Positions 1-64,000 of a stretch of 64,000 nt of DNA are shown here, in pieces. The translations under genes were made by a program, and so were the position numbers. The notes under the pieces are model-generated. The model had not been told where the DNA came from, did not search any database, and worked only from the letters and a program-made list of their open reading frames with translations. The DNA lies in contig JAHDYR010000008.1 in the NCBI GenBank assembly GCA_019828565.1, positions 124,001 to 188,000 on the forward strand, read 5' to 3'. Numbering within the stretch: position 1 is the first letter of the stretch; every line of letters starts with the position of its first letter. Origin of the DNA: Carpediemonas membranifera BICM. Taxonomy: Eukaryota; Protista; Fornicata.

Positions 1-1503
1 CAGGATCAAGAGCTCGGACCAATGGGAAGAGACTATAAGAGCATGCATGGGCGACCCAGTGAACAACAGGGGAGCAAAGGCAAGGGACAAAGTGTTCGGG
101 AACGGAGTGTGGAGCGAACTCCAGCGAACCCCATGGACAGAAATAGGCAACAGGACCTATGAGAGCCATCACAGAGCTGGCCCAAGGCGCTGACCTGAAG
201 AGAGAAATTAGCAGACTATGCCCCCTATGCTCGGAGGAGTCGGAGGTGAGCCTGTTCTACAGGATCATTAGGGAAAAGCCAGGACCAGCAAGGAAGCAGG
301 AAATGATCAGGGAGTGGGCAGAGGGCCAGAGGCTAGGATCGGCAGCGCACATAATCTGTGAATGCCCGGCAGTAGACAGGGGAGAAGCTTGGACAAAGCT
401 GTGGACAGCAGCGAAGCACAAAACTAAGGACTTGGAAGTAAGGCAGGGCCCCCAGGGCGAATGGTACCAGGAAAGACCCATCCTAGAATTACAGCAACTA
501 ATAATATGGGGCTCGGAGGACATTTGGGAAGGCCTCACGGCAGGACTACGGGAACTGGCAAAGGTTTACAACAGCTTCAAGGTGGAATAGAAGCATGTCA
601 TGAACCCCTGACTCCAGGACCGGGAAGGGATGGACAAGGAATCAGCCATGGACCACCCTCGCTGGTGCTAAGCTCCTGGGATCAGTGAGGAAAGGCCCCA
701 CGTATCCCGGTAGCCAGGAACCAAAGCAAGGGAAGGAACGACTGCAAGGAAATAACAGGAAGGACAGACCAGAAATAAGAAAGAAAGGACATGCGACAAG
801 GACAGAGCAAGGATAAGGTCAAGGAAATCCATATTCATATGGTTGCACCACTCGTTGGGACCCCAAGGAAACTGCAGGGACTGGCCACGGGGGTCGGAGG
901 GGCACAGGTGCCCCTGCCGCCCTTGTTAACGACATGGGAAACCAAGGACATGTAGTGCAAGCGAAATGTTGTAAGGGGTAACAGGACAACCAGGCCTAGT
1001 GCCTGGGGGTACACCACCCATGCCCTGACCCACGCCACCTAACCGGGGTAGACAGCATGGACTTAGTCACTTTCCCCGCCTTCGGGTAGGCTTCTTAACA
1101 GAGTCGAGGGGGCATGGAATTGGGGAACCGGACAGACGAGAGGGTGCCGTGGCTGAACGGCTCTGCAAGGACTGCAGGGAAGCAAGGAGTGTCATAGTCA
1201 AGGTTCTGCAGGACGATCCTGCCTGTCAATGCCCCGAGGACAGACCCCCAGGCTCCCCGGATAGTTGCCGGACTTTCAGGGAGACAGGAAAGCATATTTG
1301 CACGGAGATGGCCGCAGGGCCTCTGGGGCGATTGGAATCGGCTTTCCGCGGAGACAGTAGCACCGAAAGCCCAAGGCAAACGCTGCTGACCAGTTTGCCA
1401 CGGGAAATAGGCAGTACCCCGGGGCACTCAGCTCCAAGACAACGGGAAACAAGCTCAGTCCGGGGTCAGAATCCAAGCACCATAAATTTATTTATTATTA
1501 TTT
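1..1503 (+). mobile_element. 3' part of RT-less LINE-like element, copy 1 (continues off the left edge)
   Basis: Reverse complement of 3960-5463. ORF translations are identical, with one 1-bp indel near 781/4682. Ends in the T-rich tail ATTTATTATTATTT (1490-1503), joined sharply to YR-retrotransposon sequence at 1504. Confidence 0.9.
159..590 (+). CDS. LINE-type C-terminal zinc-knuckle protein (copy 1)
   Basis: LCPLC...AAHIICECP resembles the Cx2C...Hx3CP knuckle at the end of non-LTR ORF2 proteins. Identical to 4874-5305. Confidence 0.7.
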   Translation: MRAITELAQGADLKREISRLCPLCSEESEVSLFYRIIREKPGPARKQEMIREWAEGQRLGSAAHIICECPAVDRGEAWTKLWTAAKHKTKDLEVRQGPQGEWYQERPILELQQLIIWGSEDIWEGLTAGLRELAKVYNSFKVE

Positions 1504-1505
1504 CT

Positions 1506-3353
1506 TCACATCTCGCAGCAGATGCGTCGCCAGCTCAACAGCTGGCTAGCGCTGCTCAGAGATCGTCCATCCAGACCCTTCGCTCAGGCCAGGGCAGACT
1601 GGGAGATCAAGGACGAACTCCAGCTCTCGGTCGCATCCGACGCGTCCTCCTTCGCGTGGGGCGCCTGCCTATTCAACGGCGACCAGGGCCGCTCGGCTCA
1701 AGGCCGCTTTCCTCCCGAGTTCCGAGACTCTCATATCGGAGTCAAGGAGCTCTACGCGATTGGCCAGGCTATCAAGCTCACCCCAACCCAGCGCACCAGG
1801 ACCCAACTAGCTATCTTTTCGGACAACACCGCGGCCATCGCATGGGTCAACCGCCAGGGCTCCCCATGTCTCGCCGACACGGCCATTCGACTCCTGCAGG
1901 ATATCTTCACCACGGCGAACACGAAGAATGTCGATATTCACTGCTTCCATATCGCAGGGCACCTCAATGTCCAGGCGGACCGGCTGTCGAGATTCGCAAA
2001 GCTCGATTGGCACTCACCCCGCGAGGTACTCGAGACGATAATGGCCAAGTGGGGTCCGGCGGAGATAGACGTCACTGCATCTCCGGACAAGAAGCTCGCA
2101 CTGCCAGGATTCGTCAGGAAAGCTTGGTCCCTCGACGATCACGGCTTCCAGCGCTCCTGGACCGGCGCCAGGATCTATCTGGCTCCGCCGACAGCGCTCT
2201 TGGGAGCGGCACATCGTCGTCTGGAGAAGATTCGGACGCCTCAGACCCCGACTACGTCCCCTCGGACGTGGAGGTCAGCGGCAATACTCCTCTTCCCCGA
2301 TCTCAACTCACCCGAAGTCAGAGCGCTGAAACGGCTGTCCCAACACAAGATGTATCTCAGAGTCCACTCCTCGCACATGCTCAACACGGAGCTATCCTGG
2401 ACCGAGAGGCAAGGAAAGATCAGAATGATTGCGATGATCGTCAAGACCCGTTCGACGAACTCCTCCGCCACGACAGGCTATCTCACTTCCGAAACGAGTC
2501 ATCGCGCCGCTCAGCGGCTGGCTGGGTCTCTAAGTTCGTCCTATCGCGACAGGCAGCCCTCTCCGACGCCGAACAACTCAGAGCATTCCTCCTCGCCGAG
2601 GGCGAGACCACTGGCCCGCAGAGTATCCACAGAAAGGGCTACTGGATCTGTCAAGCGGCTCCACTCGTCTCCAACTGGCGACCTCCGCCAGAAGCCAGGC
2701 AGATCATCAAGAGTGCGGAGAACGTAGCATCTCTCGACGGCCTAACAGGAGGCGCACTACCGGTGACCAGAGCCCAGGTCCGCAAGGTCGTCGACAGGCG
2801 ACGCTCCTCACCGAAAGCGTTCCAGGTAGCGCTGTTCGCTGCACTTACATTCATCTCAGTCAGCCGGGGAGGCGAGATCTTCGGCCTGACGAGAGGCGAC
2901 ATCTCTTTCGATGAACAGGGCAACGCTATGCTCTGGTTCCCCCGCACCAAGACGGCCAAGGGCATCCATAAGCTTATTCCTAACAGGTCATGGGACCGCT
3001 TCAACCCGGCAAGAGCCCTCAAGGCCTGGGTCCCAACTGCGACGCGACACAATTCCGACTCGATCTGGCGCATGATCGGTCCATCGGGAGGTATATCACT
3101 CACGTGTCCACTTGCAGCGTCCACCCTCCGCACATGGATCCACAGCGCCTTCGGCCCGAGCGTTTCATGGCACTCCTTCCGCAAGGGGGCAGCTACTGAG
3201 CTGGCAGTGGCCAACACAAACACGGAGGTCCTCCTTTCAATGGGCACGTGGTCATCTACGAAGAGCATGCTGAGGTACATGGGTAACGGGGTACGCACCC
3301 ATCCAGGGGTCCAGGGTCACCTGGCCTCAATTCTACTACAACCACCACTCTAA
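1506..3353 (+). CDS. Tyrosine recombinase frame, copy 1
   Basis: SVSRGGE (R), RTKT (K), WHSFRKG (HxxR), MGTW...MLRY (W/Y). The ORF-track start at 1149 lies in the inserted element. Confidence 0.88.
   Translation, partial: SHLAADASPAQQLASAAQRSSIQTLRSGQGRLGDQGRTPALGRIRRVLLRVGRLPIQRRPGPLGSRPLSSRVPRLSYRSQGALRDWPGYQAHPNPAHQDPTSYLFGQHRGHRMGQPPGLPMSRRHGHSTPAGYLHHGEHEECRYSLLPYRRAPQCPGGPAVEIRKARLALTPRGTRDDNGQVGSGGDRRHCISGQEARTARIRQESLVPRRSRLPALLDRRQDLSGSADSALGSGTSSSGEDSDASDPDYVPSDVEVSGNTPLPRSQLTRSQSAETAVPTQDVSQSPLLAHAQHGAILDREARKDQNDCDDRQDPFDELLRHDRLSHFRNESSRRSAAGWVSKFVLSRQAALSDAEQLRAFLLAEGETTGPQSIHRKGYWICQAAPLVSNWRPPPEARQIIKSAENVASLDGLTGGALPVTRAQVRKVVDRRRSSPKAFQVALFAALTFISVSRGGEIFGLTRGDISFDEQGNAMLWFPRTKTAKGIHKLIPNRSWDRFNPARALKAWVPTATRHNSDSIWRMIGPSGGISLTCPLAASTLRTWIHSAFGPSVSWHSFRKGAATELAVANTNTEVLLSMGTWSSTKSMLRYMGNGVRTHPGVQGHLASILLQPPL
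1522..2727 (+). pseudogene. Truncated RNase H + methyltransferase-like part of the pol ORF (RT separated by the insertion)
   Basis: VASDASSFAWG, HIGVKELYAI, FSDNTAA, NVQADRLSR. Identical to the C-terminal 401 aa of 10974-13124. Confidence 0.85.
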
Positions 3354-3490
3354 ATCACGACGGGAGTCGTGGGGCAGTGACGATTAGCACGGTACCGACA
3401 TTCTTGGACGCGAACCCTCGAGGGGTTGGTCGGGGGGCCCACCTGCGTGCCTGTGGGCCAACCATTGTTAGCACGTTGCCGGCGGGATAT

Positions 3491-3536
3491 CCCCGTTGGT
3501 TAATGAAAAGAATGTCATGAGGCTAGGATAGCTAGC
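3491..3536 (+). repeat. Split direct repeat B (46 bp) of YR element copy 1
   Basis: CCCCGTTGGTTAATGAAAAGAATGTCATGAGGCTAGGATAGCTAGC, also at 13888-13933 and 14204-14249. Confidence 0.9.
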
Positions 3537-3697
3537 TGGCGCTACATCGTCAGTAAGGTTACCTCGGGTAACGGGCCCGGAGCGGAGGGCGATGCGATAG
3601 CCTCACTCCGGGCAAAAGGTGTTTCGCCGGTCAGGCGAGTCACGCAGTTTATGCGGACAGAATGGCGCAAGGTTCGGATCCGCCGGATCCGACGGCA
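3537..3697 (+). repeat. Split direct repeat A (~161 bp), shared by copy 1 (as A2) and copy 2 (as A1)
   Basis: Identical to 13934-14094. Contains the gag ATG at 3662. Confidence 0.8.
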
Positions 3698-3959
3698 ACA
3701 CGCTTAGATAAGCTAGAAGCTTCAATCAATTCCATGTCCGAAGCCCTAAACAGGCTTGCTCCTCCGCCTCCGCCAGAGAAAGAACCTGACGACGAAATGC
3801 TCGAAAGTTCCACCGTTGCTAGGTTCAATACCTCCGAATCGTTGGAGGAGGACACGATGGAGGACATAGATGCAACTCTGGCAGAGATGGACACCTTCTC
3901 GGAGTTACCAAGCAAGAGACCTCTCAAGGCAGAAGCGAAGTGGCTTCAACGCGTTGTCG
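3662..3959 (+). pseudogene. gag-like ORF, 5' half (interrupted)
   Basis: Removing 3960-10690 restores the frame ...KWLQRVV-VITSALPD..., giving ~184 aa. Its position upstream of RT is typical of DIRS gag. Confidence 0.75.
3943..3959 (+). repeat. Target-site duplication, left copy (17 bp GCTTCAACGCGTTGTCG)
   Basis: Exact repeat at 10674-10690 flanking the insertion. Confidence 0.92.
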
Positions 3960-4873
3960 AAAGAAAAAGAAAGAAATTTATGGTGCTTGGATTCTGACCC
4001 CGGACTGAGCTTGTTTCCCGTTGTCTTGGAGCTGAGTGCCCCGGGGTACTGCCTATTTCCCGTGGCAAACTGGTCAGCAGCGTTTGCCTTGGGCTTTCGG
4101 TGCTACTGTCTCCGCGGAAAGCCGATTCCAATCGCCCCAGAGGCCCTGCGGCCATCTCCGTGCAAATATGCTTTCCTGTCTCCCTGAAAGTCCGGCAACT
4201 ATCCGGGGAGCCTGGGGGTCTGTCCTCGGGGCATTGACAGGCAGGATCGTCCTGCAGAACCTTGACTATGACACTCCTTGCTTCCCTGCAGTCCTTGCAG
4301 AGCCGTTCAGCCACGGCACCCTCTCGTCTGTCCGGTTCCCCAATTCCATGCCCCCTCGACTCTGTTAAGAAGCCTACCCGAAGGCGGGGAAAGTGACTAA
4401 GTCCATGCTGTCTACCCCGGTTAGGTGGCGTGGGTCAGGGCATGGGTGGTGTACCCCCAGGCACTAGGCCTGGTTGTCCTGTTACCCCTTACAACATTTC
4501 GCTTGCACTACATGTCCTTGGTTTCCCATGTCGTTAACAAGGGCGGCAGGGGCACCTGTGCCCCTCCGACCCCCGTGGCCAGTCCCTGCAGTTTCCTTGG
4601 GGTCCCAACGAGTGGTGCAACCATATGAATATGGATTTCCTTGACCTTATCCTTGCTCTGTCCTTGTCGCATGTCCTTTCTTTTCTTATTTCTGGTCTGT
4701 CCTTCCTGTTATTTCCTTGCAGTCGTTCCTTCCCTTGCTTTGGTTCCTGGCTACCGGGATACGTGGGGCCTTTCCTCACTGATCCCAGGAGCTTAGCACC
4801 AGCGAGGGTGGTCCATGGCTGATTCCTTGTCCATCCCTTCCCGGTCCTGGAGTCAGGGGTTCATGACATGCTT

Positions 4874-5305
4874 CTATTCCACCTTGAAGCTGTTGTAAAC
4901 CTTTGCCAGTTCCCGTAGTCCTGCCGTGAGGCCTTCCCAAATGTCCTCCGAGCCCCATATTATTAGTTGCTGTAATTCTAGGATGGGTCTTTCCTGGTAC
5001 CATTCGCCCTGGGGGCCCTGCCTTACTTCCAAGTCCTTAGTTTTGTGCTTCGCTGCTGTCCACAGCTTTGTCCAAGCTTCTCCCCTGTCTACTGCCGGGC
5101 ATTCACAGATTATGTGCGCTGCCGATCCTAGCCTCTGGCCCTCTGCCCACTCCCTGATCATTTCCTGCTTCCTTGCTGGTCCTGGCTTTTCCCTAATGAT
5201 CCTGTAGAACAGGCTCACCTCCGACTCCTCCGAGCATAGGGGGCATAGTCTGCTAATTTCTCTCTTCAGGTCAGCGCCTTGGGCCAGCTCTGTGATGGCT
5301 CTCAT
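4874..5305 (-). CDS. LINE-type C-terminal zinc-knuckle protein (copy 2)
   Basis: CPLC...HIICECP. Overlaps the end of the APE ORF in the +1 frame. Confidence 0.7.
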   Translation of the reverse strand: MRAITELAQGADLKREISRLCPLCSEESEVSLFYRIIREKPGPARKQEMIREWAEGQRLGSAAHIICECPAVDRGEAWTKLWTAAKHKTKDLEVRQGPQGEWYQERPILELQQLIIWGSEDIWEGLTAGLRELAKVYNSFKVE

Positions 5306-6365
5306 AGGTCCTGTTGCCTATTTCTGTCCATGGGGTTCGCTGGAGTTCGCTCCACACTCCGTTCCCGAACACTTTGTCCCTTGCCTTTGCTCCCCTGTTG
5401 TTCACTGGGTCGCCCATGCATGCTCTTATAGTCTCTTCCCATTGGTCCGAGCTCTTGATCCTGTTCAGCTTTGAGACTGTGACTGGCCCCTCCTTCTTTT
5501 TCATGGGCCAGGTGTGCACCTCGGGTATGGCCAGAGCCACGTCTCGCTCACTTCTGCCATAGTACCGTTGTTCCTTCCATGCTAGTGTGATTCCATTGTG
5601 TGCTGAGCCCCATACCCCGACCTTCTGAGACTCTACCACCTCAATCTCCGCCCCCTGGATTCCTGGTGTTGTCACTGCAAAGTCCGGGGTTGATGTTCCT
5701 GATGTGAGTGTCCCAGACTTGGGTATGATGGCTTTGAGCCTGTGCTTCTCCATCATATCCTTCCACCGGGTGGATCTTTCCATCTGGCCTGGGTCGATGT
5801 TCCAGTCTCCCATAATTATGGCCTCCATGCTCCCTTTCATGTCCATGATCTTCTGTATAGTGTCCCTGAATCCATCCTTCTCCTGCTTGCTGTGGCCGGA
5901 TGGAGGGCCATACACGTTGATGACTAGTATGTCCCTGCCGGTTCTCATTATGCTGGCTTGCACTCTTCCCGATAGGCTGTCCGATATGCCGATGTCCCAC
6001 TTTGCAGTTGCGTGTGGGCTCACTATCGTGCCGATGCCTTCCCTTGTTCCCTTCCATCTTGGCGCAGGTTCGTCATTGCCTGCTATGCCTAGTTGTCGGT
6101 TGATGCGGTGCTGACTTTTGACATCCGCCTTTCGTTTTTCGTTGGCTAAGACCAGGTCCTCTTCCGTCTCCCTCCCTGCTAGTGCGTAGTCAAGGTCCAT
6201 GAAGCAATGAACCCTCGTATTCGCCGTTCTCCATGTCTCTTGTATGAGTACTGCCTCTATGTCCTTCAACCTTAGCTGAATCGCCGTTGCCATAGACGCC
6301 GTGAAGTCCTTTCCTCTTCCTATGTGTCCCTCTGTGTTCAGACTAAGTATCTTGTAGGTTACCAT
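5271..6365 (-). CDS. Apurinic/apyrimidinic-type (EEP) retroelement endonuclease
   Basis: ILSLNTEG, VLIQETW, VINVYGP, IIMGDWN, TPDFAV and GSAH (SDH-like) motifs in canonical order. Confidence 0.88.
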   Translation of the reverse strand: MVTYKILSLNTEGHIGRGKDFTASMATAIQLRLKDIEAVLIQETWRTANTRVHCFMDLDYALAGRETEEDLVLANEKRKADVKSQHRINRQLGIAGNDEPAPRWKGTREGIGTIVSPHATAKWDIGISDSLSGRVQASIMRTGRDILVINVYGPPSGHSKQEKDGFRDTIQKIMDMKGSMEAIIMGDWNIDPGQMERSTRWKDMMEKHRLKAIIPKSGTLTSGTSTPDFAVTTPGIQGAEIEVVESQKVGVWGSAHNGITLAWKEQRYYGRSERDVALAIPEVHTWPMKKKEGPVTVSKLNRIKSSDQWEETIRACMGDPVNNRGAKARDKVFGNGVWSELQRTPWTEIGNRTYESHHRAGPRR

Positions 6366-6696
6366 TGCCTTTGTCCTGTTTCCTTATCCTGCGAATTCCC
6401 AGAATTTGGGAGCCCCAGCTTCCCGCTCCTCTCCTGCTATCCTTGTCCTGACAAGGGGCCTAGATGCCGGTCTCGGTGACCCTTGTCAGGCCAACCTTGT
6501 TACCACCTGGTGACCTTCCATTCTTCGGGCAGGGTACTTAGGAGGGGGACGATATGACGTGACCCCCCTTTGGCTGCCGCTACAGCCTACCGGCAGTGCA
6601 TTTCAGCTAATGCCGGGCCCTGGGTGGGAGCCAGGGCTTGTGAATTATAAAGAAAATGTTGCTTGTTCCTTGAAAGAATACTGCTTTACCATGTCC

Positions 6697-7647
6697 TTAC
6701 TCCTCCTCCGTGGACTCCCCACTGCCGCTGCAGCTGTCCTCGGCCTGACTCACTTGCTGTCCTTGTAGACTCTGCATTACCGTGATGAACTGGGTCATCA
6801 GGTCCATGGGTGAGATCTGCTTGGCCTTCTTAGCCTTCTTGTGCTTGTGCCGGGGGATCGTGGGCTTCTCCTTGCTGGGCTTAGTCGCGACGCCGGAGAG
6901 CACCAACCTTCCGTGGCCTTGCTCTTGCATGAGTCGGGCAGCCTTGAGCGCTGAGATCTCTTGTTGCGCCTCTGCCAACTGCTTTCGGAGCCGCAGCTTC
7001 TCCGAGTCCATGCCGGTTGCCTGTCTGCTTCCAGACTCCCAGTCCATGTCCTCTTCGTGCCTGCTTCTCTTTCCGCTGTCCGAGTCCATGATCCTACTCG
7101 TGCTGCCCTCCTTGCGCTTGAGCGTCGTGGAGGAAGAGTGATCCTTGCTGTTGTCCATGCCTCCCTCTGAGCCTCTACCGGCCCAGGTGTTCCCGCTGAA
7201 CGAGCCTCTCATCTGCGTTCCCGTGTTGTCCTGTCTCTCCCTGTCGTCTCCTCCGTGGTTACGATCCGAGGTCCTGTTCATGTTACCAGCTCTGTCGCCG
7301 GTTCTGTCGTCAGCTCTGACACCAGCTCTACCGCCGGCTCCGTGTCCTACCCTTCTGTCCTCTTCCCTGTCTCCATGCTGGTCGTGATGTCCTTGATCCG
7401 CGTCCTGGCCGAAGTGCCTGCCCACCATCCTGGTGCTAATCCGCCTCGCCTTTTCCTCCAGGCCGTTGTCGAAGAACCTACTTTGGTATGGCTGTTCGGA
7501 CTTTCCGTCGATGGTGGGGACATACGTGATGCCTGGGACATTGACTGTGTTGGCTCTGGGCTCGTCCGGGATAGCTGCCGAGACTAGTCTGGCCCCTTCC
7601 TTGCGCATGCGGCTTAGGATGGTCCCAGCCTCGCTGACCCTGACCAT
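6697..7647 (-). CDS. ORF1b: low-complexity/coiled-coil basic protein, probably the C-terminus of ORF1
   Basis: Overlaps ORF1a in the +1 frame. One base fewer in the C5 run at 7649-7653 fuses the two (~1125 aa). Confidence 0.6.
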   Translation of the reverse strand: MVRVSEAGTILSRMRKEGARLVSAAIPDEPRANTVNVPGITYVPTIDGKSEQPYQSRFFDNGLEEKARRISTRMVGRHFGQDADQGHHDQHGDREEDRRVGHGAGGRAGVRADDRTGDRAGNMNRTSDRNHGGDDRERQDNTGTQMRGSFSGNTWAGRGSEGGMDNSKDHSSSTTLKRKEGSTSRIMDSDSGKRSRHEEDMDWESGSRQATGMDSEKLRLRKQLAEAQQEISALKAARLMQEQGHGRLVLSGVATKPSKEKPTIPRHKHKKAKKAKQISPMDLMTQFITVMQSLQGQQVSQAEDSCSGSGESTEEE

Positions 7648-10075
7648 GCCCCCAGTCTCTCGGGATGAAGCTCGCCCCTAGGGTGATCCTACCCCTGTTC
7701 CTGGGGGCCTTGACGTTGACTATGACCTTCTCATAGTCCCTGAGGCTCTCTGCTAGGTCGTCGCAGCCCCAGACTCCTTGATGAGCCGTAGCCTCCTTCG
7801 AGGGCCACCACTCGTATAGCATGGCCATGGTTATGATGTCCTCCTCCCTTGCTGCCCCTAGGCCCTTCCTGACGCGTACCATGCGGAGCTGGTTAGCCGT
7901 GGCTCTTCCATGATGGTCCATAGTGGGCTTCTCTCCAGCACTCCTTCGTTGTCCATGATTGTGAGGGGGGGCCAGTAAGATGCCCTTCATGCCCAACAGA
8001 ACCTCCCCGAACCCGAAGCCGATGCCGAAGCGGTGTCCGTTGTCCGGGACTACGAGGATCCTGTCGCCGACTTCCCTGCTGACGTCCCTTGCGTCCCCGA
8101 TCGGGTACGTGCCGAAGATCTCAAAGGTGTCCCTCCTTGTCGCGAATTCCGGGCCTCCCATGATATCCATGCCCGGCTCCGCCTTCCCGACTGCTTCCAT
8201 GGTCTTGTCGAGTGCCTTACCCATGTAGTGGTAGACGTCTGGGGTGCTCATCCTCTCCTTGCATAGGGCCCTGATCCTGGCTGTGAAGACTACTGTATCC
8301 GCCAACCCACAGTGGTAGCAACCCGCGGTGTGTCTGTGGTACGGACAGACTCCCTTGGGCTCGCTCCTGTTCTGCCATCCATTTGACCATGTTGTTACTG
8401 CTTCCAGGTAGTTGGCCTTGTCGAGGTTGTCCCTGAGGTTTTGGCCAGCCTCCTCCTTGCCGTTGTTCTCCAGGATCTCTGGTAGCTTCTTCTCGTCCAC
8501 CAGCCTAGCTTGGAAGAATTCCCTGGTTCCTTGCTCCAGTCCATTTGTGGGGTTCGTGAGGAGGAAGCTTTCCATCTCCACCCCCTTTGCATACATGATT
8601 ATCTTCCAGCCCTCCGACCTTTCGATCCTTGCCAGCTGAGCCGCCAGGCGGTTGGCCCAGTCCCTGAAAGTATGTATGTGCTTCTCATACTCGATCGGCG
8701 GCCGCCCCGTCCCGACCTCCACGAAGGTGGCCGGCGGCAGCCCCGTCACTGCCCATGCCGTGTACCTCGCTTGGTCCATGCTTGCTGCCGGTATGTCCTG
8801 GTAATACAGGCCATGCCCGTGTCCAAGAATGTCCCCAGTGCTGAGGTCAAAGAGTACGATCCCGCCCTCAACCGGGATGGCAGGGATCCCTGCCTTCTTG
8901 ACGCCAGGGTCTGCGCACTCGAAGTCGATGGCTCCGATCACCAGCCGTTTCTCCTTGTCCTTTCTAGGCATCCTCGGCGGCTGGCTGCTGACCTTGTTTG
9001 AGTCGACCTCCTCGTCCTGGTCGATCTTGCCTTGGTTGGCCCCGACCATGTCCTTGTTCACTTCCAGGAGGCTGTCGTCGAGGCTTCTTCTGCCGGGCAT
9101 GGTGGCCTGCTGGCGTCGTTCCTCCTTGTCCTTGACATGTTGCTCCTCGTCTCCGTCGATGACCGTGCTAGCGGACGACCTGTCCAGATCGGCATGTTCG
9201 TCCCTATTGCTGCGGACCGAGGTGGCCTTGAGCACTTCCAGCCTCACCTTCCGGAACGGCGGCTCGTTGCTAAGGGGGGTCTCCTCCCCTTCGCCCAGGA
9301 TATTGGTTCTGCCCTTCAGGTAGATCCCTGACTTGTTCCATGCTGCCTGCCATATGGCCGGGGCCTCCGGTGCCTGAAGCCTGAGGATGTCCCTAGCCTC
9401 CTCCATGAAGCGGCTGATGGACCATGCTGACGTGTCGCTTAGCTCTAGGATGACCCTGTACTTGCCGTCCTCTTGCTCGTAGGCCACTCTGGTGACCGGG
9501 CCTTGGTTTGCCGGATCCCATACCTTGTCGTAAGGCACGCCTTCTACGGCCTCGTCTCCATGAGCCCCTGATACCAGTATGAACGACCCTTCGGCCTTCT
9601 TGACGCTGTCCCTGTCTACATCCCATTCGATGGGCCCATCTTCCTTCGGCTTGAGGATCGCCGTCTCGATGTCCTTCTCAGATGGCCATCTTGCCATGCC
9701 AGTGAAGCCCGCTTTCAGCGTCTTGGGCTCCAGTGCCTGTGCCATGTCCTTTGCTTCCTCGTCTCTGGGGTTGAGCGCCTCTGTGAGCATGTAGAAAAGG
9801 TCGCGGAGGCCGTGGATGCCGCATGGGTTCCTGAGGATGATGTCCTTGTTGTCAGTGACGCCGGTTGCGAAGAGGATGCGTCTGGCGTTCATGATTACTT
9901 CCTTGCGTCCTTTGGAGTTCGCATTGAGCGACTTTCCTGTAAACTTGCCTGTTCTACGAAGAAGTAGAGTCCTTGAATCGTTCCTTTCAGCGAGGAAGCT
10001 GTCCAGTAGTTCCCTGATGTCCTCCCACTGCTTCTGCGTGGACTCCCTGATCCTTGTCGGTATTTCTACCTGCAT
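7478..10075 (-). CDS. ORF1a with a Maelstrom-like DEDDh nuclease domain (~8260-8950)
   Basis: AIDFE...IPVEGGIVLFDLSTGDI...H...TGLPP...AKGVEME...CPYH...HCGLAD, the pattern of protist MAEL domains. Confidence 0.72.
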   Translation of the reverse strand: MQVEIPTRIRESTQKQWEDIRELLDSFLAERNDSRTLLLRRTGKFTGKSLNANSKGRKEVIMNARRILFATGVTDNKDIILRNPCGIHGLRDLFYMLTEALNPRDEEAKDMAQALEPKTLKAGFTGMARWPSEKDIETAILKPKEDGPIEWDVDRDSVKKAEGSFILVSGAHGDEAVEGVPYDKVWDPANQGPVTRVAYEQEDGKYRVILELSDTSAWSISRFMEEARDILRLQAPEAPAIWQAAWNKSGIYLKGRTNILGEGEETPLSNEPPFRKVRLEVLKATSVRSNRDEHADLDRSSASTVIDGDEEQHVKDKEERRQQATMPGRRSLDDSLLEVNKDMVGANQGKIDQDEEVDSNKVSSQPPRMPRKDKEKRLVIGAIDFECADPGVKKAGIPAIPVEGGIVLFDLSTGDILGHGHGLYYQDIPAASMDQARYTAWAVTGLPPATFVEVGTGRPPIEYEKHIHTFRDWANRLAAQLARIERSEGWKIIMYAKGVEMESFLLTNPTNGLEQGTREFFQARLVDEKKLPEILENNGKEEAGQNLRDNLDKANYLEAVTTWSNGWQNRSEPKGVCPYHRHTAGCYHCGLADTVVFTARIRALCKERMSTPDVYHYMGKALDKTMEAVGKAEPGMDIMGGPEFATRRDTFEIFGTYPIGDARDVSREVGDRILVVPDNGHRFGIGFGFGEVLLGMKGILLAPPHNHGQRRSAGEKPTMDHHGRATANQLRMVRVRKGLGAAREEDIITMAMLYEWWPSKEATAHQGVWGCDDLAESLRDYEKVIVNVKAPRNRGRITLGASFIPRDWGHGQGQRGWDHPKPHAQGRGQTSLGSYPGRAQSQHSQCPRHHVCPHHRRKVRTAIPK

Positions 10076-10215
10076 TGTTGAGTGCAAAATTTCTCCCCTT
10101 TCCTAGTCCATAAACTGGGTCGGAATTTTTGGGTCCGAAAGTCGGGCCACATGTACATATCCGGGTGAGGTCTCCGTCCAGGCCTTCCAGTTTCTCCCAT
10201 TGTCCATGCTCCGTA

Positions 10216-10673
10216 CTATATAGGCCATTCTTTCCAAAAAGGCGCGGTCCTAAAAATGCGTCGCCCTTTTCTGAGTAGCGGGGCCTTTCTGTGTAGTTGT
10301 TGTTGCTTTGTTCGTAGTCTCCTTTTAGCCTCTATCGACGGCCCCTGTTTCCCTTTTGTGCTGCCCTTCCTTCCTTGTGGTCTTGACAAAACCATGTAGC
10401 CGCCGGTGCTAGCACTGGCCCTCGACGGTTGTTTTCCTTTTCCTTGTAAACATACGTTCCATGAAGACACTTTGATTCCTTGGTATGGGCGTGGAGCTCC
10501 CACTCGCGCCCAGCGGTATGCCCTGATAGCAACCCTTGAATGTTCAGACAGGAGGCCAAGGCCGCTCCTTCTGAGCTCCATGGGGCACTGCCCTATCCAT
10601 ATAGGCCAGGCCTGTTGGTCCTTGTCCATCCATGATCGAAGTGTTTCCACTTTGCTGAAATCATTGGTGAACT
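10216..10673 (-). CDS. Possible upstream ORF, open through the element's 5' junction (5'-truncated?)
   Basis: The frame is open from the TSD to 10216. No recognisable motif. Confidence 0.3.
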
Positions 10674-10690
10674 GCTTCAACGCGTTGTCG
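10674..10690 (+). repeat. Target-site duplication, right copy
   Basis: Identical to 3943-3959. Confidence 0.92.
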
Positions 10691-10947
10691 TGATCACTAG
10701 TGCTCTCCCAGATTCCGCGACGAAACAACGTCTTCTTCTCGAACTACAGGCTCGTAGAATGGTCCTAGACCTCAAAGATGATAACTGGTCCGATGCCACG
10801 ACCGAGCTGTTTCAGGACCTCTTCAACAGCACAGAAAGCAAGAGCAGCCGCACCATCGCTTACTGCGCAGCGAAAGCCCGCTCTAAGGGCAGGCGTAAGG
10901 ACACCAACGGTAACATGGGGGGGTTTCACAAGAAGAAGAGAACATAA
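10690..10947 (+). pseudogene. gag-like ORF, 3' half
   Basis: In frame with 3662-3958 across the TSD. Basic C-terminus. Confidence 0.75.
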
Positions 10948-13750
10948 CAACCTCTGTTCATCAATTCCCGTCGATGAACGCGAGGTGGTGGTTATGGGAA
11001 AGGCTCGGCGCCTCGGACGAGGTGGTCGGCTGGCTCCGTCACGGCGTACCTATCAAGCTAACAGGCACTCCCCCGCCACCCACGCCACAACGGCGCCTGG
11101 ACCCACGGCTCACCCCAAAGCTCGACGAGATGGTCCGACTCGGCGTGATCTCACCCTGTACCAGCGGGCAACTCCGGCACAGTGCCCCGCTCTTCGCGGT
11201 TGCAAAGGGCGAGCACGATGTCCGCCCGGTACACGACCTACGCGACCTCAACGCAATCACTGCGGAGACGCGGGTCTTCCGGCTCTTCGGCCTAAAACGA
11301 GCAGTGCGCAACCTCAAGCGCAACGACTTCATGCTCAAGATCGACTTAGCCTCCGGCTACCACCAGATGGGTGTGGCTCCGACCGACTCCACGCTACTGG
11401 GGATCGTCCTCCCGAACGGGCAGGCGTACAGATACAACACACTAGGGTTCGGCTGGACCGCTGCCCCGTTCGTGTTCCAGTCTACGTCCATCCAGCTAGC
11501 AAAGATACTCGCGAACCGCTTCAACGTGACAATAGCGGTGTACCTCGACGACTTTCTCATCTCACATCGGTCACGTCGCCACCTAGCAGACGCCGCTCCC
11601 CAAATAGTCGCGCTCATGAGGTCGCTGGGAGCTATCCCAGGGCTCAACAAGTGCATCCTAACTCCCACACAACGCCTGGAGTACCTAGGAGTCACCATCA
11701 ACACAGCCGCCGAGACACTGCAGATTTCCAAGGACAGAGCCGATCGCTATGCAACATCAATCGAGCAGGCCCTCAGGGCCGGCAGGATCGATGCAACCGA
11801 GTGGCAACGCCTACTAGGCCGCCTCTCGTTCTTCGCAAGTACGACACAGTTCGCCAGGCTCCAGCTCAGATCACTCCAGGCCCTACATCCCGCCCCGACG
11901 CTTCACATCTCGCAGCAGATGCGTCGCCAGCTCAACAGCTGGCTAGCGCTGCTCAGAGATCGTCCATCCAGACCCTTCGCTCAGGCCAGGGCAGACTGGG
12001 AGATCAAGGACGAACTCCAGCTCTCGGTCGCATCCGACGCGTCCTCCTTCGCGTGGGGCGCCTGCCTATTCAACGGCGACCAGGGCCGCTCGGCTCAAGG
12101 CCGCTTTCCTCCCGAGTTCCGAGACTCTCATATCGGAGTCAAGGAGCTCTACGCGATTGGCCAGGCTATCAAGCTCACCCCAACCCAGCGCACCAGGACC
12201 CAACTAGCTATCTTTTCGGACAACACCGCGGCCATCGCATGGGTCAACCGCCAGGGCTCCCCATGTCTCGCCGACACGGCCATTCGACTCCTGCAGGATA
12301 TCTTCACCACGGCGAACACGAAGAATGTCGATATTCACTGCTTCCATATCGCAGGGCACCTCAATGTCCAGGCGGACCGGCTGTCGAGATTCGCAAAGCT
12401 CGATTGGCACTCACCCCGCGAGGTACTCGAGACGATAATGGCCAAGTGGGGTCCGGCGGAGATAGACGTCACTGCATCTCCGGACAAGAAGCTCGCACTG
12501 CCAGGATTCGTCAGGAAAGCTTGGTCCCTCGACGATCACGGCTTCCAGCGCTCCTGGACCGGCGCCAGGATCTATCTGGCTCCGCCGACAGCGCTCTTGG
12601 GAGCGGCACATCGTCGTCTGGAGAAGATTCGGACGCCTCAGACCCCGACTACGTCCCCTCGGACGTGGAGGTCAGCGGCAATACTCCTCTTCCCCGATCT
12701 CAACTCACCCGAAGTCAGAGCGCTGAAACGGCTGTCCCAACACAAGATGTATCTCAGAGTCCACTCCTCGCACATGCTCAACACGGAGCTATCCTGGACC
12801 GAGAGGCAAGGAAAGATCAGAATGATTGCGATGATCGTCAAGACCCGTTCGACGAACTCCTCCGCCACGACAGGCTATCTCACTTCCGAAACGAGTCATC
12901 GCGCCGCTCAGCGGCTGGCTGGGTCTCTAAGTTCGTCCTATCGCGACAGGCAGCCCTCTCCGACGCCGAACAACTCAGAGCATTCCTCCTCGCCGAGGGC
13001 GAGACCACTGGCCCGCAGAGTATCCACAGAAAGGGCTACTGGATCTGTCAAGCGGCTCCACTCGTCTCCAACTGGCGACCTCCGCCAGAAGCCAGGCAGA
13101 TCATCAAGAGTGCGGAGAACGTAGCATCTCTCGACGGCCTAACAGGAGGCGCACTACCGGTGACCAGAGCCCAGGTCCGCAAGGTCGTCGACAGGCGACG
13201 CTCCTCACCGAAAGCGTTCCAGGTAGCGCTGTTCGCTGCACTTACATTCATCTCAGTCAGCCGGGGAGGCGAGATCTTCGGCCTGACGAGAGGCGACATC
13301 TCTTTCGATGAACAGGGCAACGCTATGCTCTGGTTCCCCCGCACCAAGACGGCCAAGGGCATCCATAAGCTTATTCCTAACAGGTCATGGGACCGCTTCA
13401 ACCCGGCAAGAGCCCTCAAGGCCTGGGTCCCAACTGCGACGCGACACAATTCCGACTCGATCTGGCGCATGATCGGTCCATCGGGAGGTATATCACTCAC
13501 GTGTCCACTTGCAGCGTCCACCCTCCGCACATGGATCCACAGCGCCTTCGGCCCGAGCGTTTCATGGCACTCCTTCCGCAAGGGGGCAGCTACTGAGCTG
13601 GCAGTGGCCAACACAAACACGGAGGTCCTCCTTTCAATGGGCACGTGGTCATCTACGAAGAGCATGCTGAGGTACATGGGTAACGGGGTACGCACCCATC
13701 CAGGGGTCCAGGGTCACCTGGCCTCAATTCTACTACAACCACCACTCTAA
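10778..13750 (+). CDS. Tyrosine recombinase (long frame overlapping the whole pol ORF)
   Basis: R-K-HxxR-W-Y catalytic set in the last ~200 aa. True start unknown. Confidence 0.92.
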   Translation: MITGPMPRPSCFRTSSTAQKARAAAPSLTAQRKPALRAGVRTPTVTWGGFTRRREHNNLCSSIPVDEREVVVMGKARRLGRGGRLAPSRRTYQANRHSPATHATTAPGPTAHPKARRDGPTRRDLTLYQRATPAQCPALRGCKGRARCPPGTRPTRPQRNHCGDAGLPALRPKTSSAQPQAQRLHAQDRLSLRLPPDGCGSDRLHATGDRPPERAGVQIQHTRVRLDRCPVRVPVYVHPASKDTREPLQRDNSGVPRRLSHLTSVTSPPSRRRSPNSRAHEVAGSYPRAQQVHPNSHTTPGVPRSHHQHSRRDTADFQGQSRSLCNINRAGPQGRQDRCNRVATPTRPPLVLRKYDTVRQAPAQITPGPTSRPDASHLAADASPAQQLASAAQRSSIQTLRSGQGRLGDQGRTPALGRIRRVLLRVGRLPIQRRPGPLGSRPLSSRVPRLSYRSQGALRDWPGYQAHPNPAHQDPTSYLFGQHRGHRMGQPPGLPMSRRHGHSTPAGYLHHGEHEECRYSLLPYRRAPQCPGGPAVEIRKARLALTPRGTRDDNGQVGSGGDRRHCISGQEARTARIRQESLVPRRSRLPALLDRRQDLSGSADSALGSGTSSSGEDSDASDPDYVPSDVEVSGNTPLPRSQLTRSQSAETAVPTQDVSQSPLLAHAQHGAILDREARKDQNDCDDRQDPFDELLRHDRLSHFRNESSRRSAAGWVSKFVLSRQAALSDAEQLRAFLLAEGETTGPQSIHRKGYWICQAAPLVSNWRPPPEARQIIKSAENVASLDGLTGGALPVTRAQVRKVVDRRRSSPKAFQVALFAALTFISVSRGGEIFGLTRGDISFDEQGNAMLWFPRTKTAKGIHKLIPNRSWDRFNPARALKAWVPTATRHNSDSIWRMIGPSGGISLTCPLAASTLRTWIHSAFGPSVSWHSFRKGAATELAVANTNTEVLLSMGTWSSTKSMLRYMGNGVRTHPGVQGHLASILLQPPL
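10974..13124 (+). CDS. Reverse transcriptase - RNase H - DNA adenine methyltransferase-like polyprotein (DIRS type)
   Basis: RT: LFAVAK, RPVHDLRDLN, KIDLASGYHQ, LGFGWTAAP, YLDD, LEYLG. RNase H: SDAS/KEL/SDN/NVQADRLSR. MT-like: DW...IDVTAS...SW...IYLAPP. Confidence 0.95.
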   Translation: MNARWWLWERLGASDEVVGWLRHGVPIKLTGTPPPPTPQRRLDPRLTPKLDEMVRLGVISPCTSGQLRHSAPLFAVAKGEHDVRPVHDLRDLNAITAETRVFRLFGLKRAVRNLKRNDFMLKIDLASGYHQMGVAPTDSTLLGIVLPNGQAYRYNTLGFGWTAAPFVFQSTSIQLAKILANRFNVTIAVYLDDFLISHRSRRHLADAAPQIVALMRSLGAIPGLNKCILTPTQRLEYLGVTINTAAETLQISKDRADRYATSIEQALRAGRIDATEWQRLLGRLSFFASTTQFARLQLRSLQALHPAPTLHISQQMRRQLNSWLALLRDRPSRPFAQARADWEIKDELQLSVASDASSFAWGACLFNGDQGRSAQGRFPPEFRDSHIGVKELYAIGQAIKLTPTQRTRTQLAIFSDNTAAIAWVNRQGSPCLADTAIRLLQDIFTTANTKNVDIHCFHIAGHLNVQADRLSRFAKLDWHSPREVLETIMAKWGPAEIDVTASPDKKLALPGFVRKAWSLDDHGFQRSWTGARIYLAPPTALLGAAHRRLEKIRTPQTPTTSPRTWRSAAILLFPDLNSPEVRALKRLSQHKMYLRVHSSHMLNTELSWTERQGKIRMIAMIVKTRSTNSSATTGYLTSETSHRAAQRLAGSLSSSYRDRQPSPTPNNSEHSSSPRARPLARRVSTERATGSVKRLHSSPTGDLRQKPGRSSRVRRT

Positions 13751-13887
13751 ATCACGACGGGAGTCGTGGGGCAGTGACGATTAGCACGGTACCGACATTC
13801 TTGGACGCGAACCCTCGAGGGGTTGGTCGGGGGGCCCACCTGCGTGCCTGTGGGCCAACCATTGTTAGCACGTTGCCGGCGGGATAT

Positions 13888-13933
13888 CCCCGTTGGTTAA
13901 TGAAAAGAATGTCATGAGGCTAGGATAGCTAGC
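13888..13933 (+). repeat. Split direct repeat B1
   Basis: 46 bp identical to 14204-14249. Confidence 0.9.
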
Positions 13934-14094
13934 TGGCGCTACATCGTCAGTAAGGTTACCTCGGGTAACGGGCCCGGAGCGGAGGGCGATGCGATAGCCT
14001 CACTCCGGGCAAAAGGTGTTTCGCCGGTCAGGCGAGTCACGCAGTTTATGCGGACAGAATGGCGCAAGGTTCGGATCCGCCGGATCCGACGGCA
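13934..14094 (+). repeat. Split direct repeat A2
   Basis: Identical to 3537-3697. Diverges from the gag sequence at 14095. Confidence 0.85.
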
Positions 14095-14203
14095 CGGTAC
14101 CAGTTACGACTGGTATACTCCTTCTCCCTCGGTAAGCGGAGAGGACTTCACGTTTAACTTACACTAGCTTCCTCGTTAACATTGTGTAAATTAAGCGCCC
14201 CCC

Positions 14204-14249
14204 CCCCGTTGGTTAATGAAAAGAATGTCATGAGGCTAGGATAGCTAGC
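14204..14249 (+). repeat. Split direct repeat B2 (right end of element)
   Basis: Copy of B1 emerging from a C10 run (14198-14207) and ending in GCTAGC. Unique sequence follows. Confidence 0.9.
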
Positions 14250-14492
14250 CTTTGGGTTTGCACTAAAGTATAAGTATACAAGTCGTGGTCGGGAGCAACA
14301 TGTCTCGACGAAATTCTTCCGTCATTCGATTTGATGATGTCTGAGTTACGAAAACAGTATACAGTCAAAGGGCTATTAGGAGCATCTTCTCTTACTTATA
14401 CACATATGTCTTGAGAGACTTGTGCGACGGCGTGCATGATCGATTGTCAGAAGGTATAGTCAGAGCAATATATGGTGATAACGTGTCAGAGC

Positions 14493-17400
14493 TCACAGAG
14501 CAACCTTTACAACCCTATCATCGCTATCCACCACAACGCACTCCACGGCCAGCATGGCAGCCTTCAACGTGGCGATCTCCTGTCTCAAGCGAACTCGCCT
14601 CCCAGCCAGCGGGCATTCTGTGCTCGTACAAACCGACTCTGCTCCGTCAGTCACGCCCAGACAGCGTTGGCACTCACGTCTAGCAGCCTGGTGAGCCAAG
14701 GTAAGAATCCTCAATGAGTGACAGAGACCGGCATACGCCGCATGTCGGTTCAACGAACACGCGAGACAAAGTGTGAACCCCGCCTCGAGTAGAACATTAC
14801 ATAGCGGACATGTAGCAGACACGAAGAACTCCGCCCTCGAGCCGACAAGATGATACGGCGGACACAATGCCGTGTCTCGCACTGGAAGCCGGCCGCCAGA
14901 CGCCCAGGCGGATGGGTCGACCCCGACGAGCTTGAGAACTCTCTGGAGCGGAGGTACGAGCTGCTTATCGATGTAGTAGCCGACTGCAGGGGCGAGACGC
15001 CAGTCTGACATGAGCAGGGTTGGGTGGACGGCGCGTTGGGCAAGCTTGGCGTTGCCTCGACCGTCGGCGATGATGTAAGGCACCCGCTCTCCGGCAGCAG
15101 GCATACCCTCAGTGGTGGCGGCCTCGAGAGCCGCAGCGGCGTGTGGGACCTTGTTTGCATCTGCGTATTTCCCCAGCCGGGCCTCCTTGTGAATTATGAG
15201 GTCCGGCAGCGGTGTAAATCCCGCACGTAAATCTCTCACGACCCTGGAGAACACGTGCTTGGCTTGACTGATGTCATTTGTCTGGAAAAGTGTGGTCAAG
15301 ACAGATTCGACTGTACTCCGAGTCAGAGGACAGTAATCACGTCGAACTGCCTCGAGTCCCTTCGCCTCAAACCGAGGGAGCTCGCCAGCTGCCCAAAGTA
15401 GCCCGGCATACCGCTTCTTGGTGACGATAGCAGAGGGGAAGTAGACCTTTTCGTACTGAAGTTTGATCGGTCGCGGGTTGACTGCCGTGACGGCGTCAGC
15501 TAGTGCTAGAGCCTCGTCCTCGGCCTCAGCGGGGGTCAGGCCGGGGAAGAGGACGAACATGCTGTCTGTGTCGCCATAGATGACCCGCGGAGTGTGACCA
15601 TTACTTAAACTGCGAGACTCAGCGAGTTCCATTGCAGTTTCGAGTGTGTATCTTCCCTGCTCGACGATGGCGTCTGCCACGTCGACCATGGGCAATCTTC
15701 CGACGAACCCGGCAGCCGTATATCCGTATGTGACGTTTGCCACCATTTTCAGGCTCATCTGCTCGTTGTTGAGACGAGACAGCACGCTCCTGTCTGTCTC
15801 GCCTTTCATCCGCTGCTTGATAGCTACCCGTGTTGCCAGAATCTCCGAGAGCATGCGGGGAAACACGCCAGGTCGCTCTGAAGCTCTTGCGAAAGCCAGC
15901 CCAGTCTCGATTGTCTTAACACCATTCCGGCTGATCATCGCCTTCACTGCTTCCTGGTCGACAGCGTACGGCAGCACACCAAGCTTCTGAACTGCAGCAC
16001 CTGGTCGACCCAAACATGTTGAGTAACATAAGTTATAACCCACCATGACACTAGGATAGAGCGATCTGAAGTCGAGAACGGCAACAGGGTCAGTGTAGAT
16101 GCCACTGTGGGGCTCAAGAACCAGCGGGATGCTCTCGGGCATCGACTGCTGTCTGACTTGCATCCTGGAGGGGGAGGGCTGGATGAAGCGGGCAACCTTG
16201 CACAGTCGGATGAGAAGGCCCTCGACTCGGTACTGAGAGCCACGAGTCCAGATTGACTCGAATTCTACACCGTAGATACGAGCGAATCTGGCAGATTTGG
16301 TAAATATTTCGGTCTCATCACAGACTCTGAGTGATGCCATCACCCGGCGATTCAGGTGGCGAAGTGCGGCATCGCGTGTAATGCCGGAATCCAGCATTCT
16401 GGAGAGCGTGGCGTGTGAGATTGTTGGAAGTGTTTCGTTGAATCTCTTTGAAGATACAATTTCGAGAGAATATGCGTGGAGCTTGATTTCAAAGCGAATC
16501 AGGCGCCAGATCGAACCTGCGATTCTGCCGGAAAGAACGCCAGGCATTGCCGGATTTCTGGAACAAATCGAATTGAGATCTATGCCGAGGGCAGTGCATC
16601 TGGAAGATATGTAACCGAACCCCATCTTCCCCAAATCCCAAGATATGACTAAATCAGGATCATATCTAGCAACCAGCTGAGCAAATCTCAGCAGCATCAG
16701 CTTCTCCTCCGCAAAGCACTCAGATCCACCCCCAACAGTCTGCCCGACGTATAATAAATAGCGGTCAACCGAGGTAGGGGCGTCCAACTGCTGAAAGACC
16801 AGACAAATCGCCCGCAGAGGATTGAGCTTGGCCACAGGATACGGCCCCTGCGTCTGGGCGATTCCTTCGCAGATTAATGCTGCGAGTTCGACTCGACTTG
16901 ACTCGTGAGTGAGTTGGCCTCTCAGGAGCCCAGCCTTAGCCCCCCGCCTACCCCCATGAGAAGTCGACCCACAGTTTTGAGTGAAAGGAACGGACGCCGC
17001 GGTGTTGAGAAGCATGGCGAGGGAGGTCAGGCCCGGGTCGAGCATGTATAGGTGGTGCTCGGTCGACCGGCGGGCCAAGTGTGCTTCCATCAAATGATTG
17101 GTGACAATGTCTCGCGGGATAGAAGCGGTCGGGATACCGAGCCATTTGGTCGGGGAGAAGAGGGGCAGACCGGCCTTGGAGAACTTGAGCCGGACTCCAG
17201 CAAGTGTGACCGGAACCCTGGGGATGTCAGAAAGATCAGATATATGGATCTTATATGTGATCTTTGCCGCATCGAAAGGTGGGGTGGGCTGTGACCGCTT
17301 GATCTGGGATTCCGGCAAGCCGTTGTCATACCGATAGGCGTCAGAGTCAACCTCAGTCTCGGAGTCGGAGTCGGAGTCAGAGTCGGCCTCGTCTCCGGCA

Positions 17401-18683
17401 CCGAGGTCGAGCAGCCTCGACTCTCTTGGATCGCCATCATCATCGTCGTCCCCGCCCCCGGCAATGATCACGGACTCGAGTAGCCCCGCATCAGGCGAGG
17501 AGGCAGACCAGTCGGACTCACACCCACCTCCACCACCGGCCAGGGCGTCTGCTGAGACATCAGGACTCGGGATAAAGTCGGACGACTCCTCGTCATCGCC
17601 AGCAGCGTAGTACCCCATTGCCCGCCTCATACTGGTGTTCCTGCGGGTCTGGGCACTCGGCTCGACCACTGTCTTGTCCATTGATGTGTCTGGATCTGTC
17701 TGGCTGGCGTCAAACATACCGGCGACAACAGCATGGTTGACAAGTTGGGTGACAGTTCCTAAATCTTGACTCGGATCAGCGGTCATGAATCTATTAATCA
17801 AACACTTCACGACCTTTGAATCAGGACCGGTCTGAATTCGATTGACCGTCGCCCTTTGGCTTTCTTGGCTGGGAATCAGAGTGGCAAGAGATGGGAGCAT
17901 CAGATCGTCTCCAGAAACCGTCAGGGGGTCCTCAGGAAGGGGCTTGAGCTCTCTGAATGCTGGGGGTTTTGGGCCGAGGACTAGGTCAACCTCGACTTCA
18001 GCTCGGGTCTGCCGGAAAAGAGGAGATTCTCGTAAACTATTGAGATAATCATTAGGGTCTCTCTTACCTATCCAATCAGGTCTCCCGGGCACTGCAGCCC
18101 TGTCTCTTCTCAGACTCTGGCTGATGTTGAGGGCGTGACTCCCCCTATCCATTGGCAACAGATCGTGGTCCGTAAGAAGCTGCATGATGTACGATAGGTG
18201 GGCGCTATACGGTGTGCGCGGCTTCTGCTGCCACCCCCCGGCTCTGATGATGTCGGCGAGGGCGGTGACGTGCTTGGGGTCTAACAGGAATACTCTGAGG
18301 AAGAACGACTCTGCGGGATGGTAGCCGTAGAAGCATGTGCCGGTTACTACAGTGGAGGTGTACACTAGTGGCCCTGGGGTGCGAAATCTGTCGCATAGTA
18401 TGGCGTTGAGCGCACGTGAGAGTGAGTGTATGTGAGGCACGAGCTCGGAAACTTGGGCAGGAATCTCGGCAGAATGGATGGGAATATCAACGTAGGGGAA
18501 GTAGTTGTGGATGTGTACGCATGCTAGAGCACCTGTGGAGACCAGAGGGCCGTATATGTTGAGCACAGGGACGAACGGCAGCAGCTGGCCGTTATACGGC
18601 GCAATACACGGATCTAGCTTGGGATGTGGATGCTTGTCTAGCTGAACATCTGTGCTGAAGATGGAAACGAGCAATTCACTCAT
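14493..18683 (-). CDS. REV3: DNA polymerase zeta catalytic subunit
   Basis: DFRSLYPS, KMVANVTYGYTAAGFVGRLP, YGDTDS, RGSQYRVE, KGLEAVRRD, C-terminal CysA/CysB. Confidence 0.95.
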   Translation of the reverse strand: MSELLVSIFSTDVQLDKHPHPKLDPCIAPYNGQLLPFVPVLNIYGPLVSTGALACVHIHNYFPYVDIPIHSAEIPAQVSELVPHIHSLSRALNAILCDRFRTPGPLVYTSTVVTGTCFYGYHPAESFFLRVFLLDPKHVTALADIIRAGGWQQKPRTPYSAHLSYIMQLLTDHDLLPMDRGSHALNISQSLRRDRAAVPGRPDWIGKRDPNDYLNSLRESPLFRQTRAEVEVDLVLGPKPPAFRELKPLPEDPLTVSGDDLMLPSLATLIPSQESQRATVNRIQTGPDSKVVKCLINRFMTADPSQDLGTVTQLVNHAVVAGMFDASQTDPDTSMDKTVVEPSAQTRRNTSMRRAMGYYAAGDDEESSDFIPSPDVSADALAGGGGGCESDWSASSPDAGLLESVIIAGGGDDDDDGDPRESRLLDLGAGDEADSDSDSDSETEVDSDAYRYDNGLPESQIKRSQPTPPFDAAKITYKIHISDLSDIPRVPVTLAGVRLKFSKAGLPLFSPTKWLGIPTASIPRDIVTNHLMEAHLARRSTEHHLYMLDPGLTSLAMLLNTAASVPFTQNCGSTSHGGRRGAKAGLLRGQLTHESSRVELAALICEGIAQTQGPYPVAKLNPLRAICLVFQQLDAPTSVDRYLLYVGQTVGGGSECFAEEKLMLLRFAQLVARYDPDLVISWDLGKMGFGYISSRCTALGIDLNSICSRNPAMPGVLSGRIAGSIWRLIRFEIKLHAYSLEIVSSKRFNETLPTISHATLSRMLDSGITRDAALRHLNRRVMASLRVCDETEIFTKSARFARIYGVEFESIWTRGSQYRVEGLLIRLCKVARFIQPSPSRMQVRQQSMPESIPLVLEPHSGIYTDPVAVLDFRSLYPSVMVGYNLCYSTCLGRPGAAVQKLGVLPYAVDQEAVKAMISRNGVKTIETGLAFARASERPGVFPRMLSEILATRVAIKQRMKGETDRSVLSRLNNEQMSLKMVANVTYGYTAAGFVGRLPMVDVADAIVEQGRYTLETAMELAESRSLSNGHTPRVIYGDTDSMFVLFPGLTPAEAEDEALALADAVTAVNPRPIKLQYEKVYFPSAIVTKKRYAGLLWAAGELPRFEAKGLEAVRRDYCPLTRSTVESVLTTLFQTNDISQAKHVFSRVVRDLRAGFTPLPDLIIHKEARLGKYADANKVPHAAAALEAATTEGMPAAGERVPYIIADGRGNAKLAQRAVHPTLLMSDWRLAPAVGYYIDKQLVPPLQRVLKLVGVDPSAWASGGRLPVRDTALCPPYHLVGSRAEFFVSATCPLCNVLLEAGFTLCLACSLNRHAAYAGLCHSLRILTLAHQAARRECQRCLGVTDGAESVCTSTECPLAGRRVRLRQEIATLKAAMLAVECVVVDSDDRVVKVAL

Positions 18684-18784
18684 CTCCCTGATCCGTGTTT
18701 TGCAAAACCCGCAGAGTCAACTCAGTCTCGTCCTCGAAGGTCACCGCGTGCGTGTTGGTCACCCCAGGTCGTCATTCAGGGAGT

Positions 18785-20356
18785 TTATTGAGGGGTTGGG
18801 TCGACATCGACTGGGGTGATCTCCTTCCACGTGCTGGGTGCCTCTTCCTCGACCAGCTTAGCCGTGCCATCCGACACTTTTGCCACGCTGAACCATTGGT
18901 CGGCTGAGTCGCGGAACTCAATACAAGCACGGCCATCGTGATCATTGAACGCTGTCGCCTCAATAGGGGCAATGCAGAGCTTATCCCAAGCGTTGAAGGA
19001 GTGGGTGACGCCCTCGGTCACCCTGAGAATCTGATCATGATAGAAAAAGAACCCCTTGGCCCTCTCTGGGAACTGGAGCGGGGTGGGTGTGAGGCAGATG
19101 TCGCCCCTGCTATGGCCCGGCAGCAGGCCCGACTGGGCGATATGAGGTGTAACTGGGCCAGCGAAGAGCAGCTGGCGGTCGCTGAGGAAGACAGCAAAGT
19201 TCTCTTCATATGTCACGATCCGGTCGACCCTGTAGGGCAGGTCGACGAACCGTGACATCTCATTCTGGTGCCCGAGCCCCAACCGGCCACAATCATTTCT
19301 CCCACTGATCATCTGCCGATTGCCCATGGAAAGTATGACAGTCGATGAAAAGAAACCTCCGTCATGCATGATGTGATCTGGGACAAAGTCAGTGGGCACA
19401 GCGACTGGGTGGAAGAGATGGCTGTTGTCCTGCTCGACTTCGCCGGTAAACCATAAAGCCATGAAGCCACTCATGACAGTGCCGACCGGGGTGAGTATGA
19501 AAGTCTGATCTCCCTTCATCGACACATCAGTTACCATCCTGTGCTTTTCCCAGGGGGCTGGCCTAGAGCTTGGCGATCTTGGGAAAGCTGGGGAAGGTGA
19601 GGCGGGTCGGGTCGACGAACCCAGATGACTTAAACCCCAGCAGACCAAGATTGTTGCCCCCCAGCCCCACAGGCCCTTGGGCGTCCTGGCGATGTGGGCG
19701 GTTTCACCGCTGTAGACCTCGAGGGCCCTGGGCATCCTAGCCCTGGTGAAGACGGTGTGGTGCTTCGTGTAGAGCATGAAGAGTCTGCCCATGTACACCA
19801 GTGACAGCAGAGTTCACCAGCGTAGCTCTCGCCGTCCTTCTCGGCGACGTTCACCGTGAAGAAGAACTTGCGGCAGAGGAGCCAAAGGCACTTGGCCTTG
19901 GGCATGTTGAGCTCTCTGTGCTTGATCTTTAGCCTGTCCTCGAGGTCGGGGTTGGCCCTGCCACCCAGCAGACACGCCCACACCGCGCCCTGGTTGAGCG
20001 TGTGCATGGCGGCAGGGAGCTCCTGCACAGCCGTGAGCTCAACGTTCATGGACAGTGGGGGGCCATCTGTGAGGATCGAGCGGGCGCGGTCGAGGAGGCG
20101 TTGAGCGCTTGGTTCGAGAGGTGGGATCTCTAAGAGCGTGGCGACGAGGGACGACGAGAGAAGTGACGCTTGTTGGCGTGGTAATGCTCTCTTCGTTGTT
20201 GTCTGAGGGTATTTCCTCGTCAAAATGCCTGGAGCAGGCGTGCTGGAGTAAAGATGGGATGTCCCCGGAGATAGAGGCCGTTAAGGTGAGCGCGGCGCGG
20301 AATGCAGAGATCAGCGCATCTCTAGTATCTGCTGGCGAGGAACTAGCGGTGCTCAT
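18785..20356 (-). pseudogene. RCC1/BLIP-II-like repeat family gene, frameshifted paralogue of 57582-59291
   Basis: Shared GDIPSL, AQRLLDRARSILTDGP.LSMNVELT, ANPDL and GRLGLGH are split over several frames. 10-bp tandem duplication near 20142-20161. PTRLTF lies in an alternate frame followed by TAG. Confidence 0.8.
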
Positions 20357-20995
20357 TCCTCCTAGCGCCCGCTCCGGTAGTAGCAAAAATCCGTCGACTG
20401 TTCGACTCCGAAGCGCTGGGACATTCACCGGCTCATGTTTGACATCGCCGTCGCCCTTGCTGAGGGCAACTTCCGGGTCTACAACGCCTCAGCAGGCGCG
20501 GGTGACCGCTCCTACTAATATCCCCCCTCCCGCTGACACCGCGGTCGCCCAGACCGTGGACCCGAGTCAGAGTTTGATGTTTGATGTTTGATGTGTCGTC
20601 TCCTCCCGGTGACACAGTGGTGTCGCTCTGGGTGTGGACTTGAGTCAGTCGGACGTGCCGGTCTACATGCTTCTTTGCGTTGTATGTAGATGTGGTCAGT
20701 TAGCCTGTTGCTCGGGTGGTTAACAAGGGTGAGGGAATAAAAAGGAAGGTTCGACTCCGAAGCGAGTCGAACAAAGAGTGGTTTACTGTGAATCCTACCG
20801 GAGGGGGGGTGCTGAGACCAGATGACCGGGTGGGATCCCAGCTGAATTAAACAAAGACTGCCGATCATTCTCCCTGCCGTTGCCGTGACCATGGTCTCAT
20901 TCATTGTACAGTTTACCGCTTACTCCTCTCTGAACATCAGTCTTGCCATTTGCTCAACGTACCTCACGTCGAACTCGACTGACGGCTTATCAGAC

Positions 20996-21352
20996 TCACG
21001 CCACAGGTACTTCGTAAGTTGAAGGCGAAAGCACTTCATTGATGGAAGCGCAAAAACTTACCTGTTGGGCACACACGAGGAACGCCGACCATTCTTCGAG
21101 GGTGCCACGGGCTGGGCGGCGGAGAGTGCATGGATCCGTGGCGGACCCAATCACGTTCTTACGAAACACCTCCCGCGATGAATGGCGCAGGCGCTTCCGT
21201 TTTTGAGCAATAGCGTTGTATAGCTTGTCTCTGGGAATCCCTGTTTCGTGAGAGAGGGCCTGGTAGTCATCTTCTGAGGGATAGGGGCTGAATAGATGGG
21301 CTTGGAACCATTCGGCGATAACACGGGACTGCTTGTCAGGGTAGCGAGGCAT
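20996..21352 (-). CDS. Divergent TALE-class homeodomain protein
   Basis: EWFQAHLFSPYPSEDDYQALSHETG (PYP loop). Helix 3 is degenerate (NAIAQKRKR rather than NWFINARRR). Confidence 0.75.
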   Translation of the reverse strand: MPRYPDKQSRVIAEWFQAHLFSPYPSEDDYQALSHETGIPRDKLYNAIAQKRKRLRHSSREVFRKNVIGSATDPCTLRRPARGTLEEWSAFLVCAQQVSFCASINEVLSPSTYEVPVA

Positions 21353-21502
21353 TATGACTAGTGGTGTACGTTTGCTGCTTTTGAGAATAGCTGCATGTCA
21401 TATCAGACATGTCATTACTGTTGCCATACAGTGGTCAAGGATGGTCCACGATTGAGACCATCACAGCACTGGCTGGGGTAGCAGGAGGCGAGTGTGTGTG
21501 AG
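21343..21502 (-). repeat. Conserved upstream block, copy 1 (includes the homeobox ATG)
   Basis: ~160 bp nearly identical to 59718-59877. Weaker similarity continues for ~50 bp. Confidence 0.9.
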
Positions 21503-21661
21503 TGCTCGTGAGGGATATACCAGCGCGGTCTTTGGCCATCAACACTCACCAGCCAAAATGCAAAAGGATACAGGTGCATATCAAGGTTTAATGCAGTTAT
21601 ATTGCTGTTAATAAGTAAATACACGATGTACATATATCAATGCTGAGTCAACCCACCCAAC

Positions 21662-22693
21662 TCACTCCAAACCCCACCGCCCGAGTCGACCGAGCCTCTC
21701 CCCCAAAGCCAGCGCCACCCTATCCCGCACGGGGCCGGCCGAGACCGCACTCAGCAGCTGCAGAGTCGTAGATACATCAGCCATGGTCTTCTTGGGGCCG
21801 GCTAGGGTTGTGGGGTGGGCTGAGTGGCGGCGGAGTCGCGTTGCTGCGGTCTCGAGTCGAGTCAGTTCCGCGGTGAGGTGAACGACGTCTTGGGAGAGGA
21901 GACGCACAGCTGCGGAGTCTGCAAGAGAGCATACAGCCTCTTTTGTAGACTTCTGGAATGCCGCATGAGCGGCCTCCATCAAATTCGTCTTGACTCGAGC
22001 AGAGTCGTGGTATCTGATCAGTACAGACCACACAGAGTCGAGTGTCTGCTTTCGATCCCACTCTGATACTCTGTGCCGGAATTCACGCCGGACTCTCCCG
22101 TTCCTCCGGCAATCCGCAATCCAATGCCGGAAAACTAGGCCGGCCAACCGGTGTGAGCGGAACTCGTCTGCTTTTCGGTCTACCACAGCCTCTTTGGTCG
22201 CTACTCGGAGGTGCAACAGCGCCTTCTTCATCAGAAGTGTCCGGCAATGATCGGTCGCGATGATAGATACCCGTGCTTCGCGTACCCATCCCACAAAGGC
22301 GTTTCTAGTAATAAGATAATCTCCGTGGGCCCTCGCAAAGAGTCTGCGGCTGACTATTAGTTTGTATTGAGTGAATGCCGTCTGGAGAATGCTTCGTTTG
22401 TTGAATCTGTAGGCTGAAGAAAGCTTGGATCGGTACCGTTCAACTTTCACTATGCATGCACACCAGGAGGAGAACCCATGGGAGGTGATTCGGTGCTCGT
22501 CATAAAGCTCAGCAAGACGCTCCATGCGCTGGACATCATTCATTCGCTTGTACCACATAGAAAGACTTCTCGCCAGCAATACTCGATTACAGTGTATATC
22601 TGCAAGTGGTTCTACGAATTGTGTGATCGCTAGCCCTCCATCTGTCGCTGTACTCTCATCCAGCCCACCCATCGCGTAGTCGCCACAGCGCAC
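21662..22693 (-). CDS. Sfi1-repeat-like (centrin-binding) protein
   Basis: Periodic L..aF..W motifs (HGFSSW, NAFVGW, LVFRHW). Confidence 0.5.
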   Translation of the reverse strand: MRCGDYAMGGLDESTATDGGLAITQFVEPLADIHCNRVLLARSLSMWYKRMNDVQRMERLAELYDEHRITSHGFSSWCACIVKVERYRSKLSSAYRFNKRSILQTAFTQYKLIVSRRLFARAHGDYLITRNAFVGWVREARVSIIATDHCRTLLMKKALLHLRVATKEAVVDRKADEFRSHRLAGLVFRHWIADCRRNGRVRREFRHRVSEWDRKQTLDSVWSVLIRYHDSARVKTNLMEAAHAAFQKSTKEAVCSLADSAAVRLLSQDVVHLTAELTRLETAATRLRRHSAHPTTLAGPKKTMADVSTTLQLLSAVSAGPVRDRVALALGERLGRLGRWGLE

Positions 22694-22738
22694 TTTATGT
22701 CCAGACGAAAAACAGCCGAGCCAACGACAACCACGCCA

Positions 22739-23647
22739 TTAAATGCTCTCAACCTTCTCGAGCCATATGTCCACGCTGTTCATCATCATCGTAGCCACCC
22801 CCTTTGCATGCTGCAATGCTTCGTACCTCGGCCCGATGCCCTTCCACACCGCCTCCAGCCGGGCAATGCCGTCCCTCCCCCCAAGCTCTAGATCCCGAGT
22901 GTATCTCGGAATCTTATTCACCAAATCCCTATTGACCACCGAAGGTGACACAGGGGGTGTTTCCGGCTCCTTAAACTTCCCCGGCATCATGATCGGCCCA
23001 CGATCCTTTCTCAATCGCCCAGTCTTCGCCTTATCCTTCTCCCCGCCAGCCCCTGCTACACCGCTCAGGGGCCTATATACAGTTCGTACAACCTCACCAT
23101 ACTCTTTCATTCGTGAGTGGGCATTTTGCTTCTTCGCTATTCTGCGCTTTGCAGCCTTCTCCTCCGCCATGGAAGCTATGCCGGCAGTAGCCCGGAAATA
23201 CTTCGGCGTGGCGCCGCCGTCGACGACAGAGTGGTCGGCAGAGGTCGAAATCTCGAGCTTTGTCCGCTCGTACTTGGCTATGTGCGCAGATATGTCTGCC
23301 TGGGACGGGTTCTTCTTCACTTTGCGGAGTGTTGCGTTTTGTTCCTTCCGCAACGCCTCTTCCTCTTCGGCGAGGCGCTTGGCCTCCTCCTCTTTGCGCT
23401 TGTACAACGGTTTGGGGGTACGCAGAGGAGTTGTGATGACAGGGATCTCAGGTGCTCGTCGTGAAGGCATCGGCGAATGCTTTGGCGTGTAGGAGCCGAG
23501 ACGCTTCTTGATATCGAAAAACTCCCGCTCGATGGCGCTTCTCCAGTTACTGGAATCCCGAGTTGATGGTCTCTTCATTGTTTGATTGCGCCAATCTGTA
23601 TCAGATGGAGTTTCTGGCACATTCATTCCGTTTGCTGTCGTTTCCAA
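22739..23647 (-). CDS. Hypothetical basic/coiled-coil protein
   Basis: 302-aa ORF with protein-like composition. First ATG near 23623. Confidence 0.6.
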   Translation of the reverse strand: METTANGMNVPETPSDTDWRNQTMKRPSTRDSSNWRSAIEREFFDIKKRLGSYTPKHSPMPSRRAPEIPVITTPLRTPKPLYKRKEEEAKRLAEEEEALRKEQNATLRKVKKNPSQADISAHIAKYERTKLEISTSADHSVVDGGATPKYFRATAGIASMAEEKAAKRRIAKKQNAHSRMKEYGEVVRTVYRPLSGVAGAGGEKDKAKTGRLRKDRGPIMMPGKFKEPETPPVSPSVVNRDLVNKIPRYTRDLELGGRDGIARLEAVWKGIGPRYEALQHAKGVATMMMNSVDIWLEKVESI

Positions 23648-23940
23648 GCGGCGTTATGTACTACGTAAATGAGCTCATGTACACTGATTTTGACACCGCC
23701 GCTCGCGTCCAAGTAGAGACAAAAGATCTTCATAATCCAGGAGAAGCTTCAATACAGCCCCAATAGGCATCTCTCAATGCCGGCCACCCCCAACCCGACC
23801 ATCGTATGAAGGCCCAGCCCCGCCATCTTGCAATCAAGACATACAGGCCGCAACTCTGGCATCGTCCCTAGTTTCTCGTGGTCTCCAGTCCCGTGAACCA
23901 GTCGACGGACGAAGTCAATTGGCACGAAAACATTAAGAAC

Positions 23941-25015
23941 ATGTCCCTGGCCGCAAATCCGTTCCTTTTCTACAACCTAGGAGCAGAGATGGTCTATATC
24001 CTCTCACAGCGCCTCGAAGCCCAGTTCATTGCGGCAGAAAAGCAGCAACGCGTCATAGGCGACCTTGTATGTTGTCCCTGGATAGCTTACGCAGCTCACG
24101 AACCTCTTCTCTCGCAACTTCGCCAGTGAACAGTTTGCGCCGCAGCCGACATACGCGTACCATTCGTTCAAGCATATTCTAACCCGTGTTGTCCAGTCAA
24201 GCGTGCTCAAGCTCTCTGATGCCTCGATGACGCGCCTTCTCCAGCTCATGACGTCCACCGTGAAGTTTCAGATGATCAATGTCGGCGACCTTGAAGGCGC
24301 CCTCGACCTTTTCAAGCGTCACATCTCTGGCATCACTGCAGTAATGGGTGGCACCCTCCCCAGCAGCATCCAGTCCCGCGTCAACACAGTGAGCGGCATG
24401 TTTGACGAACTCATGGGTGAGCTGAACCCCTGGGACCGCCTCGTGACGTTCCAGGACATCATTATCTTCTTCCAGAGCCACCACATCAAAGTATCCCTCC
24501 TACTTCAGTATAAGGCGCAGTATAGCGACGGAACACCGTTCATACTGTCACACAGGGGCAAGACATACGCCGGCCCACTCAAAGCACCGCCAGAACCAGC
24601 CCCTGAGTACCGAAGCACGCTTGATCTCCCGCCGATGGGGACGAACTTGTATGCACTCCCACGCCCATCTACGTCCACGCATACCGTCGCATGTCCTCTC
24701 GCGCAGCTAGCCACTCTGGCACTCGGTAAGGACCACACTGTCGCGATCATTGAGAACCCCACGACTAACGCGACCGGGATACTCGGCGAGAGGGACATTG
24801 GGACGGACATCCAAGTGGCGCTGTCCGTATTCGATAGCGAGGACAGCCCGGCCAGACCCCAAGCGAGGGGCACTGATGGGAGTCCCGTGACGAAGACCAG
24901 CGTTGACCGGGGAAGGTATGACGCTGAGATGGCGCGGTTCGAGGCTGGTGGGGGAGGGGAGCAGCGGCAGGCAGACGAGAACGACCTGCTCGATTTACTG
25001 GACGATTTGGAGTAA
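23941..25015 (+). CDS. OSCP1: OSCP1 homologue (28-nt intron 24067-24094)
   Basis: PFLFYNLGAEMVYILSQRLEAQ...LKLSDASMTRLLQLMTSTVKFQ. The GTATGT...GCAG intron joins the two ORFs in frame. Confidence 0.85.
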
Positions 25016-25168
25016 AGAACGTCAGACGACTGAAGGTGATATTTAGAGATATTCTCAGGTCAAACAGGGCTTATGGTGGTGTCATTCTTAAATAGCATAA
25101 TTTAAGACCAACGGGTCAGCCCTACCGCAATAAATTTATCAGTCGAATGCTACCGGCATATCCAAGTG

Positions 25169-27376
25169 TTAAAGTGCGATTCCATCGGCCAGAAGCCCTA
25201 CAAACCGCGAAGCAAGCAGCGTAGTCGGCAGCAACGCGTGTGTCGGCCCATCAAACACGGCGAGCACGCCGCTGGCAGTCGTTACAGACTCCAGGGCAGC
25301 GGTGGGGACCGTGTCGTCGAACTCAGCCCCAAACATCGCCCGCCGAGTCGCAGTGTCAGCATCCATGTCCTCATCATCGTCCTCATCATTTGATGAAAGA
25401 GAGGCAGGGTCCATAGAGAATAACACACGCTCTCCGTCGTCAATGGCCAGGATGAGGAGGCCTGCTGGGTTGGCGGGGGAGGGGAGGAGGGCCTCTACGA
25501 AGGTCCCAAACTTACCGAGGGAGTGGCGAGCGAGGGGAACCAACGCGGAGGTCAGGGAAGCATAGAAAAACGTTCCAGTGCGGACAATTACATGAATGGT
25601 GTCATCCAGGACACATACATGTGTAAATATGCCCTGAATAGCGTCCACGACAGCATCCTCGGTTGCCACCGCGAGCATCTTGTTCGTCGCAAGTACAAGC
25701 CGGCCGTCCGAGAGATAGTCAATTGACCCAGCCTTCTGGCGGTTGGCAAGTAGGAAATGGGCGCAGACATCGCGGGTTTTGAGGTCTATCGTGACAAGCT
25801 GGTGGTCGAAGAGCACGTGTACCTTGCTGCAGTCGGGGTTAACCCTAGCAGTTATGGCACTGTAATCCTCAAACATAAATGACGCAGCGAGCTCGACTGT
25901 GTCACCAATAGATAGAATCTTGACCGCACCTGAACGGTCTGCAACGACGAGCCAGGCTCCATCCGCCGACATGTCCATGGCTACAGGCACGTCCGTGGTG
26001 AGACCGCTCAGACTGGCAACCAGACAGAACCGAGGCAGACTGGTGCTAGAAGTATCATGCATCGCGTGCTGTGACTCTCTGAACCAAACCCTGGTGGTCT
26101 CGGGCACGCCGGGTCGACCAGCCCCGTCGGCACTGGCCATGACAGCACCGTCCGCACTGAAGCAAGCCCAGTGCGCGTGTGCTGGGGGGGCCTTACTATC
26201 GCCCACGTCGGTGGCGTAGTTCCTGGTCACCACAGCGAGGCGGGACGGGGCTGGGTTGACATGCTCGGTCGCGTCAAACAGTGACAGTGAGCCTGCCGTG
26301 CCCGCAGTGAGCACGCGCCTGTGAGGTCCCTTAGGCGGGTACAGGCCCGGGTTCTGGATGGGGTAGACCTGGAAGGCGGGGTGTCCCGTCGTGGGTTGGG
26401 CTAGACCGCGGTAAGTGAAGACCACAGAGCGGTGTGTCAGATCCAGCAGACGGACGGCGTTGTCAGAGCACAGCACGGCCACCTGGACTGTCTCGCCCTC
26501 CGGCCCGGGGACCATAGCGATGATGGATCCACCTAGGCGGGGGAGGAAGTCAGAAGACGAGGCAACCAGGTTCCAGGAGACGAGGACACCCTCATGCCCA
26601 CCAGAATAGACCTCGGAGGGTGAGGGGCCGAATAGGAGTGAGCTGATCGGGCCTGTGTGCCAGGGTAGGAGCTGCACGGTGAGGTCCTTGAGCTTGCTGG
26701 GGCTTGGGACGTCCAGGGGGTCTCTGAGGACGCGGATAACGCCGAGGTCATCGCCCAGAGCAATAGTAGCGTCAGAGCAGGCAACTGCAGTGAATGGGCG
26801 CGTGTGGGAGATCACATGGACGCACTCGGGGCCGTACTCGAGCTCCGCGGGGTCAAGCACCCATGCAGTGTGGTCTATCGTCGCGACAAGCATGCCGTCC
26901 GGCCCAAGGACAAGGTTAGTGTGCTGGGGGCGGTGGCTGCGTTCTGTTCTTCTGATGATGTCGAGGGTGAGTGCTGATGAGTCGACGACAAGACGGGCCA
27001 GGCAAGTCTTCGCTCTAGCTTTCCCCTTGACATCGGAGAGAATGGCGTAGAATGTGTCGCGCGAGGAGCCCGGTATGAGCTCAAGGAGCTTGTATCCGCT
27101 GAGAGTGTGCGTCGCGACAGTGACGGGAGGAGAGATGCCCTGGAGGACGAAGACGCTGTCAGAGGAGGCCATGAGAATCTGCTGAGATGATTCATAGAGC
27201 ATGGCGATGTGCGCTACATTCATTGGAGCCTCGAACTTCTGTGTGCAAGCGCCAGAACGGGCATTCACGGTATAAACCATGTTTGCAATGGAAAAGAGAA
27301 CAGCCTTGCCGTCATTTGTGAAGACCGGCTGCTTAATAGCTCCTCCAATCCTGTGAAAGGCGTCGCTAACCACCAT
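25169..27376 (-). CDS. WDR75: WD40 protein, U3 snoRNP UTP17/WDR75
   Basis: LPWHTGPI...YSGGHEGVLVSW...DFLPRLGGSI signature. ATG at 27376. Confidence 0.8.
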   Translation of the reverse strand: MVVSDAFHRIGGAIKQPVFTNDGKAVLFSIANMVYTVNARSGACTQKFEAPMNVAHIAMLYESSQQILMASSDSVFVLQGISPPVTVATHTLSGYKLLELIPGSSRDTFYAILSDVKGKARAKTCLARLVVDSSALTLDIIRRTERSHRPQHTNLVLGPDGMLVATIDHTAWVLDPAELEYGPECVHVISHTRPFTAVACSDATIALGDDLGVIRVLRDPLDVPSPSKLKDLTVQLLPWHTGPISSLLFGPSPSEVYSGGHEGVLVSWNLVASSSDFLPRLGGSIIAMVPGPEGETVQVAVLCSDNAVRLLDLTHRSVVFTYRGLAQPTTGHPAFQVYPIQNPGLYPPKGPHRRVLTAGTAGSLSLFDATEHVNPAPSRLAVVTRNYATDVGDSKAPPAHAHWACFSADGAVMASADGAGRPGVPETTRVWFRESQHAMHDTSSTSLPRFCLVASLSGLTTDVPVAMDMSADGAWLVVADRSGAVKILSIGDTVELAASFMFEDYSAITARVNPDCSKVHVLFDHQLVTIDLKTRDVCAHFLLANRQKAGSIDYLSDGRLVLATNKMLAVATEDAVVDAIQGIFTHVCVLDDTIHVIVRTGTFFYASLTSALVPLARHSLGKFGTFVEALLPSPANPAGLLILAIDDGERVLFSMDPASLSSNDEDDDEDMDADTATRRAMFGAEFDDTVPTAALESVTTASGVLAVFDGPTHALLPTTLLASRFVGLLADGIAL

Positions 27377-27509
27377 AGGCCTCGTTCTAGCTGGAGAGGG
27401 TCTCTTCAACTTTTTTCGTGCAAAAGGCGAAACCCGGGCAAACGATCTCACCAGGCCCTATCCAGCCCTCCCGCCGCACCCAGACACACCCCATCAATCT
27501 ATTTACTCA

Positions 27510-28496
27510 TTAAAGCACCTCATCGTCTTCCTCCTCCTCCGCAGCCGCCGCAGCCGCCTCGGCCTCAATGTCAGCAGCCTCGGCCTGCTCACCGAGCACA
27601 TCCTCGCCCTCCTCTCCGGCCCCCTCGATGTGGTCCCGACCTCTCAACAGCATAGTCGTCTTCCATCTGTTGAGTCTAGCGATCGAATCATAGTCGGCGC
27701 AAGCCTGAGCCCAGTCGTCGGCAGACGTGCTCTCAAACGCCTCGATTAGCTTCTCAATGAACTTATACTCGCGGGACCCGGGCAGAGTATGGTCAATGTC
27801 GGCATAGATCGAGAGGTTCTGTCTTGCGAGCTCGACATCAGGCATCGCCAAGGCAGTAATCAGGGCTCGAAGGAGATAGTCCTTAGCAGACCACTTGGTG
27901 AGGTTGTTGCCCGTAGCAGACCGTGCAACCTCCTCGTAAGTGTCGATGGCGACGATGTAGTCCTTATTCATGGCTCTGATGTCTGCGGCCTCAAGGCGCC
28001 ACTGGTTGGCGTTAGTCTCGGAACCCTCGGAGGCAAAGTACTCAGCAGCACGCTCGAAGTTCTCGAGAGCGTTGTCGAAGTCGCCTGCGTCGCGGTAGGA
28101 GACGCCGATGTCCTTGAGGATGTTCGCGGCCTTAAAGAACTGGCCAGCGTCCAGAGCTGCGTCTACGGCACGTTCGAGGCACTTGGCAGCCTGACCGGCG
28201 TTGCCAGCCTGCTTGAAGCACGTAGCGGCCTTGGCGTACATCTGGTTGGACTGGGCAGAGGACTTGGCCTTCGCAAAGGCTTCGGCGGCCTGAAGAAGGC
28301 ACTCACCAGCTCTAAGATAGTTAGAGGCGATCTTGAACTGGTTGCCAGCGCTCTGGAAGAGCTCGGCACGGTCCTCGAGGGAGGTACTCGACGGAGGGAG
28401 CAAACCGAGCTTCTTTTTCCCGGTCTTCTCGGCCTGTCTCAGATACTCGTAGGCCTTCTTTTCAGCTTTGCTAGTTCTATCATTATCGCGAGCCAT
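27510..28496 (-). CDS. SEC17: Alpha-soluble NSF attachment protein
   Basis: AGNQFKIA, GQFFKAA, KWSAKDYLLRA, SREYKF, YDSIARLNRWKTTMLLR. Confidence 0.93.
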   Translation of the reverse strand: MARDNDRTSKAEKKAYEYLRQAEKTGKKKLGLLPPSSTSLEDRAELFQSAGNQFKIASNYLRAGECLLQAAEAFAKAKSSAQSNQMYAKAATCFKQAGNAGQAAKCLERAVDAALDAGQFFKAANILKDIGVSYRDAGDFDNALENFERAAEYFASEGSETNANQWRLEAADIRAMNKDYIVAIDTYEEVARSATGNNLTKWSAKDYLLRALITALAMPDVELARQNLSIYADIDHTLPGSREYKFIEKLIEAFESTSADDWAQACADYDSIARLNRWKTTMLLRGRDHIEGAGEEGEDVLGEQAEAADIEAEAAAAAAEEEEDDEVL

Positions 28497-28933
28497 GCTG
28501 GGGAGATGTTTCTGCAGGCGTACTTTGTGCAGGTTATGTCACGAACGAATTTAGCACAAGATCGCTAAACTTCCACCTTGCCATCGCAGCATCGAAGCCA
28601 GCAGCACAATGACCATAAGTTGATCACGTTAATCAAATAATTTTGGGGTGATTTGGATCAATCCGAACGATCGTGTTGTCATGCAGAATTTCGAATAATG
28701 GACAAGAGGAGTGCCGCTGTCCACATGAGTCTAGGGCTGGCCAGTAATCCAGATGCAGCCGTGCTGGGGCCACAGGTCGGGCATGCATTAAACTGCACCG
28801 GCATTGGTCATGCCGGGCTGACCCCGAAATTTTTAGAAACTTCACTATGTGGTAGAATGAGCATACTTGCACGCGGCTTGCCGCTATCCAGACCCACGTC
28901 GGGTGGATCACTCATTTATCAGCGTCAGAACGA

Positions 28934-29386
28934 ATGAAAGCGGTTGTTCTGGCCCTATTGCTTTCCGCATGCTTTTGCTTCATCTGTAGCGATTCATTTG
29001 AGTGGCAAATGTCCTGTAATTACGACTGCGATGCTCTTATCGCCACGTGCACTGTATTAGACACCATTTCGTGCACTGGTGACCGTACCTTCACCCAAGA
29101 GCTCAACAGATACGAGGGCTCCGCGTGCTACATAGACTCACGAGAGGGCACTCGTTCATATGTCGTCGCTCTTCTCCTCTCGCTCTTTCTCGGCTGGACA
29201 GGCATCGACCGGCTCTACACAGGCCATGTCGCCCTCGCCCTCCTCAAGTTCATGACCTTCGCGTTCAACTGGTACGGCTGGGCGCTGGACTTCATCCTCT
29301 TGCTCACCCAGCGGACGTCGCCAGTCAACGGGGTTTGGGTTGTCCCGGACTACTTGCCCCGACTGTGGCGGCCGACTCGGTGGTGA
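28934..29386 (+). CDS. TM2-domain protein
   Basis: Signal peptide, Cys-rich ectodomain, ALLLSLFLGWTGIDRLYTGH...LLK. Confidence 0.85.
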   Translation: MKAVVLALLLSACFCFICSDSFEWQMSCNYDCDALIATCTVLDTISCTGDRTFTQELNRYEGSACYIDSREGTRSYVVALLLSLFLGWTGIDRLYTGHVALALLKFMTFAFNWYGWALDFILLLTQRTSPVNGVWVVPDYLPRLWRPTRW

Positions 29387-29665
29387 ATGGGCTGAATGGG
29401 GTGGGTTTATTGAGTTTTTGGGTCTTATCAGGATCTGGGTTGGGGTTATCGGAGCAGCAGAATTCTGTTCTCTCCTTTTCCGCTGTTCGGCCTTTGGACT
29501 CAGCTCTCTCATCGAAACACACCACCACTAGTTTTTTGATGGCATAGACCTCCACCGCAACCTCTGTTGCCGTGCCACGCCGTAATCATGGTTGGGCGGG
29601 ACATTTTATTTCTATAACCCGCGTTTTAATTAATTATAAAGAGACAGCGAAGACCATGCATGGCA

Positions 29666-31405
29666 TCACCTCGCCATACCCCCCGCCAGACCGAGCACCC
29701 TCTGCTCGACCTCCCCAGCCAACGACACAGCCTCGACAGTGCCGTCAAACTCCAACACGGCACTCTCTCCATCAACCAGCAGAGACACGGCGTCGTCCAG
29801 CTCGAACACCACGGGGAATGAAGTGTTGACGAGTCGGACGACCCTGCCGTTGTACAGTTCCCTCAGGGCGTCATCAACCTCCTTGGGGCTTCGAACCCTG
29901 CATTGGAGAACTACCTGCCCCACAACGCTCTGGGCGATGGGCGCGCCCCCCCTGACGAGCGTAGGACCCTCTGCAACAGGCCCGCGAACCTCTATACCGA
30001 CGCCGGGTTCCGTGAGGTGTTCAAGAAGGGGTGCTACGGCGCTATATGGGAGCAGGCCGCTGTACCCGCTGGTAACTGGTATGCTAATCGTGTTCTGACG
30101 AGCACTGGGGATGTAAACGGGGAGCTGGAGGCTACTCCGCAGAATATGTTTGAGCTGAGGCATCTTGGTGGCGTTGCCATGGACTAGAACGACAGAGGAG
30201 GGCTGGAGAGCCTCTGCGACCACTGCTATGCTCTTCAGATCAGCGTGTGCAGCGAATGAAAGGTGTTTCACAGTGCATTCGATGGGCACGACGTCGCCCT
30301 TGTCAACTCTCACTTGCTTCACCTCCCCGCTGATAATCTTGTCCGTAATAGTTCCGGGCATGTTATAACCGGGAGCAACCACCAAAGTATTCGGGTCACT
30401 GCACCAAGCGTTGAAGAAACGGAGAGTGAAGCCGGAGTTGAGCGCTGACGGCGACGATAGCACCACTAGAGGCCCTTTCATCGCTGCCAAGTCGGTTCCA
30501 CTTGGATCTACCAGCTTGATGTGCCTGTAGTTGAAGTGGTCGGATGTCAATCCCGGCCGCATCCAGTGCTGCGAGTGAAAGTGCTTGTAAACCTCAGTAG
30601 CACGCTCGAGCAGGCCCTTGGTGGCGATAATAGGGTATGTCAGCCCCATCCTGTCCCAGTACCGGTCCAACAACAGACACACGTCCTGAGCCCTGCCCAG
30701 GGCATGCGTCGGAACGAGAACACGCCCACCCCGCTCCAAGGTTCGCACAGTGTCCTGGATAAACTGCTGCTCGCGGTACTCCTGGGCGTCCCTGATCATC
30801 GTGCCGAACGTGCTCTCGGTGATTAGAACGTCGGGGCGGAGGGCGAAGGGGGGGAGGGCGGGGAGGAGATGCCGGTCGACGTTGACGTTGAAATCACCAG
30901 TGTAAAAGGCAGAGCCCATTGTGGTTTGTACATGAACCATTGCTGCACCAAGCAGGTGGCCGGCGGGGTAGAAAGTGACACTAAGGCCTGGACGAACATG
31001 CACAGTCTCTCTAAAGCGAACAGTGGTCACCCGCTGCATCGATTTGAGCATATCATCACGAGTGTAGAGCGGCCTAGCGCTCTTCCTAGCCATAATCTCC
31101 GCGAAGTCCTCCATGATCATGGGTGAACAGACAGCTGTGGGCTCAGTCATGAAGACGGGGCCGGTGAAGCGGCGCATGAGATAAGGGAGAGCACCAACAT
31201 GGTCTAAATGGAAATGAGTGATTACCACAGCGTCTATGGTGTTCAGATCAAGGCTACGATCGAGTTGCGGGAACTGGTCGGCGCCCTTGAGCGTGAGATG
31301 GACACCGAAGTCCAAGATCACGCGGAAGGTGTTGTTGAAGGTAACCAGAAAGCATGAGCGTCCGATGAAGGCGGACGCTCCAAGGGCCTCGATCACAATC
31401 CCCAT
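29666..31405 (-). CDS. INTS11: Metallo-beta-lactamase/beta-CASP RNase, Integrator subunit 11 (CPSF73 family)
   Basis: THFHLDH, AGHLLGAAM, YTGDFN..DRHL, LITESTFGTMIRD, GRAQ, SFAAHAD. The TMIRD motif favours INTS11 over CPSF3. Confidence 0.8.
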   Translation of the reverse strand: MGIVIEALGASAFIGRSCFLVTFNNTFRVILDFGVHLTLKGADQFPQLDRSLDLNTIDAVVITHFHLDHVGALPYLMRRFTGPVFMTEPTAVCSPMIMEDFAEIMARKSARPLYTRDDMLKSMQRVTTVRFRETVHVRPGLSVTFYPAGHLLGAAMVHVQTTMGSAFYTGDFNVNVDRHLLPALPPFALRPDVLITESTFGTMIRDAQEYREQQFIQDTVRTLERGGRVLVPTHALGRAQDVCLLLDRYWDRMGLTYPIIATKGLLERATEVYKHFHSQHWMRPGLTSDHFNYRHIKLVDPSGTDLAAMKGPLVVLSSPSALNSGFTLRFFNAWCSDPNTLVVAPGYNMPGTITDKIISGEVKQVRVDKGDVVPIECTVKHLSFAAHADLKSIAVVAEALQPSSVVLVHGNATKMPQLKHILRSSLQLPVYIPSARQNTISIPVTSGYSGLLPYSAVAPLLEHLTEPGVGIEVRGPVAEGPTLVRGGAPIAQSVVGQVVLQCRVRSPKEVDDALRELYNGRVVRLVNTSFPVVFELDDAVSLLVDGESAVLEFDGTVEAVSLAGEVEQRVLGLAGGMAR

Positions 31406-31682
31406 TCTCACACTGCGATCGAAAGTCATCCGAGTCACAGCCGACGCCGTGGGGAAGGGTGGTCTGGGTCATTGTAAGGGAAGGGCGAAACAAGGAGGAA
31501 GGTGGTGGAATGCTCACTGGTATTCTGGCACTTTGTATCCCCGGGCGCAATGACGAACAAAGTGCGCAAACTAATGACCAAGTGCCTGGCACCTCAACAC
31601 AATGCTGCAGATCACTCAGCCCGCCATATGACCGGCCCATCTCATTGTCCTTCATTTGCCGACTCCCGGACTCGAGCGAACG

Positions 31683-34600
31683 ATGGCGACGGCATTCGAA
31701 CGAGCTCAAGCAGAAGCTATAGAGCTTCGGGACAAGCTCGCTGATGCGAAGGACAGTCTTAGCGATCTCACTGTTAAGCATGCCGATGTTTCAAGCCAGT
31801 TGGAGGCGCTGCGCCCCAAGCTCACTGAAACTCGCGTGAAACTCCAAGAGGCATGCACCGAACGTGATAGCGTGAAGAAGATCTACAAGAAGAAGGCACA
31901 AGAGGCAGATGATGCCAATTCCAAGATCGCAGCACTCAAAGCGACAGTTTCCTCTCAGACGCTGACGATTGAGCGCCTCCAGACCGACGTCGGCGTCCTC
32001 GAGGAGCAGCTAAACGTTGCCCTCAAGGAGACCTCCACCGACGAGAAGGTGGCTCTCCTCCTCCAAGAACGTGCCGCGCTCCAGTCCGAACTCGCCAACA
32101 CCAAGCGCGAGCTCAAGGACTTTGACGCCAATGTAGACATCCAGATAGCCCGGCGAGTGGAAGAAGAGACCAAGCAGCTCTCCCGTGCCCTTGAGCTTGA
32201 GAAGCGGCACTCGAGTCAGCTCAAGGCGCTGTCTCGACAGGCGACGAAGGCCAGAGACATCGCCCAGGCCGCTCTGGCAGAGATGACGAAGGACCCGAGC
32301 GGTAAGCACAAGAGCGAGCTCCAGGTAATCTCTCTGGCCCGAGATGCGGCATTGTGCCAGGTGCAACAGCTCAAGAGCGACCTCCACGACACAGTGGTCG
32401 CCCTCAAGAGATCTGAGGCCACACATGAGTGCGACGAAAAGCTCATCGAGATGCACAAGACAGCTAGAGCCGAGGCCCAGGCCGAGGTCGGTCGACTCAA
32501 GACGAAGCTCGCGGAGACGAGAACCAGGATAGACGAGGGCAGCTCTCGCATCCACGACGGCGAGAGAGCGCTCTCAGTTGTCTCCGCCCAGCTCAGCGAG
32601 GCCCGCGCCGTGAACGCCAGGCTCCAGGCCGAGCGAGAGGCTAGCCTCCAGGCTGTAGCAGTCCGAGAGTCCCTGGAGACCGCCCTAAAAGAGGCCAGAC
32701 AAGCGAAGGACGCGGCGTACGCCAGATCTGCGGAGCTTGAACAAGCCCTGGAAGCTGCAAAGGCTGCCTGTGCCGATGAGATCGCCCAGACGAGACGGGA
32801 TATGGCTGAGGAGGTCAGCAGCGTGCGGGGCCAGCTGCTGAGCTTGAACGAGGCGTACAAGGCCGAGAAGGGCCGCTTCGAAGCGGCCCTGTCCAGTGCG
32901 GAGAGTCTCAGGGCAGAGATCGCCCAGCGCGACGCCACGGTGTCTGAAAAACTGGGCGAAATCGCAGCACTCAGCGGCGAGCTCAAGGGTGTCCAGAAGC
33001 TATACGCCGAGTCGACCGACCCCGAGTTTAAGGACAAGTACGCGGCCAGACTCGAGGAGTACTCAGACGAGATCGACCTACTCAAGGCTAGACTCGCTGC
33101 AGCAGTGGCGGCCACTGAGGAGCACCAGGCGAAGACTAGTGGTATCGAGGACGAGCTCGCTAAGGCGAGGGAGAGTCTGGCTGAGGCAGAGGCGATCGTG
33201 GACGGTTTCGACGGGGAGCGGGGCCAGTGGGGCCAAACGAAGGCTGAGCTCGAGGCCAAGGTCGAGCAGAGCAAGGCTGAGGCCCAGGGTTTGGCCGAGA
33301 GACTTGAGGAGGTCGAAACTCAGCTCATGCAGGTCCGGGTCGATGCCGACGGCGCAAAGGTCGCACTGGCTCACGAAACCGCAGCGAAGGAGGAGATCGC
33401 TGCCCAGCTGGCGACCATGACCGAGGAGAGGCGCCAGTACGTTCACATGGCCGCAGTTTTAGGAGAGTCGGTCGACGAGCTCAAGTCTGTCAAACAGGCC
33501 TTAGAGGCCGAGAAAGACGCAGCCGTAACCCTAGCGGAGCAACAAAAGACCCGCGCTGACTCGGCTGAAGTCGAACTCCGCAGTTTAGCGCAGACTTCAG
33601 CGCAGGACCACGAGATGCTGACAGCTGAGGCTGAGCGGTACAGGAACGCCATGAACTCGCTCATGGTGGACAAGGACGGCGATGTGGTGAACGCTGTGCT
33701 CGCCAAGGAGCGTGATAGCCTGACTTATAAGCTCGCTAGTGTCCAAACAAGAGCCTCGGAGCTCGAGCAGGTAGTTGCTGAGCTGACCGCTAAGATAGAG
33801 AGGTCGAACGCTGAGCTTGCGGCGCTCAACGGCCTCAAAACGACCGCCGCCACTGAGGAGACGAAGCTCAAGGCCGAGGTTGATGCTCTCCTGCACGCCA
33901 ACGTCGCCTCCAACGCTGAGATTACCGCACTCACGCAGAGACTCGAGGAGCAGGCCAACAAGACACATGCCGCGGAGTCTGGCGCCCTCGAGCTTGAGAG
34001 GAAGGTCCGCGAGGCTGAGGCCGAGGTCGAGGCATCCCGGGCTCTCGTTGCTGCCCAGAAGACGAAGATGGATGTTCTCCGCAAGGATGTCGAGAAGGAG
34101 GTCGCTGAGGAGCTTGCGGGGTTGAAGGAACGCCTGTCAACTACCGCAAAGGAGCTCGCGACGAAGACGAAAGAACTAACCGACCTCAAGGGCGCCCTCG
34201 CAGGCAAGGTCAGAGACCTGGACAAGCAGGTGCTGGCCGCCAAGAAGGAGGTTACTGAGGATGCAGCCAGAGAGACCAAGAGGGCGAGGGATGAAGTTGA
34301 TGCGATCAGGAGACAAGCACTGGCCATCCAGCACAAGGAGAAGGCGACAGAGAAGAGGGCAGCGGAGGCCGAGAAGGTGGTGGAAGAACTCAAGACCAAG
34401 TGTGACCGCCTGCTGGCTGACAACAAGAAGATGCTTCGAATGAACAAGATGCTTAAGGAGAAGCTCACAGCCGCAGCAGCCGCTGTTGTCACTCCTCAGC
34501 CCGTTGCAGCCACCCCAGTCGAGCCAACTGTTGCCGCAGGAGCTGTGCCAGCCAAGTCAACCCCGAGGGTCGACCCGCAACCCGCCGAGCCCGAGACTGA

Positions 34601-35159
34601 GGCTGCCCCTGTGGCCGCGAAGAGCCCCGCGAAGCGGAAGATGCCGCTCCCAGAGCCAGATAAGCGGGCGACGGTGGAGGCAGAGGAGGAGGCTGCTGAG
34701 CCCGAGGAGCTCGAGGACAAGATAGGAACGCCCGAAGCCGGGGCCAACGAAGCTAAGGAGGCTGAGCCCGAGACGGAGAGTGCCCCCACCCCCGCTGATG
34801 CTGCCCCCGCATCCATTTGTCCGGAGTCACCTGACTCTGACTCTGACTCCGACTCCGACTCTGATGAGTCATTCCATCCCGATGCTGAGATCGACGAGAT
34901 CGTCCCCTCCGAGTCTGAGCCCGACTCAGAGACCGAAAACAACGACGAGGAGGACGTGGAGATGGAAGCTGACGGTGAGCCTGAGGCCGAGGCCGAGCCA
35001 GAGGCTGAAGTTGTACCAGAGGGCGTGACCGAAGCACCTCTGGAGCAGGCACCGGCGCCTGTTACTGCTGCGGAGCACAAGGAGGCAGAGAAGAAGGAGA
35101 CCAAGCCCCGGAGACGACGGGTTGTGGCGACCGACGACTTGCTTACCCAGTTCATCTGA
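31683..35159 (+). CDS. Long coiled-coil protein with acidic low-complexity tail
   Basis: ~930 aa of heptad-like E/A/L/K sequence, then a P/E/D/S-rich tail. Confidence 0.8.
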   Translation: MATAFERAQAEAIELRDKLADAKDSLSDLTVKHADVSSQLEALRPKLTETRVKLQEACTERDSVKKIYKKKAQEADDANSKIAALKATVSSQTLTIERLQTDVGVLEEQLNVALKETSTDEKVALLLQERAALQSELANTKRELKDFDANVDIQIARRVEEETKQLSRALELEKRHSSQLKALSRQATKARDIAQAALAEMTKDPSGKHKSELQVISLARDAALCQVQQLKSDLHDTVVALKRSEATHECDEKLIEMHKTARAEAQAEVGRLKTKLAETRTRIDEGSSRIHDGERALSVVSAQLSEARAVNARLQAEREASLQAVAVRESLETALKEARQAKDAAYARSAELEQALEAAKAACADEIAQTRRDMAEEVSSVRGQLLSLNEAYKAEKGRFEAALSSAESLRAEIAQRDATVSEKLGEIAALSGELKGVQKLYAESTDPEFKDKYAARLEEYSDEIDLLKARLAAAVAATEEHQAKTSGIEDELAKARESLAEAEAIVDGFDGERGQWGQTKAELEAKVEQSKAEAQGLAERLEEVETQLMQVRVDADGAKVALAHETAAKEEIAAQLATMTEERRQYVHMAAVLGESVDELKSVKQALEAEKDAAVTLAEQQKTRADSAEVELRSLAQTSAQDHEMLTAEAERYRNAMNSLMVDKDGDVVNAVLAKERDSLTYKLASVQTRASELEQVVAELTAKIERSNAELAALNGLKTTAATEETKLKAEVDALLHANVASNAEITALTQRLEEQANKTHAAESGALELERKVREAEAEVEASRALVAAQKTKMDVLRKDVEKEVAEELAGLKERLSTTAKELATKTKELTDLKGALAGKVRDLDKQVLAAKKEVTEDAARETKRARDEVDAIRRQALAIQHKEKATEKRAAEAEKVVEELKTKCDRLLADNKKMLRMNKMLKEKLTAAAAAVVTPQPVAATPVEPTVAAGAVPAKSTPRVDPQPAEPETEAAPVAAKSPAKRKMPLPEPDKRATVEAEEEAAEPEELEDKIGTPEAGANEAKEAEPETESAPTPADAAPASICPESPDSDSDSDSDSDESFHPDAEIDEIVPSESEPDSETENNDEEDVEMEADGEPEAEAEPEAEVVPEGVTEAPLEQAPAPVTAAEHKEAEKKETKPRRRRVVATDDLLTQFI

Positions 35160-35286
35160 GGGGCGTGATACATGTAATACGTGGGATGTAAATTGAGTAA
35201 TGTATATGAGCTATGGCGCTCGAAGCCATCATAAGTTGAGACTGCCAGCTCACCACCATCTTAATCCAATTTTACAAAATTCCGGT

Positions 35287-35649
35287 CTACACCGCCTCTG
35301 GCCCTTCCACGGGCTCAGCCTCATAGCGCTCAACAGCATCCACGGGCGTTGCATCATAGTTGAACGCCGGAAAGTCCACCGCGGTAACGTGGGCGACCTG
35401 TGTGGCTTGCTCGACCTCCTCATTCCACTGGGGGAGCTCGCAGGTCGGCGCAGCGACTGCATCCGTGGTTGGGAACAGGATAAGAACAACCCAGAGGCCG
35501 AGAACTAGGGCTACAACGAGAATGGCTGGGATTGTCGATGGGACGCCGATGAGCGGGAGGAAAAGGATAATGCAGAGCGCTGCGGTCAGTAGGAGGCCGG
35601 ATATAACGTAAACTGTGTCTACGGTGTGTTTCTTCGTAATTAGCCCCAT
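35287..35649 (-). CDS. Small two-TM membrane protein
   Basis: ATG start, two hydrophobic segments, acidic tail. Confidence 0.55.
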   Translation of the reverse strand: MGLITKKHTVDTVYVISGLLLTAALCIILFLPLIGVPSTIPAILVVALVLGLWVVLILFPTTDAVAAPTCELPQWNEEVEQATQVAHVTAVDFPAFNYDATPVDAVERYEAEPVEGPEAV

Positions 35650-35943
35650 TGCTTAGGAGTGGCAAGCAAACACATTCGCAGCGTGCATTCGCAGGAGGAT
35701 GAGCAGAAAATGATGACCTTTCTCATGATTCAGTGATTAATGAAGTGAATGGGTTGCTGTTTGTCGTGTCTACATCCTCGTAGCCTCGTAAAATGCTTCA
35801 GACAATATGTATGACCAAATCTGACAAAAATAATTTCGCGGCGATTTCGGGGTGGTACGCGGTGTATACCATCATGTGTTGGCCATCTGGACACTCCATC
35901 TCTTCAATTGCAAGCTGCAAAAAAAAATGTGAGAACGTGCGCC

Positions 35944-36534
35944 ATGGCCGAAGAATTCGCAGACTTCGAGACCGCCCACAGAAAGGATATCTCTGATGAT
36001 GAATTCGATGATCTTGATGAGTTCGATGATCCTGATCTCAAGCAGTTCATCCAGCAGCAGAGAGCAGAAATGATGGAGAAGTTTGAGAAGGAGCAAGAGG
36101 CGATCCGCAGGGGCACCGGTTTGTATCGGGAGATCATTGAGAAGGACTTCCTCGAGCACACAACCTCCTACGACAACGTCATCGTTCATTTCTACCATCC
36201 CGATTTCCAAGCCTGCAAGGTGCTCGACAGACACCTCGAGAAGCTTGCCAAGCAGTATCTTGACGTTCGATTCCTCAAGCTGAACGCCATCCATGCCGAA
36301 TTCTTTGTGCAGAAGTTGAAGATCAAGACTCTACCCAACCTCATCATGTTCCGAGAAGGCAAGGTCGTCGATAAGATCATTGGCTTCGACGAGCTTGGAG
36401 GCACAGATGATTTCCACACCAGGACGCTGGAGAACCGCATTGCCAGGGCTGGGCTGATCCAAAAGAAGGCGATCACTCGAGGCCACGGCTACTCTGATGA
36501 CGAAAGCGATGAGAGCGACGGGGAGTGGCATTGA
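35944..36534 (+). CDS. Phosducin-like thioredoxin-fold protein (TXNDC9/PLP1 type)
   Basis: G.YREI.EKDF, VIVHFYH..F..CKVLDRHL, KLKIKTLP, IIGFDELGGTDDF. Confidence 0.88.
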   Translation: MAEEFADFETAHRKDISDDEFDDLDEFDDPDLKQFIQQQRAEMMEKFEKEQEAIRRGTGLYREIIEKDFLEHTTSYDNVIVHFYHPDFQACKVLDRHLEKLAKQYLDVRFLKLNAIHAEFFVQKLKIKTLPNLIMFREGKVVDKIIGFDELGGTDDFHTRTLENRIARAGLIQKKAITRGHGYSDDESDESDGEWH

Positions 36535-36794
36535 GCGTTGGACGCCGGCCATGTAACTATGTAAACACTATCGTTAGTCTTGTCGGTAACGGGTGGAGCG
36601 ATGACTTGGTATGAGCCGCCATTGAAGTCAGCACATCGTGTTGGATACCTATAGTGCACCGAGCAGTGTCTGGCGTCACAGAGACAGATGGGATGACCAG
36701 GCGTAACTCCTAATCGCCGGAGTTGACATTCTCTCTTCGATTGTTGATAAATGGGCACCCCGCCTTAAACCCCCACCAAATTCTCTAAACAGAC

Positions 36795-39700
36795 TTACTT
36801 TACCTCTCTCCCGAATATATCTCTCGCCCTCACAACGTCCGTGAACCTAATGGGAGTCCAGCCCTCATGCGCCAGCACTTCATCCATCCGATCGTCGTAG
36901 AGCTCATAAATTGCACCGCTGGGTAAGAACCTGACAAACATGCGATGAAGCTCAGAGGACCCTGACACATCCTGCTCGAGCAGACAGATGCGAGTGACTC
37001 GGCCAACCCAGTTGACAGAGGCGGGATCACTGACACTCACAGTGTCGATCTTGACAACATACTGGACGCCGTCCTCGGTGGATTGTGACGTCGTGCGGTC
37101 GAGGATTCGATCGAGCTCGGATACGGAAATTTCTAGATCGTGTGGAACGAACGCAGTGGAATAGAGATCGTTGAGATGCTTGAATAGATCGACAATCTTG
37201 CCCGAATGGTAAATATTGAGCAGATATCGTTCCAATAATAGCCCACACATGGTCATGATGATTCCGTAGAGCACGACCACAGCAACAAGGCCAAGAATAG
37301 CGCTCCCCTCGGTGTTGTAGTAGACGTAAAGCTTGAAAGCGTCGCCATACGATGTGTTGAGATACGACATGTCGACGATAAACTGCAACACGGGATCAAA
37401 CATCGATACGACGAGCCAACGGAGGACGAACTCGCTGAATATGGAGGGTGACATGCCGAGCAGCTGCATGCCGATCTGTACAATGATCATGAAACACCCC
37501 AAGGCTGGCATAGCTAGTGAACCTGCTGCCAGAGCAATGAATGTCTCGTACACAGGAGCGAGGGCAATCTTGTAGCGCATATCAACGTAATACCACTTGA
37601 CACTGAACGTTGGAACCGGCACGCTCATCGCGAGAAGTGTCTGGTATTCGGCATACGTGTGTATATATGTACGAATGTAAATGATGAGGAAAAGCATAGC
37701 AAAGAGATACAAGGAGCGCGCGTTCATGATCTGGCGCATAGAGGCGAGGCCAACTTCATCGGGGATCGTCCGTCGTAAATAGTGCAGTTTAGCCACTGCT
37801 TCCGACTCTAAAATGCGGGCAAATGGGCCAGGAGCAACGGCGTGGTGGTACTCGAACTCGCTCTGGTCGCTATCCTCAATGAGCTCGAAAGCAATGTCGC
37901 TCTCGCTGTCACTTACCGCGATGTTAACCTTCGAGAGCTTCGACTTGGATGTCTGCTCGACTCTAGCCGAGCTGAAGAATATGTCGGCGGAGGAGGTGTC
38001 GCCCTCGAACAGGGGCTTGCCGTCGAGCAAGGCTGCTGTGACGATGTCGTTGGCCTCTCTCATCTCGTCACTGTTCTTCTCACCCGAGTGGAAGAGCACC
38101 GTCCTACCCGTTGCCTTCTCATGATCAGTGAGGAGGTAGCGGTCTCGGCGCCTTCGGATAAACCAAACATCCGCGAGTCGCCGCACCACACGATCAGACA
38201 ACGACTGCCGCCCAAAGTCATCTAAGTGTCCGCCGAGCAGGTCATCGTCGGTACGGACAGTGCCCGCAATCCTCTTGGCTTGGGCGATCACGCTCACACC
38301 GACCTCCTTAGCCCGGTCAACAACGGTCTTCCTCTGTCGTTCAGCATCGGGAACAGGGGTGCCGGTGTTTGGCCCGAGTGGGGTCGCTACGGCCCTGTCA
38401 TAGTTGGCCAGGACTTGCTGGACGGACTCGGCATCTCTCACGTCCTTGTCGGCCAGCTTGGGGATCTCAAGGGTAACATCCCATTCCACATCCGGCCAGA
38501 CACGCTCGTCCTCCTCATGGAGTGTCAGCGCCGTGCTACCGGGGCCGTAAACGTCGTCATCCTCGGCCATCCTCACCATCCTTGCTCTATAAGTATCAGG
38601 AGCCAGGTTCGTCTCGGTCGAGTCCACATGAGTCATATCGGGGATGTTGATGGTCGTCCCGAACGGCTTGGTAGGGTTTGGGTGGTCTATTGTCATCGTG
38701 TCGGCAAAGTGACCTGGGTGTGACCCGGAGTCAGAGTCAGAGTCGTGAGTCACATCGAGTCGAGGGAGTGAGGAAACATTGCCCCAGCTACCAGAGTCGT
38801 TGTGGTACCCCTCCGCGTCCGCCGTCTGAGCCCTCGTTGCCTCAGGGTCGAAGTCGGACATGAACTTGGCTGTGTCATCCCGGATTGGTATCAACTTGGG
38901 TCTAAAGAAGGGTAGCCGGGATCTGACACCCCCAATGGCCCACTGCACACGGGCTTTGTGGTACTTATCGGTCAGATCAAGAGTTGATTGATACTCTCGC
39001 TGGCCCTCCAAATATCGGGGGAGCACCTCGATTCCGACATAAAGATTACACAGCCAGTTGGTGAGATCATCAGCCAGCAGCTGCCTGACCTTTGTCCACC
39101 GCTTAATCTTCGTCTCCACGGGACCCCTCAGCAATGGGACTCGCAGCGAACCGTGGACGTACCGACTGCGGGCATCGGCAACTGGGAGGACGCCCCAGCC
39201 TACAACCTCGTCCGTGTGGGTCTGCCTGCCGTCCTTGAGACGGTACAGCTCGAATAGCCAGCACATGCTCGGCCTTAGCTCCTTCCGGGCTGGGCAAGCC
39301 ACGTAAACTTCCTGCCCGACGACCATGGTGCTGTGAAAGACGGAGCCTGTGTGTTCGATGTACTTGGTCGTCGCTGTCCACAGCTCTGTGCTTCTAGTGA
39401 GGTTCTTCCACTCGAGGGCCTGGCCGCCGAGACGATCCATCAGTGTGACGGAGATGACGTATTTGCCGGGTCCAAGTTTGTCTCGTACAGCGCGGAGGCG
39501 GCGGATTTTCATGCGGAGTGGCTGGGGTGTTTGATCCCACTCTACACGCCAGGCTCTGAAGAATATGATGCGTCGGAGGTTAGCCATCTCTGCTTCATCC
39601 GCAAAACGGGTGATGGACTTGAAGAAATCATAGTTGTTGTTCTGCTGGACAAGCTGCATGGCGCCGACAAGGCTCTCGCCCTCGGGCTCCTCGAGCATTG

Positions 39701-40121
39701 TGCCAACGTAGCCGCCTCTTGTGCGAAGGTGGGCAGCGAGCGCAGCCTCCTCCTTGCGGAACTTCTTTCGGATCTTAATCTGCTGTATGGAGAGCTTCTC
39801 GTGCTGGGCTATCTGCTGGCGTCGGAAGCGATCTTGGAGGGAGTCTTTTGTGTCTATAACATCCTCTGCGACAGCGACCTCACGTTGAAAGATCTCCGTC
39901 ATGCGCTCCCCATGGAATTGGGCGCGCTCAATGGTATCATGGAACTTCTCTGCCTCTCCTACATCCTTGATGGACTGGAGAAGCGTCTCGTCAGCGTTCT
40001 GGACGTACAAGAGGTGGTTATTCGCTTCATCCTCGAAGGAGTGGAGTATTTCGTCGAATTCCTCGGAGTCTGCGCCATAGCTTGACTCGCCAGAGCTACT
40101 GTAGTCCTCTTCAGAGCTCAT
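36795..40121 (-). CDS. Large C2-like + multi-TM protein, OFCC1-like
   Basis: RVEWDQTPQP...LRAVRDKL..GKYV...DRLGG, recalled from the OFCC1 family. About four C-terminal TM segments. Confidence 0.55.
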   Translation of the reverse strand: MSSEEDYSSSGESSYGADSEEFDEILHSFEDEANNHLLYVQNADETLLQSIKDVGEAEKFHDTIERAQFHGERMTEIFQREVAVAEDVIDTKDSLQDRFRRQQIAQHEKLSIQQIKIRKKFRKEEAALAAHLRTRGGYVGTMLEEPEGESLVGAMQLVQQNNNYDFFKSITRFADEAEMANLRRIIFFRAWRVEWDQTPQPLRMKIRRLRAVRDKLGPGKYVISVTLMDRLGGQALEWKNLTRSTELWTATTKYIEHTGSVFHSTMVVGQEVYVACPARKELRPSMCWLFELYRLKDGRQTHTDEVVGWGVLPVADARSRYVHGSLRVPLLRGPVETKIKRWTKVRQLLADDLTNWLCNLYVGIEVLPRYLEGQREYQSTLDLTDKYHKARVQWAIGGVRSRLPFFRPKLIPIRDDTAKFMSDFDPEATRAQTADAEGYHNDSGSWGNVSSLPRLDVTHDSDSDSGSHPGHFADTMTIDHPNPTKPFGTTINIPDMTHVDSTETNLAPDTYRARMVRMAEDDDVYGPGSTALTLHEEDERVWPDVEWDVTLEIPKLADKDVRDAESVQQVLANYDRAVATPLGPNTGTPVPDAERQRKTVVDRAKEVGVSVIAQAKRIAGTVRTDDDLLGGHLDDFGRQSLSDRVVRRLADVWFIRRRRDRYLLTDHEKATGRTVLFHSGEKNSDEMREANDIVTAALLDGKPLFEGDTSSADIFFSSARVEQTSKSKLSKVNIAVSDSESDIAFELIEDSDQSEFEYHHAVAPGPFARILESEAVAKLHYLRRTIPDEVGLASMRQIMNARSLYLFAMLFLIIYIRTYIHTYAEYQTLLAMSVPVPTFSVKWYYVDMRYKIALAPVYETFIALAAGSLAMPALGCFMIIVQIGMQLLGMSPSIFSEFVLRWLVVSMFDPVLQFIVDMSYLNTSYGDAFKLYVYYNTEGSAILGLVAVVVLYGIIMTMCGLLLERYLLNIYHSGKIVDLFKHLNDLYSTAFVPHDLEISVSELDRILDRTTSQSTEDGVQYVVKIDTVSVSDPASVNWVGRVTRICLLEQDVSGSSELHRMFVRFLPSGAIYELYDDRMDEVLAHEGWTPIRFTDVVRARDIFGREVK

Positions 40122-40313
40122 ATGCGTTCAGGAATTCTCGGTGGGATGCTGATCGCAGGTTAAAGCTATTTTCGCACACTTGCCCCAATGGTTGTCTAGG
40201 CCCACATATAGGACCAATGTGGCACCACCGCGTCTCATATCCGTCATGAATCTTGCTGAGCATTTTAAGCGCAACGCGGCATCTTTCAGGCGGGCTTCCA
40301 AATCATTGGAAGC

Positions 40314-43300
40314 ATGAGCCAACGAGAGACGCATGCGAGCGAGATATGCAACAAAACGGTCAGTGAATTCCTCGTTCGCCTCGGAATGACGCTGAAAGAG
40401 CCATGTCCGAACTATTTGACCGCTGCCGAGCTCTCCAACACCGTTGCATGGCGCTACTGGCATTCCGAGAACACTGTCGAGAGTATACGTTTCCACCTCC
40501 TCGACTACAAGTTCACGCTTCTCCATGGCCCCACCTTCATTACTGAACGTGCCACTGCCTTGAACAACATTGGTATGGTGTTCGACACGCTGGGTAATAT
40601 CGCTGTGTCCGCCAACGTGCTCAGCCAGGCGATGAATGACCTGTCCAAGGCTGAGCGTCGCGGTGACGCGTACACTAGGGAGGTTCGGCGTTCCTTCCTC
40701 ATGCTTGGAAGCCTCGCCGTCACCGCACACGAGAACGCAGGGTCTCTCGCAGTTAAGCCCGCCATCCAGGCCGCATTGCGGGCCGTGGGCATGGCGCTTC
40801 GGGTGTCTGAGCGGAGGTCGGCCCTTGCTGACGCCCGCACTGTCGATGCTTACACCACGGCCGCCAGACTACACTACTTCCTGGGCGACGAGGCCAAGGC
40901 TGCAGAACAGTGCAAGGCGGCCAAGCTCCTGCTCATGCGCTCCTCTGGAATGGACGAACGGACCAAGCTCGACAAGGCCACACTGATCCTCACCACAAGG
41001 GCAGTAACGGGCGACAGGGATGCCATAGAAGAGTTGGGGGAGCTTGCACGGAAGGGGGCGCGGAAAGACCCGTCGGCTGTGTACTCTCTTCACGAGGCAG
41101 CTGGTCTTAGTTTGCTGAACCACTTCCATGACGCGAAAGCGGCAGAAGATCACTTCAAGCTGGCCAAAGATGCGATGGAGGACAGCGAGAGCTTCTATCA
41201 GATAGCTGAGTTGGCCAACGGCAACATTTCCAAGGCAAGGAGCACCACCAGGATGGCCGTGAAAGTTGATGAGATGTCCGCAGCCCTGGATGGCGGTGCT
41301 AGACTCGCTGAGTTCGCTAGTTCCAACTCTATTGATCGCCTAGATTCGCTGTCCGAGCTCCTGGACTCCGAATACGATCTGGTCGATTGCTCCAAGCGGG
41401 CTCGAACTCATGCCACACTATGCCTGTCACTTGCCCGAACCCTGTCAGCTGCTGACGAGGGAACTCCGGAAGACCGCCTCTTTTACTTTGCTACGGCCGC
41501 CCGTAACCAAGCAATGCACCTCGTAAGAACCCTTGGCCGTACTGGTCTTGACGGAGTCGATCGAGTCAAACAGGAGACCACAGAGCTCCTAAACGAGTTG
41601 CTCGAGCTGTGTAGAGCAGTAACGGGCCTGCCACCGACACTTAGGAAGGACGCTGACATGGCAATCACGATCGCCCAAGCGGCTGTTCAGCTGATTGAGC
41701 CGATATTCCTTGAATCTGACGCCGAGATCATCATGGAAGCCGGAGAATCTATCCCAGATTTGTTTGGGATCTTGGCTGGGTCTGCTGGTCAAGAGATCTT
41801 CGTCTCTTTTATCAAGAGCGTGCTTGATGCACTTTGGATTTGTGCAGATTCAGCCCCAATCAAAAATCTCATGGCCTTTTTATCCGACTCAATCGAAGTC
41901 TCTGACTCGACCGTCGACTCTGAAACCCCTCTCTTGACAACCTCCCAGGTCGACACAAAGATGCTCCGCTCTCTTGCACCATCCCAACTCCATCTCGAGT
42001 GGGTGGGCGATGAGTATCAAGCGCAGGTCGACCGGCTAGTGCGATATGCTCCTGTGGATTCTACAGAGGCCAAAGTACTGAGGCGGAAGGCTCGGCAGGC
42101 TGGTGTAGCAGTTGCCAAGGCGAGGCAGGCTTCTCGGTCGGACCGGCCATCAGTGGGCATGACCTTGGAGGATCTTGAGGTCGACACCCTGCCCGACAAC
42201 GGGATCCTGGTGGAGGACGGGAGCGAGGATGGCATGGAAGACTTCATAGACGATGGAACACAGCGGCTGGTGGATGAGCCCACGAGGAGGCTTGCGATGA
42301 CCGAGCCGAGCGAGAGTAGAGGCAGAGAGGGTGGTAATGAAAGCGTGGAAACGCCCCAGGAGAGGCCGAGGGTGAAGAAGCAGACTAAGCGGGCGCCTAA
42401 GACCAAGGGCACAAGGACCAACCCCTCCGAGAGACTGCGGCAGACCTTTCTCGCTCGTCCCCCAGCCCCGTCATCGCCCGACGAGACAATCGCCACAGAC
42501 GAGGGCTTCTCCTCAGACGACACCGATGTTGGCTCCCTCGAGGACTTTATCGCGAGTCAGACGCCTGTCACACCCAGAGTTGAGACGAGGAGGAGACCTG
42601 AGCAGAGCAGGGCGACGGAGGGGAGGGGGGGAAAGCGGGCACGGGTGGATGCTGGGGCGGACCAGACCACGCACCGGGGTCGCAGCCCGGCTCAGACAAG
42701 GGCCAAGCCAGCCCCAGCACCTGTTAATACAGCCCCCCAACCTCTCCCCAGCTGGCTGACAACTTCCCCACCCCAACCGATCGCCCAGCCGATCGCCCAG
42801 CTCGCACCCACGGTCGAGGAACCCGGCCTGCCCCCGCTCACAGGAGGGCCGCGGGATCCAGTGGTAAGAGCTCTAGAGGTATCAGAATCCACAATGAACG
42901 CCGCAACCGCGGCATACAGACTAGTTGCCCCAGCCCAGTTGATACGATGGGCGAGGGCGACCGAGTCGACCCGGGAGTTGCAGTATTTGACCATGCCTGA
43001 CTCACCTAATGCCTTATCCTGCGTTATGTATGGCGTGACTTCTCTGACAATCACGGCGGTCAAACTACCTAGGCTATCAGCCAAATGGGCGCTGCAAGTT
43101 GCTGCTGTGTGCCTCAAGAGCCTGCGACTCGTCGACTGTGATTTGGGCGTTTCAAGCGCCCTTGAACTTGAGGGACTCCGGAACCTAGAGTTGACCGAAC
43201 TTGACCTATCCGGCTGTAGATTTGGAGATTCGACAATATCTGATTTTAAGACTATGATTCGGTCTTTCCCGCCATCTCTCACTTCAATATCCATGGATCG

Positions 43301-43652
43301 GGTGCCGCTCATCGCACCCTCGGAGATTTTTGCAGAAATGGTGCACCTGACTTCGTTGAAACGCCTCTCGATGCGGCACTGCTTCACCCGAGCGATCGTT
43401 CTCCTTGGCGTTTTCCGGCAGTGGAATTTAGAGGAGTTTAAGGTTTCCGGCAATCCTTTGGTCCCTCCCTCTTCCGGCGGCTGTGATTATCTCCGAATCT
43501 TGGAAGTGAATCAGTGTGAGTTGACTGACAAGTCGCTCCGGGCTCTCGTTGACGCCCTGCCGCAGTGTCAGATTAGTGCGATGGGTAATCATTTGATTGA
43601 GGATGACTGGCCGAGTCGGGTAGAGTTCAAGTTTTCATTGATGGAGATCTGA
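40314..43652 (+). CDS. TPR-like / disordered linker / LRR protein (Tonsoku-like architecture)
   Basis: N-terminal helical repeats, acidic/basic linker, C-terminal LxxLxLxxC/N repeats. Confidence 0.55.
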   Translation: MSQRETHASEICNKTVSEFLVRLGMTLKEPCPNYLTAAELSNTVAWRYWHSENTVESIRFHLLDYKFTLLHGPTFITERATALNNIGMVFDTLGNIAVSANVLSQAMNDLSKAERRGDAYTREVRRSFLMLGSLAVTAHENAGSLAVKPAIQAALRAVGMALRVSERRSALADARTVDAYTTAARLHYFLGDEAKAAEQCKAAKLLLMRSSGMDERTKLDKATLILTTRAVTGDRDAIEELGELARKGARKDPSAVYSLHEAAGLSLLNHFHDAKAAEDHFKLAKDAMEDSESFYQIAELANGNISKARSTTRMAVKVDEMSAALDGGARLAEFASSNSIDRLDSLSELLDSEYDLVDCSKRARTHATLCLSLARTLSAADEGTPEDRLFYFATAARNQAMHLVRTLGRTGLDGVDRVKQETTELLNELLELCRAVTGLPPTLRKDADMAITIAQAAVQLIEPIFLESDAEIIMEAGESIPDLFGILAGSAGQEIFVSFIKSVLDALWICADSAPIKNLMAFLSDSIEVSDSTVDSETPLLTTSQVDTKMLRSLAPSQLHLEWVGDEYQAQVDRLVRYAPVDSTEAKVLRRKARQAGVAVAKARQASRSDRPSVGMTLEDLEVDTLPDNGILVEDGSEDGMEDFIDDGTQRLVDEPTRRLAMTEPSESRGREGGNESVETPQERPRVKKQTKRAPKTKGTRTNPSERLRQTFLARPPAPSSPDETIATDEGFSSDDTDVGSLEDFIASQTPVTPRVETRRRPEQSRATEGRGGKRARVDAGADQTTHRGRSPAQTRAKPAPAPVNTAPQPLPSWLTTSPPQPIAQPIAQLAPTVEEPGLPPLTGGPRDPVVRALEVSESTMNAATAAYRLVAPAQLIRWARATESTRELQYLTMPDSPNALSCVMYGVTSLTITAVKLPRLSAKWALQVAAVCLKSLRLVDCDLGVSSALELEGLRNLELTELDLSGCRFGDSTISDFKTMIRSFPPSLTSISMDRVPLIAPSEIFAEMVHLTSLKRLSMRHCFTRAIVLLGVFRQWNLEEFKVSGNPLVPPSSGGCDYLRILEVNQCELTDKSLRALVDALPQCQISAMGNHLIEDDWPSRVEFKFSLMEI

Positions 43653-43784
43653 TGGTATGTACATGCCATGCTGTGGTTTATTTTATTACTGACTTATAAA
43701 CCTGATTATGCATCTCTCAACCTCTAACCGAAGCTTGCGGGCAGACCATATTCATAATTCCATTTACGCAACCCACAACATCTA

Positions 43785-44384
43785 CTAGCACATAAGCGCC
43801 TCCAGGTCATCCAGCTCATCGCTCACAGCCTGCTGCTGACTCGCAACGAATGTTTTGGCCGGCGAGCTGACAGCCGACGGCATTTCATCCATTGCTAGCT
43901 CAGCCTCGAGCGCAGCCAGCTCATCAGAAACATCTGTGTCGACACCTGCGTTCAGTATCTCCTGGTTGCTGAGGGCCTCGGTCACCGCGTTGATGTCGTC
44001 AACACGATCCTGGATGCCGTCCATAAGGTCGTACACATCATCGGCAGAGACGAGCGAGGCCAGGGTAGAAAGCTCCTCCTGGCCGGTCTTGAGGGTGTTA
44101 AACGCGTCAACGTTGAACCTTTGCTGCTGTATCATGCCCTGAATCGCGGTGAGGTTGGTTTGCATGCCGTACGCTTGGTGGTTCAAGCGCTCGTAGTTCT
44201 TGATGCGGCGGAGAACGAGCGACGCCATTCGTTTGTCTCCTTTCTTCAAATATTGCTTTGCCAAGGCCTTTTCTTTCTCGATCTTTTCATTTCTAGCCTG
44301 CATCAACGTGTCCATACGTCTGACGCCGGCAGAAAGGTTGTCGGCATCGGGAATGCTCGTATTTTTACCTTTACCTAGTGGCAT
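43785..44384 (-). CDS. ESCRT-III Snf7-family protein
   Basis: AKQYLKKGDKRMA..VLRRIK.YE, basic N-half, acidic C-half (DELAALEAE). Confidence 0.88.
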   Translation of the reverse strand: MPLGKGKNTSIPDADNLSAGVRRMDTLMQARNEKIEKEKALAKQYLKKGDKRMASLVLRRIKNYERLNHQAYGMQTNLTAIQGMIQQQRFNVDAFNTLKTGQEELSTLASLVSADDVYDLMDGIQDRVDDINAVTEALSNQEILNAGVDTDVSDELAALEAELAMDEMPSAVSSPAKTFVASQQQAVSDELDDLEALMC

Positions 44385-44706
44385 TGGAGTCTAAACAACT
44401 GTTGGTTCTTGATTCTGTAAGTCGTCACGTTCTTCACCTCATGGTCACGATCTCAACCTTGCGAGTCACGAATGGTCAAAGATACAAAAAAAGAACCGGA
44501 AAGTGGAGAGAAAGGCGGTCCAGTTGTGAGCAGTGGCCTCGACGCATTGGGGGGATGGGAGCACTGTTGCTTGGCAGCAGAAACCTTCTCGATCTGATAA
44601 AGTTCACAATTAAAACCCTACACTGCACCCGAGGTTCACTTTACTCGGCTCCAGAGAATAATATTATCATACATGCATGCTCCAATGACCAATCAATCAT
44701 AGCCAA

Positions 44707-46869
44707 TCAAACCACCTCGCCACTTCGCTTCAGCAGCATCATCACCCTCCGACAAGTCATGGAGGCAGACACCTGATCGTCCAGCAGCTTGATATGGGCC
44801 GCACGCCCAATAGTCCGATCAATGTGGCTGAAGGTCGCGAGATTTGGAAATGAAAGGATCAATTTGTCAACCCTGGTCTCGCTACTGATTAAGTCGCCAA
44901 TAAATGTCTTTCTCAAGATCTCGTGGTCGGCGCCCGCCCCGTCAGAGGCAAGAAGCAGGGCGGACTTGAGAGGCACGTATTCATCGCTTGTTACTGAGAC
45001 AAAAACTGCATGCTTGAAGAACCCAAGACTACCGCTCTTCGCTATATGATACAAGAACATTCCATTGACTTCTTGGGCGTCGGCCAGGGTTAGTTGCCGC
45101 AGGGATGGTGTGGGCATCATCTGCATCCTGGACAGGATCACGGCGCCCTTCATAAGCGGACTAGAGGTCAATCCCACGCCCAACAGCGGGCCGGCGAGCA
45201 TAACTATGCCGTGCAGACGCGTGAGGATGGTCGGGGCGGGTCCTGTTGGGTCGATCTCCGCCAGTTCTCGCAGCCTCTCAACCACTCTCAGAGCAACTGG
45301 TGCGCCCATGCTGTGGGTTATGAAGTGCACTCTGGGCCTATTCTCCCACTGGGCGATCAGCTCCTGAGTTACTAACTCCCCTTGCTTGGAAATGTCAGAC
45401 TTTGTGTAGTTTGAGTGGGTTCTCGCCATAATAAAGCCTGCCGACGGATGGTGGAGTCGAATCTCGGCCCTGAACGTGAGGAGATCGGACCACGCGCCCA
45501 TGAAGCCGTGGATACAGACGAAAAGATCATTGCAATCCCCCAGAGAGGTGTATTCAAGCGCATTCCGCATCCAGAAGCTCTTGTGTGTCATGAAAGGAAC
45601 ATGTTCGACATTCGGCGAGGTCCATGGGTTGATGGCGATGTGTGGGCTATCGCTAAGCACGGGGATGGGGTGGCCTGGCTCAAACGGCTCTCGCATGATG
45701 GAACCGATGGCCACATGCTCGCGCTGCTTGAGGCAGTCGGAAAATAGATCCTCAGGAACATGCCGCTGGAACGCTGTGAGCTGGGCTGTTGATTCAAATC
45801 CGATCTTTTCGATATCAATGCTCGATATAACAAGATTGTGCGTCTGAGCACGCGAGAGGTTAGCTAGGGCCTGGGATAGCACCTCTGTCTGCGCCTGAAG
45901 CTTGGCAAAGAGCTGGTCAGGCGGGATACAGTGTGGTGAATTAGTGGAGATCTTAACGAATCTGCAAGATTCTCGGAGATCTGCTACTGCCGAGATCCAC
46001 TCGATCAAAGAAGATGTATGCATTGTTGCCGAGATATAGTCGTCGGCCTGGGCTTTCTCGAGGTACAGCGCCTTATGGAGCACTGGGCGATCGTTGGCCA
46101 CGGAGTCGAGCGAGTCAGTGGAGTTTGAGCGGCTGCAGACTCCGAAGAGTGGGTTCATGGACCGTTTCGGGGTCAGTGCTGGGCTTTGATAGGGTGTGTG
46201 GAAGCCAGAGAACGTGGGTACGGCGACAAGGTTAAGGCGATGGCATGCCGACCCGGGCATGGCCAGTGTTGTTGCCACCACGGACGAGGCCATCGAGTTG
46301 GCACACTGGGGTGACCTAACGACGGACATGAGCTCGATGGTGTCTATAAACAGTGCTGTGCGGCCTACAATGAGGCCGGGCCGCTCGGGGCTCAAAAGAC
46401 GGACGAGAGCGACGTGAATGACAATGTACCGGGTCGAAGGAGAGGCAGGGACGGAGAAGCGTGCGTACTCGTCCAGCCAGACTGTCTGGTCGCAGTACTT
46501 GATGTCGAACGCCCCTGATTGGTACGTGCTTCCTACTGAAGAAACTCCCTGTGGGTAATCAGCGTAGTTCCGGTATTCTCCCTCGTTGTTCACAGAGCTC
46601 TTGCCATATAGAGCAACCTCGCCGGCATTGAGCTGCGTATTTGACGGGATCTCCGTCCTGTCGGACTCAAATGCCTGGATCTCGTACCGATAGGTGCCGC
46701 TGGAGGCAATCTCGAGGTTTTGGAAGGAAATGAGCTTGAGTAAGATGGAATATATGGAGCACGGGGCAGTCGTAGCTTCAATGTTGATGTTCTGCCCCTG
46801 CATGACGGATGAATTGTGCAGGTTTGCTACAGACAGAGCGAGGAGAGTCGCAGTGTTGGGATGACGCAT
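44707..46869 (-). CDS. FAM135-like DUF676 alpha/beta hydrolase
   Basis: VCIHGFMG..SDL, FITHSMG, QLTLAD, DEYVPLKSA, IGRAAHI. Confidence 0.8.
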   Translation of the reverse strand: MRHPNTATLLALSVANLHNSSVMQGQNINIEATTAPCSIYSILLKLISFQNLEIASSGTYRYEIQAFESDRTEIPSNTQLNAGEVALYGKSSVNNEGEYRNYADYPQGVSSVGSTYQSGAFDIKYCDQTVWLDEYARFSVPASPSTRYIVIHVALVRLLSPERPGLIVGRTALFIDTIELMSVVRSPQCANSMASSVVATTLAMPGSACHRLNLVAVPTFSGFHTPYQSPALTPKRSMNPLFGVCSRSNSTDSLDSVANDRPVLHKALYLEKAQADDYISATMHTSSLIEWISAVADLRESCRFVKISTNSPHCIPPDQLFAKLQAQTEVLSQALANLSRAQTHNLVISSIDIEKIGFESTAQLTAFQRHVPEDLFSDCLKQREHVAIGSIMREPFEPGHPIPVLSDSPHIAINPWTSPNVEHVPFMTHKSFWMRNALEYTSLGDCNDLFVCIHGFMGAWSDLLTFRAEIRLHHPSAGFIMARTHSNYTKSDISKQGELVTQELIAQWENRPRVHFITHSMGAPVALRVVERLRELAEIDPTGPAPTILTRLHGIVMLAGPLLGVGLTSSPLMKGAVILSRMQMMPTPSLRQLTLADAQEVNGMFLYHIAKSGSLGFFKHAVFVSVTSDEYVPLKSALLLASDGAGADHEILRKTFIGDLISSETRVDKLILSFPNLATFSHIDRTIGRAAHIKLLDDQVSASMTCRRVMMLLKRSGEVV

Positions 46870-47355
46870 GGTGTGTGGATGCCCTGGTGTGTATTTGTGT
46901 GTCGGGCCGCCATACTGCTTCCACGATGGCGATAGACGACCCTGAGGCCTTGGGAAACATGGACAGTCTCACTATTGAATCCCAAAAATCTCCTGTGGGG
47001 CCATACCCGTTGCCATTGAGTCGCCCTGATCATGGCGTGTCAGCCCGTCATAAACCGCACTGCCCCCATTGTATCACAAAGTCGCCTCATCCGTCGAGAT
47101 TGTGGCAGTTAATAGTCTGACACTCAGCATGTCCACGACGGATCGACGGAGCCTCGGTCGTTGGAGGTCGAGCACTCTTGTCATCTCATCGTCAGATCGA
47201 GTGTATGTGTGGCTGAAGTCAGCCTCCAAAAATATATAAGTTGTTGTCCAACAGACTCTCCTGAAAACCACCCCTCAGCCCGCCCCCCGTTCTAAGCGCA
47301 CATACCCCCCCCTCCCCGCCTTAGTTGCCGTTGCGTGGACGCGCGTTTTGCTTGA

Positions 47356-47393
47356 ATAAAATAATAATAACTATAATAATAATAACTATAATA
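47356..47393. repeat. AT-rich (TAA)n microsatellite next to C-runs
   Basis: ATAAAATAATAATAACTATAATAATAATAACTATAATA. Confidence 0.8.
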
Positions 47394-47552
47394 AAGGCTG
47401 AGTGAAAAAAAGTCCCCTAGTGCATGGCCACTCTTCAATGTCGTGCCCTGGGACCCACATAGTCCGTTCCCCCCCGACAACCCCGGTCTTGAGTGGTCCG
47501 GGGCAGCTTAGGGAGATTTGGGGACCCAATCCTGCTCAGAATTCAAGATCAC

Positions 47553-48241
47553 ATGCGCATCTCGCCCATTCTCTCTGTATTCGCTCTGGCTCTTCTCGTT
47601 CTTTCTGTGAACGCCAGCAACCGTGGTGCTCAGGAAGAGGATGTTTTCCGTCCCATCGGCGTCACCATGTGGGTTATGTTCGTTTTCTCCCCCATTCTTA
47701 CTCCAGGAGCAAGTGTCCTGATGCTGTGAGCATCGAGAACTTCTTTGCCCCCATCTTCTCCGAGTTTGGCCCCAAGTACCTTTCACCCGAGCTTAAGTTC
47801 ATCGTCAACGACGACAAGGGCGTAATCTCCTCCATGCATGGCCCGACCGAGCTCGAGGGCGACAAGTATCAGACCTGCGTGCAGACCCACGTCGGCAACA
47901 CTGAGCAGTTCATGTTCGCCCTCTGCATGGACCAGAACTACACCAGCATCCCCGCCAACGTCCCCGGCTGCCTCGCATACGCTGTCCCCAACGCTAACTC
48001 ACGTGCTCTTGTTGAGGAGTGCGTCCAGAAGGAGGCTATCACCGAGCTCCAGCTCCAATACGGTGTTGCCAGGCTCCTCGGTGTCAAGTGGTCCCCCACC
48101 ATCTATGTCGACGGCGTCAGAGTTTGCCTGTGGCACGAGAAGGACCGCTGCCCTATCGGCACCACCAAGGCCGAGTGGACCGAGTATATCTGCAACTTGA
48201 TCGAGAAGAAGGGCGGCGAGCTTCCCCAGCCATGCCATTAA
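47553..48241 (+). CDS. GILT-like secreted thiol reductase (29-nt intron 47678-47706)
   Basis: Signal peptide. Splicing gives VMSKCPDA. Also MHGPTELEGD..QTC, WSPTIYVDG and YIC. Confidence 0.8.
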
Positions 48242-48903
48242 AGTATGACCTGTCTTGTTCTACAATTATCTACCAGTTGGAAAGACTTTACTAGCTGTCA
48301 CGCTCCATCAAGAGGCCGGTCGAGGGTTGCCCGCTCTTCCATGCTGTGTCAACCTTTCCACTCAAGAACGGAACCAGCCTCCGCCCCCGTTATATTCGTG
48401 TCTCATCAGTTTATCACCCACCAACCCCTCTCCTCTAGCATCAATTGATGTTGTTACAAAGGTGGCCTGTGTGAGAACGTCAACCTACCTCATGCCCGGC
48501 CTCGACATAGGTGGTGTGTCTAGCTGAAGCTGTCATTTGTTGTACGCACAGAGTTGTAGACCTTTCTTCGTTTCTATTCCGCCCCTGTACTCGCGCGAAG
48601 TGATGAAAGACACGATGAAAGAACAGAGCAAAGTAAGACTAGAAAAGAGCGCTAGCGAACAATGGCTCATGGAGATAGCTCGAAAGTAGAGATTACTCGA
48701 TAGCAGGTCATGGCAAGACGTTCTGAGTGGGCATTCGCAGGTTGGGTTCGCAGTCAGGAATCGCAGAATAAGACCATAATAAAAATCTTCAACAGGCCTT
48801 GTCCACCAGTCCTACGCCCTCTAACACCCCTGGGTCGCCCATCGCGTGGAGTCAGGTGAGTCGGCCAGTCCCGAGTACAGTGTTGTCAGAAGGCTCGTTC
48901 AGA

Positions 48904-50624
48904 ATGAATTTCACGCAGTGTTTGTTATTGTGGTCATTTCCAAGGTTTATGCAGTGTTAGAACTTCTTCTGAAGTACATCCGCGTGTGGGACGCCTTTTT
49001 GTACGTCGTTCACAAGCTTCGCTCTTCAAACGACCCGATGATGATCATTAGCCAGTGCTTACTTGGTGGATTCTGCCTCTGGGTATATTACATCCCTCAT
49101 ACTCTCACATAGATAGTTTTCCGCTTCCGCACACCACGCAAGCGCGACCTTCGCCCCGGCGACTTTGAAGACAGACTCACACAGTTCCGTGCCGGTCGCA
49201 ACCCTCTCGCTCCCAAGGCCAGACAGGTAGCCCAAGATGCATACACCATTGTCCGGCACGGTGGTCTCAATGATACAGATCCCCACATGAACATGACCAC
49301 TGTCGTCATCACCAGCCCGGATGAGGGTGAAAGGGCCGTAACGGACTTCAGCACGACTGATTTCATGCGTCAGTCGAGGAGTAAGGGGTCTCGTATCGCC
49401 GCTGAGGGCACCATTGCGGCGTTTGGAGTCGGGTCCTGTGGCCCCAGAGGCTTCTACGGCACGATCACCCCCCATATGGACCTCGAGAACCACATTGGTG
49501 AAGTCATGCGCAGTATGATTAACGAGCTGATTACCAAAACGGGGAAGAAGATGGCTCTCACCACTGACGAGTCCCACGCCGCCATTGCTTACTCCTTTGG
49601 CTACGCCACGATCTCTTCCGTCATCAGCGCCTTCGTGAAGCACCAGGACTACGTTGTCTACGATGAGGCGGCCCCCTCCTCCATCCAGACCGGAGTTAAC
49701 CTTTCCAAGTCTGCGCATGCCTGTGCATTCAGCAGCACAGCGGTGGAAGGTGGCAGGAAGCCGACGCTTGACGCTGCCATCGACAGGCTCGAGCGTGAGG
49801 CGGCTGTGCAGAAGGATGACAATTCTCACCTTCGCCGCAAGTTCATTGTCGTCGAGGGCATCAGCGCTCAGCGCGGCACCCTCGTAGACCTCCCCGCCGT
49901 CCTCGCTGTCGCCCGCAAGCACCACTGGCGCGTGCTCATCGATGATTCCTTCGCCATCGGCGTCCTCGGCGCCAAGGGCCGTGGTACGATCGAGCACTAC
50001 GCCGACCAGGGCCTGCTCTCGGACCCGGCGGTGGTGGAGTTCATCAGAGACTACGTGATGGTGACGTTTACCTTCAGCAACGCCCTCGGCTCCATTGGCG
50101 GCGCGTGTTTCGGCACGAAAGAGTCCGCGGAGTTCCAGACTCTCAACGGCCTCGGTTACATCTTCTCCGCCTCTGCCCCGCCGTACCTCTGCACCGTTGC
50201 CTCCCACTCCCTTCGTACGATCACGGACGAGTCCGAGGCCGACCTTGCGACTCTCAGAGAAAACGCAGTATATCTACAGGATAAGCTGGTGGACGCCGGT
50301 CTGGCAGTTGTCTCAGACCCCATCTGTCCCATGAAGGTCATAGAGATGCCGTTCCCCGGCAGCGTCCTCCCGCGCGGTGTCCGTGAAGCGGACGGCGACG
50401 ATCTGGCCAGGTTCGACGACGTACAGACCAGATATTCACGTGTATGCAAAACCATGAGAACCACTGGTGGGTACCTTGTCGACAGAACCGTGTTTAGCGA
50501 GCTTGACCCCCTTCCTTTGCCGGCGAGGAGCGGTGTGAAGGTCAACGTCAGCTCGAAACACAGCAAGAGTGAGATTGATGGGCTTGTGAGGAGTCTCAAA
50601 ATGGCATTGGATGCCGAGTTCTAA
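48904..50624 (+). CDS. LCB1: Serine palmitoyltransferase subunit 1 (30-nt intron 49083-49112; possible 35-nt intron 48920-48954)
   Basis: GVGSCGPRGFYGT, YSFGYATISSVISAF, IVVEGI, GYIFSASAPPYL. The N-terminal TM exon joins in frame. Start codon is tentative. Confidence 0.85.
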
Positions 50625-50738
50625 ACTGTACAGCTTCGATAGAATGATGGGATGATCGACAACGACTTTTTGAAAGATTTTTGATTAGTGCAGTTTTAGG
50701 TGTGTCCGGCAAGCAGCTTGCTTGAGAATTCCCATATC

Positions 50739-51174
50739 ATGAGCTCACAAGCGGGAACACAACCGACAGAAGATGCTACACAACAGGATAACAACGATAC
50801 TAGCATCGTTAGCCAGTCTGGAGAAGCTGTCGAGGGAAACGAAGTACTCACTGGCTTTCATCAGGATCTGCAGGCATTAGAGGAGCAAGCAAACGATCTA
50901 ATTCAGAGTATGTTTATTCTTGTCGCGATTTATCCAGATTTCCTGCAACAAGTGCAAGATGTTGTTGCCGAGATGGCCAACGCTGTCGTTCAAAGTCGCA
51001 ACGAGGCCACCAATGCGCGTGTGAGTCTCCACCCGCCCCAATCCTCTCACACAGTTCCAGTTCATCGGCCAGCTCGGCGAACTCTTCGCTGCCAACGCCA
51101 ACGTCGAGGCCGAGATCGCGCACATACGCGGACTCGCCTCCAACTTCTCCTCAGTCATCGCGCAGCCCCAATAA
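50739..51174 (+). CDS. Small helical hypothetical protein (34-nt intron 51021-51054)
   Basis: The GTGAGT...CACAG intron yields a natural-looking C-terminus ending at TAA 51172-51174. Confidence 0.55.
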
Positions 51175-51233
51175 AAGCCAACAGCCCATCTTCGCTGATA
51201 ATACACTTTACGTTATTAATATCAGCACCCTAT

Positions 51234-52233
51234 CTATGACATGAGCCGCGAGACCTCCGCTGCCCGATCATTCTCGCTCATACTCATCAACCGACGAATC
51301 ACGGCAACGATCTCACTCTCGGATACGTTAGGGAACACCTCTTTGAACTTTGCGACAGTTACAATGAACATTCGTCTCGCCTCGTCGCGGTCGTCCATGG
51401 CTGCTGGGACAAAATCAGGATCAGGGATCACATCAAGGACAGGTGACGGAGGCCGCGGTCCACGATGCATGGGGCTTGGGCTGGGATTATGAGAGTACAC
51501 TGGCCTCTGGGGGCGACCCATAGATGGCTCCGGACTAGAGTCGCCCTGCTTCAACCTGGGAAGACATGGGTCCGGCATATCAGAGCCGTAACCTGCGATC
51601 TCCGAGGACACGGGGGTGGGTACGGGGGCGGGGGGTGCGGCGGACGGCGGGGGAGGAGGGAAAGGAGGGGGTGGTGTGTGTGATGGCCGTGGGCGGACGC
51701 TGGGTGGGAGTCGGGCGGCCATATTGCGAAGGTGTGGCATACGGAGACGGCATCTTCTTCTGCACGGGCTGCGGAGCCCGTAGCCCGCTGTTGGGACTGG
51801 CCAGTGCGACGGGAGACTCGTGAGGGTCTCGGCCCATGCGGATGCGTTGGGCCGCAGAGGAGCTGGGCTGGGGCTTGCTTTGGGGTAGCTGACGGGTAGC
51901 ATGCGGTGTGGGGCGACTTTGAGGCATCTGGCTCAAGGAATTGCGGGCCACGGGCGGGGACCTCGATACTGGCGAATCAGGCCTCGGTTGGGAAGGCAAA
52001 GGATGTTCTGAAGAAGCATTCGAGTCGTAGGAAATAGGTTTGTACTGTATAGGCTTTGGACGCTGCTCGGCGTCCGCTCTTCCCTTCATGGGAGCAGGAT
52101 CAGCCTTAGGCGGCGAACGGCTCGGAGAACCGGGCGAAACGGACACCGCTCTGAAGCTTTGAAGGATAGATGTTATCTTTTTGAATGTTTGTGGCGTTGC
52201 ATGGATCCCTTCCCCAGACCAAGGCGCGGACAT
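51234..52233 (-). CDS. Proline-rich protein with a possible C-terminal CUE-like domain (split over two frames)
   Basis: Overlapping ORFs 51580-52233 and 51234-51902. KFKEVFPNVSESEIVAVI resembles CUE. Confidence 0.45.
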
Positions 52234-52399
52234 GGTTTTGGAGTCCAGGAGTGGGTGACACGGTCCCTCTTGTTCGGAAATTGAAGCGGAGTGATGGCTG
52301 GGGCTGGGGCAGTCGGTTGGCCTGCTGCGCCAGCCTCATCGGAAGTCTATAAAATGAAAGGATCATTTCGCCACGGCTCGTGGCAATTCTTGCAATAAT

Positions 52400-53209
52400 A
52401 TGCGGTTTCTAGCGACTAGTGATCTGCATTATCCGTGGGAGATGACTAGAATGACCTTCTTACGAGAGAACGGATACTCTGAGCAGCTTTATACATCCGA
52501 TTTCGCCATTTGCCGCGAAGACGCGGACTTTGACGCCTTTCTCGGAGTTGGAGACTACTTCTGGGACGTTACCAAACTAGGTGGAAGCCACATGCAGCGC
52601 CTCATCTCCTTCCCCGTCATTCTCGGCAACGTGTTCCGCTTCATCAGAACACTACCTGTTTCCAAGCCCAAACTCTTCGTCGCAGGCAACCACGACTGGT
52701 GGATTGAGCAGAAAGTTGTCCAGCATGTCGAAGATATCGACGGTACCGCTTCTGGTGTCATCATTTCGATTGAAATACTCCGCCGACACCATCCCGAGGC
52801 CCCCGCCGAGCTTTGGAAGGACATGACGAAAGCATGCGCCAGGGAACTTGGCGTGAAAGCTCAGCGTGACGGCTCCTTATTCCTAGATATCCCTAATGTC
52901 TTCTTTCTCAATGGGTCAGCCGCAGTTGTTGGTGATGTCGCTGTTATCGGCGCATCAGATCCCACCCACATCACAGCAGCCTTTGAATCACTCAAAAGCA
53001 TGGCTAGGTTACCCCGCACTGTTATTGCCGCCGTCCATGCTCCAGGCAACGTGACGGCGGGACTGAGGGCGGTAGACAGCCTCAGTCCCGCGCCAGTGGG
53101 TCTCATGGTGTATGGCCACTACCATAGCTCCACACCATCTAGGGTTGGTCGGGTGAGGAGTGTCATGTTGGAGCATAACGGGTTCAAGTTCGTGCCCCTG
53201 GACGTGTGA
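52400..53209 (+). CDS. Calcineurin-like metallophosphoesterase
   Basis: SDLH, GD, GNHD, H and GHYH motifs in order. Confidence 0.9.
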   Translation: MRFLATSDLHYPWEMTRMTFLRENGYSEQLYTSDFAICREDADFDAFLGVGDYFWDVTKLGGSHMQRLISFPVILGNVFRFIRTLPVSKPKLFVAGNHDWWIEQKVVQHVEDIDGTASGVIISIEILRRHHPEAPAELWKDMTKACARELGVKAQRDGSLFLDIPNVFFLNGSAAVVGDVAVIGASDPTHITAAFESLKSMARLPRTVIAAVHAPGNVTAGLRAVDSLSPAPVGLMVYGHYHSSTPSRVGRVRSVMLEHNGFKFVPLDV

Positions 53210-53735
53210 TGGGCGCTGTTTTGTCATAGCGGGGGTGGTTGGCCGTTGTAGTAACACCTGAACGATGGGCTTGGTCAGGCAGGCTTTGGTCCGAGTGCCA
53301 TGCTTGCCGTTAAAATGTCTTGCTGGTAGACGTCGTCGATGGGTGGGGTGACGGATGTGAGTGGAAGCATAAGCACTAAAATTGTGGCTTGATATCTGAT
53401 ACTTTACCTTCCAATTACCTACCATACTCATATCGTGTCGAGGACCTACATGGAAACATACTGACAATCACACGACCTCACCACAGACTGCGGAGACTTC
53501 TCCAGACAACAACGGGTCTGGTAGCCTTACCATGGGCCAGGCAAACAGCGCGGGCTTCGTTACCGTGCAAAGCCTGATGGAAATCTGACCAGTTTAACCG
53601 GGACAGGCTGCTGAGCAAGACAAGGTCAGCGGCCCTGGCATGCACAGTGAGACGTTCAGACGGTCATTATATGTCTTGCCATTCCAACTGTCATCTCGAG
53701 ATCGAGGTTGATCTCGAATCATTTCGTTCGAGCTC

Positions 53736-56700
53736 ATGAGAGGCCCTCAAAGGTGCTCCGGGCCTAGTTTGAGCGTGAAGGTTCATTCTAGAATCTCTTT
53801 GAACCGAGTGCCCCGAAATGCATTCCTGTTTTGCTCCTTCATGCTCTTCTTTTTGGTGGAAGCATCCATATGCGCTCCTCTAGTGGAGGAAACGTGCCCA
53901 TCCACTGTCACATGGGTTAATGAGACCTTTATCGGCTCTATTTCCTTCCCCTCGAACGAAGAACATGTATACTCAGCCTCTTCGACATGCACATGGAAAA
54001 TACAGCCCGATCCCAACCAGCTGGCCCCTGGAGATGAGATTCACGGCATCTGCACGGCGTTCACTCGGCTAAACGTCGAGCGGTTCTACGACATCGTCCG
54101 TGTTTGCGGCGCCACTGAGTCTGGCGCCCTTGACGAGGACAACTGCCACGAGTATAGCGGGCTCTACGACCTGCCCACGCCTCAGTGCTTCGACTCGCCC
54201 GTCGTGTTCGTCCAGTTCGAAGCTGACCGCGGCATGAACTACCACGGGTTCTCGTTGGACTACTACACCAACGTCACGTCGTCCGGAACGGTGTGTGATC
54301 GTCAGCTTGTCATGACCGGTACGACGGTCGACTTCGACTTCACCACGGCCAGCCTGACTGCGGGAGACTCTGTCGACTGCACTTGGGTCTTCCTGACGAC
54401 GAGGGCGAACAACACGGCCGGAGTCTACTTCAAGGAGGGTTCGTCCTCTAGTGGCCGGACCGACCTTGTGTCTTTCGTCAACAGCGGCGCATACGCCCTC
54501 GAGAACATGCTCGCCCCCCGCCAGACACACGCCAAGGCCGTCACGGTCAGCGTGGAGCTGCCGTCGTACACACCAGGGTCCAACGACGTGACCATCGTCG
54601 GCGAGTTCATCTCCCTGACAAACTACGACATCACCCCCATGGACAGCTTCGGCACGCTCGTTGATTGCTCCTCAACGGCCGACCAGACCCGTCTGTGCGC
54701 TGTTGAGCTCAGTAACAACCTATCAAGCTCGACATTCGGGTCGGTACAGGTGCGGCGGCTTGGCGTGGAGTTCTACCAACAAACGTGGGACGAGACCTTC
54801 TTGATTAGCTCAGAATATTCGGGATGTGACGCGTGGACTGGCCCCATGATCGGCTTCAGGCGGGGTGCTCTCATCCATGTCCAACACACGGAAGGCAACG
54901 CTGGATTGTACAGCGGCTGGGTCTTCGCTCGGTTCAATGAGACAGACGACGGCCTTGTCTACGTATCCGACTGGCCCGACGATATTGCTCGGTATTCGGC
55001 GCACTACGACACTACGACGCTCACGCTCAGCTCGATGATGGCAGTCCCCAACACAAACGTCGATAGGTTCGCCGGCACTGGCCAGGGCGTGTTGCCGTCG
55101 ACCGTGGCGATGCTTTACACCTCGTCGCTGCTGTTGGCGTACCCCATGATGTTCAACGACACGGACCCCCTGTACGCCTTCCCCACCGGTCTCGGCCACC
55201 CCCAGCTGCTCAGGCTGCCCAGTGCTCTTCAGCCTAAGGAGATATCGATGACGGAGAAGGTCATCGCGGTCACGGGATGCTATGGCGACGACAACATCCC
55301 AGAGATGTACCTCTTCGCCCGCAACTCAACCGACTCGGCCGGTGGTTTCGTCGACGCCGGGTACTTCAAGCCCATTGCCGACTACACCGCCACTGCATGC
55401 GAGGTGATGCCGGTACAGATCGAATATGACGAGGAAAACGGCCTTACGTATGTCGGGTTGGGTGTACCAAATATGAACAGACTCGACGTCATTGTCATCG
55501 ACGAGTTCTGGGAGACAGATATCGAGGTCGAGGTCGGCCATTGCATCGTCGATCACTACGTCGTCGAGGGCGACGGGTCAATCAAGGTCGGCCGGGAGCC
55601 AAATCCTTCAAGAACGGGAGATATGGCGTATGATATGCTTTCGTACGACATGGCCGGCAAGCGGGTGCTCTTTTACAACGTCGAGAACGTTGTCAACGAT
55701 CGCCGCGCCCTGCCCCCGACGTCGAGTGTGTACTGCCCCCCGGCCCCCGCCACATGCCACGTCGACGCGGCCAGCGCCATCGCGTACGCCCACCCCAACC
55801 GCTTCCTGAACCCCGGCATCCTGGACGAGTACACCGCGCACCCCACGATCATGTGGAGCAACGGGTCTCTGCTGCTCCATACGAGCACGTTCAGGCTGAG
55901 TGAGGTCGATTACCTCATTCACTCGCCTAAGGAATACGACTGCTTCGCCGGTACCCACCGCAGCGAGCAGTACTTCGGCGCCTGCGTCTTCTGTGACCCG
56001 CACACCTTCAGCCCCTTCGGAGAGGACGCTTGCCACGCCTGCACAGACGAGCAGTACTGTCCGGCCGGGGCGTACGCGCCGCTGACGTACTCCGCGCTGG
56101 TGAACGGTACCAGGACGCATAGCCTCGGCATTCCCAGTGAAACTGCGGTCGACTTCAGCTCCTGGGTCATCGACAAGGCCAGCGATTTCGCCGAGCTGAC
56201 CGTTATTGTCACCGTCCTGGTCGCCTTGTTCTACTGTGGTTGCATCTGCTCGTGCTGTATGGTGTTAGAGTCCATCGCGGTCCTCTACATCCACGTCATC
56301 AAGGACCAGGACCGCTTCAAGTCCAAGTGGCACCCCATGCGCTGGTTCGAGGCAGCCCATTCGGCCTTCATCTCGTTTGCACGGCCACTGGATTTAGCGA
56401 AGGAGAAGTTTGTGCCGTTTAACGTCAACCAGGCGACGACGAGATCCAGAAACGGGTACTACGTCTCGTCTCGAGGCAACTGCACCGGCTTTCTGATGAC
56501 TCCATTCTTTGGTATCATTCTCGCGTATCTTTTGATTTACGCCGGTCTCTTTTTCCGTTCATACACTTCTGACGCGTCCAGCAACGAGAGCAACGCCGTT
56601 GTCTCTACTGAACAGCTTAAGCGGTCGTTTATTGATTCAGCCACAACTACTTTGCTCGACTTCGACACTGATCTCGGCTATACATTATACGTGAAACTCA

Positions 56701-57560
56701 TGTATTTCGCTGACATGACTTGTTCCGGCCAGTGCATCGAGTCGCTCACCTCGACTGGCTGCTTCACGAACAACGTGCCATGCCAGGATCTCGACTACCA
56801 CTGCATCGGCGAGTATGTCGACGGTGACCCCGACAAGGGCGGCAACTGTACCATCGTCGTCGAGATCCCCGGCATCGCGCTTCAGTCGACTGCCCAGCTT
56901 GCCGTCGACTTCGGAAGCATTTACACCGAGGCTGTTGAGATCACCGTCGGCCACCGCGTGCTTGGCTGGGAGTCTGTGAGTGATGGGGCGACTGACGCGA
57001 GTGATGCCGCGACTCCGGATGGTATCATCGAGATCAACACGACCGATATGATCCACTTCAGCAAGACAAGCTCCGTATCTCTTTACAATGGAAGCGTCAT
57101 GGCGGGTGATGCAAGTCGCGAGTGGACCAACACGCCTAGTGCTCGTAGGATCCAGCACGCCGACCTGACGGGCACCCGGTTCAGAGAGAGCGCCATGTCA
57201 TCGTTCGATTTCACCCCCAAACCGTCCTTTGACTCGCAGACGACTACTGACTACATCATTTCCGAGTCCGTGCCGATGAGAGTCATTCTAGACCTCGAGA
57301 CGAACATCCCAGTTGCTCTAACGACCAAGTCGCGGGTTCTCAACATTTCTGGTGTCATTACCGCGCTGTTTGTGACCGTCTTTGCAGTTTACAAGGCCTA
57401 TGTAGGTGTGTTGGTCGCTGCAAAGTATTTCGTCTCTAATGGTCGCCAGCTTCTCAAGGTTGTCACAGCCAAGGTCAAGGGACGCTCGTCACCATATTCT
57501 GGGATGTCGACGTCGAACCCCTTGACGAGGTCGCCCTCGGCGGTGTTGGCTACATTCTGA
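53736..57560 (+). CDS. CUB-domain, Cys-rich multi-pass surface protein
   Basis: C...GSISFP....YS.SSTCTWKI...F....VE..YD.V...F.AD.....HGF (CUB), a Cys-rich repeat and ~3 TM segments. The start may be 53841. Confidence 0.8.
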   Translation: MRGPQRCSGPSLSVKVHSRISLNRVPRNAFLFCSFMLFFLVEASICAPLVEETCPSTVTWVNETFIGSISFPSNEEHVYSASSTCTWKIQPDPNQLAPGDEIHGICTAFTRLNVERFYDIVRVCGATESGALDEDNCHEYSGLYDLPTPQCFDSPVVFVQFEADRGMNYHGFSLDYYTNVTSSGTVCDRQLVMTGTTVDFDFTTASLTAGDSVDCTWVFLTTRANNTAGVYFKEGSSSSGRTDLVSFVNSGAYALENMLAPRQTHAKAVTVSVELPSYTPGSNDVTIVGEFISLTNYDITPMDSFGTLVDCSSTADQTRLCAVELSNNLSSSTFGSVQVRRLGVEFYQQTWDETFLISSEYSGCDAWTGPMIGFRRGALIHVQHTEGNAGLYSGWVFARFNETDDGLVYVSDWPDDIARYSAHYDTTTLTLSSMMAVPNTNVDRFAGTGQGVLPSTVAMLYTSSLLLAYPMMFNDTDPLYAFPTGLGHPQLLRLPSALQPKEISMTEKVIAVTGCYGDDNIPEMYLFARNSTDSAGGFVDAGYFKPIADYTATACEVMPVQIEYDEENGLTYVGLGVPNMNRLDVIVIDEFWETDIEVEVGHCIVDHYVVEGDGSIKVGREPNPSRTGDMAYDMLSYDMAGKRVLFYNVENVVNDRRALPPTSSVYCPPAPATCHVDAASAIAYAHPNRFLNPGILDEYTAHPTIMWSNGSLLLHTSTFRLSEVDYLIHSPKEYDCFAGTHRSEQYFGACVFCDPHTFSPFGEDACHACTDEQYCPAGAYAPLTYSALVNGTRTHSLGIPSETAVDFSSWVIDKASDFAELTVIVTVLVALFYCGCICSCCMVLESIAVLYIHVIKDQDRFKSKWHPMRWFEAAHSAFISFARPLDLAKEKFVPFNVNQATTRSRNGYYVSSRGNCTGFLMTPFFGIILAYLLIYAGLFFRSYTSDASSNESNAVVSTEQLKRSFIDSATTTLLDFDTDLGYTLYVKLMYFADMTCSGQCIESLTSTGCFTNNVPCQDLDYHCIGEYVDGDPDKGGNCTIVVEIPGIALQSTAQLAVDFGSIYTEAVEITVGHRVLGWESVSDGATDASDAATPDGIIEINTTDMIHFSKTSSVSLYNGSVMAGDASREWTNTPSARRIQHADLTGTRFRESAMSSFDFTPKPSFDSQTTTDYIISESVPMRVILDLETNIPVALTTKSRVLNISGVITALFVTVFAVYKAYVGVLVAAKYFVSNGRQLLKVVTAKVKGRSSPYSGMSTSNPLTRSPSAVLATF

Positions 57561-57581
57561 GATTCAGGGTATTTCACGGAT

Positions 57582-59291
57582 TTAGCAGAACGTGATTCTA
57601 TTGCGGATAAAGGCACGCTCTAATTCACTTGTTTCCGGCAGGCTTTCAACACTCGCTGATTCATCGACAGAAACCCGTCTGACCTGCCGTTTGAATTCAT
57701 CATTTGGTCCCTCTCCGTCAGGGAGTCGACGGAGCTCTGCCCCTTCCTCTAAAGATACGGTCACCCAACCCCCCGAGCTATCCATGAAGCACGGCTTCGA
57801 ATCCCTGTAAGAAAACTCGATTGCTTCGAATGGAAGCGTGAAGACGCCGCAATGACGATCAACGCACGTTGTTTCACTGATGGAAGACCAGCAAATTCGG
57901 TTGAAGTCGACATAGAATCGGATTACAGCTGTAGGGAAGCACAGTGGTGTCGCAGTAATGCATTTTCCTCCACATTCATGGCTTGGCAGAAGGCCAGACT
58001 TCTCGAGAATGCCGGAAACTTCACCTGCAAACAAAATTTGCCGGTCGCTTATAAAATAGTTGTCCTGGTAGCTGGAATGATAGATATCATAGACCCTGAA
58101 TGGAAGATCGACAAGACCGCTCATTGAGCCGCAATGCCCCAGACCGAGGCGACCGTCGTAGTTGTCGCCAGATATAAGTTGTCTGAATGGATCTGTTTGT
58201 GTCACAATCTTGAAGGACCCGCCGGATATGATTTGATCGGGAACGAAGCCTTGGGGGCACGGGACGGTATTGAACACGCGAGAGTCGACCGCATCCTCAA
58301 TATACTGGGATACGGTTCGACCAACCATGACTAGACCCACCGGTGTCAAAAGGAATGTGTCAAACCGCCCGATTGTGACATCAGTGACAAGTTCATTCTT
58401 GTGCCATACCGGCAGGCCGGCCTCGAACTCTGTGACACGGGGGCAAGCTTGGAATGTGAGACGTGTGGGAACTCGAATGACAGATGAGAGCATGCCGAGA
58501 AGGGTCCCTGACCCAGTACCATAAATACCCCTTGGAGTTACGTAAATGCAGGTCGACCCATCGTAAGTGAAGTGCTCCATCACTGGAGGCAGCCTCAGCT
58601 GCGTGTAGTAGCAGTCCTTGGGCCTGTAGCTGTGCGATCGAATGAACACTCTGCCGCTGTATTGCCTTGTCGAGCATGTCTGGTGAGATGAGTGCCGCCC
58701 GTCCATCTCGGCAACAGTATGGGTAAAGAAGGTCTTCTTGCACAGAAACCAGAGTTGCTTGGATGCGTTGGACGCTTTTTGCTGCTTTTCCTGGTCAAGA
58801 AGGTCGGGGTTGGCTCCACTCGCCATCATCACGGCCCACAGCGTGCCTTGTAGCAGGGTGTGCATGGCGGTTGGCAGCTCCTGCCCTTCCGTGAGCTCAA
58901 CGTTCATGGAGAGCTGGGGGCCGTCTGTGAGGATCGAGCGGGCGCGGTCGAGGAGGCGTTGAGCGTTTGGTTTGAGAAGGGGAATGGCCCTGAGCATTGC
59001 AAGGAGTTTTGTTGCTGTCGGTTCGGCTTCGCCATCAATACGGTTCATATATGGTCGCATACTCCTCATATTCCGCTGAAAGTGTTCATTGAATGCATGA
59101 GTGATAAGCGATGGAATATCTCCAGCAACTGTTGCTGTCGCGACAGTTGAATAGCGATACGCGTCTATAATGTCTTCTTCAAGACTTGTATCATTGTCCA
59201 ACGAACTTAAATCCTGCTTCCAGCGATTCATCTGCACGTCAGTTTCAGAGCGACCCAACCTCACGAGGTCGAATGGCAGCAGACGGTTCAA
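57582..59291 (-). CDS. RCC1/BLIP-II-like repeat family protein
   Basis: ISGDNYDGRLGLGH. Intact 569-aa paralogue of the pseudogene at 18785-20356. Confidence 0.7.
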   Translation of the reverse strand: MNRLLPFDLVRLGRSETDVQMNRWKQDLSSLDNDTSLEEDIIDAYRYSTVATATVAGDIPSLITHAFNEHFQRNMRSMRPYMNRIDGEAEPTATKLLAMLRAIPLLKPNAQRLLDRARSILTDGPQLSMNVELTEGQELPTAMHTLLQGTLWAVMMASGANPDLLDQEKQQKASNASKQLWFLCKKTFFTHTVAEMDGRHSSHQTCSTRQYSGRVFIRSHSYRPKDCYYTQLRLPPVMEHFTYDGSTCIYVTPRGIYGTGSGTLLGMLSSVIRVPTRLTFQACPRVTEFEAGLPVWHKNELVTDVTIGRFDTFLLTPVGLVMVGRTVSQYIEDAVDSRVFNTVPCPQGFVPDQIISGGSFKIVTQTDPFRQLISGDNYDGRLGLGHCGSMSGLVDLPFRVYDIYHSSYQDNYFISDRQILFAGEVSGILEKSGLLPSHECGGKCITATPLCFPTAVIRFYVDFNRICWSSISETTCVDRHCGVFTLPFEAIEFSYRDSKPCFMDSSGGWVTVSLEEGAELRRLPDGEGPNDEFKRQVRRVSVDESASVESLPETSELERAFIRNRITFC

Positions 59292-59717
59292 TAGTGTCCC
59301 TTCTTGCGTGGAGCTCCTCTAAGTGCCCATTACTACCGTGTTACACTCGAACTGTTGCCCATGGATCAATGTCTGCTTGAACGATGGTCTGGATGAATGA
59401 ATGGTCGGGTCAGTCGCCTCGTACTCCTCCACCTCGGCCAGGCCGTGCGAAACATCAGATGCCGTGAACCACTGGCCAGTCTGGTCACAGAAATTGTGTG
59501 AACGCGTCTGCTGCCAACGGAAGGGTGAAGGTATGGCCGTCGTCGGTCAGAGCACATAGGCCGTTCTTCGGCGTTCTCCGGCGATCGACTCTGGCGGGGA
59601 GACCTCACATGCCTCGTCTCACCATGCCGCATCGCAAGCACTGCAAAGTGTCGCACTCATGACCTCGCGGGTCTGGCCCCGTCCGTCTTCTCGAAGGGGG
59701 CAGCTGACCCCGCCCTC

Positions 59718-59877
59718 AGCGAGGCATTATGACTAGTGGTGTACGTTTGCTGCTTTTGAGAATAGCTGCATGTCATATCAGACATGTCATTACTGTTGCC
59801 ATACAGTGGTCAAGGATGGTCAGCGATTGAGACCATCACAGCACTGGCTGGGGTAGCAGGAGGCGAGGGTGTGTGAG
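59718..59877 (-). repeat. Conserved upstream block, copy 2 (homeobox reduced to ATG-CCT-CGC-TGA)
   Basis: Near-identical to 21343-21502, same orientation, offset 38375. Confidence 0.9.
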
Positions 59878-60146
59878 AGGAATATACCAGGGCGGCCTTC
59901 TGTCTTTTGGCCATCAAAAGTGCACCCTGCTACTCCGCCACCTCATTCCCACATGTCTGCCCCGTTCTCTTTGTCACGACAACATGACTCCCCCTGTCGA
60001 ATCAGCCATCGCGATCGACCCCCGCCGAGTGTGACCAATGAGCTGCCTCCTTGCCGTCCTTGGTCTCGTCTCACTGAGTCGTTGCTCCCTTTTCCGTCCC
60101 ATCGCCAGTGCCCAAGGTCTATATTTATCGTATTAATACAATCCCC

Positions 60147-63100
60147 CTAATTAAGAGTGGAGTAAGCAAGACTAATAGTCTGCCGATCGACCAGATCCTG
60201 GCTCACATTCAGCCCGAGCTTCTTGGCATATCTACACGCGATATCCAACAGCACCAAAACCTGTGCCCCGCCTGATCCGGTGGCCAGTTTGACCAAAGAA
60301 GACCGCGCCAAGGACTCTATAAACTCTTGAACCATGCTGCCGTCGTCTGCTATGTTCAGACAGAACATCACGGCGGCGCAGGGGGCCACGTGGAAGTTGT
60401 TACGGAAACCCTTGACTGATCGGACGTAGCGCTGCTCCGGGATGGAGGAAAGCGTCGCGGCAAGGGCGACGGGGAGAATCGGCCAGAGATGGTGGGTCTT
60501 ACGATCGCCGAGGGCGTGGCTGCACTTTGTTTTGGCATCATCCCGCATTTTAAGGTCAGTTGCATGGATTCCGGCGCCGTCTAGGAGCATATCGCGAAGA
60601 ATCACCGCGTTTCCTGCAAACACGAGGCCCTGGACCAACTCGGGTGCGGATTGGAACGATACGTCCCACGCATCGCCTTTGAGTAGGGCAGCATTCGCCG
60701 TGCGAACAGCACTCTCGTTCGTGGTCAAAAAGTTGAGGCATCTGGCGACCTCCGAGAAAGCCATACGTAGAAGCTCGCCAGCGCCGTACTGAGTGCCCTC
60801 TGAGCCAATCACATCGACCAGCGCCCTCATCTCTGGGCGCTCGGTGACCTGGTCGACCTGACATTGCACGAGCTGGGCGTTCAGTGCCGCCTTGAACGGC
60901 GTGAGCGGGGTTTTTGACTGAGTCATGCGCTCAACCACTTCTTGGAGAGGCGAAGGCTTGCCGAGCATGCGCTGTTGCCTATCAGCCCATCGGTCTGGAG
61001 CGGGGCTGAACTCGTTGCTCTGGTCGTTGTAAAGGACGGTTGGTTGAGCCCCGCGTGTATGGATCGTGAGGAACGGGTCAACCGCACGCATGAAACCTGA
61101 CACCACAGGCCCACTCCGGCTCGGGTCGACCATCATATTAAGGAACGAAGCCGAGTCGACCGGGAAAACTGGTGCTAGCTCGATCACAGCGGCAATGTAT
61201 GATTGGATCACAAGAAGGAGGACTGTGGGCCTCGGGAACGACTCAGCCATCAAAGAACGGACGAAGGCAGCGGCGTCTGCATTGATTCTTCCAGCAATGA
61301 GTGCGGCCGGGTCGACTTCGACTCCGTGCAGTCTAAGGCTCTGCGGCAGGTCTGTGAGGGCGTCTGTGAGTTCCGTGTATATGGACTTGTGCTCCTCGAT
61401 GAGGGCGCCCAAGGCTGCTGTGGTCTTCGGGGGGAGAGTGACGCCGGTTTGGGCGGGCATCGCTTCGACTGCCGCGAGCAGTTTATGGCCGGCGAGACGT
61501 TGGATGTTCGTCACGATGCTGTCTGCACCAGCCTGGACGATGGACTTAGCCAGTGTATCTGCTGCCTCGCCTGCCAGATCAAAGGCCAACTCCGTGGCTT
61601 GTGTGAATGTCGCCTGGGCGATCGCGAATATGAGCTGGAAACCGTCGTTGGGCATGCGTCGCGTGTGGGCAATAACATCATCCCTTATCCCATCGCTAAG
61701 CAAGCTTGTCGAGGGATGAATAACCGCGGCGAGACCGACCCCGCTCGACCAAGGCCGGTGGGGGAGGACATACAGGGGGAGATGGCCATGGGCGTTCGTG
61801 TAAGCCGCTACAGCCTTGTACGCGGCGTCGATGAAAGAGAGGAGAGTCACATGGCGCCGGATCCCCCGCATCTGGCAGAGACTTGACTCAATATCTGACC
61901 AGGCCGCCCTGATATCTTCCCCGACCGCCATCTGGCCTCTGAGCTTCTCCAACTTGGTAGACACCTCAGTGGGGGCGGCGTCGGGGTATTCTCGGACCGC
62001 AGCGTCAAGCATAGCTGCGCCATCGCCATGGTTCGCGGTTGCTAGTGCCAGCCGGTCAACGAGGGCAAGGCCTGCGGCGGCCCCGAGCAAACAACGGACG
62101 TCTGAGTCATCGAGCTTGTCCTTAGTGGATGTATCGCGTGCTCTGACAACAGAGATAATCATTTGATCAAAAAGGAGGACGGCAACGATGTGAACGAACC
62201 GAGGGCGGACTGTACCGTCTGCAATGGCCGCCCGGGCCTTTGCGATGAATGCATTGGCGGTCTGTACGGCTGTAGTGGCTGAGCACTGGCTTCTTAGTGT
62301 CTTGGCCAGCTGTTTGTCCCCCTTCATGGTGATTGCGGTGATCTCGTCGTGTCTGAGAGAGTACTTTCCACTTGGGGTGAGTTGAAGGACTGGAAGGAGC
62401 TCCATGAGGCCTGCTAGAAGGCCGATGGGGGAATTATTGTCGCCAACACGGCCGGCAACACCAGGAATCATTACCCCGGCAAGCAGGATGGCTGGGAACA
62501 CAGAGGCGTCGGCTTGCGGGTCCGTGAGACCGGCCACAATGTTACGGCCGGCCATGGCTGCGGGCATCATGGCAATAATGGAGGACCGCAGCTTCGACGA
62601 GAGCGAGCGAAGCATGCTTATCATTTGATTGGTGAATGGTGACTCGATGAGGCTGAAGATGGCCTCCTCGGTAAGCTGGGGCGGCATGCCCACGGCATCC
62701 CTTACCCTGGCGAGCATGGCCAGCCTGGCCCTGATTTGCGGCAATCTGGACGGAAGCATGGCAATGCGGATGTAGTTCTCGAGAAGACGGTAGTATGGGT
62801 AGGCGAGGATGGGAGTATGAACGACGGATATGGTCTCAAAGTCGTTCATCACCTTGTAAAGAACCTGGTATGCAGTCTCGAGCCAACGGTGGAGGTGCTC
62901 CATCAGAGCGTAGAGGGGGGTGTACCACTCCACGAGCTCCTGGGCCCGGGGCTCGAGTGTCTTGTATGCAGGAAGGCTCGTGAAGCCTGGTGGAACGTGA
63001 GGAAACTTCTGATCCAGGGATTTGAACAGCTTGGCGGTGGTGCTGTCCTTCTCGAGCTCGTGGAGGTAATCATCGGGCTGTATCTGATCAATCGTCTCTA

Positions 63101-63149
63101 AAATACTGCGAGACTCTCCTATTAGGATCTCGAGCGCTCTTAAAGCCAT
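60147..63149 (-). CDS. NCKAP1: Nck-associated protein 1 (NAP1/Hem, WAVE complex)
   Basis: LEIL...RSIL, KFP, RPTVLL..IQSYI, EMRALVDVIG..G and GFRNNFH resemble NCKAP1. Length (~1000 aa) fits. Confidence 0.7.
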   Translation of the reverse strand: MALRALEILIGESRSILETIDQIQPDDYLHELEKDSTTAKLFKSLDQKFPHVPPGFTSLPAYKTLEPRAQELVEWYTPLYALMEHLHRWLETAYQVLYKVMNDFETISVVHTPILAYPYYRLLENYIRIAMLPSRLPQIRARLAMLARVRDAVGMPPQLTEEAIFSLIESPFTNQMISMLRSLSSKLRSSIIAMMPAAMAGRNIVAGLTDPQADASVFPAILLAGVMIPGVAGRVGDNNSPIGLLAGLMELLPVLQLTPSGKYSLRHDEITAITMKGDKQLAKTLRSQCSATTAVQTANAFIAKARAAIADGTVRPRFVHIVAVLLFDQMIISVVRARDTSTKDKLDDSDVRCLLGAAAGLALVDRLALATANHGDGAAMLDAAVREYPDAAPTEVSTKLEKLRGQMAVGEDIRAAWSDIESSLCQMRGIRRHVTLLSFIDAAYKAVAAYTNAHGHLPLYVLPHRPWSSGVGLAAVIHPSTSLLSDGIRDDVIAHTRRMPNDGFQLIFAIAQATFTQATELAFDLAGEAADTLAKSIVQAGADSIVTNIQRLAGHKLLAAVEAMPAQTGVTLPPKTTAALGALIEEHKSIYTELTDALTDLPQSLRLHGVEVDPAALIAGRINADAAAFVRSLMAESFPRPTVLLLVIQSYIAAVIELAPVFPVDSASFLNMMVDPSRSGPVVSGFMRAVDPFLTIHTRGAQPTVLYNDQSNEFSPAPDRWADRQQRMLGKPSPLQEVVERMTQSKTPLTPFKAALNAQLVQCQVDQVTERPEMRALVDVIGSEGTQYGAGELLRMAFSEVARCLNFLTTNESAVRTANAALLKGDAWDVSFQSAPELVQGLVFAGNAVILRDMLLDGAGIHATDLKMRDDAKTKCSHALGDRKTHHLWPILPVALAATLSSIPEQRYVRSVKGFRNNFHVAPCAAVMFCLNIADDGSMVQEFIESLARSSLVKLATGSGGAQVLVLLDIACRYAKKLGLNVSQDLVDRQTISLAYSTLN

Positions 63150-63320
63150 CGTTGTCGTTCGTCCTGTTTCTGGAAATTTATCCAAGAGGACCTCGGTGGG
63201 CCAGGATGAATTGAGCTGCCGCTGAGTCTCATTTGGCAGTATCATGTCACCTAAGTCGCCAATCACGCTGTCAGTAAACTCACAGTAAAACCCAGCAGTT
63301 TAAGGGCAAGGAAAATCGAA

Positions 63321-64000
63321 ATGGCCGATAGGAACGTTCGGAAGGGCTTTGACGCCTTTAATAGCCGGAAATCTCGTGGTAGTGAGGTTGATTCTCTTCG
63401 TAAGAAGAAGCGTGATGACGTTCTCACCAAAATGAGCTCGGAAATCGAGGACATTGATTTCCGCGGCGCAGAGACCACTATCGATGAAGCTATTTTCGAT
63501 AATTGCCAGCGCCCTGAGCACCCTGACGACTATGTTGCTCTTGTCCTCGGTCTGCAATCCCCGGACCCCACAACTCACCTCCAAGCCGCCTATTCCCTTC
63601 GTCTTGGCGGCGCCCTCAACCGCGCCGACATATTCCAGCACATGGTGAACGCCGGTGCGCTCCCCCTTGTTATCAACCACATTGCGACGTCCCAGTCGCC
63701 TCGTATGCAGCTTGAGTGCGCCTGGCTACTCACCAACATCGCCAGCTGCGATAGGTTCACCACGACAGTGATCCAGAACGGTGCCATTCCCGTAATCATG
63801 CGGGCAGTGTCGAGCGGTCCTCATTCTGTTGCCTGCCAGGCCGCATGGTGCCTCGGTAACTTCGCAAACGAGGGCGACACCTACAAGAAGCTTTTCCTCA
63901 AGGAAGGTATGCACGATTGCATCGGCCGGCTCCTGATACATCCAGAGACCACCACTAAGCACATCCAGACGCTCTCCTGGGCGATTGGCTCGATCATCCG
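63321..64000 (+). CDS. Importin alpha (runs off the window)
   Basis: My translation: IBB-like SLRKKKRDDVL, then ARM repeats QLECAWLLTNIAS and QAAWCLGNFA. Absent from the ORF track because there is no stop in the window. Confidence 0.9.
   Translation, partial: MADRNVRKGFDAFNSRKSRGSEVDSLRKKKRDDVLTKMSSEIEDIDFRGAETTIDEAIFDNCQRPEHPDDYVALVLGLQSPDPTTHLQAAYSLRLGGALNRADIFQHMVNAGALPLVINHIATSQSPRMQLECAWLLTNIASCDRFTTTVIQNGAIPVIMRAVSSGPHSVACQAAWCLGNFANEGDTYKKLFLKEGMHDCIGRLLIHPETTTKHIQTLSWAIGSII

Follow-up and report, generated by a model that had tools for sequence, protein, structure and literature searches.

The elements without reverse transcriptase (RT) found in a 64,000-nt stretch of Carpediemonas membranifera DNA (the window: contig JAHDYR010000008.1, positions 124,001 to 188,000 of the forward strand) are copies of an ordinary LINE that carry an internal deletion, the RT being present in other family members in the genome. 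The deleted form (type A) is probably a non-autonomous LINE derivative that occurs in tyrosine recombinase (YR) retrotransposons mainly through survival in dispensable piles of transposable elements. Its two window copies break different units (A and B) of a head-to-tail pair of PAT/DIRS-like YR elements (YR1), in opposite orientations (Table 1).

Table 1. Features of the LINE derivatives and of their YR1 host. Positions are those of the window. TSD, target-site duplication; RH, RNase H; A and B, split direct repeats of YR1. Type A junction: point at which the sequences flanking the deleted RT domain are joined.
Feature	Position	Strand	Remarks
Copy 1, 3′ 1.5 kb of type A LINE derivative	1-1503	+	Start at C9:114761, 9.2 kb upstream of the window
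Copy 1, type A deletion junction	141-172	+	RT domain (full-length 5370-7315) absent
Copy 1, T-rich 3′ tail, ATTT/ATT units	1490-1503	+
Copy 1, TSD, 3′ copy: CTTCACATCTCG + CAG microhomology	1504-1518	+	5′ copy: L032 749-760
YR1 unit A, 3′ part: RH region, YR domain (2451-3314), B1 (3491-3536), A (3537-3697)	1504-3697	+	100% identical to 11901-14094
A repeat (A2 of unit A, A1 of unit B)	3537-3697	+	Holds the ORF1 start codon at 3662
YR1 unit B, ORF1, codons 1-99 (gag position, no recognisable domain)	3662-3959	+	Resumes at 10691-10947
Copy 2, TSD, left copy: CTTCAACGCGTTGTCG, 16 nt	3944-3959	+
Copy 2, complete type A LINE derivative, 6,715 bp	3960-10674	-	Antisense to the YR element
Copy 2, type A deletion junction	5292-5323	-
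Copy 2, APE-type endonuclease domain, inside ORF 6365-5271	5589-6269	-	Exo_endo_phos_2, E 3.3e-7
Copy 2, LINE ORF1 region, two overlapping frames	6697-10087	-	No Pfam match
Copy 2, TSD, right copy: CTTCAACGCGTTGTCG	10675-10690	+
YR1 unit B, ORF1, codons 100-184	10691-10947	+
YR1 unit B, RT-RH ORF	10974-13124	+	RVT_1 at 11205-11699, E 2.8e-19; empty copy 1 site at 11900/11901
YR1 unit B, tyrosine recombinase domain	12848-13750	+	R..HxxR..Y conserved in alignment with four other families
YR1 3′ split direct repeats: B1 (13888-13933), A2 (13934-14094), spacer, B2 (14204-14249, element end)	13888-14249	+

The parent of type A is an 8.66-kb non-LTR retrotransposon encoding an APE-type endonuclease and an RT. 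Type A (6,715 bp) corresponds to its positions 1-5369 and 7316-8654, with more than 98.8% identity. The 1,946 bp that are missing encode the RT. What remains is the 5′ end, ORF1 region and APE endonuclease, followed by the end of ORF2 and a 1.1-kb 3′ end whose tail is of the (CTTT)n type. At least six copies run on past element position 5367 through 1.95 kb encoding RVT_1 (E 5.8e-33) and rejoin the 3′ end after it. The best solved relatives of this RT are human LINE-1 ORF2p (E 4e-17) and R2 proteins. The family has the features of APE-type LINEs: an N-terminal APE endonuclease (Exo_endo_phos_2, E 3.3e-7) followed by a LINE-type RT in ORF2, no terminal repeats, a simple-repeat 3′ tail, variable TSDs and frequent 5′ truncation, the last indicated by 107 3′ ends for 46 5′ ends in the genome.

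Type A shares both ends with this LINE and lacks the RT. An RT probe found 46 copies genome-wide, more than 99% identical to type A; the type A junction is found at five loci and that of a second deletion (type B) at 16. The same type A junction at five loci, with TSDs that differ where both ends are intact (as in the window copies), indicates that the deleted form itself was copied. The earlier note had counted two copies; five carry the exact deletion, in a family with 107 3′ ends. Several one-off deletions coexist with the two deletion lineages. Splicing was rejected as the source of the deletions: neither the type A nor the type B junction has GT..AG ends, and microhomology of 1-5 nt is found instead. 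An intact autonomous source LINE presumably exists; against this reading, the APE-RT frame is broken in all six readable RT-bearing copies, at differing positions and possibly through assembly noise.

That both window copies lie inside YR elements, at different sites and in opposite orientations, is confirmed by exact TSDs (12 + 3 bp for copy 1, 16 bp for copy 2) and by empty sites in the sister unit. In self-BLAST, window positions 1-1504 are the reverse complement of 3959-5463 (99.67% identity) and 1504-3697 are identical to 11901-14094 over 2,194 bp. The upstream junction of copy 1 was looked for in 20 kb of upstream sequence and has the predicted structure: YR RT sequence ending in CTTCACATCTCG directly precedes the start of the copy, and these 12 nt recur just after its tail (1504-1515). 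Three further nucleotides (CAG) are common to the LINE 5′ end and give an apparent 15-nt duplication. Each copy disrupts a different YR ORF, as had been proposed. Copy 1 lies at codon 309/310 of the RT-RH ORF, 67 codons past the RVT_1 match (codons 78-242) and about 110 nt short of the region alignable to a sister family's RNase H. Copy 2 splits the 184-codon ORF1 at codon 99/100; ORF1 is unbroken in the sister unit. Copy 1 itself hosts a gypsy element of 4,021 bp, which makes a three-level nest.

From its domains and termini, the host YR1 is assigned to the DIRS order as a PAT/Ngaro-like YR retrotransposon. Like elements of this type, it has the order ORF1, RT-RNase H, tyrosine recombinase and the split direct repeats A1 ... 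B1-A2-B2 (A, 161 bp; B, 46 bp), one A repeat being common to the head-to-tail units. It differs from them in its length (about 4.0 kb), in a YR frame that continues without stops through most of the RT-RH ORF, which is read in a different frame, and in that a methyltransferase domain was not seen. The Phage_integrase match has an E of 3e-4 in YR1 and of 1.8e-12 in the sister family YR3; the motifs SRGGEI, HSFRxG and Y line up across YR families. The RNase H of YR1 is assigned by alignment to YR3, which matches Pfam RNase H models. Pfam and PDB searches with a 990-aa ORF (10778-13750) gave no RT; its first ~700 residues are an R/P/S-rich out-of-frame overlap of the RT-RH ORF. The RT found in the latter led to rejection of an RT-less Crypton as host.

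The window copies belong to a 36-kb transposon pile that contains the YR1 array, a tRNA-Arg(CCG) gene, two gypsy elements and another YR element. No LINE sequence was found by self-BLAST in positions 14,250-64,000, at least 74% of which lies within ORFs of at least 250 aa; the absence of copies from about 50 kb of host genes, reported earlier, therefore holds.

Genome-wide, the TSDs are 12-16 bp long and their sequences are unrelated (12 junction pairs). No common target motif was found among these pairs, and a sequence-specific target is not supported. The TSDs always begin with C or T, as would be expected if the target pairs with the CTTT tail; most family members have a (CTTT)n tail. In the preferred reading, full-length members would supply the RT in trans: it would copy type A RNA by target-primed reverse transcription, at nicks for which hardly any particular sequence is needed. 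The two window copies would have landed independently in the two units of the head-to-tail YR1 array. Selection would purge insertions in genes or short intergenic spacers, and this would be why copies are found in the pile while the neighbouring 50 kb of genes is free of them. YR arrays would offer large blocks of dispensable DNA; YR elements are one of several kinds of host.

Flanking sequence was classified for 23 copies; the remaining ~84 copies, an inverted pair on C63 and the large gaps in split YR1 copies were assessed from their coordinates. The host DNA is a YR element (8 copies), another LINE family (4), in or beside a gypsy element (5) or another multi-copy repeat (at least 2; these repeats have ~20 and more than 40 genomic copies). 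Other repeats thus house at least 19 of the 23 copies, and for none was a location in unique DNA shown; the safe-haven alternative raised in the earlier note fits these data best. The eight YR-hosted copies (four sense, four antisense) lie in at least four diverged families. Two are at the RH-YR junction and two in the YR domain; the other four are in ORF1, ahead of the RT, in the linker between RT and RH, and in the 3′ UTR, one each. A shared hot spot was considered for the copies on C26 and C68, both near the RH-YR junction, and rejected, the other six sites being elsewhere. No fixed target position was found: there are at least seven positions in at least four families, and at least 11 of the 23 copies are in non-YR repeats. 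Megablast saw YR flanks at only two or three loci and understated the association; the fuller count is from a protein-level search.

The earlier note took a lack of YR enrichment as refuting a preference for these elements. An excess does exist, although it is modest, non-exclusive and explicable without targeting. Among the loci listed (at least 133 YR and the best 150 gypsy), and in counts inflated by linked insertions, a YR domain lies no more than 5 kb from a flank in 14 of the 107 copies, for ~3.4 expected under uniformity (about fourfold, p about 1e-5), and 5 lie near gypsy integrases for 4.2 expected, which is no excess. Copies per listed locus number 0.105 for YR and 0.033 for gypsy (p = 0.017; 0.043 with linked pairs collapsed). 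A pure safe haven predicts a similar density in all transposon DNA; furthermore, YR and gypsy loci are not co-clustered, which makes it too simple to say that everything piles together. A class-level integration bias of the LINE family to YR arrays, due to chromatin, replication or nick structure, or transcription and not to sequence recognition, is accordingly possible, though unlikely. Besides the excess, it would account for 8 of 23 copies in diverged YR families that, at ~4 kb per listed locus, make up about 2-6% of the genome, for two independent insertions within 2.5 kb in the window and for the C63 pair, the second inverted LINE pair found around a YR domain. Against it, most copies are elsewhere, the sites are scattered with both orientations equally frequent, and larger YR arrays (for 49% of the listed YR loci the next one is at most 5 kb away) are better havens anyway. 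Long copies are also more often YR-associated (7/23) than the remaining, mostly 5′-truncated ones (7/84; p = 0.011); a bias would not be expected to lead to this since truncation follows target choice, and the difference points to post-insertion selection. RT-bearing and type A copies lie in YR elements in 7 of 10 cases and type B copies in 0 of 6 (p = 0.011, a post-hoc comparison), which is unexpected both under survival and under a family-wide bias. It is doubtful, but conceivable, that this LINE lineage, at least in its RT-bearing and type A members, prefers YR arrays of any family via a chromatin or DNA-structure feature and is a class-level parasite of tRNA-anchored YR piles; C. membranifera is said to be without several canonical DNA-processing complexes.

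A dedicated hyperparasite that borrows the YR RT, or enters circular or cDNA intermediates of YR elements and spreads along with them, is highly improbable. In its favour are the contact of three of the five type A copies with YR elements and the disruption of YR ORFs by both window insertions; against this, the other two are gypsy-associated (C19; C65, weakly), the parent LINE has an RT of its own (46 copies), and the ends, the tail and the 12-16-bp duplications are of the target-primed reverse transcription type. The junction of copy 2 with YR1 is found once in the 24.2-Mb genome, which means that the composite has not multiplied, and neither site (position 1211-1225 for copy 1) is interrupted in any other YR1 copy: the idea of riding YR circles is not supported. 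Mis-joining of identical repeats (2.2 kb at 100%, 1.5-kb inverted arms) by the assembler is even harder to credit: assemblers do err at long perfect repeats, and the many single-base indels between copies resemble long-read noise, yet both insertions have exact TSDs and empty sites in the sister unit, and the same architecture is found at other loci, each with its own duplications. Least credible of all is a domesticated host device against YR elements. It was suggested by the breaking of an essential YR ORF by each window copy; it is contradicted by copies that are numerous, very young and frame-broken at different places, by gypsy elements nested in them, by LINEs, gypsy elements and other repeats interrupted equally, and by the lack of a single conserved host locus.

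HAL1 (half-L1) of mammals is an internal-deletion derivative of a LINE. NARTc (of L1Tc) and RIME (of ingi) are non-autonomous LINE deletion derivatives of trypanosomes (PMC5814959, PMC1874656). Like these three elements, type A has termini common with a LINE of its own genome, no RT and ordinary TSDs, and was amplified after the deletion (junctions at five loci; type B, 16). Unlike them, it is much larger (6.7 kb) and has lost the RT core alone, with the APE endonuclease and all of the ORF1 region retained; its family also differs in combining at least two deletion lineages with one-off deletions, trans-mobilisation being the presumed route. Tx1L of Xenopus inserts into another transposon, and the LINE described here is likewise located within another mobile element. 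Target-specific APE LINEs are found in the Tx1 and R1 clades (PMC4640811). Their defining feature is absent here: target sequence, position and orientation all vary, and most copies are in other kinds of repeats. A literature search found no precedent for a LINE targeting DIRS-like elements. DIRS-1 of Dictyostelium is confined to heterochromatic centromeres (PMC7192593), and tRNA genes are targeted in compact genomes (PMC5006619). As in these protist safe-site systems, the genome is compact and retrotransposons are heaped in piles, here beside a tRNA gene and with YR arrays; unlike in these systems, the nested guest is an untargeted LINE and not the YR element itself.

The exotic reading as hyperparasite or anti-transposon device is thus replaced by a documented kind of element: a LINE that sheds RT-deleted, probably still-mobile derivatives. 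The quantitative signal that remains is a 3- to 4-fold excess in YR over gypsy elements. Outside other transposons, the LINE family hardly survives in this very compact genome, and the transposon ecology of the protist includes two amplified non-autonomous lineages, three-level nests and YR arrays as sinks.

Two units (A and B) of YR1, a PAT/DIRS-like tyrosine-recombinase (YR) retrotransposon family, lie head to tail and are each interrupted by one LINE copy. Self-comparison of the window aligns 1-1504 with the opposite strand of 3959-5463 (99.67%) and shows 1504-3697 to be identical to 11901-14094 (100% over 2,194 bp). The two copies differ in insertion site and are opposite in orientation, as read earlier from the sequence alone; both junctions and the vacant sister sites confirm this. 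Copy 1 is flanked at either side by CTTCACATCTCG, plus 3 nt (CAG) also found in the LINE's own start; the duplication predicted at its 5′ end, upstream of the window, is present in the 20 kb read there. Its site, codon 309/310 of the RT-RNase H ORF, is downstream of the RVT_1 match (codons 78-242) and upstream of a stretch aligning with the RNase H of the sister family YR3; unit B runs unbroken through 11900/11901. The duplication bordering copy 2 is 16 nt long (CTTCAACGCGTTGTCG). This copy cuts ORF1 of unit B at codon 99/100; its site is vacant in unit A, where the 184-codon ORF1 is unbroken. The earlier note saw no copy in the gene-rich remainder of the window and self-comparison detects none; at least 74% of this remainder is long ORFs, the first being a family-B DNA polymerase gene.

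Coordinates of the nested insertions and of other features. Plain numbers are window positions. C9, contig of the window; C11, C26, C54 and C63, other contigs of the assembly; L031 and L032, extracted stretches of C9.
Feature	Coordinates	Strand	Remarks
YR unit A	L031 9069 to L032 763, then 1504-3697	+	Window plus 20 kb upstream
LINE copy 1, inside YR unit A	C9:114761 to 1503	+, sense to YR genes	Upstream 20 kb read
Gypsy element inside copy 1	L032:4026-8046 (C9:118026-122046)	-	Ty3/gypsy, 4,021 bp; 80-bp LTRs; rve, RVT_1, RNase H; duplication ~5-6 bp
YR unit B	ends 14249		Head to tail after unit A
A repeat	3537-3697		Common to both units
LINE copy 2, inside YR unit B	3960-10674	-
Target duplication of copy 2	3944-3959 and 10675-10690
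Endonuclease ORF of copy 2	6365-5271	-
3′ tails of copies 1 and 2	1490-1503; 3960-3973		Equal total length
46-bp unit (three times)	3491-3536; 13888-13933; 14204-14249		Window self-comparison
YR1 RT-RNase H ORF	10974-13124
YR1 recombinase ORF	10778-13750		990 aa
tRNA-Arg(CCG) gene	L031:4006-4079 (C9:108006-108079)		In transposon pile; gypsy elements either side
Short direct repeats	19943-20148 / 58801-59006		79-84% identical; gene-rich part
Short direct repeats	21343-21502 / 59718-59877		98% identical; gene-rich part; both pairs keep the same order at their two places
Inverted LINE pair	C63:656390-663582		Coordinates only
Tandem LINE units	C54:165305-222788		Coordinates only; period ~16.25 kb
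Split YR1 copies	C26:1075346/1101734; C11:404976/440304; C11:441942/450164		Coordinates only; inserts 26 kb, 35 kb and 8.2 kb

The YR1 unit without LINE is ~4.0 kb long, with termini (A1 ... B1-A2-B2) that form PAT/Ngaro-like split direct repeats. Its RT-RNase H ORF matches RVT_1 (E 2.8e-19). The tyrosine recombinase is encoded by the final 300 codons of the 990-aa ORF (Phage_integrase, E 3e-4); its SRGGEI, HSFRxG and Y motifs align across four other families. Pfam and PDB searches of this ORF gave no RT because its initial 700 codons overlap the RT-RNase H ORF out of frame. The recombinase frame is open for 700-1,200 codons over the RT-RNase H ORF in YR1, YR3 and flanks of other families (as at 10778-13750 and at L034:3794-5860, an extracted genome stretch); in two flanks, two frames are entirely open across 1.5 kb. 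DIRS-1 has long overlapping ORFs; the open frames are either ORFs of this kind or an unusual codon effect. The three split YR1 copies show a 15-bp overlap of YR coordinates, i.e. duplications of LINE size. A 3′ end of the LINE family is found in the 8.2-kb insert only, 680 bp from the junction; those of 26 kb and 35 kb may represent compound nests or LINEs of other families.

The element noticed as "RT-less" in the window (type A) arose by deletion from a resident LINE and is non-autonomous. Copy 2 encodes an APE-type endonuclease (Exo_endo_phos_2, E 3.3e-7). Searching the assembly (24.2 Mb, 69 contigs) with copy 2 gave many copies, six of which leave it after position 5367 and enter one common sequence; this encodes a LINE RT (RVT_1, E 5.8e-33). 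Among solved structures, the RT matches human LINE-1 ORF2p (E 4e-17) and R2 proteins best. The full-length LINE, known from two complete copies (C26:181027, C11:344419), is 8.66 kb long, and the window element is this LINE without positions 5370-7315. Probe censuses of the genome gave 107 3′ ends, 46 5′ ends and 46 copies of the RT region. The type A junction is found at five loci (C9 twice, C1, C19, C65) and that of type B, a second deletion lineage (positions 5362-7682 missing), at 16; several more deletions are one-off. A splice origin of the deletions was rejected, the junctions having no GT..AG ends. Since one junction recurs at several loci with differing target duplications, the type A form was itself retrotransposed. 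Its RNA would be copied by the RT of full-length relatives; RIME/ingi and NARTc/L1Tc, in which non-autonomous LINE derivatives are mobilised with the RT of relatives (PMC5814959, PMC1874656), represent the same situation, the trans use of RT being what we infer here. An intact source copy is presumed; none is among the six RT-bearing copies read, all six readable ones having frame breaks at differing positions, much of which may be assembly noise. The 3′ tails of the family are usually (CTTT)3-4; that of copy 1 consists of ATTT/ATT units.

Target duplications of the 12 copies with both junctions are 12-16 bp long and unrelated, giving no sequence-specific target; all they have in common is the opening base, C in 9 copies and T in 3, which fits a nicked strand pairing with the (CTTT)n tail. 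Flanks were classified for 23 copies. Eight are hosted by DIRS-like YR elements (at least four diverged families), five lie within or beside gypsy elements, four are in other LINE families or the same one, and two are in unclassified repeats (~20 and >40 genomic copies). Two have flanks coding related proteins (28% identity), probably another repeat; two are unclassified, one having part of a YR1 terminus 450 bp upstream. Unique DNA was shown as host for none of the 23. Those hosted by YR elements comprise both window copies (in YR1), two in YR3 (C26 and C11; differing sites, opposite orientations, vacant site on the same contig) and those of C68, C44, C26:1231713 and C1:773278. They occupy ORF1, the region before RT, the RT-RH linker, the RH-YR junction (twice), the YR domain (twice) and the 3′ UTR, four in sense and four in antisense. 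The unclassified host repeats are L029:1-1503 (C43:20660-22162) and L008:6872-8370 (C6:253853-255351), both extracted stretches; one, present ~20 times at 99-100% identity, has an open frame >500 aa without Pfam match; the other occurs in at least 16 copies at 91-100% and ~25 at 68%.

Gypsy in LINE copy 1 in YR unit A is a three-level nest. The C19 type A copy has integrase hits of equal score 3.9 kb apart (C19:105827, 109769), so insertions of the small gypsy family of copy 1 are probable in two type A copies out of five. The 36 kb around the nest hold two further gypsy elements, another YR element and the tRNA-Arg(CCG) gene, ~190 bp from which lies an 87-bp YR1 A-repeat fragment, consistent with a tRNA-anchored YR pile. 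On C63, a pair of RT-bearing LINE copies has its 3′ ends turned towards each other with a YR domain of another family between; the LINE ends are 2,456 bp apart vs 2,457 bp for the inverted pair in the window. On C54, full-length LINE 3′ ends, RT probes and 5′ ends recur four times; because a tandem segmental duplication carries the LINE, these copies are one insertion event. On C1, the 5′ ends of a type B (766646) and a type A copy (773277) face each other across 6.6 kb, with the same 98 bp ahead of both, inverted (L006:6857-6954, L002:1402-1499, extracted stretches), and a matching target duplication in the type B copy only. A YR element of a 69%-identical family separates the two copies; the arrangement resembles the outcome of an inverted duplication or of LINE copies recombining.

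A profile built from five YR domains puts the number of YR loci at 133 or more (371 first-look candidates); at ~4 kb each, they would make up roughly 2-6% of the genome. Gypsy integrase loci (Pfam rve) number at least 150 (716 candidates). Among the loci listed, 11 of 100 listed LINE 3′ junctions have a YR domain no more than 5 kb away in the flank vs 2.2 expected, and 3 have rve vs 2.8 expected. With 5′ junctions added, the distinct copies are 14 near YR domains (~3.4 expected, p ~1e-5) and 5 near rve (~4.2 expected, p = 0.41). LINE occupancy per listed locus is 0.105 for YR vs 0.033 for rve (p = 0.017; 0.043 with two linked pairs collapsed); some LINE copies are non-independent, e.g. the full-length ones that occur once in every 16.25-kb unit of the four on C54. 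Listed YR loci tend strongly to arrays, 49% having another one no more than 5 kb away, and do not co-cluster with listed gypsy loci. The YR excess is thus real vs a uniform genome and vs gypsy, but modest, and the weight of 8/23 depends on the base-pair share of YR in tolerated DNA: p = 0.2-0.6 if this were 25-35%, p = 0.015 if 15%. The genome-wide enrichment that the earlier note asked to test therefore holds as an excess, not as exclusivity, at least 11 of the 23 hosts being other LINEs, gypsy elements or other repeats.

That note had put forward a hyperparasite borrowing the RT of the YR element or travelling with it, or a domesticated device of the host against transposons. The element is no borrower of RT, being a LINE derivative with an RT in its full-length relatives, and no host device, being multi-copy, broken in frame and equally present in LINEs, gypsy elements and other repeats. 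The LINE is not carried along by the YR element, since the genome has a single copy 2/YR junction and no other YR1 copy is interrupted at the site of copy 1. A moderate, genuine integration bias towards YR arrays would account for the excess near listed YR loci while rve stays at expectation, but the association falls with shorter copies (7/23 long copies vs 7/84 others, p = 0.011); because 5′ truncation comes after target choice, such a dependence on length suggests that selection acts once the copies are inserted. The bias is the less probable reading, at about one chance in five. The safe-haven alternative fits the hosts of the 23 copies best. YR arrays, the commonest but far from sole host, are bigger dispensable blocks than single gypsy copies between genes, and the best explanation for finding the LINE in YR elements is that, where genes are packed so densely, copies survive in piles of transposons.

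Follow-up and report, generated by a model that had tools for sequence, protein, structure and literature searches.

RT-less elements in Carpediemonas membranifera are very probably internally deleted, trans-mobilised copies of an active LINE with a Maelstrom-like domain in ORF1

The modules known from LINE ORF1 proteins are the RRM, CCHC, coiled coil, esterase and PHD. Mammalian HAL1 ('half-L1') elements, treated by Bao and Jurka in 2010, are said to be non-autonomous LINE derivatives that kept ORF1, lost the RT and were amplified in trans by full-length relatives. Exonucleases comparable with the one considered below are described from other settings: protist MAEL-domain exonucleases, such as Entamoeba EHI_192630, retain DEDD-type catalytic residues (PMC4408791, PMC2628886), and ORF3 of bdelloid LTR retrotransposons and of Athena/Terminon elements is a DEDDy exonuclease for which a part in RNA 3'-end processing has been proposed (PMC5408684). 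Our literature search found no LINE ORF1 with a DEDDh or Maelstrom-like nuclease.

Here we consider an insertion in a 64,000-nucleotide stretch of the C. membranifera genome (the window; contig JAHDYR010000008.1, positions 124,001 to 188,000). We think it very probable that window positions 3960-10674 hold an internally deleted copy of an active LINE, that the RT-less forms of this LINE spread in trans, and that its ORF1 is Maelstrom-like. The window copy is an ordinary deletion derivative of a full-length master, and its RT-less architecture is not new: an earlier note, made from the window alone, knew of no described element of this kind, but RT-less LINE derivatives keeping ORF1 were already known in HAL1. 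The notable feature of the family is instead its ORF1, with a Maelstrom-like domain in which putative catalytic and zinc residues are conserved.

The insertion is 6.7 kb long, lies on the minus strand and disrupts a tyrosine-recombinase (YR) retrotransposon. An identical 17-nt string stands on both sides of it, at 3943-3959 and 10674-10690, and a paralogous, uninterrupted YR element (L023:1-576) provides the exact empty site, where the flanks abut and the string is present once. Because all other copies begin with CAG, the 5' end of the window element is placed at 10674 and the duplication is read as 16 bp plus one ambiguous base, with its 3'-side copy (in element sense, and part of the disrupted YR element) at 3943-3959 and its 5'-side copy at 10675-10690. 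The string and the empty site thereby confirm the earlier description of an insert with a target-site duplication and a 3' tail, and refine the duplication to 16-17 bp. On the minus strand, the element opens with a 5' UTR (10076-10674), its first base the same in all copies with a full 5' end (CAGTTCACC...), and closes with a T/C-rich, (TTTC)n-like tail, not poly(A), at 3960-3976 (given on the coding strand), whose length and composition vary from copy to copy. Thirteen other copies have duplications of their own, of 12-15 bp, for a family range of 12-17 bp with the window copy included, and every copy with readable ends combines its own duplication with a common 5' start and a tail that varies. 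This inspection of ends took in three copies with the window's deletion junction and six of a second RT-less form. No LTRs or terminal inverted repeats were found in the element. Variable duplications, a tail and the lack of terminal repeats support integration by target-primed reverse transcription, as had been proposed.

A second copy lies at the edge of the window, on the plus strand. Its 3' part (1-1493) shares the deletion junction of the first copy, here at about 153-157, and has a tail rich in T and A (about 1480-1503). The 5' part falls outside the window, upstream of it, with the 5' end in L023 and a 12-bp duplication of its own; past element position 3265 come about 4 kb of sequence without a match.

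In the window copy, ORF2 survives as two pieces on the minus strand. The first, a truncated ORF2 at 5271-6365, consists of an APE endonuclease (about aa 1-262), a linker of about 90 aa, 11 out-of-frame codons and a stop. It matches Pfam PF14529 (E 3.3e-7, above the cut-off) and PF03372 (E 0.003); alignment A4 shows no variation at residues E43, D187, N189, D228 and H256, and SAH stands in place of SDH, as it does in L034 and L037, two related elements. The second piece, at 4874-5305, is a C-terminal remnant in a different frame from the APE ORF; it holds a CCHC knuckle of LINE type (CxxC...HxxxxC, ending H.I..CP), and in full-length copies the same stretch is the end of an RT-bearing ORF2. Alignment to those copies places the deletion junction at 5305-5308, where 1,951 bp and the whole RT were lost at a 2-nt (CC) microhomology; a Pfam search of the window copy for an RVT domain gave no match. 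Since the loss shifts the frame, the window ORF2 ends 11 codons past the junction and the knuckle is left as an untranslated, out-of-frame remnant that the APE protein of this copy does not include. An APE endonuclease and a knuckle without an RT are thus present as first reported, but the two stand in different frames and do not belong to one protein. The ORF map places an ORF1-ORF2 spacer at 6366-6696 (minus strand), and the ORF2 stop at 4874 is followed by some 0.9 kb of 3' UTR (3977-4873, minus strand) that is kept in every deletion class and is about 99% identical, in alignment, to that of full-length copies.

A DNA search of the 24-Mb C. membranifera genome itself returned numerous copies at 99-100% identity, in agreement with the recent mobility first claimed, and it recovered the RT-containing master that the earlier note had suggested looking for, a full-length element of 8,654 bp. 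Full-length copies L031-L033 have an extra 1.95 kb whose 763-aa ORF matches RVT_1 (E 1.4e-32; motif FVDD), and at least 33 copies in the genome have a complete RT segment located precisely between APE and knuckle; most of the copies bear an RT. The RT missing from the window copy is therefore present in at least 33 siblings, so that the family is a LINE and the window copy a defective member of it, and the proposal of a distinct RT-less architecture falls by the criterion of refutation that the earlier note had itself set. The family is an APE-type LINE, autonomous, abundant and recently active in C. membranifera. Its copies, 5.7-8.7 kb long, number at least about 60 and make up an estimated 2% or so of the genome, these copy counts being lower bounds, and 5'-truncation is rare among them. 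The analysis used natural copies only, with no consensus built and no frame repaired. A full-length copy starts with a 5' UTR of some 0.6 kb whose first base is fixed, followed by an ORF1 of about 1,120-1,170 aa, a 0.33-kb spacer and an ORF2 with APE, RT and CCHC knuckle; it finishes with about 0.9 kb of 3' UTR and a T/C-rich tail that is variable.

How did copies without an RT come to be numerous? The window junction, followed as an 80-nt string, occurs in five genome copies. A second RT-less form, with an in-frame deletion of 2,325 bp and the natural ORF2 stop kept, occurs in 16, and at least three further copies also lack the RT. The different breakpoints number at least five. Independent duplications were found in all copies checked of both forms (3/3 with the window junction, 6/6 of the second form), and a substitution in the 3' UTR marks all four readable window-junction copies and none of the 13 other copies compared. 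Such numbers, such independent duplications and the success of an in-frame form that retains its ORF2 stop are what might be expected if the RT-less elements were a distinct retroelement family, with an evolved ORF1/APE/knuckle architecture that parasitises an unrelated source of RT. This we regard as highly improbable, however, because RT-less copies match RT-bearing ones at 99-100% identity to either side of the junction, the breaks themselves are simple, show 1-2 nt of microhomology and fall at five or more positions, the knuckle of the window form is out of frame, and RT-bearing copies outnumber the others. Nor do we give more credence to the idea that the missing RT is an intron and the deletions are retrotransposed spliced transcripts, like spliced integrated L1. 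The breakpoints are indeed precise and recurrent, and introns exist in this genome, but none of the four junctions inspected has GT...AG or any other consistent dinucleotide pair, and the five classes would need five different donor and acceptor positions; splicing was rejected as the origin of the deletions. The one public run found, from 2016 (contigs, 200-500-nt fragments, not recorded as RNA), has part of the RT, and none of its sequences spans a deletion junction.

Simple deletion followed by mobilisation in trans thus remains our preferred reading. A progenitor would have lost 1,951 bp, and with it the whole RT, at the 2-nt microhomology, and the window copy would descend from it; the window form and four other RT-less forms would then have spread because RT-bearing siblings gave them ORF2 protein in trans. 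We infer this mobilisation, already suspected in the earlier note, from copy structure, that is, from junctions shared by 5 and by 16 copies and from the separate duplications. Several RT-less copies have an open ORF1, and the retention of ORF1 and the 3' UTR in all five forms suggests that its own RNA is what the ORF1 protein acts on. With all five deletion classes less than 1% diverged, ORF1 spared in each and the APE domain retained in most, the family offers an unusually clear case of deletion derivatives.

The parallel with HAL1 is close in function. In both, RT-less forms keep ORF1, and those of Carpediemonas have likewise been amplified as subfamilies with independent insertions. Unlike HAL1, however, they belong to another LINE lineage and another host, comprise several young deletion classes beside a master at more than 99% identity, and mostly still have the APE domain. 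The resemblance is drawn in function rather than in descent; the closest RTs found for the family are only 27-35% identical. With the two-ORF APE-type LINEs of the L1, CR1/L2, Jockey and I groups, the family shares the order ORF1 then ORF2 (APE-RT-CCHC), matches to PF14529 and RVT_1, duplications of variable length, a 3' tail and the absence of terminal repeats. It departs from them in its T/C-rich rather than poly(A) tail, in SAH rather than SDH in the APE, in the rarity of 5'-truncation, and in a very large ORF1 in which no RRM, esterase or PHD was matched.

In the window, ORF1 occupies 6697-10075 on the minus strand (about 1,125 aa from a conserved MQVEIP start), as read from the ORF map and homologues elsewhere. 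It is broken there into ORFs of 869 and 316 aa by 1-nt differences in homopolymer runs, and it is open over 1,167-1,176 aa in several other copies. The frameshifts among ORF1 copies are located in homopolymer runs, and some in the family may reflect true differences instead of errors in the assembly. Pfam returned nothing for one whole intact ORF1, a feature search of the Atlas with residues 690-930 gave no usable match, and the AF2 model of the N-terminal region (pLDDT 49.8) was unusable. Among 1.84 billion representatives, phmmer found only 13 matches, namely C. membranifera proteins, ORF1-like proteins of assembly GCA_002919055.1, and fragments. In that assembly, ORF1 homologues lie upstream of ORF2s with APE and RVT; the ORF1 fragments and paralogues found are annotated by NCBI as hypothetical proteins.

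The centre of ORF1 (8126-8974, minus strand) is predicted to be a Maelstrom-like DEDDh exonuclease domain, with putative catalytic residues D-x-E, E and H-x4-D and putative zinc ligands E and C-x2-H-x8-C. Maelstrom was the top match and the longest alignment in fold searches of both the PDB and the ESM Atlas, and the Foldseek score by itself is weak (E about 1e-3). None of the five putative catalytic and four putative zinc positions varies among six of the seven aligned ORF1s, which share only 17-50% identity, an alignment that takes in the ORF1-plus-APE/RT elements of GCA_002919055.1. The C-x2-H-x8-C-x3-D spacing is that of MAEL and is identical in Bombyx Mael (PMC4408791); the third acidic residue (ExoII) is E, not D. 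Sequence profiles were silent: Pfam PF13017 (Maelstrom) did not match the domain or one paralogue at E up to 10, PDB searches by phmmer and profile gave the domain no Maelstrom link, and the A1 profile found nothing outside Carpediemonas among 5.8 billion proteins. PF13017 also had no match genome-wide, a result that is uninformative since the model matched in none of 14 control genomes. Fold and motifs nonetheless point to a DEDDh/RNase H-like fold closest to MAEL, so that the earlier designation of the domain as Maelstrom-like holds on fold and on DEDDh/ECHC motifs though not on the Pfam model. In this family it is built into the ORF1 of the autonomous element and is conserved there.

With protist MAEL exonucleases and animal Maelstrom, the ORF1 domain shares the DEDDh/RNase H-like fold and, in its putative ECHC zinc motif, the C-x2-H-x8-C spacing, and with the protist enzymes also the putative DEDD-type catalytic residues. 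It differs from MAEL proteins in lacking detectable PF13017 similarity and an HMG box, in the E at ExoII, and in residing inside a retrotransposon ORF1 rather than a cellular gene. Bdelloid and Athena/Terminon ORF3 is a 3'-5' exonuclease of this superfamily that is likewise carried by retroelements, but it is DEDDy (RNase D-like) rather than DEDDh/MAEL-like, and it forms a separate ORF in LTR and Penelope-like elements rather than part of a LINE ORF1. The C-terminal exonuclease of the arenavirus (Lassa) nucleoprotein (NP) comes from an unrelated replicon and has a known role, the degradation of dsRNA for immune evasion. The C/H/C spacing of Lassa NP is longer than that of the Carpediemonas ORF1.

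We infer from the conserved putative residues that the domain would be an active, metal-dependent 3'-5' exoribonuclease within the ribonucleoprotein of the element. That LINE families of two genomes have retained these residues speaks for selection on an enzymatic function, whether in retrotransposition or in counter-defence. It is less likely, though it deserves serious consideration, that the domain only binds RNA, non-catalytic as in animal Maelstrom, or is a generic DEDDh exonuclease unrelated to Maelstrom; the invariant positions, the MAEL-type spacing and the agreement of two structure libraries on MAEL speak against both. For a catalytic ORF1, the most likely role would be in trimming or handling the 3' end of the element RNA, and the main alternative would be the destruction of dsRNA or small RNAs directed at the element; the putative activity is directly testable on recombinant protein. 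The label 'defence-type', attached to this nuclease in the earlier note, is an analogy with animal Maelstrom. A bolder reading, which we hold to be rather improbable, is that a LINE lineage of Carpediemonas-like protists carries an active Maelstrom-type exoribonuclease in its RNA-coating protein and uses it to degrade element-derived dsRNA or small RNAs against host silencing, as the arenavirus nucleoprotein does. If true, it would link the animal silencing factor Maelstrom to a nuclease family used by transposons themselves. The C. membranifera genome encodes two Piwi-domain proteins.

The insertion in the window is real. An identical 17-nt string lies on both sides of the LINE (window 3943-3959 and 10674-10690), which is on the minus strand, and because every other copy in the genome begins CAGTTCACC..., we place the 5' end of the window copy at 10674, giving a duplication of 16 bp plus one ambiguous base. 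At its 3' end, the coding strand finishes in a T/C-rich tail (3960-3976) without poly(A). The LINE disrupts a tyrosine-recombinase (YR) retrotransposon within its gag-like ORF; the YR ORFs match RVT_1 at E 2.8e-19 and give a weak Phage_integrase match (E 3e-4) that does not reach the Pfam cut-off. In a paralogous, uninterrupted YR copy in another extracted locus (L023:1-576), the flanks abut exactly and the duplicated string is present once; this empty site, together with the flanking repeats, bears out the earlier note's reading of an insertion with target-site duplication. The DIRS-like YR host (window 10691-13750 and 1500-3959) occurs in several near-identical copies on the contig, and both RT-less LINE copies of the window sit inside the YR element, inserted at two distinct positions and facing opposite ways.

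The minus-strand ORFs previously listed for this copy are reproduced, as is its missing RT: 869-aa and 316-aa ORFs that together make ORF1, a 364-aa APE ORF (Pfam PF14529 above cut-off, E 3.3e-7; also PF03372) and a 143-aa knuckle ORF (CxxC...HxxxxC), with no match to RT models in any ORF of the copy. In the APE, SAH stands in place of the SDH of most LINEs; since both related elements of a second NCBI assembly, GCA_002919055.1, have the same variant, it is a lineage trait, not damage. The absence of RT is not a trait of the family. A DNA search of the C. membranifera genome (24.24 Mb, 69 contigs) with the window element returned many copies at 99-100% identity, and in six of the first 24 the match ends at element position 5367, followed by divergence. 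Three of those six, extracted as L031-L033, are elements of 8,654-8,672 bp that align end to end with the window copy, with an additional 1.95 kb precisely where the match had ended, part of a 763-aa ORF with an RT (RVT_1 E 1.4e-32, FVDD motif) that continues into the same knuckle. Searching with the RT segment alone gave at least 33 complete and 7 partial copies, a lower bound, with 40 of 114 candidates scored. The full element has neither LTRs nor inverted repeats. The window copy is thus a deletion derivative of an ordinary ORF1/APE-RT-knuckle LINE, and the distinct RT-less architecture proposed in the earlier note gives way to RT-bearing siblings, the very finding it had named as telling against itself. 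Among RTs of the public protein collection, the nearest reach no more than 27-35% identity, and an RNase H domain, which this LINE lacks, is present in many of these. An independent 2016 public run, kept as contigs of unspecified library type, contains pieces of the element free of errors, part of the RT among them and none spanning a deletion junction.

The deletion itself explains the unusual layout. In L031 coordinates, 1,951 bp are absent between 5369 and 7321, with 2 nt of microhomology (CC). L032 and L033 show the true ORF2 frame, running from APE into RT without interruption; in the window copy the deletion shifts this frame, so that ORF2 ends 11 codons past the junction and the knuckle falls in a different frame. 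APE plus knuckle is therefore a breakpoint accident and not a designed protein, and we reject it as a single coding architecture. Splicing was considered as the origin of the deletions and is unlikely, as no GT...AG pair flanks the window junction or the three others inspected; the deletions likely arose by microhomology-mediated deletion or by template switching of the RT.

The window copy is also not alone, since at least five RT-less classes are present. Class A, to which it belongs (5369 to 7321 in full-length coordinates, with a frameshift), is seen in five copies, two on contig C9 and one each on C1, C65 and C19. Class B (5358 to 7683; 16 copies) loses 2,325 bp in frame, joining the APE linker to the final 23 ORF2 codons, and classes C (4954 to 7573; L016), D (4396 to 7337; L017), in which most of APE is removed, and E (5702 to 7699; L021) are each seen in one copy. 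Duplications of 12-17 bp, different for each copy, flank six class-B copies, the window's two class-A copies and the C65 copy, and a 3' UTR substitution is common to the four readable class-A copies and absent from 13 other copies compared. The separate duplications and the class-A-specific substitution indicate that the deleted forms were copied repeatedly after deletion, and since they have no RT of their own, we infer that they require the ORF2 protein of full-length siblings. The suggestion that these elements are non-autonomous and borrow an RT in trans is accordingly strengthened where copying is concerned, and the siblings would be the suppliers. ORF1 is retained entire in all five classes, as is the 3' UTR, which, with the loss of most of the APE in class D, fits, without proving, a need for the ORF1 protein in cis and recognition of the 3' UTR by the RT. 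Mammalian HAL1 is the closest described analogue, and the RT-less architecture amounts to a HAL1-like deletion derivative of an ordinary kind.

The second class-A copy of the window ends at window 1493, with its 5' end in L023 and its own 12-bp duplication; its match stops after element position 3265 and is followed by ~4 kb of unmatched sequence (L023:4765 onward, G000:C9:118026... in the genome), where another element has probably inserted, nested within this one. The 5' end is complete in most copies; in several the match is lost early on the 3' side (positions 3006-4180), the opposite of the 5' truncation usual in LINEs; nested insertions may lie behind some of these losses. In the class-A copy L003 (G000:C65:270567-277374), the last 183 bp are inverted and the duplicated target string lies beside the inverted piece, which may be a 3'-end rearrangement resembling twin priming. 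L002 (class A) and L006 (class B), at G000:C1:761289-779985, are ~7 kb apart in inverted orientation with an identical 5' flank and a matching duplication in the class-B copy only, an arrangement that suggests inverted duplication or recombination between elements.

We believe that what is new here is the presence in a LINE ORF1 of a Maelstrom-like, apparently catalytic nuclease, its catalysis being putative. The AlphaFold2 model of the central ORF1 domain (window 8126-8974; 12-sequence alignment) has pLDDT 84.8 and pTM 0.86, and Foldseek against the PDB returned only DEDDh exonucleases and Maelstrom (MAEL) domains, with weak E-values. The two top-scoring ESM Atlas matches are Maelstrom clusters with PF13017 (TM 0.59, 209-211 residues), and RNase_T-type clusters come lower (0.50-0.54, 180-191 residues); language-model features also indicate DEDDh exonucleases, including the arenavirus nucleoprotein C-terminus. 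In an alignment of seven full ORF1s (17-50% identity; numbering of the copy L007), E428 of the D-x-E motif, E445, and M543 and E544 at the ExoII position are invariant in all seven, as are C619, H622, H630, C631 and D635; the first D of D-x-E is Y in one paralogue only (P0110). The C-x2-H-x8-C-x3-D spacing is exactly that of Bombyx Mael C290/H293/C302/R306. The ECHC zinc site sets MAEL apart from other DEDD nucleases, exoribonuclease activity has been shown for an Entamoeba MAEL protein that has both motifs, and the same motif pair has been noted in Lassa NP (PMC4408791; see also PMC2628886). The Pfam Maelstrom model PF13017 has no match on the domain or across the genome, and profile searches with the ORF1-domain alignment found nothing in the PDB or in 5.8 billion proteins. 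The earlier assignment to Maelstrom therefore stands as to fold and motif residues and not as to the PF13017 profile, and we read the domain as a divergent, protist-type MAEL-like DEDDh member with catalytic residues kept. The papers searched (Repbase lay outside that search) hold no report of a MAEL or DEDDh domain in the ORF1 of a LINE, or any description of C. membranifera LINEs; the closest precedent is the DEDDy ORF3 found in bdelloid LTR and Athena elements.

Neither the whole of ORF1 nor its pieces match Pfam, and by sequence search its relatives are confined to C. membranifera and GCA_002919055.1. The former has at least two paralogous ORF1 families (P0110, P0001), 44-47% identical to this ORF1 and annotated as hypothetical proteins (G000:C26:1112596-1115112, C6:326994-328892, C1:1434148-1436061); the latter has four ORF1-like proteins of 1,129-1,250 aa, two of them directly 5' of an ORF2 with Exo_endo_phos and RVT_1. 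The domain is therefore an integral, conserved part of the lineage's ORF1 and not a captured passenger of one copy. Outside the nuclease, ORF1 comprises an N-terminal region of 330 aa and, beyond the nuclease, a conserved region followed by low-complexity RG/D-rich sequence and a likely coiled coil. Downstream of one related LINE, a gene with a weak Chromo domain match (L034:9824-10660, GCA_002919055.1) is probably part of another retroelement.

A general pathway can be proposed in which an APE nick would lead to integration by target-primed reverse transcription, full-length siblings would trans-complement the RT-less forms, the ORF1 protein would act in cis, and the MAEL-like domain would be an active 3'-5' exoribonuclease. 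The role that we favour and predict for the nuclease is handling of the element's own RNA: because there is no poly(A) tail, the nuclease might trim a read-through transcript to the T/C-rich end on which the RT primes, an idea also put forward for DEDDy ORFs (PMC5408684). The main alternative is counter-defence, the nuclease destroying dsRNA or small RNAs; the C. membranifera genome encodes two Piwi-domain proteins.

Copies are broken at differing places, and in an alignment of 18 copies (element positions 1-4300) the length differences are almost all of one base, within runs of G, C or A, without phylogenetic pattern. Such differences are typical of long-read assembly error, real slippage being also possible; indel errors at homopolymers are probably widespread in the assembly, where they may disrupt many gene models. 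With ORFs read from natural copies as they stand, without consensus or frame repair, ORF1 is open for 1,167-1,176 aa in several copies, and its conserved start is probably the MQVEIP methionine, giving about 1,125 aa.
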